From the NCBI GenBank assembly GCA_031254105.1, contig JAIRVB010000042.1, positions 1-38,175 on the forward strand: a stretch of DNA of 38,175 bases. Reading direction: 5' to 3'. The position numbers were made by a program, and so were the translations under genes. A model generated the notes under the pieces. The model was not told the DNA's origin. It ran no database searches and saw only the letters and a program-made list of their open reading frames with translations. Positions 1 to 38,175 of the stretch are shown one piece after another (the stretch's first letter is position 1; each line of letters opens with the position of its first letter). The stretch comes from Chitinispirillales bacterium (lineage in GTDB: Bacteria > Fibrobacterota > Chitinivibrionia > Chitinivibrionales > Chitinispirillaceae).

Positions 1-1960
1 GAAAACGTCTCTAACATGTTTATTTTATTGATATTACAAACATTTTTTTGTTACCAATAAAGTTATGCTAACGTTATTTTTTTTAAGAATGAGTTAAACA
101 CTTCCAGTCTTAGATAGGCGTTATAGCAATTGGTTCCAAATAATTCCTGAATGGATTTATAGTCCTGGGCGATTTGATCTTCATTAGAATATTCAAGCGT
201 ATCTACGATCTTACCTGTTTTGTCAGTTCTTTTTTTAAATGCTATTGCGCCGCCCACATCTGCAAGATGAACTATGCCTCCAGTGAATACATTGCATACG
301 GCAGAGTTTAATGCCCGTGAGATTCTCTCGGCAGATAAAGCCTTTTTTCCCATACGCTGCTGAATAATCCTAATGATAAGCAGCGCGACAAAACAAATCA
401 GAAAATGCGCTCTGATATGATTGTTTTTGCTGACAAATACAGGTCTTGCGTACAAGTCTGATTTCATTATGCGAAAGGACTGTTCTATTTTCCATAAGCC
501 GCCATACACTTGTCGTATTTTTCGTTCGTCATAGGATAGCTCACTTGTGATAATAGAAAAATATCCATCGTACATTGCATCATGCTCTGCTTTTTCTGTG
601 TCTATTGTCCGATGTTTTAAAATATCCTCAAGAATCTCTCCGGTTTCTTTATCAATGATATCTTCTTTTGTGTACTTCTCTACACCGTTTTTAATCTGGC
701 AGGCACTATTTTTAATATAATGGCGCGTTCTTTCGAGTTTTTCCATGCGCCGACGCTTGGCGATATCATCCTCGCTTTTACTCCAGTAAAGCAGTACTTT
801 GCGTTTGCGGGTTACAGGTTTCCCATCACTATCCTTACCTTTGTACTCCTCTTCAAACAGTTTGTATTTATAGGCGCCATTTTCTCTTACAGTCCAATCG
901 GTATCATCAAAGAGTTTTGAGCTGTAACGCTGTCCTTTTTTGCCTTTCAAGACTTGCGAAAAAACAAAACCGTCTCCCTGATTAGAAATAGCGTCAATGT
1001 TTTTAGATGAGTTTATTCCCTTATCCCCCACAACCACTATTCGACCAAGTCCGTAAGACTGTTTGATCTCTTTGATAGTCGGTTGAAGTGTAAGAGTATC
1101 ACTTGTGTTGCCGGGAAAAATGGACATGCTGACGGGTAATCCGTTACTGTCTGTAAATAGACCCATTGCGGCAATAGGTGCAACTCTGTGTTCTTTAGAT
1201 ACTCCGTGTTTACGTAAACCATCTTCGCCGCTGTCGCAAAAGTCTATATCAAAAAAGTAATTGGTCACATCATAAAAAGCGTGGGACAAGTCACGTCCTA
1301 CTGTCTCTTTTACTTGCTCATTCAAATGCCGTTGCAACTCAACTTCAAAATCAGAGATCTTGTCAAGCGATCTGTAAATATCCTGCAAGCTGAAATCTGT
1401 ATCCATTGAGTAAAAAACCTCTTTCATCTGAAATGTGGCGCGCTTTGAGTCCGGAGAAAGCAGCCTGAGTATCACAAGAAACTTTAAAATCTTTGCAACT
1501 GAGTATTTACCGGCAAAACCATGTTCTTCTAAATAGCTTTTTACAAAACCATCTATTTTGAGCATGTCGTAAACAGCAGCAAAAAACTTATAACCATAAT
1601 TATATCTACGGTTCTCTTTGCTGTACATCTTAGCAAAAGGATGAGCTTCAATTCGCAATGGGACTTTAGCCGATTTGTAAGCAGCGTTGAACTGCTTTAC
1701 CATTTCCATAAAGGCTTGCGGATCTTCTTGATCCTCAAGGATGCCAAAATCTTTTATCGTTCTTTGTTTCGTAGGCAGTCCCGGACCAACACGGTATCCT
1801 TCAACAACACGTATCTGAGTGCGAGGTCTGCCTTGAGAATCTAGCCGATTATCTTTTTTGATCATAGTTACACCACAATATACAATATAGCATAACATTA
1901 GCATAACAGCAAGCAAAATGTTAAATATTACAAAAATATGTTATGGCAAAAGCTTTGATA
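1..1960 (-). mobile_element. IS1634-family (IS4 superfamily) insertion sequence; left boundary may be cut by the window edge
   Basis: One ORF of about 600 aa fills the segment. Its N-terminus has the IS1634 transposase pattern (KK.N...G...T.IRVVEGYR.G.G...KQR.IKDFG). Imperfect terminal inverted repeats lie near 12-35 (taacatgtttattttattgatatt) and 1921-1943. An AT-rich flank follows. Confidence 0.5.
63..1865 (-). CDS. IS1634-family DDE transposase. The longest ORF reaches 1916, but the N-terminus is more likely MIKKDNRL at 1865.
   Basis: The 600-617 aa ORF has an N-terminal KKDN...YRVG...KQRTIKDFG motif and length typical of IS1634 transposases. Confidence 0.65.
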   Translation of the reverse strand: MIKKDNRLDSQGRPRTQIRVVEGYRVGPGLPTKQRTIKDFGILEDQEDPQAFMEMVKQFNAAYKSAKVPLRIEAHPFAKMYSKENRRYNYGYKFFAAVYDMLKIDGFVKSYLEEHGFAGKYSVAKILKFLVILRLLSPDSKRATFQMKEVFYSMDTDFSLQDIYRSLDKISDFEVELQRHLNEQVKETVGRDLSHAFYDVTNYFFDIDFCDSGEDGLRKHGVSKEHRVAPIAAMGLFTDSNGLPVSMSIFPGNTSDTLTLQPTIKEIKQSYGLGRIVVVGDKGINSSKNIDAISNQGDGFVFSQVLKGKKGQRYSSKLFDDTDWTVRENGAYKYKLFEEEYKGKDSDGKPVTRKRKVLLYWSKSEDDIAKRRRMEKLERTRHYIKNSACQIKNGVEKYTKEDIIDKETGEILEDILKHRTIDTEKAEHDAMYDGYFSIITSELSYDERKIRQVYGGLWKIEQSFRIMKSDLYARPVFVSKNNHIRAHFLICFVALLIIRIIQQRMGKKALSAERISRALNSAVCNVFTGGIVHLADVGGAIAFKKRTDKTGKIVDTLEYSNEDQIAQDYKSIQELFGTNCYNAYLRLEVFNSFLKKITLA

Positions 1961-2352
1961 CGGACAATACATGGGAAAATGTAAAAGTCGGGCTGATAGT
2001 AACAATGATATCAAACAAACGCGCTTTATCATAAATTTTGTATTATATTACTGGTTTTTACCGTCTGCATGGTGTATTTTAATTTTTACCCTTTTATTTT
2101 ATCATTGTATATACGATACGAACGTAGTTTTTCTTACATTATTATCATTTCCATCACTTTTTTATAGTTTAAAGGCACCATTCGCACTCGCTATATTTCT
2201 ATCACAAATTTCCGGCGAATTTCTCATCATTATGTATCAATTTGAACGGGCGTAAGGGATTACCCGGCGAACCGCTTTTCCCATTGTTTTTATTTACATA
2301 TTATACATTGTACATTATACATCGTTTTATTAACCCGGATTTGATAATATAC

Positions 2353-4023
2353 ATGTTTCAGCTCAAAGAAACATATACTACCGGTTTATTCAGACAACAT
2401 TCCAAAAGGTGTTTCCTTTTCGGCAAGTTTGTTTTTTTGTTGATTTTGTTCTGCTGTTCATATGCTTCGGCTCTGTCTTTTGAGCTTCCCGTAAGCGAAC
2501 TTGATCTGTCCGCGCTTCTTGAAGAGGAGCTTATTGATTCTTTTCAGTACGAACAGCTGCTTGTTTATTACGCGCTGCCTGTCTCTGTTCCTCAGGGAGA
2601 ACTTAGCTTGCTTGCGCCTATTTTTCCCGAGCTGAAGGAGCTTATACCCGATACGCGGCAGCTTGAGGTTTACCAACCGTTTGATAATAGACAAATTCAA
2701 CGGCTTTTTAATGATTTCCCATTCTTAACTGCTTTTGAGCCTATACTCAGGTTTAATGTTTCGCTCTCTTCACACTCTTCAAACGGAGAGATCATATTCG
2801 GCATAAACAAATCACCTGTTGACGAACCGAAGGGGCAGCGGGTAAGATTTCGTCAAAAATCCGCATTTATAACTACGGACGGGAGTATGCATCTCAGCGA
2901 TACGGGAGCGTTATGGCAGAACCGCAGCGCACACATTATTACCCAAAATGTAAACGCGAGCCTTGGCAATTTTAAACAGCCGGTTCCGGGGGAACTTTTT
3001 TTCGGTGTTTTTCAGCCGCTTACGGATGAGAACGAATCCGTCCTGTCAAACTGGCTTTACGGAGGCAGCCGCAGCTGGAATGGATTTACAGTTGAAATGA
3101 ACGGTCTTACGGCCGGCGCGTCTGTACTTGGAGCTGGCGCGTTTTATCACATTCGTCCAAACGAAAAAGGAGCCGGAGGCGGTATAAATATTAACGCGGG
3201 ACGCGGTCTTAGAGTATACGTTGGGCTTACAGGCTTTAAAGCGGATGATTCAATCCCGTTATCCATAAATACCGCCCATTTTTACAGTGAATACAAAACT
3301 AAGGTATGGAAAGCTGTGTTTGAGACAGGTATGCCCCTTGAGCGGGAGAGCTTCAATATGCCCCTGTCATTTCGCCTTAGTTATCGCGTTAAGGGATCGT
3401 CAGCTGAATATCATCTGTTAAGATTTTCCTCTGAGTTTACCTCCCCGATGAGCAGAATAAGGCGATTGACATTAGCTGAGATCGGTGAAAAAGAGTTTTG
3501 TGAAATACAAAAACATAGTCTAAAGATGGCGGTTCCTCTGATGAGCAAAGCAAAACTTACCCCTGAGATTGATTTCACGGAAAGCGGCGGTGTTGTTCGG
3601 AGAGTTTATGGCGGAGCGAAGCTCCGGGCGCGTTTTGAGATGGTTGATTTTACAGCCGGACACAGTTCCAAAATATTTACTTCTGAAATTGATTCCGTTT
3701 TTCACACAAGCGGCCTGTCGCTATATTTGCAAACACCTTACCCTTTGGGAATACGGGCCGCGGGCGAACGGACATACGGATCTTACAAGCGTCCGCGCGC
3801 CTCTTATTCCCTTGACTTACAATCGTCCATGCTGCCAAACATGATAATTACTCCGTTTATCCGCGGCAGGTATTCGTTAGAAGAACGTCAACTTTGGATT
3901 GGTTTAAAAAATGAGCTTCATTTGTATAAGAAAACATGGACTAATATCGCTGTTGAGATACCGTTTGGCGTGAAAGGAGACGATAATGTTTATCTCAAAG
4001 GTTCTTCAAGCTTTACTTTTTAA
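2353..4023 (+). CDS. putative outer-membrane beta-barrel protein with signal peptide. ORF track start is 2242; the signal peptide suggests 2353.
   Basis: An N-terminal hydrophobic signal follows basic residues (KRCFLFGKFVFLLILFCCSYASA). The protein ends in ...SSSFTF with a C-terminal Phe, typical of OMP beta-barrels. No enzymatic motif was seen. Confidence 0.4.
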   Translation: MFQLKETYTTGLFRQHSKRCFLFGKFVFLLILFCCSYASALSFELPVSELDLSALLEEELIDSFQYEQLLVYYALPVSVPQGELSLLAPIFPELKELIPDTRQLEVYQPFDNRQIQRLFNDFPFLTAFEPILRFNVSLSSHSSNGEIIFGINKSPVDEPKGQRVRFRQKSAFITTDGSMHLSDTGALWQNRSAHIITQNVNASLGNFKQPVPGELFFGVFQPLTDENESVLSNWLYGGSRSWNGFTVEMNGLTAGASVLGAGAFYHIRPNEKGAGGGININAGRGLRVYVGLTGFKADDSIPLSINTAHFYSEYKTKVWKAVFETGMPLERESFNMPLSFRLSYRVKGSSAEYHLLRFSSEFTSPMSRIRRLTLAEIGEKEFCEIQKHSLKMAVPLMSKAKLTPEIDFTESGGVVRRVYGGAKLRARFEMVDFTAGHSSKIFTSEIDSVFHTSGLSLYLQTPYPLGIRAAGERTYGSYKRPRASYSLDLQSSMLPNMIITPFIRGRYSLEERQLWIGLKNELHLYKKTWTNIAVEIPFGVKGDDNVYLKGSSSFTF

Positions 4024-5047
4024 GTTTTTCAGGTTAGGTTTCTGTGTATATGTGTATGGAAAAAAGGAGTTGTATGCAAGGGGACATCAGGCAATGAGAT
4101 ACGGGGAAAGGGTGTTGTATTCAAGAAGATATCAGGGAGGAGGATATAAGAAAAGGGCGTTGTATGCAAGAAGATATCAGGGAGGGTATGGGAAAAGGGC
4201 GTTGCGCGCCACGCCCTTACATGCTCTCTTACTTATGTTATGCTTGTGTACTCAGCCGTTTGATGAGGCGGATAGCTTTACATTCAGCGTTGCGGATGTG
4301 GGGCAGGGGCTTGCCCAGTTTGGGGTAAAGGACGGCAGGGCGGTGCTGTGGGATATGGGGCTGCCTAACCAATACAGCGCCTGGCGCGGTGTGTATGAAA
4401 AACTTGGGAAACCGGATATAGTGTCAATAGTAATTTCTCACTCTGACGCGGATCATCTCGGCGGACTTCAATACCTTGACCACAGTATAAAATGGAATGG
4501 AGTAGTCGCGGTATCGCCTTTTGAGGATACAGTCAAAATAAGAGCGGCAGCCGGCGTTTGGGCTTCACGGGTGAGATTCGAAATTTACGCTAAAGGCGAT
4601 ACCATGCGGACCCTTAGTGATGTAGAGATAATCTGCCTGTGGCCTCCAAAGGAGATCGAACTTGATCTTCCTCTTGATGGGTCGCTGAGAAATCGATATA
4701 GTTTAGTTTTTTCACTCAGGCATGGACACTGCCGCGGCCTTATCACCTCCGATATAGATTCTACCGCAATGATGACAATTGCGGCTCAGAGCGGTTACGG
4801 TCTGGCTAGCCAGATACTTGTAGCTCCGCATCACGGAAGCGCTGGATCTGTAAATCAGCTCTTTTTTTCATATACTTCGGCCCGGACAGCGGTTATCTCA
4901 TGCGCGAGACAAAACAACTATGGCCACCCTTCGCAAGAGATGCTCAACCATTTAATAATAGGCGGAACGGATTTGTTGTTTACATATCTGGATGGAACTA
5001 TTACGTTTGTCAGCAACGGACATTACTGGTCAAATAATATTGATTAG
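3986..5047 (+). CDS. MBL-fold metallo-hydrolase, ComEC/Rec2 C-terminal-domain-like. Start is uncertain; candidates are 3986, 4094 and 4235.
   Basis: It carries the HSDADHLGG (HxHxDH) motif and a downstream VAPHHGS motif. SVADVGQGLA resembles the start of the ComEC lactamase domain. Upstream in the same frame, the tandem repeats encode a Y/R/G-rich tract. Confidence 0.6.
   Translation: MFISKVLQALLFKFFRLGFCVYVYGKKELYARGHQAMRYGERVLYSRRYQGGGYKKRALYARRYQGGYGKRALRATPLHALLLMLCLCTQPFDEADSFTFSVADVGQGLAQFGVKDGRAVLWDMGLPNQYSAWRGVYEKLGKPDIVSIVISHSDADHLGGLQYLDHSIKWNGVVAVSPFEDTVKIRAAAGVWASRVRFEIYAKGDTMRTLSDVEIICLWPPKEIELDLPLDGSLRNRYSLVFSLRHGHCRGLITSDIDSTAMMTIAAQSGYGLASQILVAPHHGSAGSVNQLFFSYTSARTAVISCARQNNYGHPSQEMLNHLIIGGTDLLFTYLDGTITFVSNGHYWSNNID
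4060..4205. repeat. about 3.4 tandem copies of an imperfect 43-47 bp repeat (GGAAAAGGGCGTTGTATGCAAGAAGATATCAGGGAGG...)
   Basis: The units are directly visible at 4060-4104, 4105-4150, 4151-4191 and a partial unit at 4192-4205. Each carries a purine-rich SD-like stretch plus ttgtATG. Confidence 0.8.
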
Positions 5048-5130
5048 CGGTTATTTAGCAGCTGTGTTCTCTGACATATAATAACATTTTGTTCCCTGTT
5101 TTTAACTAACCGTTAGTCACTGTTTAGTCG

Positions 5131-6594
5131 CTACGCAACCTGCTGATCCATCCGAAACTTGTACGGCGTAGTACGGTAGAATTTGACAAAACATTTTTCC
5201 ATCTCCACGGCGCTTGAGAAGCCGCACAGATCAGCGATTGATTTCTCGCTTGAGCGGGAGGAGCGCAAGCGCTCTTTAGCCAGTTCGGCGCGGCAGAAGA
5301 GAAGGTAATTGCTAAAGGTAAGCCCTGTGCAGCGTTTTATCAGATTGTTGAGTTTTGTGACAGGCAAACCGCTTCTCTGAGCCATATAGTTTATGTCTAA
5401 ATCTTTTTTTATAATGTCCTGATCAATGATATTTTTAATCCGCTCGAAGAGTTTCCGCTCCTCTTCTGAGCGCTCAAAGTTTGACAAATGCTGAGGTTTA
5501 CGCATCTTTGAGATAAACATATAGGCAGCCAGAGACAGCGCTAATCCCACAAAGAAAAACAGCAGCCACTGCAGCGCGCCGTTCATAAGCAGCGGTTTGG
5601 GGAGCCTGACGCAGTCAGCCCAGAAAATCGGGCTGTACATTTCGTACGCGCTTCCGCCAACTAAGGAGACCTTTTGTACCTGTCCCTCTTCATCAAGAAG
5701 CCTGAGTATCAGGTTGCAGCCTATAGTATCCGGCAGTGATTTGCCGAAAACCTCTCTTGGAATTGACAGCTGAAGGTCATATCCTTTAAATTCCCGCAGC
5801 TCAACGCTGTGATTAAAATTGATTTTTGAGGAGGTTGGCAGCAGCTTGAACGTTCCGCCGGAAACTTCAGCGCCATAATTGATTTTATAGGGACTGCCTG
5901 AGAGCGGCACGATAAAAAACAGTGTGCTGTCTGCGGGATGAGCGCCTTTTCTGCGCGCGGGATCAATCATGATCTCAAGCCCTGCGTCGGCGATCCGCCT
6001 GCCCGGCTGGCTGCTGTAGAAACTGGGATCTTTTATTGAAACGCGAACTATAAATTCTTTCTCATTCCATGCGAAATTTGCCCGGCCGGATTTCTGGCTG
6101 TCGTAGATGCCAAACTTCTGGCCTTTAACCTCTGTTTTATTAATATCAGGAGCGGATATTGAGTAGCGGGTTGGGATTACTTTACGGTTAATCGGATTAT
6201 GTGTAAAGAAAATTCCCTCTTGACGGGCGATTTGAATCTCCTTATTGGACAACGTAGCTTCCGCAAGTATCCCGATTCCGGTAAAAAGCTGATTGGGAAG
6301 GTTGCGCGTATTCCAGATCAGTTTGTAAGGAGGGCGTGTGATGGTGCCCAAAGACACAATAACAGGCTCCTCGTTATCTTCCTGAAAATAACGCGCCTGA
6401 AGTTCCACTTTAACGACATTAGCGCAGTTAACTCTAAGAGAAACCGTACAGCTGGGGGTGGAAAATACCATTCCCGAAAGCGGCGACTCAAAAGTAACGC
6501 AGCCTGACTGAGCGGCTGCTTGAATATTTAAAGTTAGAATAGCGGAAACACTGAGCGAAAACAACATTGTAAATCTGACAAAAGAAAATTTCAT
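5131..6594 (-). CDS. membrane-anchored AraC-family transcriptional regulator with a large extracytoplasmic N-terminal domain
   Basis: A signal peptide (MKFSFVRFTMLFSLSVSAILTLNIQAAAQ) and about 330 aa of extracytoplasmic sequence precede one TM helix (LQWLLFFFVGLALSLAAYMFI). The C-terminus holds an AraC-type HTH (YMAQRSGLPVTKLNNLIKRCTGLTFSNYLL...FSSAVEMEKCFVKFYRTTPYKFR). Confidence 0.7.
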   Translation of the reverse strand: MKFSFVRFTMLFSLSVSAILTLNIQAAAQSGCVTFESPLSGMVFSTPSCTVSLRVNCANVVKVELQARYFQEDNEEPVIVSLGTITRPPYKLIWNTRNLPNQLFTGIGILAEATLSNKEIQIARQEGIFFTHNPINRKVIPTRYSISAPDINKTEVKGQKFGIYDSQKSGRANFAWNEKEFIVRVSIKDPSFYSSQPGRRIADAGLEIMIDPARRKGAHPADSTLFFIVPLSGSPYKINYGAEVSGGTFKLLPTSSKINFNHSVELREFKGYDLQLSIPREVFGKSLPDTIGCNLILRLLDEEGQVQKVSLVGGSAYEMYSPIFWADCVRLPKPLLMNGALQWLLFFFVGLALSLAAYMFISKMRKPQHLSNFERSEEERKLFERIKNIIDQDIIKKDLDINYMAQRSGLPVTKLNNLIKRCTGLTFSNYLLFCRAELAKERLRSSRSSEKSIADLCGFSSAVEMEKCFVKFYRTTPYKFRMDQQVA

Positions 6595-6670
6595 ATATCA
6601 ACCTGAAGCGTATGTTCGTAAATTATTTTGATACTTCTGGCAGACAAGCGCTCTGCCGGCAATCCGGAAC

Positions 6671-6745
6671 CTGGGCGCAGCCGGACTCGAACCAGCGGCC
6701 TCCGCGATGTGAACGCGGCGCTCTAACCAACTGAGCCATGCGCCC
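6671..6745 (-). tRNA. tRNA-Val (anticodon CAC)
   Basis: The reverse complement folds as a cloverleaf. Acceptor GGGCGCA pairs with TGCGCCC. The anticodon stem CCGCG/CGCGG carries loop TTCACAT. The T-arm is GCTGG-TTCGAGT-CCGGC and the discriminator is A. No CCA is encoded. The D-stem has one irregular pair. Confidence 0.8.
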
Positions 6746-7672
6746 TTCAAAATGTACTATTACTAATGTATACCTGCACACAAAATAAATCATGCCGAGC
6801 TGCAATGTCAACAGGAAGCGGATGACAAGTTATAAATTTATATTCATTAAAAAACATACAGGTTTATTGCACGCAATATTGTTTAAGCGTGAATTTAAAG
6901 TGATTTCAAAAATTCTAAACATTATTATAACTTCCGGTATCGAACCTCCATATTTGGAGCCTGTAAATGTATCTTTCAATCAACCCAAAAACAAATGCGG
7001 GAATTATAACGCGGAATGCAAACCTGGTTTGTCGAGGCGTAAGCCAAATATTAAAATAACCGGTAATACGACAAATATCTGTCGTATCATCTTTTTTATT
7101 TCCGTACTGATCAGTAAATTTACAACGTTCAATCTCGCAAGTCTCAGGAAGCCGCGCAGTACGTTGATAAGACAGGCTGTTTGATAATTTTAACCTCCCG
7201 TTTTACGCTCATATTATATTATAATCCGTTTAACTTCAGAAAAACCAACTTTATAAAGATTCATTTACGGGAACCGGTTTGAACGAAGGTGTTTGGGGTA
7301 TGAAAAAACTCCGCTTTTGTTGATTGGCAATGATAATTTGCGTACAGGTTTGCGCGAATATTGACGGCGCGGGATATGAACAAGGTCTTTCCTGTTTCTC
7401 TCCTTTGATGAAAAAATTGAAACTTTCGAAGATTTCAAAACGTGGGAACGGAGTAAAAAAGATGTTGGAATTTCGTTATGGGAACCTGATGTAGAAATTA
7501 AAAAAAGATAAAAACGTAAATAATACAGTCATTCCACTTTTAAAAAGTTTTTTACAGCCTCTTGCAGATGAGACCGGCCAAAACGTAAAACATAATTGCG
7601 CAAAAACCAAGAAATGCCGGCTCGCAATTATATATTTTATCTCTGCATTGTTTTTAAAAAGGCTTACAAAAG

Positions 7673-8641
7673 ATGAAAACCGTATTTATGGGATCCGCGG
7701 AATTTGGAATTCCTGCGCTTGAGATGCTGCTTTCGCATCATGAAGTCGCGGCTGTGGTGAGTACTCCGGCACGGCCCAGGGGGCGCGGTCTCAAACGAAT
7801 TGATTCACCAATCGCGGAGTTTGCCAAATCTTCTGGTAAGCTCGTGCTGACGCCTGAGAATTTACTTGACGGTGAATTTATTCAAAAACTAAAATCAATG
7901 GAACCGGATCTCTTTGTAGTAGTTGCTTTCAGGATCCTTCCTGAGGAAGTGTATTCTATTCCAACATTTGGCACTGTGAATATTCACGCGTCGCTTTTGC
8001 CCCGCTTTAGAGGCGCAGCGCCCATTCACCGGGCGGTTGAAGCGGGGGAGAGAGAAACCGGAGTTACAGTGTTTCGGATAGATGAGGGGATTGATACCGG
8101 GGAGATTATAGCTCAGGCTAACGCGCCTGTAGGTGAACTTGAAACAACGCCGCAGCTTTATGAAAGATTGAGCCGCATAGGGGCTGATACTTTACAAAAA
8201 GCTATGGATGATCTGGCAAATGGCAGATCGGCGCCTTTTGCTCAGGATTCATCCGCCGCGACCCGCGCGCCCAAGCTTAAAAGAGCCGAGGGACATGTGG
8301 ACTGGAACTTACCGGCACAAAATATTTTCAATAAGATCCGCGCTTTTAAACCTTTTCCCGGTACATATGCTTTTCTTGACGGAAAACGTATTGGTATCGA
8401 ATGGGGTGTCGTATATAAGAATGAAGAGGGCAGCCGCGAGGGCTGCCCGTGTTGTGATACGGGGCGCAAGCCCGAAAGTCAACCAGGTACCATAATCAGC
8501 GCACAGGGTGATCACATCGATGTACAGTGCGGAGAGGGTGTCCTGCGTATCTTAAAAGTCAAACCGGAAGGCCGTTCCGCAATGGATGTACGCGCATTTT
8601 TGCTTGGAACCGCTATTCCCTCAGGAACATTACTAAAATGA
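7673..8641 (+). CDS. fmt: methionyl-tRNA formyltransferase
   Basis: The N-terminal formyltransferase fold shows FMGSAEFGIP...VVSTPARPRGRG. The HASLLPRFRGAAPI motif matches E. coli Fmt (HGSLLPRWRGAAPI). Length is 322 aa. Confidence 0.9.
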   Translation: MKTVFMGSAEFGIPALEMLLSHHEVAAVVSTPARPRGRGLKRIDSPIAEFAKSSGKLVLTPENLLDGEFIQKLKSMEPDLFVVVAFRILPEEVYSIPTFGTVNIHASLLPRFRGAAPIHRAVEAGERETGVTVFRIDEGIDTGEIIAQANAPVGELETTPQLYERLSRIGADTLQKAMDDLANGRSAPFAQDSSAATRAPKLKRAEGHVDWNLPAQNIFNKIRAFKPFPGTYAFLDGKRIGIEWGVVYKNEEGSREGCPCCDTGRKPESQPGTIISAQGDHIDVQCGEGVLRILKVKPEGRSAMDVRAFLLGTAIPSGTLLK

Positions 8642-8735
8642 ATACACGCCGTACCAAATCAATGAATACGCACACGCGCCGGACGAAAATGAATACACGT
8701 CAAACCAAGTCAATGAATACACGTGAATTTGTGCT
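8638..8735 (+). repeat. tandem imperfect 24-27 bp repeats, each beginning ATGAATACRCG (3 complete copies plus the true rsmB start)
   Basis: Copies lie at 8638-8661, 8662-8688 and 8689-8712, with a fourth at 8713 onward. They translate as MNTRRTKS / MNTHTRRTK / MNTRQTKS / MNTREF. Confidence 0.8.
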
Positions 8736-10035
8736 TAAAGTACTGTCCGATTTCGATTCGAAACCGGGTGATCTGGAACGGTTGACAGACAGAGCTCTTT
8801 CCAATATAAGAATCGAATACCGCGACAGACGTTTTGTTTTTGAGCTTGTTTACGGCGTGATACGCAACAGGATTTTTCTTGATTATGTGATAAATAAGTT
8901 TATCGTCGGCGAACATAAGCTTGATACTGTGAGACGCATTTTGCAGATCGGCAGCTATCAGATCATTTTTTTAGACAGGGTTCCCGATCATGCGGCCGTA
9001 AACGAATCGGTGAACCTCGCCAAAATGGACCGCGCTACTGAGGCGGCTTCCGGTCTTGTTAACGCGGTGCTGCGAAATGTGATCAAAAACAAGCGCGCTA
9101 TAGCTCTGCCTGACCCCAAAGTTGATCTTTGCGCATATCTTTCAGTTGAGTATTCCCACCCAAAATGGATGATAGAGAGGTGGCTTTCCCGCTACGGCCT
9201 CAGCAATACAAAAAAGATTTTGAGCTTTAACAATGAACGTCCCTCAATTTATCTGCGCCGCAAGATTCACGATATATCACGTCAGCAGTTTGAGTCAGAT
9301 GTGCGCACTCTCTGTGACCAGGCCGCAGGGTACCTCAATTTGTATTACAGAATGAGAAAAGCGCTTGATCCTGAGAATTTACGCCTGTTGCATAACGGTT
9401 TTTGTACGGTACAGGCGCCTTCAAGCGGATGGACAGTTGCGCTTATGGATGTGCGGCCCCGCGATTCTGTAGTTGATCTGTGCAGCGCTCCAGGCGGCAA
9501 ATCCACGCTTATGGCTGAGATAATGGGCGAGTCAGGCTCTGTTTTTGCCTGTGATAAATCGATAAACAGGCTGCGCATGGTTTCCGATACCGCCCGTAAG
9601 CTTAATCTTGTGAATATTCATCCGCTCCTCTGCGACAGCGCGGCTGCGCCTTTTAAAGTAAGTTTTGACAAGGTGCTTCTTGACGCGCCGTGCAGCGCGA
9701 CAGGCGTTCTGCAACGTCATCCCGACGGACGTTTTGTACGCACAGCCTGCGACATAGACAAGATGCACAATATTCAGCGCGGCCTTCTTACATCCGCGGC
9801 AAAACTAACCAAAGAGGGGGGAGTGCTTGTTTACTCAACCTGTTCTTTGGAACCGGAAGAAAATGAGCAGCAGGTGGAGTGGTTTCTTAAGGAACATCCC
9901 GAGTTTACTCTTGAGACACCTCCGGATGCCATTCCAGCTATGTTTATTGACAACAACAACTGCTTGCGCATTACCCCTTTTGAGCATGGCATGGATGGTA
10001 TGTTTGGTGCGAGATTCAGAAAAACCGGTAAATAG
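8638..10035 (+). CDS. rsmB: 16S rRNA (cytosine967-C5)-methyltransferase RsmB/Sun. The conserved NusB-like N-terminus begins at the 4th repeat ATG (8713); the first in-frame ATG (8638) overlaps the fmt stop as ATGA.
   Basis: A NusB-like N-domain is followed by a SAM-MTase with CSAPGGKST and VYSTCSLEPEENE motifs. The gene sits directly downstream of fmt, as in many bacteria. Confidence 0.85.
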   Translation: MNTRRTKSMNTHTRRTKMNTRQTKSMNTREFVLKVLSDFDSKPGDLERLTDRALSNIRIEYRDRRFVFELVYGVIRNRIFLDYVINKFIVGEHKLDTVRRILQIGSYQIIFLDRVPDHAAVNESVNLAKMDRATEAASGLVNAVLRNVIKNKRAIALPDPKVDLCAYLSVEYSHPKWMIERWLSRYGLSNTKKILSFNNERPSIYLRRKIHDISRQQFESDVRTLCDQAAGYLNLYYRMRKALDPENLRLLHNGFCTVQAPSSGWTVALMDVRPRDSVVDLCSAPGGKSTLMAEIMGESGSVFACDKSINRLRMVSDTARKLNLVNIHPLLCDSAAAPFKVSFDKVLLDAPCSATGVLQRHPDGRFVRTACDIDKMHNIQRGLLTSAAKLTKEGGVLVYSTCSLEPEENEQQVEWFLKEHPEFTLETPPDAIPAMFIDNNNCLRITPFEHGMDGMFGARFRKTGK

Positions 10036-10065
10036 TAAATAATCTGAAAACTTGGAGAGCTATAG

Positions 10066-11544
10066 ATGCAAATTCAGGAAAAGGTACGTGTGCGTTTCGC
10101 CCCTTCACCCACAGGATACCTCCACATAGGCGGGGCGCGCAGCGCGCTTTTTAATTATCTGTTCGCCAGGCGCTGGGGCGGCAGTTTTCTTTTACGTATC
10201 GAAGATACCGACCGCACCCGCTTTGTTGAGGGCGCTCTCAATGAGATATACGACAGTTTACGCTGGCTTGGTCTTGATTGGGATGAGGGGCCGCAAAAGG
10301 GGGGTGAGTGCGGGCCCTATGTGCAGTCGGAGCGTATTAACATCTACAATAAAAGAGCTGATGAGCTGTTAGAGTCAGGGCATGCGTACCGCTGCTTCTG
10401 CACACCGGAGAGACTCGCGGCACTAAGGGAGAGTCAGGAGAAGAGCGGTGGTCTCACAGGTTACGACCGTTACTGCCGTGATCTGTCTTCAGAAGAGATT
10501 GAGCGAAATTTAAAAGATAATGTTCCTTTTGTAATCCGCTTCAAAATTCCTTTGGGGCGCGCAGTCATTTTTGAAGATCTTATAAGAGGACGCATTGAGT
10601 ACCAGAGTGACGTTCTTGATGATTTGGTATTGATAAAAACCGATAAGTTCCCAACTTACCACATGGCAAATGTGGTGGATGATCATGAGATGAAAATTAC
10701 CCATGTTCTGCGCGGAGACGAATGGATAACCTCTACGCCGCGCCACGTTCTGCTTTATGAAGCGTTTGGATGGAAAACGCCCGCGTTCGCTCACTTGCCT
10801 GTAATATTATCACCCGATGGCGGCAAGCTCTCAAAGCGCAAGGGAGCCGCTTCGGTGATGGATTATAAACGCGGCGGTTTTTTGCCTGAGGCGCTGTTTA
10901 ATTTTCTCGCGCTTCTTGGCTGGGCTCCGGGGGACGACAGGGAGAAGATGAGCCGTGAAGACCTCATAGCCGCTTTCTCTCTTGAACATGTATCGCCAAA
11001 AGCTGCCGTACTTGATGAAAAGAAACTTGAGTGGATGAACGGGCTTTATATGGCGGAGGCGCCTTCGTCAATACTTATAAAAGAAGTTATGCCTGTATGG
11101 AAGGAGCGCGGGTGGATCAGCGCCGGCTCCTCAGAAACCGATTCTAATCTTCTTAAAATTATTGATATGATGAAAATCCGCTCAAAACGCGTAACGGAGC
11201 TTGCGCAGAACACCTCATATTTCTTTGTTGATCCTGCAGAATATGAAGAAAAGGCTGTAAAGAAAAACTTTAAGCCGCAAGCCGCGGAACGTCTTTCTTA
11301 CCTTACGAAAGAACTTGAAACCGCGTCAGATTTTGCTCATCAGAAACTTGAAGAATTGTTTCGTAATATCGCTGAAAATCAAGACCTTAAGACTGGCGAT
11401 CTTATCCATCCTGTAAGGCTTGCGATAAGCGGGGTAAGTTTTGGGCCGGGGCTGTTTGAGCTTATGGAAGCTTTGGGTAAAGAGGCGGTTTTAAGGAGAA
11501 TTAAGAGAGCGGTTGAGTTTATATCCTCGAATCCGGCTGGGTAA
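10066..11544 (+). CDS. gltX: glutamyl-tRNA synthetase
   Basis: RFAPSPTGYLHIGGARSALFNY is the HIGH-class motif. KLSKRKG is the KMSKS motif. Length is 492 aa. Confidence 0.9.
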   Translation: MQIQEKVRVRFAPSPTGYLHIGGARSALFNYLFARRWGGSFLLRIEDTDRTRFVEGALNEIYDSLRWLGLDWDEGPQKGGECGPYVQSERINIYNKRADELLESGHAYRCFCTPERLAALRESQEKSGGLTGYDRYCRDLSSEEIERNLKDNVPFVIRFKIPLGRAVIFEDLIRGRIEYQSDVLDDLVLIKTDKFPTYHMANVVDDHEMKITHVLRGDEWITSTPRHVLLYEAFGWKTPAFAHLPVILSPDGGKLSKRKGAASVMDYKRGGFLPEALFNFLALLGWAPGDDREKMSREDLIAAFSLEHVSPKAAVLDEKKLEWMNGLYMAEAPSSILIKEVMPVWKERGWISAGSSETDSNLLKIIDMMKIRSKRVTELAQNTSYFFVDPAEYEEKAVKKNFKPQAAERLSYLTKELETASDFAHQKLEELFRNIAENQDLKTGDLIHPVRLAISGVSFGPGLFELMEALGKEAVLRRIKRAVEFISSNPAG

Positions 11545-11830
11545 TTGGGCAATTTCTATCTTTTGCCGTACCATGATTGAAGAAGAGGGACAATCTCAAG
11601 GGTAACTTCGGATATAGACATACTTGAAGAAGAATATCTTAAACAGTTGAATGAAGAAGCTCAAAAATCAGATTCCAGAGTTTTCCTTAAAGCAGCATTG
11701 CAAGTAGATTACAGAGCGCTTGAAACAATTGTATGAATAGAGTCCTTCAATCTTTTTTAGAGGAACATAGAAAAGATTTTGACCTGTCTTCAATAAAAGA
11801 AAATTCTGCGTTAGAAAGGAAATCATAAAA

Positions 11831-12703
11831 ATGAACACTTACCATTCCACTTACACTAAACAAAGGAATCCTCAGATGAATCAAAATCATGTTTCTGAAT
11901 CACCCGGGTTTGCAAAAATCGGAATAATAATCGGAACTGCAATCGTCATTTTGGTTGGGTTGGCGTATTGTACGTTCTATATTGTAAGGGCGGGAGAAAA
12001 AGCAATCCTTTTTACGTTCGGAGAAATTGTCGCTATACGTGATGAAGGGCTGCATGTTAGGATCCCGTTTGTTCAGACTGTACAAAAAATCAGTACCCGA
12101 ACGCAAAAAGCGGAGGTTCCCGTAGTAGCGGCATCTAAAAATATGCAGACTGTTTCGGGGAAACTATCGCTCAACTTTCGCTTAGATCCGGATAGAATTG
12201 ACTCGTTATACAAAAAGGTCGGGTTAAATTATTCAGACAAAATCATATTTCCGCGAATGCAGGAGACTTTTAAAGCAATGTCGGCACAATATGTTGCAGA
12301 AGAATTATTAACCAAAAGAGAAGACGTTAGAAACGATATACAAAAGAGATTAAAAAATCAGTTGGCTGAATATTACATAGTTGTGAACGAGGGGGATGTA
12401 CAGATAACAGATTTTGATTTTAGTCCCGAATATAACAAGGCGATAGAAGAAAAACAAGTGGCCGAACAGCTGGCGCAAAAAGCGTTATACGAAAAGACCC
12501 GCGCCCAAACAGAAGGAGAGACACGTATTATCCATGCGCAAGCTGAGGCAACGGCTATTGAAATCCAAACGAAAGCAATCCAATCTCAGGGCGGCAAGGA
12601 GTATGTAAATCTAAAAGCAATTGAAAAATGGAACGGCGCACTTCCTGCATATAACGGAGGCGCATTGCCGTTTGTACAGATTCCAAGCAATAAGATGCAG
12701 TAG
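11831..12703 (+). CDS. SPFH/band-7 (prohibitin/HflC-like) membrane protein
   Basis: An N-terminal TM helix (IGIIIGTAIVILVGLAY) is followed by an SPFH core and a coiled-coil A/E/Q-rich C-terminus. Confidence 0.75.
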   Translation: MNTYHSTYTKQRNPQMNQNHVSESPGFAKIGIIIGTAIVILVGLAYCTFYIVRAGEKAILFTFGEIVAIRDEGLHVRIPFVQTVQKISTRTQKAEVPVVAASKNMQTVSGKLSLNFRLDPDRIDSLYKKVGLNYSDKIIFPRMQETFKAMSAQYVAEELLTKREDVRNDIQKRLKNQLAEYYIVVNEGDVQITDFDFSPEYNKAIEEKQVAEQLAQKALYEKTRAQTEGETRIIHAQAEATAIEIQTKAIQSQGGKEYVNLKAIEKWNGALPAYNGGALPFVQIPSNKMQ

Positions 12704-12728
12704 AATATCTTCTTAAAAAGGATTAAGC

Positions 12729-12941
12729 ATGGACTTATTTACAATGCTCATAGGACTAATTGCGCTTGCGTGTTGGATATCCGTTATTATTCTAAATGTG
12801 AGATGTCGGCGGATCGAATCTGGAATAAATATTAACGGCCATGCAATCCAGTTAATTAATATTCCGCCTTTTGGGCCACATTATGAAGTTGGTGATACTG
12901 AAAGAATTTTCAAAACACTGAAAAAAGCAAAATATTTGTAA
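12729..12941 (+). CDS. small hypothetical membrane protein (70 aa)
   Basis: The ORF sits 25 bp after the SPFH gene and has one hydrophobic helix (MLIGLIALACWISVIIL). Confidence 0.35.
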   Translation: MDLFTMLIGLIALACWISVIILNVRCRRIESGININGHAIQLINIPPFGPHYEVGDTERIFKTLKKAKYL

Positions 12942-13070
12942 AGAGTCTGGAAAATGAAAAAATATTTATTTATGATATGTTGATACTGTCAATATTTTTT
13001 CAAAAAGTCTCAACTTTTGTGTAAACTTCCGATATAGATTATATTCACTGGTTATTGAGCGGGGGATCTC

Positions 13071-16000
13071 TTATTTATTTATATTTTGACCTCTCCCAAC
13101 AAAAGCTTTCGCCGCCCTGATAGCCGCGGGCGGATCCATTTTCTCATCATATTTGTTCCAAATCCTCTCAAGCTTTGTTGTATCATTGAGCACGGCAGAG
13201 GCGGCAAAGAGAGATGTGATAAGCATCTGATTACTGTAATGATCGGAAATAGAATCCGCGGGCAAAAGCTCTATGGAGAGCCGCCGGATCTCCGGTATGT
13301 TATAGACGCAAAGAGCCTTAAAATAGTCGATCCATTCCATTTCATCATCAGAAAAATCCCAACGTGAGATTTTCATCTCAATCACATCCCAAACCTCTCT
13401 CATCTCATCGGCGCTTAGGTACGGCAGGGTCTTTTGTAAAATCTGTATGATTGCGCTTTGTATCTGCGAGAAGGTAACCTTGTGCGGGCGGGCATAAGTG
13501 TAATCAAGAATAAAAACCGAGCCGCTTATATTTTCTCTTGAGCTGTCATCATCCCGGCCGCTTATTATAAGCTGCTGAGAGAGAAGCTTTGCGTTTTGAA
13601 TCTCTATCATATTATAAATATCCGGCAGCAGTCTTGATGGACTGAGGCTCATATAACTTGTGTCGCCGAAGACGATTCTTCTTACAGGGATAATAAAATC
13701 TCTGATATGGTCAATTTCACTGATGTGGCTGCCCATAAAGCGCTTTCCAGCCGCGTAAAGGTCTACATAAGAGTGATAATCGCTGTTCGCGGGGGTATCA
13801 TAGGTATTTATGAGCGCGTTTAAAAAATCCTGATTCGCGTAATTTATTAACTTGAAATCATCCAACCCCGAAAAACCCATCTTTGCTAAGTTTTCGGCCA
13901 TAGGCGCTATCGCGAAAACATCTCTTTTAAGGCTGATATCAGTAGAGCTGTCGGGGCCCGCGATTATCAGAAGGTCTGAACCTACGGTATACATTTCGTA
14001 TACAGGAAAAGACTGGGCAAGCGCCTTGAGAATTGATACTAAAATTGTAATATCCGCTTCATATTTATGAAACCACTGAACTAAAATTCCATTATCGTTT
14101 AAATGATTGCGTATGTGATCAAAGAACTCTTTTGAAAACAGGCTTGAGACCCCGCTTACCCAGGGATTTGACGGTTCGGAGACAATAACATCGTATGTTC
14201 GGTTTTGAGCGGAGAAAAAAGTTTTAGCGTCTTCTATGTAAATGTTGCAGCGCGGGTCGTTAAAGGTATTCTCTACCTTGGGGCCGATTCTTTTAGCAAG
14301 CTTTACCATGGCGGGTTCAATCTCTACTACGTCAAGCTGCTGAATATCCGGATCGTAAAGCATGTAGTGCGCGGTCATGCCCGCGCCCATTCCTATAACA
14401 GCGGCCCGTTTTGTTTCAAAGCGTACGCTTAACGGCAAGACTCCAAGAAGCGCCATTGTATATTCATCGCTGCTGAACTCTTCACCCGTACCCACGCTTG
14501 CGTCAGGTTTGCCGTTTGTGGACAAAACTAGGTTATCGACGCCAGATCTGAAAAGTGTAATTGAGGCGGTTCTTCCATCCTTGTGTTCTACTATTCTTTT
14601 GGATTTTGATACCGCTATTGTACCGTAACGAAAAACCCCTGAAGAGATAAGTCCAAGGTCTACTTTGGAAAACGCGAACGCCGCAAGTAGAATCATAACG
14701 CACATGGGCTGCATTACGGTTCTAAGCAGACTCTCCCGCGTTTCGCTGAAGCGGTAAAGAATATAAAGTCCAAGCGCCATATCAATGGCCCCGCCGGCGA
14801 TGATAAGATACTTTAATCCGACAAGCGGCATAAGAATCCACACTGCCGCTGCCACTCCGGCAATGCCGCCAAATGTATTTACAGCGTATACTTTACCTAT
14901 AGACTGCTCGCCGAATCCATTTTTGTAAAGCATGTGTATAATGAGCGGAATAACCATTCCGGCGCATATGGTTGATGGGAGCATGATTATCATACAAATA
15001 ACATGGCTCATTATGTTGAAAAGCAGATATCCTTCGCTGCTTTTAGCAAGTCCGTCAAGCGTAAAGGCCATAAAGCCGAACATGCTGCCGTAGGTAAAAA
15101 GCGTTGCTAACGCGCTTGCGCCCATTATTATCTGCACTAAACCTAAAAAGCGCGGAGCGTTTTGAATTGTGTCAAGTTTGTTCCTTACAAAGAAACTCCC
15201 CAGAGCAAGCCCAAGAATAAAAGCGCTGAGCATAAGCTCAAAGGAGTGCGTGGAGCTTCCAAGCACAATGCTTAACATGCGTATCCAGCCGATTTCGTAT
15301 ATAAAGGAGGAGGCGGCGGTTATGGCGGATATCCACATCAGCGGATAATAAAGAGCGCGTTTGTCGGCGGGCAAAATAATTTTTGGCAGTACAGGGGGAG
15401 CTTGCGGAGGGGGCGGGGTATCGCCGCTGCCGCTCTCCTCCCCAACTGAAGTCTTGGCAGGGAAGCGTTCTTTTAGACAGAGAAGCATCACGCAAACGCC
15501 CACAAATAGATCTAAAATTCCCGCTGAGATGATCGCGCCCTTAAGCCCCCAGATTTTTACTAAATAAAATCCGCTGACAAGCACTCCAAGAGACGCTCCC
15601 ATTGTATTTACAAAATATATGACAGACGTTTTATATCCGCTAAGCCCCGGAAAACCTCTCAGTATCCCTCCCGCCATAAGCGGAAAAGTCGCTCCGAGCA
15701 GCATTGATTGAGGTAAAATTATAAGAGACGCCGTAAACCACTTGTATAAGGCGATAGGCAGCGGTTTATTGAGCGCCGGTATTATCACCGAAAAAGAAAC
15801 ATCCAGATATCTGATAAAAATATCATGAAAAACAAGCGCGCTTATTCCAAGAGCTACCTCAACAACCGCGTAAACCATAAGCAGATTGCGAAACTTTGAC
15901 GCACGGGCCGCGGCAAGCCATGACCCAAGAGCCATGCCTCCCATGTAAATAACAAGCACCAGAGTTTGGGAATACGCCGCGTGCCCCAGAAACTGCTTGA

Positions 16001-16112
16001 GGTACTGAGACCAAATCGACTCGTAGATAAGCCCGGAAATTCCGGAAATAAAGAAGAGGCAGAAGTACAGATATGCCAGGGGCTGGCTTTTTTGTGTTTG
16101 CATTTGTTGCAT
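13071..16112 (-). CDS. polyamine aminopropyltransferase (spermidine synthase)-like protein fused to an N-terminal multi-TM domain, with a C-terminal extension of about 350 aa
   Basis: About 12 predicted TM helices occupy the first roughly 500 aa. The SpeE-like core shows VVEIEPAMVKLA and DVIVSEPSNPW motifs. Length is 1013 aa. Confidence 0.75.
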   Translation of the reverse strand: MQQMQTQKSQPLAYLYFCLFFISGISGLIYESIWSQYLKQFLGHAAYSQTLVLVIYMGGMALGSWLAAARASKFRNLLMVYAVVEVALGISALVFHDIFIRYLDVSFSVIIPALNKPLPIALYKWFTASLIILPQSMLLGATFPLMAGGILRGFPGLSGYKTSVIYFVNTMGASLGVLVSGFYLVKIWGLKGAIISAGILDLFVGVCVMLLCLKERFPAKTSVGEESGSGDTPPPPQAPPVLPKIILPADKRALYYPLMWISAITAASSFIYEIGWIRMLSIVLGSSTHSFELMLSAFILGLALGSFFVRNKLDTIQNAPRFLGLVQIIMGASALATLFTYGSMFGFMAFTLDGLAKSSEGYLLFNIMSHVICMIIMLPSTICAGMVIPLIIHMLYKNGFGEQSIGKVYAVNTFGGIAGVAAAVWILMPLVGLKYLIIAGGAIDMALGLYILYRFSETRESLLRTVMQPMCVMILLAAFAFSKVDLGLISSGVFRYGTIAVSKSKRIVEHKDGRTASITLFRSGVDNLVLSTNGKPDASVGTGEEFSSDEYTMALLGVLPLSVRFETKRAAVIGMGAGMTAHYMLYDPDIQQLDVVEIEPAMVKLAKRIGPKVENTFNDPRCNIYIEDAKTFFSAQNRTYDVIVSEPSNPWVSGVSSLFSKEFFDHIRNHLNDNGILVQWFHKYEADITILVSILKALAQSFPVYEMYTVGSDLLIIAGPDSSTDISLKRDVFAIAPMAENLAKMGFSGLDDFKLINYANQDFLNALINTYDTPANSDYHSYVDLYAAGKRFMGSHISEIDHIRDFIIPVRRIVFGDTSYMSLSPSRLLPDIYNMIEIQNAKLLSQQLIISGRDDDSSRENISGSVFILDYTYARPHKVTFSQIQSAIIQILQKTLPYLSADEMREVWDVIEMKISRWDFSDDEMEWIDYFKALCVYNIPEIRRLSIELLPADSISDHYSNQMLITSLFAASAVLNDTTKLERIWNKYDEKMDPPAAIRAAKAFVGRGQNINK

Positions 16113-16237
16113 TATTGATTACAACCTTTTTTCCATTAATCTGATTAAGAGTGATACCGAAAGGAAAGCGTGATAGAGAAAAATACATAATTTATGGTTC
16201 AAAGAGTTATATCTCGCTTTTTAAGACATATTGTAAT

Positions 16238-17671
16238 TTATCCGTTGTTTAATTGTTCTTTAAGCCAAATTTCAAAATCAGTTTCGTTTTTGGTTGGGTT
16301 TAGTTTGAAATAATTGTATTTCAAGTAATTATAAGTTTTGATTGTGGCAGGGTGTTTACCTTTAAAGACAATGAGTCTGATTTTATATGATTTTAAAAGT
16401 AATTCCAAAGCCTTATCATAATTGCCTTGGTCTCGATAAATATCTGCCATATTAGAATATGTTTTAGCTACGTAAGGATGTTGCTTGTCAAATACTTTTT
16501 CATTAATTATCAAAACTTCGTTGCAGAGCTCCAAAGCCTTATCATAGTTACCTTGTACATAGTAAACTCCTGCTATATTACTGTAAGTTGCAGTAGTGTT
16601 TGGGTGCTCATTGCCAAGTACTTTTTTGTTAATCTCTAAAGCCTTTTGATACCATTCCAGTGCTTTGGAATAGTCTCTTTGGTCATCGTAGACAAGTGCG
16701 ATATTGTTGTACGTGCTAGCGGTGTTTAAGTGCTCTTTACCAAATACTTTTTCGTGGATTTCTAAAGCCTTCTTATGCCATTTAAGCGCTTCCGCATAGT
16801 TGTTTTGACTATTGTAGACAAGCGCGATATTGTTGTACATGGCGGCGATGTTCGGGTGCTCCTTGTCAAACATTTCTACAGCTTTCATATACCATTCCAG
16901 CGATTTGGTATAGTCTTTCTGATGGTAGTATACGAGTCCAATATTATTATAAGCGGTGATGGTGTCCGGATGCCCCTCCCCAAGCGTTTTTTCACGAATC
17001 GTAAGTATCTGCGTCAACAAAATCAAAGCGTCGTCATAACGGCCGTAATTCGTGTATAATTCCGCTATATTATTAAGTGTCACCGCGGCAGCCAGCAAAC
17101 GGTTCGGTTCTGAATCCAACGGCAACGCCATAAGCTCATCACGCAAATCTTCATATCGCTGCATCTGCTCAAAAGCTTCTTCATAAGAATCGTAATACTT
17201 ACCGGATGGTATATCGCTTATGATTGGTACAGGCAATTCATTTTCGATACCTTCATCCTCAAAATGCGTCTGAATCCTTATGAACGAATACAAATCATAC
17301 GCTATTCTGGATAAACGGTTGTCCGTATCCGGAGTCATGCCGAAAATCCATATACCGTTGATATCAGAAAGCAGATCGCGGCTAAGGTTAAAGTTTACTA
17401 TATCGTTGTCTTCCCGCAGGGCTACCTGCATATTAATGATAAAAAAGATTTTTGCATCCTGATGCATAGCCCATTGCGCAAGCACCCCAAAAGAAAACGG
17501 CGCGTTGTCCCGGCTGTAATCATAAACAGCAACGTTAGGTTTACGGAAATGCTCCGCTACGTATCTTTGCATTTGTGTTGAGGCGGTATAAAGATAGAAC
17601 CCTTTTTGAGCGTTTTCAAGTATCCAACTCAAAGTCTTGAAAGATTCATTGTTGAGAGAGGGCAACATCAC
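16238..17671 (-). CDS. TPR-repeat protein (kinesin-light-chain-type TPR_10/12 repeats) with a non-TPR N-terminal domain of about 190 aa. Start is GTG 17671 or ATG 17668.
   Basis: At least 7 repeats of the 42-aa pattern ...YNNIALVY..QG.Y.KALEWY.KAL.I.EKV.G..HP.TA.TY... are visible. Confidence 0.75.
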   Translation of the reverse strand: MMLPSLNNESFKTLSWILENAQKGFYLYTASTQMQRYVAEHFRKPNVAVYDYSRDNAPFSFGVLAQWAMHQDAKIFFIINMQVALREDNDIVNFNLSRDLLSDINGIWIFGMTPDTDNRLSRIAYDLYSFIRIQTHFEDEGIENELPVPIISDIPSGKYYDSYEEAFEQMQRYEDLRDELMALPLDSEPNRLLAAAVTLNNIAELYTNYGRYDDALILLTQILTIREKTLGEGHPDTITAYNNIGLVYYHQKDYTKSLEWYMKAVEMFDKEHPNIAAMYNNIALVYNSQNNYAEALKWHKKALEIHEKVFGKEHLNTASTYNNIALVYDDQRDYSKALEWYQKALEINKKVLGNEHPNTTATYSNIAGVYYVQGNYDKALELCNEVLIINEKVFDKQHPYVAKTYSNMADIYRDQGNYDKALELLLKSYKIRLIVFKGKHPATIKTYNYLKYNYFKLNPTKNETDFEIWLKEQLNNG

Positions 17672-17913
17672 GGCAATTCACCTTGCTCCTTTAAGAAATC
17701 TTCAATCAGAGGGTGCAGATCATGCCAACGTTCGCCGTTATATTCTAATACAATAAGGCCCTGCATCATATCCAACAGCATTTCCTTGTCTTCTATCACG
17801 CATTTATATTTACTGCCCTCATAAATGTTTTTAAGCATAGGGTAGTTCCTCACTTCAATTCGCCTTGTTAATGAAGAACACAAATTTATTGTCGCCGCTT
17901 TTGCGTCTTCCAT
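17668..17913 (-). CDS. hypothetical 81-aa protein bridging the P-loop ORF and the TPR ORF; possible Walker-B-like KCVIED
   Basis: The ORF overlaps the upstream ORF by 28 nt and the downstream ORF by 4 nt (GTGA), each at -1 relative frame. Confidence 0.4.
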   Translation of the reverse strand: MEDAKAATINLCSSLTRRIEVRNYPMLKNIYEGSKYKCVIEDKEMLLDMMQGLIVLEYNGERWHDLHPLIEDFLKEQGELP

Positions 17914-18332
17914 TTCGATTTTTCAGCAATCTCAAACAGATGCTTTCCAAGCAAAATCAGCAAATCCCAATAGGATACGCCAAGCAAATCCGCTTCAACC
18001 AGACATTGTACAACTGAAACCTTTCGGCCATCCCTTTCAAGTCTTTGCTTAAGTACATTCAGCTCTGTACTCTTGCCGCTGCCTTTGTGTCCTAAAAGCA
18101 GATGCGCGTTTTGCTGTCTGACCAACAGGCATGATTTATAAATGTCATCAATAGGAGATTGATTCTCATCATTCATACGTATTGACATAGTACCATCAAA
18201 ATAAAACTTTTCTAAATCATCTCCATTTAACGGATCAGGCTCAAACACTAACGCGAACTCATTCAAATTTTCCGCATATTTCATATCAAAAATTTCCCCG
18301 ATAAAGAGATGAGCGCGTTTATTCAGAACCAT
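17886..18332 (-). CDS. P-loop NTPase fragment or protein (Walker A LLLGHKGSGKST)
   Basis: A Walker A motif sits about 85 aa from the N-terminus. The ORF ends inside an A5 run where a 1-nt insertion would fuse it in-frame to the next ORF. Confidence 0.5.
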   Translation of the reverse strand: MVLNKRAHLFIGEIFDMKYAENLNEFALVFEPDPLNGDDLEKFYFDGTMSIRMNDENQSPIDDIYKSCLLVRQQNAHLLLGHKGSGKSTELNVLKQRLERDGRKVSVVQCLVEADLLGVSYWDLLILLGKHLFEIAEKSKWKTQKRRQ

Positions 18333-18664
18333 TTCAGGCGCTCTTCAGTTTAAACATAAATATAATGTACGCTGTATTGATATCATGTTTTTTTGTTTAA
18401 TAACCGGAATATATGCTAAAGTTTGCCGGTGAATATAATCAGGGCAATTTGCGTTTTTATATCAAATACAAATTTCTACAGGTAAACAAAATTTTTTGAT
18501 CTCAGTTGAAGTCAGTAAAAAGTCAAAAAACAGATTCACTTCACATTAATTTTGGTATACCTCTTGCTCCATTAAATTACCCAAAAGAGATGTTCTTAAA
18601 AATGAGAAACTCTTGTTTATCGCAACTAATGTTTTTTTGAGTTTATAGGGGAGCATACGCTTTT

Positions 18665-20653
18665 ATGGATAATCGTCCGGACGGCAGGGTAAGGGTAGTT
18701 ATCGAAAACGTGAAACCATGTATAGACGGCGGTCTTTTTCCCATTAAAAGAGTGGTGGGAGAAGCTGTTACCGTATGGGCTGATTGTTTTGCTGATGGTC
18801 ATGACCAGCTTAGCGCGCGGGTGTTGTACCGCAGATGCGGTTCTTGTGAGTGGAATATTGGCCCAATGGAACTTGTTGATAACGACCGCTGGCGCGGGGG
18901 ATTTTCTGTTGATGAAATTGGCGGCTATGAGTATATGGTTGAAGCGTGGATTGATCATTTTCTCACATGGCGTTACGGTTTGAAGAAGAAGTTTGAGGCT
19001 ATGCGGGAGCAGGAGATTGATTACACGGTTGGGCTTGAGCTTCTGGAAAAAGCGCGTAAAAGAGTTTTGGCTGCCGACTGCCAGGAGCTTGAAAGGCTGC
19101 GCGCGATTATAGCTTTTTCCTCTGATAGAACGGTACGTTTTGAGGCCGCCGTAAGCATCGAACTCCTGCATATAATGAGCAGCGCTCCGGACATCGAACT
19201 TGCCGCCAGATCCGAACCTGTTTTAAAAGTTACAGTCGATCGTAAAAAAGCGGGTTTCAGCTCATGGTATGAATTTTTTCCCCGCTCATGCACAGGAAAT
19301 CCTGCCCGTCACGGCAGCTTAAGAGACGCTGCCGAATACCTGCCGCAAGTCAGCGCCATGGGGTTTGACGTGGTTTATCTGCCCCCCGTTCATCCGATAG
19401 GCGAGGTAAACCGCAAAGGAAAGAACAACAGTACCAAGGCTTCGGATACAGATCCTGGGAGCCCCTGGGCGATAGGGTCGCGGTTGGGCGGGCATAAAGC
19501 TATTGACCCAAGACTTGGAAATTTTGAGGATTTTGAGCATTTTGTGGCTGCAGCTCAGAAAAATGGACTTGAAGCGGCTGTTGATATCGCGTTTCAGTGC
19601 GCCCCCGATCATCCTTACGTTAAGGAGCATCCGGAATGGTTTACAGTGCGTCCTGACGGCACGATTCAGTTTGCCGAAAATCCCCCAAAAAAATATGAGG
19701 ATATCGTACCTTTTAATTTTGAAACGGAAAAATGGGAACCGCTCTGGGATGAGCTTAAGGATGTGATGTTTTTTTGGATTGACAAGGGAGTGCGTATATT
19801 TCGGGTAGACAATCCCCACACAAAACCATTCTCATTCTGGCAGTGGCTTATTGACGAGATCAAGCGGGAGTATCCTGAAACGATATTTTTATCCGAAGCG
19901 TTTACAAGGCCTAAGGTCATGAACAGGCTGGCGAAACTTGGCTTTTCCCAATCTTATACTTACTTTACATGGCGAAATTCAAAAGCGGAGATTACCCGGT
20001 ACATGGCTGAGCTTACAAAGGGTGAGCTCAAGGAGTATTTTCGTCCGAACTTCTGGCCTAATACACCTGATATTTTACCTGAGATTCTGCAATTTGGCGG
20101 TGAGAACGCTTTTATCATGCGTCTTGTTTTGGCCGCCACACTCAGCGCAAATTACGGAATCTACGGTCCTGCGTATGAACAGGCGGTCTCAGAAGGTATA
20201 GAGGGGAAAGAGGAGTACAAAGATTCCGAAAAATACGAAGTTTACTCCTGGGATCACTCAAAAGGCCAACGGTTACGTTCCATTATCACCGCCCTTAATA
20301 CCGCAAGACGGGAAAACCCGGCGCTTCAGAACAACCGTTTTCTGGAATTTTACCCTGTAGATAATGAATACATGCTTTTTTACGGCAAACGCACGCCTGA
20401 TCTTTCAAATATCATACTTGTAGTGGTAAATCTTGACCCGTTTCACGCTCAGAAGGGGCGGCTCAAAATACCGCTCTACGAATTTGGTATAGAGCGGAGT
20501 CAAACCTATTTTTTTGAGGATCTGCTCTCAGGCAGCCGTTACGTATGGCATACCGCCGAAAACCATATTGTCCTTGATCCTGCGGTCTCCCCGGCCTGTG
20601 TGTTCAGACTTGGGCGCAGGCTTAGCGGGGAAGCGCGGTTTGAATATTATTGA
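18665..20653 (+). CDS. glgE: alpha-1,4-glucan:maltose-1-phosphate maltosyltransferase (GH13_3)
   Basis: The FRVDNPHTKP signature is present. The 662-aa length and GH13 catalytic region match GlgE. Confidence 0.8.
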   Translation: MDNRPDGRVRVVIENVKPCIDGGLFPIKRVVGEAVTVWADCFADGHDQLSARVLYRRCGSCEWNIGPMELVDNDRWRGGFSVDEIGGYEYMVEAWIDHFLTWRYGLKKKFEAMREQEIDYTVGLELLEKARKRVLAADCQELERLRAIIAFSSDRTVRFEAAVSIELLHIMSSAPDIELAARSEPVLKVTVDRKKAGFSSWYEFFPRSCTGNPARHGSLRDAAEYLPQVSAMGFDVVYLPPVHPIGEVNRKGKNNSTKASDTDPGSPWAIGSRLGGHKAIDPRLGNFEDFEHFVAAAQKNGLEAAVDIAFQCAPDHPYVKEHPEWFTVRPDGTIQFAENPPKKYEDIVPFNFETEKWEPLWDELKDVMFFWIDKGVRIFRVDNPHTKPFSFWQWLIDEIKREYPETIFLSEAFTRPKVMNRLAKLGFSQSYTYFTWRNSKAEITRYMAELTKGELKEYFRPNFWPNTPDILPEILQFGGENAFIMRLVLAATLSANYGIYGPAYEQAVSEGIEGKEEYKDSEKYEVYSWDHSKGQRLRSIITALNTARRENPALQNNRFLEFYPVDNEYMLFYGKRTPDLSNIILVVVNLDPFHAQKGRLKIPLYEFGIERSQTYFFEDLLSGSRYVWHTAENHIVLDPAVSPACVFRLGRRLSGEARFEYY

Positions 20654-21084
20654 AGAAGTTTCCGGTTTCAAAAAATAATAGCGGGGGATAAGGGCGGCCG
20701 TAAGGATAGCCTCAAAACCGGATCTGTATTTCGGCCAGAATCAGAGCGTGTTCACATTATCAGAAACGCCTGTCTTTTGATGTATTATTTTTAGAGCGTG
20801 TAAAATTTTTTCTGTAAAATTAATCTTTCAATCATACAAAGAGATAATGCAGAATGCAGAAATGTTTAAAAACATTAGTGAAAATAGAACTATCCTATAG
20901 TATTAGTTGTTTTATTTCTGCATTAAACAAACTAAATTACAGAAAATAACTTACACTCTCGTATTTTTACGTTATATTGCGTTAAATTTTCTTGAAATAC
21001 CGCAAGTATTGTTGCAAAAATCTGCCTTGTCTAACATAAAATCCTTTCAAAATCCAAACATTTTCGGATAGTGTGAACAACGCT

Positions 21085-21786
21085 CTAAGAACAAAAGCTT
21101 ATCTCCCTGTATTCCCCCTCCTCAATCCCATCTACGCAGTATTCACCGAATTTGCGCCTGTGCAGTTTTAAAACCTGTAAACCGCAAGCCGCAAACATTC
21201 TTTTGACCTGGTGGTACTTGCCCTCTGTGAGAGTGATTTCGCATCTGTTATCATCAAGAAGCGTAAGCTTTGCGGGGCGGCATGGCGCTTTCTCGCCCTG
21301 TAAGATAAGCGTTCCGGCTGTAAGGAGTTCCGCGGTCTCTTTTGAAATGGGCTTGTCAACAGTTACAAGGTAGAGCTTTTCAATATTACTTTTGGGGGAG
21401 CTGAGTGTGTGTATTAGTTTTGTATCATCTGTGATAAGAAGTATCCCTGTAGTGTCTTTGTCAAGCCGTCCCGCGGATGACGGCACAGGATTTCTGCGCA
21501 TCCACCGCTCTGGCAGCAGGTCGTAGATGAGTGTTCCTTCGGATGGGTCATGGGAGCAGACAAAACCGGCGGGTTTGTTGAGCAGAATAAAAATACCGTC
21601 GGGGTGGTCTATTTTTTCTCCGTTGATTGTCAGGTTCGATGCGGCTGCTTTACATGATGGGTCTTTAATATGAGTTTTGCTCTCCTGGACAGAGTGTTTT
21701 CTTAAAAAAGCGGCAGCCTGGCTCCGTGAGCAGTATCCCAAATTTGAGAGAATTTTATCTATACGTTCTGTTTTTTTTTCTGTCAT
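21085..21786 (-). CDS. rsuA: 16S rRNA pseudouridine synthase, RsuA/RluB family (S4 domain plus catalytic domain)
   Basis: An N-terminal S4 RNA-binding region (RIDKILSNLGYCSRSQAAAFLR) precedes the catalytic GRLDKDTTGILLITDD motif. Length is 233 aa. Confidence 0.8.
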   Translation of the reverse strand: MTEKKTERIDKILSNLGYCSRSQAAAFLRKHSVQESKTHIKDPSCKAAASNLTINGEKIDHPDGIFILLNKPAGFVCSHDPSEGTLIYDLLPERWMRRNPVPSSAGRLDKDTTGILLITDDTKLIHTLSSPKSNIEKLYLVTVDKPISKETAELLTAGTLILQGEKAPCRPAKLTLLDDNRCEITLTEGKYHQVKRMFAACGLQVLKLHRRKFGEYCVDGIEEGEYREISFCS

Positions 21787-21889
21787 GATTTTTGCGTTCC
21801 TTTTACCTGATTATCGATAATATAAAAATAATCGATGTTTGGGGATAGCCGGTCTTTTATATTTAAAGGGATAAATGTGAATATCGTGT

Positions 21890-21922
21890 AGCAGCGGAAC
21901 GATCATTGATCGTTCCGCTGCT
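21890..21922. promoter_or_regulatory. perfect 33-bp palindrome (16-bp arms AGCAGCGGAACGATCA / TGATCGTTCCGCTGCT) in the rsuA / M16 peptidase divergent region
   Basis: It is directly visible in the sequence. It lies between divergently transcribed genes, so it is more likely an operator or structured element than a terminator. Confidence 0.5.
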
Positions 21923-22186
21923 TAATTGAAAGTTGCTTAATTGAAAATAAGAAATCTGATGTAAAGGCGGCAATCTGCCGCCCGCGTACATATGGGGAGC
22001 CGGGCAGCGCCCGGCCTTTGACGGGGACACTCCCAGACAGCCGCCCCGGCAAAGTCAAAATCAGGAAACAGCCGCGTATGGAATGATCCGCGGCTGTTCC
22101 GTAAATATGTAAAATCAGGAAATATCACACGTACGGGGCGGTCGGCGGCCGTTCCACAAATCTTTGAAATTAACAAATTCGATTAT

Positions 22187-25153
22187 ATGGAGAGGGAAAT
22201 TTTTATGACAGAGGGAAACGTTCCGGAACAAAAGATAAAAAACGGTGAAATTGTCAGCGGCTTCGAGCTTCAGGACACGCGCAAAATACCTGAACTGCGT
22301 TCAACCGCTTATCAATTTTCGCATAAGAAAACAGGCGCCAGGCTCATTCATCTGTTTAACGATGATCCCAATAATCTTTTCTCCGTCGCGTTCCGCACCC
22401 CTGTGAGCGACAGCACCGGAGTACCGCATATTCTGGAACACTCTGTTTTGTGCGGATCAAAAAAATTTCCTCTCAAAGATCCCTTTCAGGAGTTATTGAA
22501 GGGATCGCTTCAGACATTTCTTAACGCTCTTACCTATCCTGATAAAACGGTATATCCGGTCTCCTCTCAGGTTGAGAAGGATTACTATAATTTAGTTGAC
22601 GTATATTGCGACGCGGTGTTTAATCCTCTTCTTACGGAGAACACTTTTTATCAGGAGGGGTGGCATTATGATCTTGAAAAAATGGATGATCCTGTTGGGA
22701 TTAAGGGCATTGTTTACAACGAGATGAAAGGGGTATTTTCCGATTTTTCAAATCATGTCGGACGCCATACCGTCAGCGCGTTGTTTCCGGATACGACATA
22801 TTTTTATGAGAGCGGCGGTAATCCTGAGAATATCCCGGATCTTACTTATGAACAGTTTCGGGAGTTCCATAAAAAGTATTACCATCCGTCTAACTCATAT
22901 ATTTTTCTGTATGGTAATTTACCATCTGAAAAGACGCTCGGGTTTCTTGACGAAAAATACCTTAGCGTTTTTGAGGGAGCGGTCTCAGTAGATTCATCCA
23001 TAGCTCTTCAGAGCGTGTGGGACAAACCCCGAACGCTTTCCCTTGAAGCTCCAGCCTCTGAGGAGGAAGATGGAAACGCTTCTGTGATATTGGCCTGGGT
23101 TTTTGGCCGCAGTACAGATCCGGTTTCAGCGTTTAGCGGAAGCATTCTCTCACATTATCTCCTTGGAACCGAAAGCTCACCCTTAAAACGGGCTCTTATA
23201 GACAGCGGGCTTGGCGAAGACCTTGACGACATGAGCGGGTTTGATTCCGAGCTTAGCCAGTGCGTTTTTGCGGCGGGTTTACGAAAATGTAAACCTGAGA
23301 AAGCGCAGGCGGTAAACGATCTTATTATTGCTACGCTTCGTAAACAGGAGGAAAACGGGCTTGATAAAGAGCTGCTCGAAGGATCCTTGCGGCAGGTAGA
23401 ATTTAGATTCAGGGAGATTACCGGCGGATCGTTTCCGTATAATTTACGGCTGGCTGACAGGTGCTACCGTTCATGGATTCACGATGGTGATCCGTTTAGC
23501 CTGCTGATGTTCGAAAAACCGTTGTCCTTTATCAAGGAGGAGATGGCAAAGGGCGGATTTTTTGAGAATTTTATCCGAAAAAATTTAGTTGATAATAACC
23601 ACCGTCTGCTTTTGGTAGTTACAGCTTCTTTTTCTATGGGTAAAAAATTAGAAGAGCAGTCTGCGGAACAGGCAAAACGCCTGACTTCTCATTTTTCAGA
23701 GAGTGATAAACAGCGCTGCCTTGAGCTTACGAAAGTACTCAGAACTCAGCAGGCGACACCCTCATCATCCGAAGCCGCGGCTTCTTTGCCAAAACTTACT
23801 AAAAGCGATCTGCCCAAAAAAGGTAAAAAGATTCCATTCGAGAGGGGTAAGCTTGGTGATGTTGAGTTGTTCATGCATCCAATTTTCACATCAGGCATTG
23901 CTTATGTTGATATAGGGTTCGATATGAGGGGCATACCTTCAGACCTTATCACATTTATTCCCCTCTATCTTGACTTTTTTACCAGATGCGGGACACACAA
24001 GTATTCTTATGAGCAGATGGCAAGGCGGATCTCCCTCTCTACAGGCGGTATTGACGCTTCGGTGAGCTGCAAAACAAAAATCGGCACGTCCGATGAACTT
24101 TTTTTCATGGCGTTTGTTCATGGTAAAGCGCTTGAGCCGCGTTTCGGTGAACTCCTTGATATCTTTTCCGACCTGCTGCTTACGCCCGATTTTTCAAACC
24201 GCAAGCAGGTAAAAGATCTGCTGCTTGAACAGCGTAATAGTTTAAATTCCTGTGTGGTGAGCTCAGGACACAGCTTTGCGATCTCTGAGGCCTCTTCGCG
24301 GCTTTCAAAAACACGTTTTGTGGATGAACAGCTTACCGGAGTGGCGCAGCTTCGGTTTCTTGACACGATGGTCAAAAAAGAGGATTACGATTTAGCGATT
24401 GATTCATGCAAGCGTCTTCATGAATTTCTTATAAACCGCTCCGCGTGCGTAATATCGGTTACATCCGCCGATCCCTCGAAACTCAGAGAGCCGCTTGAAT
24501 CTTTTACCGCTAAATTACCTGTAAAAATTAGAACCGAACAAAAACCGCTTCCTTTTACGCTCAGTTCAGATGTTAATAAAGGGATAGAGATAAGTTCCGC
24601 CGTCAATTTTGTAGCTAAAGTGTGGAAAATGAACGGTCTTGACGCAGCCGAATACAGCAGGCTCTTTCTGCTCTCCCGCAATCTCTCAACAAGCTATCTT
24701 TGGGACAAGATAAGAGTGGAGGGGGGCGCTTACGGCGGCATGGCGGGGATGTCAATCTCTCATCCCTTATTTTCATGCGCCTCTTACCGCGACCCAAATC
24801 TCGAACAGACGCTCTCGCATTTTGAAAAAGGGCTGGCGGAAGCCGCTTCCGGAATCCCCGCTGAAAAAGTTGACCAAAGCGTCGTAGGGGCGGTAGGTCG
24901 GATAGACGCTCCAAAAAGTCCTCACGGCGAAGGCTTGGGCGAGACTATGGATATTCTGGCCGGCTATACGGATGAGTATCGTCAGGAATTCAGAAACGCG
25001 CTTCTTGGAGCAACTTCTCAGGATTTAAAACACGCTGCCGGTAAGGTGCTCGGCTCTAAAGAGTGGGCGGTGACTGCGCTTGGTTCTGGAGCCGCGTTTG
25101 AAAAGTCGGCCGGTAATGGGGTATCGTTTGAGAGGGAGAAACTTTTTAGTTAA
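22187..25153 (+). CDS. M16C insulinase-family zinc metallopeptidase (PreP/presequence-protease-like). An RBS suggests the start may be 22205.
   Basis: The inverted zinc motif HILEHSVLCGS (HxxEH) is present. The 988-aa length is typical of M16C. Confidence 0.85.
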   Translation: MEREIFMTEGNVPEQKIKNGEIVSGFELQDTRKIPELRSTAYQFSHKKTGARLIHLFNDDPNNLFSVAFRTPVSDSTGVPHILEHSVLCGSKKFPLKDPFQELLKGSLQTFLNALTYPDKTVYPVSSQVEKDYYNLVDVYCDAVFNPLLTENTFYQEGWHYDLEKMDDPVGIKGIVYNEMKGVFSDFSNHVGRHTVSALFPDTTYFYESGGNPENIPDLTYEQFREFHKKYYHPSNSYIFLYGNLPSEKTLGFLDEKYLSVFEGAVSVDSSIALQSVWDKPRTLSLEAPASEEEDGNASVILAWVFGRSTDPVSAFSGSILSHYLLGTESSPLKRALIDSGLGEDLDDMSGFDSELSQCVFAAGLRKCKPEKAQAVNDLIIATLRKQEENGLDKELLEGSLRQVEFRFREITGGSFPYNLRLADRCYRSWIHDGDPFSLLMFEKPLSFIKEEMAKGGFFENFIRKNLVDNNHRLLLVVTASFSMGKKLEEQSAEQAKRLTSHFSESDKQRCLELTKVLRTQQATPSSSEAAASLPKLTKSDLPKKGKKIPFERGKLGDVELFMHPIFTSGIAYVDIGFDMRGIPSDLITFIPLYLDFFTRCGTHKYSYEQMARRISLSTGGIDASVSCKTKIGTSDELFFMAFVHGKALEPRFGELLDIFSDLLLTPDFSNRKQVKDLLLEQRNSLNSCVVSSGHSFAISEASSRLSKTRFVDEQLTGVAQLRFLDTMVKKEDYDLAIDSCKRLHEFLINRSACVISVTSADPSKLREPLESFTAKLPVKIRTEQKPLPFTLSSDVNKGIEISSAVNFVAKVWKMNGLDAAEYSRLFLLSRNLSTSYLWDKIRVEGGAYGGMAGMSISHPLFSCASYRDPNLEQTLSHFEKGLAEAASGIPAEKVDQSVVGAVGRIDAPKSPHGEGLGETMDILAGYTDEYRQEFRNALLGATSQDLKHAAGKVLGSKEWAVTALGSGAAFEKSAGNGVSFEREKLFS

Positions 25154-25289
25154 AAACCCGCGGTTTATTCAGGAGGTATTTCTGTAAATAATCGCCAAAT
25201 AGCAGTCAAAACTTGCGGTTTGGCGTTTTAGTAACTTATATTCTTTAATATAATTTACTGTGTATAATTCACTAAAAAAGAGGTGTTCC

Positions 25290-25982
25290 ATGTACAAAAC
25301 AATCAGTTTTCTGGTAATATTTACAGTCTTTGCCCTGCATGCTCAAGGTATTGATGAACGTGTCCTGCTGAGAGCGGTTCTTGATAACAGCGGGTTAAAA
25401 AATGTTACTGTTACAGATATTGCTGAGTTTGAGGAGGGCCGTCTTGTTAAGCTTAATCTTACCAACCGGGAAGTTTCAAAGGATGGACTTACCGAGTTTC
25501 CGGCGGGACTCACACAGTTCACCGCGCTGCGGGAACTTAATCTCAGAAATAACTCTATAAAATCGCTTCCTGAGGATATTGGTAATCTTACCGAGTTGGC
25601 TGATCTGAATCTGGCAAACAACAAGATGGGTTCTATTCCCGCGGCTTTTGGTAATTTGACAAATTTGAAAAAGCTTGATATACGTTACTGCGGTTTAAGC
25701 GATCTGCCCGCGGAATTCGGCAAACTTAAAGCCCTCGAAACTTTGCAGATGTGGGGTAATGAGTTTACCGCGCTTCCGGCCTGCGTTACAGAGCTCACCG
25801 CTTTAAGGGAGATCTATTTAAAAAGCAATCAGCTTGCTTCCTTACCGGCAGGGATAACAAAAATGCACACTTTGAGCTACATCGACGTGAACCTCAACAG
25901 ACTGTGCAAACTTACTCCCGAAGTAGAGGCATGGCTCAGAGCCAAAGACAGGCGTTACAGGGAGTTTCAAAACTGCCAATAA
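25290..25982 (+). CDS. secreted leucine-rich-repeat protein. ORF track start is 25260; the signal peptide and RBS favour 25290.
   Basis: The signal peptide is MYKTISFLVIFTVFALHAQG. About 8 LRRs follow the pattern L..L..L.L..N.l..lP..ig.L. Confidence 0.7.
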   Translation: MYKTISFLVIFTVFALHAQGIDERVLLRAVLDNSGLKNVTVTDIAEFEEGRLVKLNLTNREVSKDGLTEFPAGLTQFTALRELNLRNNSIKSLPEDIGNLTELADLNLANNKMGSIPAAFGNLTNLKKLDIRYCGLSDLPAEFGKLKALETLQMWGNEFTALPACVTELTALREIYLKSNQLASLPAGITKMHTLSYIDVNLNRLCKLTPEVEAWLRAKDRRYREFQNCQ

Positions 25983-26448
25983 TCCCTCCCAAATTCATAT
26001 AAGCCCTTAAAGGGCGCCATCCCCAAGCCCCCGTGCTTTAAGCGCGGGGGGAAGTAGGATACATGCACAAGAACACCGTGTGATAAAACACAATGGGGAT
26101 GGAATACATATGTAAGAATGATGAAAATTTATACGAATTATAAAACAATAAGGGGAAACGCCGGTTTCATAGACTTAACGGAATTTGAACAGAGAATGGT
26201 TCCGGTTATACTGAACTCGGTAAAGTAAATTTAATATTATCCCGCTATTCGGGGTCGCCACAGAAAATGGAAATTTTAGTACGCTAAGCCCAAAAAAGTG
26301 GTCATTGCAGCTTAAATCAGCTTTTTTGCAATAAAATCAGCTTAAACCGGAATGCTTTTCAAGTATTTTGCAAACGGTTTTTTCATAGTTATTATCTGTT
26401 TTTTTCCATTTGTTTCATTTGCAAGATACCCGTTTCGCGCAAGACTCA

Positions 26449-26640
26449 TCACTTCCGTGTAGTCTGGCTGAAATCGGGAGATATTTCAAGAATGTCTATA
26501 TCTGAAGTAGCTCTTGATATGCTCCCCCTGAGCAACAAAGCGGAAGCCCCTGAAATTGCGATGTGAAGCGGTTTTTCAAGCTCCGCGTCTATTTCGTGAA
26601 GCATTTTTAGCATCTCTTCTTTGTGCATAATCATTCTCAT
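26449..26640 (-). pseudogene. truncated minimal nucleotidyltransferase (MNT / MntA-like, Pol-beta superfamily) fragment
   Basis: The core motif IAISGASALLLRGSISRATSDIDIL resembles hGS-x10-SDIDL. The ORF stops about 15 aa after the DxD motif, and no HepT-like partner ORF is adjacent. Confidence 0.3.
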
Positions 26641-26865
26641 ATTATCTGAATAAAAGATAATAAATTGAAAGGGAGAGAATCAAGACGGGGAAATAGTATC
26701 AAATTAAATCGGGTTGCGGCATCTCTAAAAAAGTAAAAACTGACTTGAAAACAAACCAACTCAAATCAGATTAGTTTGAGAAAAATGTGTACGGCGCCAG
26801 TTTGTGAAATGTCGTGAACCATTATGTATTTTAGTAACTTAGCGACATCATAGCGACGTCGTTTT

Positions 26866-26892
26866 GTAACCCGTTGGTTTGCAACGGGTTAC
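26866..26892. terminator. perfect 11-bp stem / 5-nt loop hairpin (GTAACCCGTTG-GTTTG-CAACGGGTTAC) downstream of thpR; there is no U-tract
   Basis: It is visible in the sequence about 55 nt after the thpR stop (minus strand). Confidence 0.25.
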
Positions 26893-26945
26893 GGCCATAA
26901 GCAACTATTTCTGCATTAATATCTTTTTCAAGTTGAATGACTATA

Positions 26946-27485
26946 TCATTCCGATAATTTATACTCAGCCTCTCTGATGTGCAGCGCTCCCTCGCGTTTA
27001 AGAATGCTTGAGTATAGAGAAAACTGCGTCACTAAAAACGGTTTTGTTTGAAAGAGTGAGTTTGCGCAAAGGAAGCCGGCAATTTTTTGAGGCGGGGAAC
27101 CGTTAAGACGCGCAACTGTAATATGCGGCGAAAACTTCCTTTCCTCATGAGGTAATCCCGCTGACAGAACAGCGCGTTCCACCCGTTTTTGCAACCTTAT
27201 AACATTCTCATTTGCCGCTATCCCGCACCACAGAATCCGCGGCTCTTTTCTGGGCGGGAAGAATCCGACAGATTTGAGCCGCATGGTGAACGGTTCAAAT
27301 TTTATAGTTCGCAGGGCGTTATCAATTTCAGAAGCTGTATCTTCAGTTACATCTCCAATAAAACGCAGAGTCAGGTGCAGCTGGCTTTCGGGCGTCCATT
27401 TTGCGCCCGGAATCGCTTCGTAGATTTCGCTTACATCATCGCGGGCGCTCTCAGGCAGGTCGATAGCCGCAAAGAGGCGCGTCAT
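26946..27485 (-). CDS. thpR: RNA 2',3'-cyclic phosphodiesterase (2H phosphoesterase, LigT/ThpR)
   Basis: Two H-x-T/S-x motifs are present (HLTLRFIG and HITVARL). Length is 179 aa. Confidence 0.8.
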   Translation of the reverse strand: MTRLFAAIDLPESARDDVSEIYEAIPGAKWTPESQLHLTLRFIGDVTEDTASEIDNALRTIKFEPFTMRLKSVGFFPPRKEPRILWCGIAANENVIRLQKRVERAVLSAGLPHEERKFSPHITVARLNGSPPQKIAGFLCANSLFQTKPFLVTQFSLYSSILKREGALHIREAEYKLSE

Positions 27486-27491
27486 AAACCG

Positions 27492-27638
27492 CTATTTTTT
27501 ACCGTAAAGATCGGTGATAAACTTTTCGGCGATCAGTGTGGCGAAGTTAGCGGTTTTTTCTATTTTCAGCAGCAGCAGGCATAGCATTAAAAGAAAAGCG
27601 ATAATGATAATTGACAAAAACAGAAAAATTACAGTCAT
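27492..27638 (-). CDS. possible small hydrophobic protein (48 aa) between tsaD and thpR
   Basis: Minus-strand ORF MTVIFLFLSIIIIAFLLMLCLLLLKIEKTANFATLIAEKFITDLYGKK ends 6 nt before the thpR start. Identified by manual translation; it is not in the ORF track. Confidence 0.25.
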   Translation of the reverse strand: MTVIFLFLSIIIIAFLLMLCLLLLKIEKTANFATLIAEKFITDLYGKK

Positions 27639-27673
27639 CTCTCTACTCCTTTGTACAGGCGCAGCCGCGCCTC

Positions 27674-28678
27674 TTACATATTTATGCCTCTGGCGGGATC
27701 CATATCCGGAAAACGTGTCCTGTTCGAGTTGTACATTTTAAGTCCCGCCATAGCGATCATCGCGCCGTTGTCGGTGCAAAGCGCCGGTGATGGGAAGAAC
27801 ACATTATCCGCGCCAAAACGCGTTTTCAGCTCCTCTCTGAGATATCCGTTGCATGCCACCCCGCCGGCTAAAGCGGCGGTTTTTATTCCGCAATTTTCCG
27901 AGGCGGCCCATAAGTTGTTTATCAGAGAGGTTGCGACCGCTTTTTGAAACGCCCGGCAGATCTGGGGACGGTTCTCTTTAATATACTGCCCGGTATTTGT
28001 TAAAATGAAATTTTTTACAGCTGTTTTTAATCCGGAGAAGCTGAAATCAAGCGTTTTTTGCGATGAAAAACGGGCTACCGGAAAAGTTATTTTTTCCGTT
28101 TCTTTAAAGCCGCTTACTTTTGAAGCCTCCTCCTCTATAGCGCGTCCGGCAGGGTAGGGGAAACCGAGCAGTTTACCTACTTTGTCAAAAGCTTCTCCCG
28201 CCGCGTCATCAACGGTTTGGCCAAGACAGCGGCAGTTTCCGGACTGTTCATACCTGTAGATAGCGGTATGCCCTCCGGAAGCAAGCAGAACTAAAAATGG
28301 CGCCTCAATATTTTTATGTTCGATAAACAGGGAGCAGATGTGGCCTTCAAGGTGATTTACGCCTGTTATTGGTATACCGTAAGCCGTATGCAGCCCAAGA
28401 GCAAAGCTAACGCCTACAAGAAGCGCCCCCGCAAGCCCCGGACTGTCGGTCACCGCTATAAGGTCGAGGCTGCGCGCAGCAAGGCCGCATTCATCAAGAA
28501 CTCTTTTGGTAAGGATATCGATTTTTTCCAAGTGAGCGCGCGAAGCTACTTCAGGTACAACGCCGCCGTAAAGCGAGTGCTCATCTTGCGAATGCGTACG
28601 GCTTGAAAGCACGCAGCCGTCTTTAAGAACCGCGACAGATGTTTCATCACAGGAAGATTCTATACCAAGAACAATCAT
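27674..28678 (-). CDS. tsaD: tRNA N6-adenosine threonylcarbamoyltransferase
   Basis: MIVLGIESSCDETSVAV starts an ASKHA fold. HLEGH and GGVACN motifs are present. Length is 334 aa. Confidence 0.9.
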   Translation of the reverse strand: MIVLGIESSCDETSVAVLKDGCVLSSRTHSQDEHSLYGGVVPEVASRAHLEKIDILTKRVLDECGLAARSLDLIAVTDSPGLAGALLVGVSFALGLHTAYGIPITGVNHLEGHICSLFIEHKNIEAPFLVLLASGGHTAIYRYEQSGNCRCLGQTVDDAAGEAFDKVGKLLGFPYPAGRAIEEEASKVSGFKETEKITFPVARFSSQKTLDFSFSGLKTAVKNFILTNTGQYIKENRPQICRAFQKAVATSLINNLWAASENCGIKTAALAGGVACNGYLREELKTRFGADNVFFPSPALCTDNGAMIAMAGLKMYNSNRTRFPDMDPARGINM

Positions 28679-28696
28679 TTTTAATTAGTTGTCAGC

Positions 28697-28774
28697 GGTT
28701 AATGGTCAGTAAGGTACCCTGAGAAAGTTTTTAGTTGTCAAGTAGCAGTTTTTGTCTTTTACTGACCACTAACC
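28697..28774. repeat. inverted repeat (16-nt arms GGTTAATGGTCAGTAA / TTACTGACCACTAACC, 1 mismatch) with a 46-nt spacer containing direct repeats AGTTTTTAG / AGTTTTTGT
   Basis: It is visible in the sequence between the XRE gene end and the tsaD start. Confidence 0.5.
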
Positions 28775-28810
28775 ACTTTCTTAGTACTATTAAATATATT
28801 TCATGCCGGG

Positions 28811-29314
28811 CTATTTGGAGGGATTATCAGATCCATTTAAAATCTCGTTTATAATTTCATCTTCCGGCCGTATATCTTTTATCTTTTCTATTAAGGGTTT
28901 TATTATCTCTTTGGTCAGTGTGTATGAATTGTCAACACGTGTTTTGTCAAGGATAAAGGAATCTTTTCCTTTGCCTACAAGATAGTAACCTGAATATGAT
29001 CCATCGTTTCTCTTAACTATTTTTAATTCCGCGTAACCGTAAATATCGGTCAAAATAGCTATAAAGCTGTCAACGATACTCACATCCCTTTGCATGTTGG
29101 GAAATTTAACATCCCAAAGTTCATTTCCCATTAATTTAAACGGCGTTGTTTCCAGTACTTCAGCCATTTTTTCTATAACCTCTAATGGCGGAACAATTTT
29201 ACCGGATTCATATCTTTGAATCGTGTGCACGGTTTTTCCCAACGCCGCCGAAAGTTCAGCTTGTGTAAAATTTTTCTCGTTGCGGGCTTTTCTGATGCTT
29301 TCCCCAATAGACAA
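28811..29314 (-). CDS. XRE-family HTH transcriptional regulator (repressor-like) with an unknown C-terminal domain
   Basis: The N-terminal HTH is IRKARNEKNFTQAELSAALGKTVHTIQRYESGK. The gene is divergent from a Cro-like gene. The C-terminal domain is not an S24 peptidase. Confidence 0.75.
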   Translation of the reverse strand: MSIGESIRKARNEKNFTQAELSAALGKTVHTIQRYESGKIVPPLEVIEKMAEVLETTPFKLMGNELWDVKFPNMQRDVSIVDSFIAILTDIYGYAELKIVKRNDGSYSGYYLVGKGKDSFILDKTRVDNSYTLTKEIIKPLIEKIKDIRPEDEIINEILNGSDNPSK

Positions 29315-29385
29315 AAAGTATCCCCTTTTCAGTAAGAATCCGTTAATATAATTGAAGAATCAAAATGGAAAATTAGAATTTTTCC

Positions 29386-29414
29386 TTGACACAGCGTTAT
29401 AAGTAATATATATT
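29386..29414 (+). promoter_or_regulatory. near-consensus sigma70-type promoter (TTGACA-17 nt-TATATT) in the XRE/Cro switch region
   Basis: TTGACA lies at 29386-29391 and TATATT at 29409-29414, with 17-nt spacing. Confidence 0.3.
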
Positions 29415-29463
29415 ACAAAGCATGTATTTTAAAGTTGTAAATTAAAGAAAAAAGAGAAGAAAA

Positions 29464-29607
29464 ATGAAGTTAAAACCCGATAATTTACTGTTAGGCACAG
29501 CCGCGAAGATGACGGCAGCGTCCAATTTACGGCTCTGCTCTTGCAGTAAATCAGTAAATTTACAATTTAAAGGTTTATCAGCAGCCGGTCATGCAGTTAA
29601 ATAAGCT
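29464..29607 (+). CDS. possible small ORF (47 aa) inside the switch region
   Basis: Manual translation gives MKLKPDNLLLGTAAKMTAASNLRLCSCSKSVNLQFKGLSAAGHAVK, preceded by a purine-rich tract. It overlaps the GTAAATTTAC palindromes. This is a weak call. Confidence 0.2.
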
Positions 29608-29894
29608 GCGTGTTTGTTAATATCTTTTTGTAAGCTATCGCTATTTAAAGAAGCTGGAAGAGTGTAGATTTTCTCTGTAAATTTATCCTCAATCAACCAA
29701 ACAGACTCGAAAATAAAATGTCTTAATGCGGAAATGGAAAACACTTAAATAATAAAACAGAAAAATCTTAAGTATATTTATTTCTGCATTGACAGGCAAA
29801 ATTACAAAAATCATCTATACGCTCAACCGAAACCTTGGCTTAAACTATTCCGGCCTTCCGGAAGATAAAAATGTAACGGCAATGAGGAGAGTTT

Positions 29895-30242
29895 ATGAGC
29901 GCTAATGAACGAATCAAAGAATTGAGAAAATCTCTCGGATTAACACAAGCGGAATTCGGGCGCAAAGTTGGAATCGTGCAGGGACATATAACAGGAATCG
30001 AAAGCGGGAGTAGACCCATAACAGAAAAAACGGTAAAGGTAATCAGCGTGGTTTATGGAGTATCGGAAAGCTGGCTCAAAACAGGTAAAGGCAATATGTA
30101 CAGTAAAAACAGAAACCGTGATAAGGTGATCCGGCAATTTAACGAACTAAATCCCCTGTATCAGGATTTTATATTAAGTCAGTTTGAATGGTTTTTAGAG
30201 CTGCAGCGTAATATTACGCGAGAAAACCGCTCCCGCGTGTAA
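29895..30242 (+). CDS. Cro/C1-type (XRE) HTH DNA-binding protein
   Basis: The HTH is IKELRKSLGLTQAEFGRKVGIVQGHITGIESG. The gene is 115 aa and divergent from the XRE repressor. Confidence 0.75.
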   Translation: MSANERIKELRKSLGLTQAEFGRKVGIVQGHITGIESGSRPITEKTVKVISVVYGVSESWLKTGKGNMYSKNRNRDKVIRQFNELNPLYQDFILSQFEWFLELQRNITRENRSRV

Positions 30243-30371
30243 TGTAAGAGGTTTCGGATAATAGTTATATAATAAACGCGTTACGTCAAAATAAATACTA
30301 CTAAAGTTTCCTACTTACGCTATATTTGTACTCTCACTTAACCCATGTTACACGTTTTGTCAAAAAAAACA

Positions 30372-30400
30372 TTGACATTTTAGGGAAATTTTATTATTAT
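30372..30400 (+). promoter_or_regulatory. near-consensus sigma70 promoter (TTGACA-17 nt-TATTAT) about 500 nt upstream of the first tail-cluster gene
   Basis: TTGACA lies at 30372-30377 and TATTAT at 30395-30400. The leader contains a GAAA-tetraloop hairpin (GCGCGCGAAAGCGCG, about 30625-30639) and other stem-loops. Confidence 0.4.
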
Positions 30401-30899
30401 ATTAATCGGTGATACGCTCTTTACGTAACTCTAAGAGAGTACGAAAATCACTTCCTCTGCCTTTTGTGCGCCGCACACATACTGGGCAATGGGGAAAATG
30501 CGCTGGGATCAAATTATACAATCTTGCCTGATTTTTCCAGACAGCGTGCAAAGAGTTAAAAGAACAGCCGTTTTGGCGCTTTAGCAGTCAAAACGGAAAG
30601 AAACTTTTAGTTGAAGGAGAAGCGCGCGAAAGCGCGTATCCTGTCAATTGCTTTTTACCGCTTAAGCATGAATAAGTTTTTGCGTGAGTCTATATTACAG
30701 CAGGCCCGTACAGAACGACGCAGCGTTGTCTAAACGGTAAAAGATGTATTCGTTGGCAGCATTTTGCTGCGGATTAAAAAAGCTTTAAAGCGTTAATTTT
30801 TTCGGCTTTCACCGGCCAACCATTATAACCTGATACAGAACGCAGTGGCAGTCTCTGTACATAAGATGTGAAACATACCTTTACAGGGGAGTTGTATTC

Positions 30900-31397
30900 A
30901 TGAGTGATTCGCTTATTGCCAAAATAGAAAGCCGAATTCTGGAGTTGATTGGAAACATTAACGAAGGAGGCGGATATAATTACAACTGGGAAAAAAGAGC
31001 TGCCGTGAATATGGTTTTCTCGGACGGTACGATGTTTCCCGGCGCAGGAATAGATTTAGTTGAAGAAAAAAATATTGATGAAGCTGAGAATGAAAACGTT
31101 GCAGGCCCGACAGGAGCCAATGCCTGCGCTTACTATAATGTCCTTGATTACTGCATAAGTATCGGCGGAAAGTATAATGGCAAGTCTCCTGAAAGAGGGC
31201 AGCTCTTTAAAGCGCTTGACGATTTGAAAAAAGTGTTCGGAATCAACTACACGCTTGGGGATTCGGGGGCGTCAATCGTTATGTACAGGGGTTTCGAGTT
31301 AGTTAATGATGAAAATGGTTTATTGACAATTAAAAGCAGCTGGCTTGTCAGGTATTACCAGAGCCGTACGGAACCGGGCGATACCGCTGAAATTTGA
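30900..31397 (+). CDS. hypothetical protein, first gene of the tail module (possible tail terminator/completion protein)
   Basis: The 165-aa protein is co-directional and tightly linked to downstream tail genes. No recognisable motif was found. Confidence 0.3.
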   Translation: MSDSLIAKIESRILELIGNINEGGGYNYNWEKRAAVNMVFSDGTMFPGAGIDLVEEKNIDEAENENVAGPTGANACAYYNVLDYCISIGGKYNGKSPERGQLFKALDDLKKVFGINYTLGDSGASIVMYRGFELVNDENGLLTIKSSWLVRYYQSRTEPGDTAEI

Positions 31398-31454
31398 TTA
31401 TGAATATATATCACAATTAATTACCTCACCTTTTCTATAATGGAGGAAAGATAA

Positions 31455-32537
31455 ATGAGTTCGTATTATTCAAGTAACCTCAGGATATTGGTTGCGAAAA
31501 TTGAAAAAGCGCCGGGTACGGCGGTGAGTAAATTCGACAACGAGGACTTTAATGTAAGGATAATTGACCCCGTTGTAACACCCATGATCGAAACAGACAA
31601 CGAAGCCAGCAAGTACGCCACCGGAGACCATGGCGAAGATGAGTCCATAATGGGAGCGCAAAGCGCAACGATTGAGTTTTCTGTTAAAATGTCCTCATGT
31701 CCAGGTGATAATGTAAGCAAACCGGCGTGGTGGAAATTTGCGGAAGCTTGCGGGTGTAAAGTAAAGAAGTATGAGGCAAAAGATGCTTCTCCGGCCGGGT
31801 ACGCTCTTCAGCCCAAAAAATCTGAAGATGTTTCAACTATGACAATCAGAGTCTACGATTTTCCCAGGGGCTCAAAAACTCCGGCCGCCTGCTATACCTT
31901 TGCCGGCTGTATGGGTAATATGACGATGGGAGCCGAAGGAGTTGGAAAACCCTGGACAGCCGCTTTCTCATTTACCGGTAAATTGGTGAGTATAGACGAA
32001 CCAGAGGATAATTTTGTTCCCGAGTTGTTAATCACAGACAAAACGATTGCGGAGAAAATGTTAAATTATGATCTGTCTTTTGATGGAATAGGTGAAGCGG
32101 ATAAAAGCGTCTCCCAAAAAATCAGTTCCTTTCTCCTTGACATTGGAAACGAAATCTCTCCGCTTATAGATCAGGCCGACCCCACTGGTTACGCTTATTA
32201 CGCCGTCACTAAAAGAAGTCCTAGATTATCCTGTGATCCTTTGTTAAATGGCAAATTCGCGGATATGTACGGCAGCTGGAAAAATGAGAAAACATTTTCC
32301 GTAACTTTGAGTCCTGTTTCCGCAAGCGCTAACGGTACTGCCGGATTTACCCTTTATTTGCCAAAAGCGCAAGCGCTTACAGCCGCAATCGTAAGCCGTG
32401 AAGGTTTGGTAAACTGGGAACTGAACCTCAAAGCCCTGCGTAATAACGGCGCTGAAAAGATCAGAGACCAGGAAGTAACATGGGAACTGCTTGTTGGGAA
32501 AAAATCCATAGAAGTAGAAACAGAAGAGGATAACTAA
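31455..32537 (+). CDS. putative major tail (tube) protein of a non-contractile tail
   Basis: The 360-aa gene sits immediately upstream of the chaperone G/G-T pair, the conserved position of the major tail protein. It is too large for a myovirus tube. Confidence 0.35.
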   Translation: MSSYYSSNLRILVAKIEKAPGTAVSKFDNEDFNVRIIDPVVTPMIETDNEASKYATGDHGEDESIMGAQSATIEFSVKMSSCPGDNVSKPAWWKFAEACGCKVKKYEAKDASPAGYALQPKKSEDVSTMTIRVYDFPRGSKTPAACYTFAGCMGNMTMGAEGVGKPWTAAFSFTGKLVSIDEPEDNFVPELLITDKTIAEKMLNYDLSFDGIGEADKSVSQKISSFLLDIGNEISPLIDQADPTGYAYYAVTKRSPRLSCDPLLNGKFADMYGSWKNEKTFSVTLSPVSASANGTAGFTLYLPKAQALTAAIVSREGLVNWELNLKALRNNGAEKIRDQEVTWELLVGKKSIEVETEEDN

Positions 32538-32554
32538 AAAAGGTTGGCCAGAAG

Positions 32555-33001
32555 ATGGAAAAACGCATGTTGACAGAAGATGTAAAGCGGGAACTTTTGG
32601 GACTTATCCCATTTTCGGCGGGCAGTACAGATGATTTTACGCCGCCCGCGTTTTTGAAGATGAACTCTGAAGGCAAACACATAATTCCCGAAGAGTTCCG
32701 GCCTGTTTTTAAGATTCGCAGCTTTACGGTTGAAGAGAAGCGCGGCGTAGCTAAAATGCTCATCAAAATTAAAGAGGCTGAAGAGGACGCTGTTACCGAA
32801 GCGACCCGTAAAATAGTTACAGGCTGGAAAAACCTGTTCGACGCGGGGACAGGCGCGGAGATCGCCTTTACGGGCGCTCCCGACGGCGGCGCTGATCCTG
32901 TTCTGTTTTCGCAGATCCCCGCCGCTGTCGCGGGAGCGATTCTGTTTCACGGGGCAAGAATATCGGGAGTTCTGGCGGCTGAGAAGTTAAGTTTAAAATA
33001 A
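32555..33001 (+). CDS. phage tail assembly chaperone (lambda gpG-like)
   Basis: The 148-aa acidic protein lies directly upstream of the tape measure. It ends at a slippery heptamer, and the -1 frame is open. Confidence 0.55.
   Translation: MEKRMLTEDVKRELLGLIPFSAGSTDDFTPPAFLKMNSEGKHIIPEEFRPVFKIRSFTVEEKRGVAKMLIKIKEAEEDAVTEATRKIVTGWKNLFDAGTGAEIAFTGAPDGGADPVLFSQIPAAVAGAILFHGARISGVLAAEKLSLK
32992..32998 (+). other. programmed -1 ribosomal frameshift site U_UUA_AAA (X_XXY_YYZ) fusing 32555..32998 to 32998..33402 (G-T product of about 282 aa)
   Basis: TTTAAAA sits in phase with the 0-frame codons agt-TTA-AAA-taa. The -1 frame opens only 10 nt upstream (after TGA at 32980-32982) and continues to 33402. 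Confidence 0.55.
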
Positions 33002-33042
33002 TCGCCGCGGCACATGCCGGACAGCTTCCGTTTAACTGTCAG

Positions 33043-33402
33043 GTGTGCCGGGATGAGCCTCAGATGAGGGAGTCCTGGGGGTGTGACAAACCGGCCCCTG
33101 CCGCGGTTTGGGAAGACCCGGAATTGGGTGAGTTTTTCAACTGTCCGCTTAAGTTTATTTCTGAGACGGTTGTAGACTGGTATGAGGAGTATTCATATAA
33201 TCAGGACTTCAGCGCCGCCGCGCCGGCGTTTCTTAAGCAGAGCGCCAAGTTTGCAGAGGCTTGCCGTCTTTACAAAACAGCGTTCAATGAGTATTTAGCA
33301 AAAGCGTCCAAAAAAAAGACAGCTAAACAGGATGGTTTACAAATTTTAAAGGAACGTTTTCATGGCTCAAGAGATAAAAACAGTAGTAGCGCAGTTGATT
33401 GA
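33043..33402 (+). CDS. T-portion of the tail assembly chaperone G-T frameshift product (annotated from its internal Met; likely expressed only as a fusion)
   Basis: It is in the -1 frame relative to 32555..33001 and overlaps the tape-measure start by 41 nt. Confidence 0.5.
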   Translation: MCRDEPQMRESWGCDKPAPAAVWEDPELGEFFNCPLKFISETVVDWYEEYSYNQDFSAAAPAFLKQSAKFAEACRLYKTAFNEYLAKASKKKTAKQDGLQILKERFHGSRDKNSSSAVD

Positions 33403-34459
33403 TGAGGCGTCTCCCGCCGCCGCGAAGATGCAGGCCGCCTTTGAGAGCAGTATGGATAAGATAACCGGTTCCGTTGACAGCGTCAGCGAGTCTTTTAAAA
33501 GTCTTGACTTTAATACTGCCGGTATTGATACCGCAGTATCCTCGCTTCAGAATCTTGCTGGCAGCGTTTTTAACGTCGGTGATAGTTTTGCCGTTCTTGA
33601 AAGCGTTTCCGTACTTCAGGATATTATTGATGGCGGGGTTGAAGCAGGAAATGTTCTTACGCTGCTTTCCGGGATCGCGGCGGATACCGGCAGCTCCTAC
33701 ATGGAAATGGGCTTGCGGACAGTTGAATCTCTTACTGAAATCATGGGAAACTCAGAGGAGATTCTTGGGAGCATAGGCGATTATTTCGGTCAATTTAAAG
33801 AAGACGCTCTCAGCGGAGCGGTTGGCTTTGCCTCCGCTGTAAGCGACATCGGCGCCAAGCTTACGGCGCAAGCAAAAAGTCAGGTTGAGGCGCAGCGCAA
33901 GGCTGATATAGAGAAAGTCAAGCACAGCGCTATGAACGAAGAGGAGAAAGCAAAAGCCATAGCTGAGATTGACAAAAAGGCGGAAGCTGAAAAGAAAAAG
34001 ATAGCGCAGGCGGAAAAAGCTATGGCTATTACAAAAGCTGTTATCAACTCCGGACTTGCGGTAGTCAACGCTCTTGCAACACCGCCCTTTCCGGTGGGTC
34101 TTGCCATGTCCGCAGTCGCGGCTGCCCAGGGCGCCGCACAGGTTGCGGCTATCTCCTCCCAGTCATTCGCGCAGGGCGGAATTGTTGGCGGTACAAGCTA
34201 TACAGGAGATAATGTCGCCGCAAGAGTCAACAGCGGCGAGATGGTGCTTACACGCGGACAGCAGTCTCAGCTCTTTGCGATGGCTAATGGCGGGGGCGGC
34301 GGCGGGAACACAATCTCAATGGGCGGCGATACTATCGTAATAAACGGAAACGCTGATCAGGATGCGGTCGATCAAATAAGACAGACTAAACAGGAGCAGA
34401 TGGAACAGATGAAAGACCTGCTCAAAGAGATGAAGTATCACGGCCAGCTGGAGCTTTAA
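33362..34459 (+). CDS. tail tape measure protein (short, 365 aa)
   Basis: A coiled-coil K/E/A-rich stretch (KAIAEIDKKAEAEKKKIAQAEKAMA) is followed by hydrophobic A/G-rich segments and a Gly-rich run. The position after G/G-T fits. Confidence 0.55.
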   Translation: MAQEIKTVVAQLIDEASPAAAKMQAAFESSMDKITGSVDSVSESFKSLDFNTAGIDTAVSSLQNLAGSVFNVGDSFAVLESVSVLQDIIDGGVEAGNVLTLLSGIAADTGSSYMEMGLRTVESLTEIMGNSEEILGSIGDYFGQFKEDALSGAVGFASAVSDIGAKLTAQAKSQVEAQRKADIEKVKHSAMNEEEKAKAIAEIDKKAEAEKKKIAQAEKAMAITKAVINSGLAVVNALATPPFPVGLAMSAVAAAQGAAQVAAISSQSFAQGGIVGGTSYTGDNVAARVNSGEMVLTRGQQSQLFAMANGGGGGGNTISMGGDTIVINGNADQDAVDQIRQTKQEQMEQMKDLLKEMKYHGQLEL

Positions 34460-34462
34460 TTT

Positions 34463-35308
34463 ATGATTATCTCATCAAATGATTTTGAAAGCTTTGAGTT
34501 TAAGATACTGCCAGGTTTTAAGCCCGTTACCAAACCCGCTTTAAAGTGGAAACAGCTTGCTAACGGCAGTAATATTGTTATTGACAGATTAGCCGCAAGC
34601 GACATTTACGAAGCCGATGTTTCACTTTATGGAAGAGAAGATGAGATTGACAAACTAATAGGCGCGCTTGAAAAAAACAGGCGTTCCGTAAAATCAGCCC
34701 CAAACACGTTTTGGCTGGCGGGATTTAACAACGCCGAGAAAATTTTTGGCGCTGAGATCGACTATTCCATTTCCATTAAAGCTATGGTAACAAAGTTTGG
34801 GAGCAAAGAACAAAAATCGCTGCGGGGATTTTCGGTAAAGCTTACCCTTAGAGCGCTTAACCTTCGTAAACGCACCGGTATTACAGCACAATTCCCCCAA
34901 ATCAACAACCTCTGTGAAAATCCCGGCGCGGCGGCTTTTTTAGCGGTCGGATTTACGGCGGATTCCGTTATTGATATGAGAAGAGGAGATTCCTACACAG
35001 GGGTCCCCAATTTTTCAGACACGCGGGCCGACAGCGGTTTTTTTGAGGGAACATTTACGCTTAAGACAGATGATATGGCAGCCTTGCGCCTCTTTTTACT
35101 CGAAGAGAACAGAGGCGGGATAATCACGCGCAATTCTAAAGAGGGTAAGATAATAAACAGTATTCCAGGAGTGCAAAATATTTTCGGCGTTCGCCGGACT
35201 CAACCTCAATCAGGTTTTAACGTAAGAATAACCGAGTGGACTGATATGGGCATGAAAAGTCTTGATTTCTGGCGGATAAAAATGAAAATAGCCGAGGAAA
35301 CGGTTTAG
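34463..35308 (+). CDS. putative distal tail (Dit-like) / baseplate hub protein
   Basis: The 281-aa gene starts 3 nt after the tape-measure stop. The assignment is positional. Confidence 0.35.
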   Translation: MIISSNDFESFEFKILPGFKPVTKPALKWKQLANGSNIVIDRLAASDIYEADVSLYGREDEIDKLIGALEKNRRSVKSAPNTFWLAGFNNAEKIFGAEIDYSISIKAMVTKFGSKEQKSLRGFSVKLTLRALNLRKRTGITAQFPQINNLCENPGAAAFLAVGFTADSVIDMRRGDSYTGVPNFSDTRADSGFFEGTFTLKTDDMAALRLFLLEENRGGIITRNSKEGKIINSIPGVQNIFGVRRTQPQSGFNVRITEWTDMGMKSLDFWRIKMKIAEETV

Positions 35309-35354
35309 TTGATAATGCTTAATAATACAGAAATAGAACAATAGGAAACTGAAT

Positions 35355-36296
35355 ATGGCTGAAAAATTGGTAGGAGCGGGGCAGCAGTTCAATACTGTCT
35401 TAGCCGCGGTTAACAGTTCCTCAGACGGAGATACTGTTACCATAACCGACAGCGGGACATACGCCGAGCGGCTTGATATGATCTCTCTGACAGGTATCAC
35501 TCTAAGAAGTACAGGCAATGATCCCGACGCTTTCCCTGTTGTAAAACTGTACCTTGACTCAAATACCCTCAACCATATTAATAACTGGGTATTCAGCTCA
35601 TTGATATTTGAACCTAACGGAGATTCCCGCTTCACCTTCAATCTCCAGAACATCTCTTTTAACCGCTGCGTTTTCCGAAAATACGACTATCTTTTCGGCT
35701 GCGATTATACAAACAACGGCGTCAAAAAAATCGAAAGCTGCCTCTTTTATGATATCAGCGATTATGTTTTTTTCGCGCGTAAGAATTTTCACGCCAACGC
35801 GTTGCTTGTGAAAAACTGCACCTTTCACAATTGCGCCAATATTTTTAAAGACGATTTTTGGAACGTAGAAGCCGCTAAAGAACCAAAAGTCAATAATTGC
35901 GTATTTACCGCGTGTCCGAATATCGCTTCTCAGGTTGAAGACAGCGCCCCGCCTTACGGACGGCGCAGCGGACTGTTTCAGCAGTTTAAATACTGCACGT
36001 TTTCAAACGATCCCCAAACCGCAAACGCGAAATTTGGCGAAAGCTGTCTTGTAAACAAAAACGAATCGGATATTTATTCGCGCAGCGGCAGCGGAACGCT
36101 GCCAAGTCATTTTAAGATAACGGATAATCCGTCCGTGTATAAATCGGGCTCCGGTTCTTTAGGATACAGCCCCGATCTTGGCGGTTTCACACGAACTTCG
36201 CCTTATGACCGTGGAGCGTGGGAGTGTGACGGCCAGCCGTCGATAGTTGAAACGAAAATGATATTACCTTATATAAATTATCAAGGAGCTTTCTGA
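35355..36296 (+). CDS. right-handed parallel beta-helix repeat protein (tail spike/fibre or tail-associated depolymerase-like)
   Basis: Repeated N-C-x-F / asparagine-ladder motifs are present (NRCVFRKY, NCTFHNCAN, NNCVFTACPN). Length is 313 aa. Confidence 0.45.
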   Translation: MAEKLVGAGQQFNTVLAAVNSSSDGDTVTITDSGTYAERLDMISLTGITLRSTGNDPDAFPVVKLYLDSNTLNHINNWVFSSLIFEPNGDSRFTFNLQNISFNRCVFRKYDYLFGCDYTNNGVKKIESCLFYDISDYVFFARKNFHANALLVKNCTFHNCANIFKDDFWNVEAAKEPKVNNCVFTACPNIASQVEDSAPPYGRRSGLFQQFKYCTFSNDPQTANAKFGESCLVNKNESDIYSRSGSGTLPSHFKITDNPSVYKSGSGSLGYSPDLGGFTRTSPYDRGAWECDGQPSIVETKMILPYINYQGAF

Positions 36297-37045
36297 TGGC
36301 TATTAGAAATCAAGAACTTACCGTTAATTTTTTAGTATGGGACACAGAAAACAATTGCGGAAAAACCGGCGATGCCGCCAACATTACGTTAAAAATCATA
36401 AAAGACGGCGCTGTGTTTAATGTAAACGCTGGCAGGGTTACTGAGGTAAGCGCGGCAAATACGCCGGGAATCTATCAGATCATTCTTACCGCAAGTGAGA
36501 TGGATGCAAATTTTATATGCGTCTCCGGCGTCTCCTCAAGTAACAAAGTGGTTGTCTATCCCGCGTTTATACAGACGGAAAGCGGGGAGCTGGTTGAGAT
36601 TAAAAATATGCTTCATCAGATAAAAAACATTATGCCGGGCGGCACATCCAACCAATTTGCGACTAAGCAGGATGTAGAAAACGCGGTGAATATGATACTC
36701 TCTCAGGTAAGCGAATGTAAATGCGCGACAGAAAATGTCGAGAGTAATGTTAACGCAATGTTTCAGGGCGGCGTCATTATAAAAAATACATTTAAAAGTG
36801 ATTTTGAAAATTGGGTCTCAGACGGCGTAAAGCAAACAAGGTTTAACGAACTTACTGATTTACCAACGAAAGACCCTACTTTAGAACAGGCAATAATGCT
36901 TTCGTATATGAAAGCGAGAAATAAAACTGTAAATAATGAAAGAGAGCTGGTAATTTACAGATGCGGGGAGAGTAAGGCGGTTTTTAAAGCGGAACTTTCG
37001 GATAATGGCAGTGTGTTTACTAAAAGTGAGCTGAAAAACACTTAA
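36296..37045 (+). CDS. hypothetical tail/baseplate-associated protein
   Basis: The 249-aa gene overlaps the upstream gene as TGATG (translationally coupled). Confidence 0.3.
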   Translation: MAIRNQELTVNFLVWDTENNCGKTGDAANITLKIIKDGAVFNVNAGRVTEVSAANTPGIYQIILTASEMDANFICVSGVSSSNKVVVYPAFIQTESGELVEIKNMLHQIKNIMPGGTSNQFATKQDVENAVNMILSQVSECKCATENVESNVNAMFQGGVIIKNTFKSDFENWVSDGVKQTRFNELTDLPTKDPTLEQAIMLSYMKARNKTVNNERELVIYRCGESKAVFKAELSDNGSVFTKSELKNT

Positions 37046-37095
37046 CCCCGGTTGTCTAAATTGTACGTTGGTTTCTTTTCAAAAGGCTGCTTATT

Positions 37096-37935
37096 ATGAC
37101 TTCAGAATTAAATGACCGTCAAAAAAGAATGCGCGCGTTAAACGCGGTTCTTGACCCAATACCATTGTATCCAATTCCATGTGAGGAAGGATGCGCGGCA
37201 GACCGCGCTCATATTGCGGGCTTTTATTATCCGCTTGAGGATCTCCCGCGTAATTACGCTATTTATTACGCTGTCGAGCTTACCCCACATCAATATATGA
37301 CAGATGAAAGTGTAATCCCGGCACAATCGCCGCCGCTGTCTGAAAATAAAAATATCGGTCTCAAAAATGGCGTCTTCCGCTGGATTACAGGTACGCCCGG
37401 CTTTGACGGCGATAACAACGGCGCGAAAATGGAGAACGAAACTCCCAATCCTTTTAAATGGTACGAAGGTATTCTCATAAAAGATGGAATGTATAACCCA
37501 AACCGCAAAATAGATATTAAAGAATTGGGAGATTATGCCACTCTTAACGGATTTAATTTTTCAGTACGAAATGACCTTGCTTTTTGGAAAATAATTGAAG
37601 ATGAGAAAATATATATAGCAAATTACCAGGTAAGGGTATTTGTGGTACTTGACAAAACTTTTTATAATTTATGGGAGGGAGTTGTAAAATCCATATCGCA
37701 TACAGAAACGGAATATGAGTTTAAGTGCGAAACCGATTTTAAAGTGATACATAAAGCGTTCCCGCAGCGGCTTGTAACAGAAGAACTCTTTGGAGATAGC
37801 GTAAATAAAGATTCCATTGGGCAGGCGGTCCCGGTGTGCTTGGGAGATGCGCCTTATGCGGAAGGGTTGAATGTATCGAATGTGGTTAAGCCTGTAATGT
37901 TTAAGATAAAAAAAGCAAATGTTGTTAGCGGGTAG
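37096..37935 (+). CDS. hypothetical tail fibre/baseplate protein
   Basis: The 279-aa gene is co-directional in the tail module. No motif was recognised. Confidence 0.3.
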   Translation: MTSELNDRQKRMRALNAVLDPIPLYPIPCEEGCAADRAHIAGFYYPLEDLPRNYAIYYAVELTPHQYMTDESVIPAQSPPLSENKNIGLKNGVFRWITGTPGFDGDNNGAKMENETPNPFKWYEGILIKDGMYNPNRKIDIKELGDYATLNGFNFSVRNDLAFWKIIEDEKIYIANYQVRVFVVLDKTFYNLWEGVVKSISHTETEYEFKCETDFKVIHKAFPQRLVTEELFGDSVNKDSIGQAVPVCLGDAPYAEGLNVSNVVKPVMFKIKKANVVSG

Positions 37936-38157
37936 TTACGATAATAAAGGCCAAACGTTTAAAACCAATGGGTGATCATAGCTTTTCATTTAAAACTCGA
38001 AAAGGATTTTACATAGTAGAAGCTGTATTGCATGGTAAATCAGGAGAGGCAACTAAACTTAGTGAAAAGGTATTTGTACGGTAATGGTATATAACAAAAT
38101 AGGATACTGACCAAAAAATATAATGAAAATAAACTTTAACTGAAGGAGAGATTTAAA

Positions 38158-38175
38158 ATGAAAAAGGCAATAACT
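38158..38175 (+). CDS. 5' end of a further gene (MKKAIT...) continuing beyond the window
   Basis: An AGGAGAG RBS sits 8 nt upstream of ATG 38158. The module continues past the window end. Confidence 0.3.

What the first reader, a model, noticed from the sequence alone, without database searches (positions are those of the whole stretch)
28811..38175. Head-less phage tail module under an XRE/Cro switch: candidate F-type-like tailocin or defective prophage
A divergent XRE repressor / Cro-like pair is followed directly by at least nine co-directional, tightly packed and overlapping genes. Their order matches a siphovirus tail: major tail protein, G/G-T chaperones, tape measure, distal tail, beta-helix spike and fibres. 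No integrase, replication, antiterminator, terminase, portal or capsid genes separate the switch from the tail genes. Temperate phages normally place replication and packaging/head genes between cro and the tail genes. The layout is more like tailocin loci such as F-type pyocins, where a repressor/activator pair controls tail-only structural genes.
Basis: partly seen in the sequence, partly recalled or inferred. Interest (0 to 1): 0.75.

Follow-up and report, generated by a model that had tools for sequence, protein, structure and literature searches.

The report
Head-less phage tail gene cluster
This stretch of a Chitinispirillales chromosome holds phage tail genes with no head, packaging or replication genes. 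It belongs to a conserved family of such clusters that probably build tail-only killing particles, but this copy has lost most of its tip gene.

Summary
Two divergent XRE-type regulators (28811-29314 minus strand, 29895-30242 plus strand) are followed, after a 657-nt leader, by nine co-directional genes (30900-37935). These are a terminator-position protein, a T5 pb6-type fused-duplicate tail tube, a G/GT chaperone pair with a conserved -1 slippery heptamer, a short 365-aa tape measure, a Dit-position protein, a probable beta-helix protein, a 249-aa protein and a tip protein.

No head, terminase, integrase or replication gene lies in the 28.8 kb upstream, which is ordinary host chromosome.

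Eight or nine related metagenomic loci share this head-less layout. One lies on an 87-kb contig with host genes within 10 kb on both sides. On a tube-protein tree the head-less loci form one clade, sister to complete siphophages. All five sequenced tape measures in the clade are about half the phage length. Gene-wise dN/dS is 0.09-0.28.

This supports a domesticated F-type tailocin-like family of independent origin. No lysis cassette, particles or killing are shown.

The window copy carries a deletion of about 4.2 kb. It truncates the >1180-aa tip gene to 279 aa, and the contig ends 240 nt later. This copy may therefore be defective. The XRE "switch" is adjacency only, because relatives carry other regulators.

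The parts
28811..29314 (-). XRE-family HTH regulator, 167 aa: N-terminal HTH_3 plus a ~100-aa C-terminal domain of unknown family, with no S24 peptidase domain
   Evidence: Pfam HTH_3 5e-15. PHROG repressor/regulator families phrog_8, phrog_3 and phrog_4. NCBIfam RstR-like hit below cutoff. No homologue next to any related tail locus.
29315..29894 (.). Divergent intergenic region. It holds a sigma-70-like site at 29386-29414 (+, 11/12 match), a 46-codon ORF at 29464-29604 and a terminator-like hairpin at 29590-29612
   Evidence: (the number of promoter-like sites is not above the shuffled expectation). Function not tested.
29895..30242 (+). Second XRE-family HTH protein, 115 aa (Cro-like by position)
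   Evidence: Pfam HTH_3 3e-13; phrog_8 6e-18.
30243..30899 (+). 657-nt non-coding leader with a near-consensus promoter-like site, TTGACA-17-TATTAT, at 30372-30400
   Evidence: No open frame longer than 49 codons on the + strand. The motif ATACGCTC follows both TTGACA boxes, at 29801-29824 and 30396-30419; with two copies only, this may be chance.
30900..31397 (+). 165-aa protein at the tail-terminator position; first gene of the module in every head-less locus
   Evidence: Homologues at 46-58% in head-less loci, and at 32-35% in complete phages, where the gene lies between the head-tail connector genes and the tube gene. No Pfam, PHROG, NCBIfam or PDB-sequence hit. The role is inferred from position.
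31455..32537 (+). Major tail tube protein, 360 aa, fused tandem-duplicate type (T5 pb6 / P74-26 / SH-Ab15497)
   Evidence: AlphaFold pLDDT 82.8, pTM 0.83. Foldseek PDB hits 8xan_A 5e-11, 9iny_A 2.5e-10, 8ed0_A 1.5e-9, all full-length alignments with TM 0.6-0.74. Some homologues carry PF18906.
32555..33001 (+). Tail assembly chaperone, G-like, 148 aa
   Evidence: Position, and 67-76% identity across head-less loci. Weak phrog_313 tail assembly chaperone hit, E 0.023.
32992..32998 (+). -1 programmed frameshift site, T_TTA_AAA, one codon before the G stop
   Evidence: Read from the sequence. A canonical X_XXY_YYZ heptamer sits at the same place in 10 loci (TTTAAAA, GGGTTTA or GGGTTTG), followed by the conserved -1-frame peptide F-K/R/V-I-I/L-A-A-A/V-H.
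32998..33402 (+). T-like extension in the -1 frame, listed as ORF 33043-33402; gives a G-T fusion of about 281 aa
   Evidence: tblastn homology from phage loci starts at 32998-33031, upstream of the GTG at 33043. 62-85% identity in head-less loci.
33362..34459 (+). Tape measure protein, 365 aa, about half the length of those of the phage relatives
   Evidence: phrog_3336 2e-16 and phrog_24676 4e-13. The alignment shows the conserved C-terminal core retained, with ~250-470 N-terminal and middle residues of the 611- and 825-aa phage proteins absent.
34463..35308 (+). 281-aa protein at the distal-tail (Dit) position
   Evidence: Homologue directly after the tape measure in complete phages L003, L004 and L022 (31-33% identity). 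No family or PDB-sequence hit. Fold not tested.
35355..36296 (+). 313-aa probable right-handed beta-helix protein with six invariant cysteines; specific to the head-less clade
   Evidence: 57-62% identity in 4 loci. Only 18 representatives among 1.84 billion proteins. The distant ones carry Beta_helix, NosD or Pectinesterase domains. No PDB-sequence or phage-database hit.
36296..37045 (+). 249-aa protein of unknown role (conserved N-terminal ~100 aa and C-terminal ~60 aa, variable middle)
   Evidence: 43-48% identity in 4 head-less loci. No family hit.
37096..37935 (+). Truncated tip/hub protein: 279 aa, matching only the N-terminal ~265 aa of a protein that is 1182-1362 aa in relatives
   Evidence: 50-65% identity to residues 1-265 of the large proteins of L015, L002, L016 and L017. 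Relatives are full length. The same truncated ORF is present in a second assembly (L001), which ends 59 nt past the stop. A low-confidence model of a full-length relative gave siphophage tip/hub proteins as best hits.
37947..38081 (+). Remnant (~45 codons, no usable start) of the C-terminal sorting-domain end of a secreted BNR/Glug protein. Marks a deletion of about 4.2 kb
   Evidence: tblastn/blastp: 41-54% identity to the last ~45-50 aa of L018 472/473-aa and L020 226/449-aa proteins; blastn 81-83% over 53 nt. In L018 the 473-aa BNR gene directly follows the 1256-aa gene.
38158..38175 (+). Start of a further ORF (MKKAIT...) with a GGAG ribosome-binding site, cut by the contig end
   Evidence: Sequence. 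The start resembles the signal-peptide starts of the BNR/Glug genes in relatives. Six residues are too few to test.

Best explanation
The region is a chromosomal, head-less, non-contractile (siphovirus-type) tail gene cluster. It belongs to a family that arose by a single loss of the head and packaging genes from a siphophage lineage and has since been kept under selection in Chitinispirillales-type bacteria. It is most likely an F-type tailocin-like particle of independent origin.

Proposed working:
1. A promoter in the 657-nt leader, possibly gated by the neighbouring XRE pair, drives the operon.
2. The tape measure, with the G and G-T chaperones (G-T made by -1 frameshifting at T_TTA_AAA), nucleates on a tip complex made of the 281-aa, 313-aa and 249-aa proteins and the large tip protein.
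3. The fused-duplicate tube protein polymerises as pseudo-hexameric trimer rings. The 365-aa tape measure would set a length of roughly 55 nm, at ~0.15 nm per residue (textbook rule, my knowledge).
4. The 165-aa protein caps the tube.
5. Released particles bind a neighbour through the distal proteins and kill by membrane perforation.

Shown: gene identities for the tube, tape measure and frameshift site; head-lessness; clade structure; purifying selection; the deletion.
Inferred: assembly order, length, release, killing and regulation.

The window copy has lost about 4.2 kb. That removed ~1000 aa of the tip/central-fibre protein and most of the following secreted BNR gene. This copy probably makes no particle, or a particle without its normal distal end.
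For: Tail identity: tube fold, tape measure, conserved frameshift site.

Head-lessness:
- No phage head, terminase, portal or integrase similarity anywhere in the window by tblastn with the proteins of complete relatives.
- The upstream 28.8 kb is host chromosome: tsaD, LigT, PreP, GlgE, gltX, rsmB, fmt.

Family:
- L002/L018 is on an 87-kb contig. Host genes lie within 10 kb on both sides and no head genes are present.
- L015, L007, L009, L012 and L017/L021 all start at the terminator-position gene, after 106-685 nt of non-coding, mostly AT-rich DNA.
- L020, L021, L024 and L026 show no head genes downstream.
- Complete phages L003, L004 and L022 carry terL, portal, scaffold, capsid and connector genes directly upstream of the same six-gene block.
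- In a neighbour-joining tube tree all head-less loci form one clade.
- Tape measures are 328-365 aa in the five head-less loci where the gene is complete, against 611-825 aa in the phages.
- dN/dS is 0.09-0.28, with dS saturated, for all seven genes tested.
- IMG/VR holds only the head-bearing relatives.
Against: - No holin, endolysin or spanin was recognised in the window or in the complete L018 locus. A GH25 endolysin-like gene lies near L021, but on the opposite strand, 4.6 kb past the large gene.
- No particle, induction or killing data exist.
- The window copy is truncated by a deletion and by the contig end.
- Roles of the 165-, 281-, 313- and 249-aa proteins rest on position or weak hits.
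- Head genes elsewhere in the genome cannot be excluded for a MAG.
- The tree has no support values.
- The dN/dS values cover the whole divergence, not only the time since the heads were lost.
Confidence: 0.6

Rival explanations
1. Inert prophage remnant. The cluster, at least the window copy and possibly the whole family, is what is left of a decaying siphophage prophage and makes nothing useful.
For: - The window's tip gene is truncated to 279 aa and is followed by a gene fragment.
- A second deletion variant exists elsewhere: P0072 fuses the first 117 aa of a tube protein to a BNR protein.
- L018 has a fibre-gene remnant interrupted by a PDDEXK_2 gene.
- No lysis genes were found.
Against: - The same head-less boundary occurs in at least 7 loci, which form one clade with 48-73% tube identity.
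- All eight upstream ORFs are intact, and the frameshift heptamer is conserved.
- dN/dS is 0.09-0.28.
- There are no residual head, integrase or replication fragments.
Confidence: 0.2
2. Split system. The tail cluster works with head and packaging genes encoded elsewhere in the genome or on a helper phage (GTA-like, or a tail-donating satellite).
For: - MAG contigs cannot show the rest of the genome.
- Among the weak fold hits to the large protein is an RcGTA particle protein (6tba_7A).
- Short tails are typical of GTAs (my knowledge).
Against: - No head-tail connector or tail-completion genes are retained; the module starts at the terminator-position gene.
- There are no head genes within 10 kb either side in L018 or within 28.8 kb upstream in the window.
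- There are no integrase, primase or packaging-redirecting genes of the kind satellites carry.
Confidence: 0.07
3. A tail-like particle with a use other than killing bacteria (adhesion, delivery, or interaction with the gut host or protists). This might be tied to the secreted BNR/Glug surface proteins always encoded beside the tip gene.
For: - One to three Sec-signal, sorting-domain-like BNR/Glug genes flank or follow the tip gene in L018, L020, L021, L024, L026 and L015, and one remnant lies in the window.
- There is no lysis cassette.
- An UpxY-like antiterminator, a regulator type typical of surface-structure operons, lies upstream in L002 and L009.
Against: No non-contractile tail-like particle with such a role is known to me. 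All characterised head-less siphovirus-type tails (F-pyocins, monocins, efagins) inhibit bacteria (preprints 10.64898/2026.02.24.707460 and 10.64898/2025.12.13.693970).
Confidence: 0.1

Closest known systems
F-type pyocins of Pseudomonas aeruginosa (lambda-like, PA0633-PA0648)
   Same: Chromosomal head-less cluster with terminator cap, tube, G/GT chaperones, tape measure, tip proteins, a long central fibre protein and variable distal genes at the 3' end. Flanked by host genes. A regulator gene pair lies nearby (layout as described in 10.64898/2026.02.24.707460).
   Different: - No sequence homology was detected.
- The tube is a 360-aa fused duplicate of the T5 pb6 / P74-26 type, not a single-domain gpV-like protein.
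- The tape measure is only 365 aa.
- No lysis cassette was found.
- The regulators are XRE proteins or an UpxY-like antiterminator, not PrtN/PrtR.
- Secreted BNR/Glug genes are interleaved.
- The host phylum is Fibrobacterota.
Monocins (Listeria) and efagins (Enterococcus), F-type particles of independent origin
   Same: Head-less siphovirus-type tail clusters that arose separately from different phage lineages. Deletion variants occur among strains (10.64898/2025.12.13.693970).
   Different: - Those are TP901-1-like, with single-domain tubes. The monocin tube MttP matches only half of this protein, at E 1e-3.
- They come from Gram-positive hosts.
- They carry holin/endolysin genes.
- Their tails are about 160 nm, against a predicted ~55 nm here.
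Tail tube proteins of phage T5 (pb6), Thermus phage P74-26 and Acinetobacter phage SH-Ab15497
   Same: Same predicted fold: two tube domains in one chain, aligned over the full length (Foldseek E 5e-11 to 1e-9, TM 0.6-0.74). In the solved structures this gives trimeric rings.
   Different: - 11-14% sequence identity.
- Those proteins belong to complete virions with long tails.
- There is no tblastn match in 50,697 phage records.
Uncultured siphophages L003, L004/L023 and L022 (metagenomic and IMG/VR contigs)
   Same: Homologous six-gene block: terminator-position gene, tube, G, T, tape measure and Dit-position gene, at 29-48% identity, with the same frameshift site.
   Different: - They carry terminase, portal, scaffold, capsid and connector genes directly upstream.
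- Their tape measures are 611-825 aa.
- Their distal tail genes are different, including a collagen-like repeat protein.

Membership tests
F-type tailocin (functional class) | Non-contractile siphovirus-type tail genes: tube without sheath, G/GT chaperones, tape measure, tip proteins | tested here: met
   Tube fold, frameshift site, tape measure. None of the nine ORFs has a sheath-like hit.
F-type tailocin (functional class) | No capsid, portal, terminase, replication or integrase genes in the locus | tested here: met
   None in the window upstream of the cluster or inside it. The window's downstream side cannot be seen. The complete relative L018 has host genes within 10 kb on both sides.
F-type tailocin (functional class) | Own lysis cassette (holin/endolysin, plus spanin in diderms) for release | tested here: inconclusive
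   None recognised in the window or in L018. GH25 endolysin-like genes lie near L021 on the opposite strand. The window is cut at 38175.
F-type tailocin (functional class) | Dedicated, stress-responsive regulator controlling the cluster | tested here: inconclusive
   The XRE pair is adjacent but not conserved in relatives, which carry an UpxY-like gene or ParA plus RHH. There is no LexA/S24 domain. Control was not tested.
F-type tailocin (functional class) | Production of head-less particles that kill related strains | not testable with these tools
   Needs induction or expression, electron microscopy and spot assays.
F-pyocin / monocin protein families (homology) | Sequence or fold homology of the tube to lambda gpV-like or TP901-1-like single-domain tube proteins | tested here: not met
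   The best matches are fused-duplicate tubes. Monocin MttP (8qhs, 9j1j) aligns to ~130-150 residues only, at E about 1e-3. This is therefore an independent lineage.
Fused-duplicate siphophage tube proteins (T5 pb6 type) | Two tandem tube domains in one polypeptide | tested here: met
   Full-length Foldseek alignments to 8xan, 9iny, 8ed0 and 5ngj, from a model with pLDDT 82.8.
Fused-duplicate siphophage tube proteins (T5 pb6 type) | Pfam PF18906 match | tested here: inconclusive
   Precomputed PF18906 on several homologues. The window protein itself has no Pfam hit at E <= 0.1.
Defective prophage | Fragments of other phage modules (integrase, replication, head) and disrupted genes | tested here: inconclusive
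   No fragments of head or other modules. However, the tip gene is truncated and followed by a gene remnant.
Defective prophage | Relaxed selection on the remaining genes | tested here: not met
   NG86 dN/dS 0.09-0.28 for seven genes, with dS saturated.
Gene transfer agent | Capsid, portal and terminase genes in the structural cluster | tested here: not met
   Absent.
R-type tailocin / contractile injection system | Sheath and contractile baseplate genes | tested here: not met
   No such ORF or hit. The gene order is siphovirus-like, with a tape measure and G/GT chaperones.

The most novel reading that the evidence does not exclude
These clusters would be the first F-type tailocin lineage known in Fibrobacterota. 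In this reading they were domesticated once from a siphophage with a T5 pb6-type trimeric tube, and afterwards their tape measure (and so the tail) was cut to about half. They have also become coupled to host-type parts: an UpxY-like antiterminator for operon read-through, and polymorphic secreted BNR/Glug surface proteins encoded beside the tip gene. Those surface proteins might act as self-protection or receptor masking, in the way Llp does for phage T5.
Probability: 0.3. Interest if true: 0.7.

Novelty: new variant of a known kind. Interest (0 to 1): 0.52.

Why it matters
F-type (non-contractile) tailocins are known from only a few lineages: F-pyocins, monocins and, recently, efagins. How they kill, and why they keep long tails, is still unresolved (10.64898/2026.02.24.707460; 10.64898/2025.12.13.693970).

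A separately domesticated family would offer three things:
- a different tube architecture;
- a tape measure about half the length of that of its phage relatives, which is a natural test of whether tail length matters once DNA delivery is no longer needed;
- a candidate competition weapon in an uncultured gut lineage.

The consistent pairing of the tip gene with secreted surface proteins could point to a self-protection mechanism.

For this window the practical message is more modest. The copy is truncated, so an intact relative such as the L018-type locus is the one to test.

Tried and rejected
- Extending the contig: the window is the whole 38175-bp contig. The only other assembly carrying its last gene (L001) ends 59 nt after the stop.
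- GTDB representative genomes: no relative of the tube was found.
- Cultured-phage records: no tblastn match for the tube or the 313-aa protein.
- Family and PDB-sequence searches: Pfam, PHROGs, NCBIfam and PDB-sequence profile searches of the 165-, 281-, 313- and 249-aa families gave nothing usable.
- Homologue search with the 279-aa protein: returned only itself.
- Structure of a full-length tip protein from an 8-sequence alignment: poor (pLDDT 47). I treat its fold hits to siphophage tip proteins as weak.
- Rfam scan of 26000-38175: only sub-threshold chance hits.
- Leader regions of the loci: no conserved element, except between L002 and L009.
- Rejected, complete prophage with unusual gene order: L018 shows host genes on both sides.
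- Rejected, contractile system: no sheath.
- Rejected, GTA: no head genes.
- Not tested: the folds of the 165-, 281-, 313- and 249-aa proteins. Structure jobs were limited to two, and homologues from loci could not be used for prediction.

Full report
**Source and setting.** The window is a complete 38175-bp contig of a metagenome-assembled genome labelled 'Chitinispirillales bacterium' (locus tags LBI42_12450 and LBI42_12485). Chitinispirillales MAGs have been recovered from higher-termite guts (PMC7024585). I could not verify that this MAG is one of them. Positions 1-28700 are ordinary chromosome:
- a DDE transposase at the left end;
- fmt, rsmB, gltX, an SPFH protein, a spermidine-synthase-like protein, a TPR protein, GlgE, a pseudouridine synthase, a PreP-type M16 peptidase, an LRR protein, LigT and tsaD;
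- one tRNA-Val.

None of these is phage-related.

**Observation.** Two XRE/HTH_3 proteins lie divergently at 28811-29314 (minus strand, 167 aa) and 29895-30242 (plus strand, 115 aa). After a 657-nt leader with no long open frame, nine co-directional ORFs run from 30900 to 37935. Gaps between them range from -41 to +57 nt. The leader contains a near-consensus TTGACA-17-TATTAT site at 30372-30400.

**What the genes are.**
- *360-aa protein (31455-32537).* It modelled well from a 29-sequence alignment (pLDDT 82.8). It aligns over its full length to the fused-duplicate tube proteins of Acinetobacter phage SH-Ab15497, T5 (pb6), DT57C and P74-26 (Foldseek E 5e-11 to 1e-9). Single-domain tubes such as monocin MttP, 80alpha and Hcp match only one half. 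It is a tail tube protein of the T5 type, in which three chains make a pseudo-hexameric ring in the solved structures.
- *148-aa ORF.* It ends with the heptamer T_TTA_AAA (32992-32998), one codon before its stop. A -1 slip there reads on into the 33043-33402 ORF. A canonical X_XXY_YYZ heptamer occupies the same place in all ten related loci examined, head-less and phage alike. It is followed by the conserved -1-frame peptide F-K/R/V-I-I/L-A-A-A/V-H. This is the G/G-T chaperone arrangement.
- *365-aa protein.* It matches tape-measure PHROGs (2e-16).
- *165-aa and 281-aa proteins.* They have no family hits. In complete phage relatives their homologues sit, respectively, between the connector genes and the tube gene, and directly after the tape measure. 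The terminator and Dit roles are inferred from position.
- *313-aa protein.* It is very rare, with 18 representatives among 1.84 billion proteins. Its remote relatives carry Beta_helix, NosD or Pectinesterase domains, so a right-handed beta-helix is plausible but not shown.
- *249-aa protein.* Unassigned.

**Relatives.** Homologues of the tube protein fall into two groups.
- *Complete siphophages.* Three (L003, L004 = L010 = L023, L022), at 44-46% identity, carry small and large terminase, portal, scaffold, capsid (PF25209) and four to six connector genes directly upstream of the same terminator-tube-G-T-tape measure-Dit block. Their tape measures are 611-825 aa.
- *Head-less loci at 57-73% identity.* L002 = L008 = L018, L015, L016, L017 (contained in L021), L007, L009 and L006. 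Wherever the upstream side is visible, the locus begins at the terminator-position gene after 106-447 nt of non-coding DNA.
- *L012.* At 48% identity it has the same head-less start, after 685 nt of non-coding DNA.
- *Upstream neighbours differ.* L002 has host AspRS and MacB genes, a secreted 1092-aa protein and an UpxY-like NusG paralogue. L009 also has the paralogue. L015 has ParA plus an RHH protein. L012 has a ferredoxin-like gene. The window has the XRE pair and tsaD.
- *Both flanks seen in L018.* The 87-kb contig of L018 shows both sides. After the distal tail genes come a radical-SAM gene, a RelB/YafQ pair, a PDDEXK_2 gene and host genes.
- *Downstream of the other loci.* L020, L021, L024 and L026 also show no head genes downstream.
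- *No head-gene remnants.* tblastn with the phage head proteins finds nothing in the window or in L018, L021, L015 or L020.
- *IMG/VR.* It contains only the head-bearing relatives.

**Evolutionary signal.**
- In a neighbour-joining tree of tube proteins, all head-less loci form one clade next to the phage clades (no support values). One loss of the head module is therefore the simplest history.
- Within that clade every ORF of the shared block is intact and the frameshift site is kept.
- NG86 dN/dS between the window and L002, L015, L006, L016 or L017 is 0.09-0.28 for all seven genes. dS is saturated.
- All five head-less loci in which the tape-measure gene is complete have proteins of 328-365 aa. 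They retain the conserved C-terminal core but lack 250-470 residues present in the phage proteins.
- At roughly 0.15 nm per residue (textbook rule, my knowledge) this predicts a tail of about 55 nm, against 90-125 nm for the phages.

This pattern fits a domesticated, selected tail-only element, not independent prophage decay.

**The window copy is damaged.**
- The ninth ORF (37096-37935, 279 aa) matches only the first ~265 residues of a protein that is 1182-1362 aa in L018, L020, L021, L024 and L026, and at least 512 aa in L015.
- Twelve nucleotides after its stop, 37947-38081 encodes, without a usable start, the last ~45 residues of a secreted BNR/Glug protein. Identity is 41-54% at protein level and 81-83% over 53 nt at DNA level.
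- In L018 a 473-aa BNR gene directly follows the 1256-aa gene. The window arrangement is what a deletion of about 4.2 kb would leave, running from codon ~270 of the tip gene to near the end of the BNR gene.
- A second assembly from another run (L001) has the same truncated ORF and ends 59 nt past its stop.
- A further ORF begins at 38158 and is cut by the contig end.
- A poor model of a full-length relative (pLDDT 47) still gave siphophage tip/hub proteins as best hits: JBD30 8rk3_O, RcGTA 6tba_7A, lambda gpL 8iyk_L and T1 9l9p_J. I use this only as weak support for a tip/central-fibre role.
- Another deletion variant exists elsewhere: P0072 fuses tube residues 1-117 to a BNR protein.

**Regulation and release.**
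- The XRE pair is adjacent but is not found in any relative. It has no S24 peptidase domain, and its control of the operon is untested.
- Relatives use different upstream genes, notably an UpxY-like antiterminator (E 6e-12, below the curated cutoff).
- No holin, endolysin or spanin was recognised in the window or in L018.
- L021 has GH25 endolysin-like genes nearby on the opposite strand.
- Release is therefore unexplained. This is the main gap in the tailocin reading.

**Comparison with known systems.**
- In layout and inferred working this resembles F-type tailocins: F-pyocins, monocins and efagins (10.64898/2026.02.24.707460; 10.64898/2025.12.13.693970).
- It is not homologous to them. The tube is the pb6 type, the tape measure is short, and the host is a different phylum.
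- The literature searches run returned no paper linking tailocins with Chitinispirillales or Fibrobacter.
- I class it as a new variant of a known kind, on in-silico evidence only.

**Verdict.**
'Head-less tail module' and 'tailocin-like family' are supported. 'Under an XRE/Cro switch' is not shown. The alternative 'defective' probably applies to this particular copy.
- Interest is moderate, at 0.52. The family is worth experimental follow-up, using an intact relative in place of this window.

Noticed in passing
L018 8473-9891 and 13768-15189; L020 2-682 and 4284-5633; L021 11335-12570; L024 4462-9090; L026 5990-7645; L015 8268-9260; window 37947-38081: In every head-less locus whose distal end is visible, the large tip gene is flanked or followed by one to three genes for BNR (PSII_BNR/Sortilin-like) or Glug proteins. 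Most have a clear Sec signal peptide and a conserved ~40-aa C-terminal tail with weak Por_Secre_tail hits; the L021 and L015 copies show these less clearly. Secreted proteins cannot be parts of a tail assembled in the cytoplasm, so their role is unexplained. Self-protection is one idea.
   Followed up: partly
L018 1244-1936 (= L002 8562-9254); L009 2-196: A 230-aa NusG-like protein (NGN plus KOW domains; UpxY-family match at 6e-12, below cutoff) sits directly upstream of the tail operon in two relatives. This suggests processive antitermination of the long operon. The window has no such gene.
   Followed up: partly
L018 16481-17638; L020 7230-8348: A radical-SAM protein with a C-terminal coiled coil is 84% identical between two loci whose tail proteins are only ~46% identical. 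In L018 it lies between a fibre-like gene and a fibre N-terminal remnant (18515-18685), with a RelB/YafQ pair and a PDDEXK_2 gene beside it. It could be cargo, a fibre-modifying enzyme, or conserved flank.
   Followed up: partly
P0072 (566 aa, 3510-bp contig): The protein fuses residues 1-117 of an L016-type tube protein to a signal-peptide BNR protein. It looks like a large deletion variant of another head-less locus, or an assembly or gene-calling artefact.
   Followed up: partly
L015 3-1276: A ParA-type ATPase and an RHH protein (a partition-cassette-like pair) lie directly upstream of the tail cluster. That copy may therefore sit on a plasmid or other replicon.
   Followed up: no
window 35355-36296: The 313-aa protein has six cysteines invariant in all five orthologues (C105, C116, C129, C155, C160, C182). 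It is the second most conserved protein of the cluster and belongs to a very rare family (18 representatives in 1.84 billion).
   Followed up: partly
window 29801-29824 and 30396-30419: The same ...ATACGCTC motif follows the two TTGACA boxes, upstream of the second XRE gene and in the tail-operon leader. It is a possible shared operator, or chance, since there are only two copies.
   Followed up: no
window 29386-29612: The XRE intergenic region holds a strong promoter-like site, a 46-codon ORF (29464-29604) and a terminator-like hairpin (29590-29612) on the + strand. This is a possible small transcript of unknown role.
   Followed up: no
window 63-1916 (-): A 617-aa DDE_Tnp_1 transposase lies at the left contig end, which is a likely reason the assembly breaks there.
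   Followed up: no
window 26449-26640 (-): A 63-aa ORF matches only the start of a DUF6036 nucleotidyltransferase (164-position model). It is probably a gene fragment, lying between the LRR gene and LigT.
   Followed up: no
L018 15307-16461; L020 5739-7211; L021 12627-13862: These proteins of 384-490 aa share only a conserved N-terminal ~50-200 aa (motif QQLGFER...GY.DS..YF) and differ in the rest. That is the pattern expected of exchangeable tail-fibre or receptor-binding proteins. The window ends before any such gene.
   Followed up: partly
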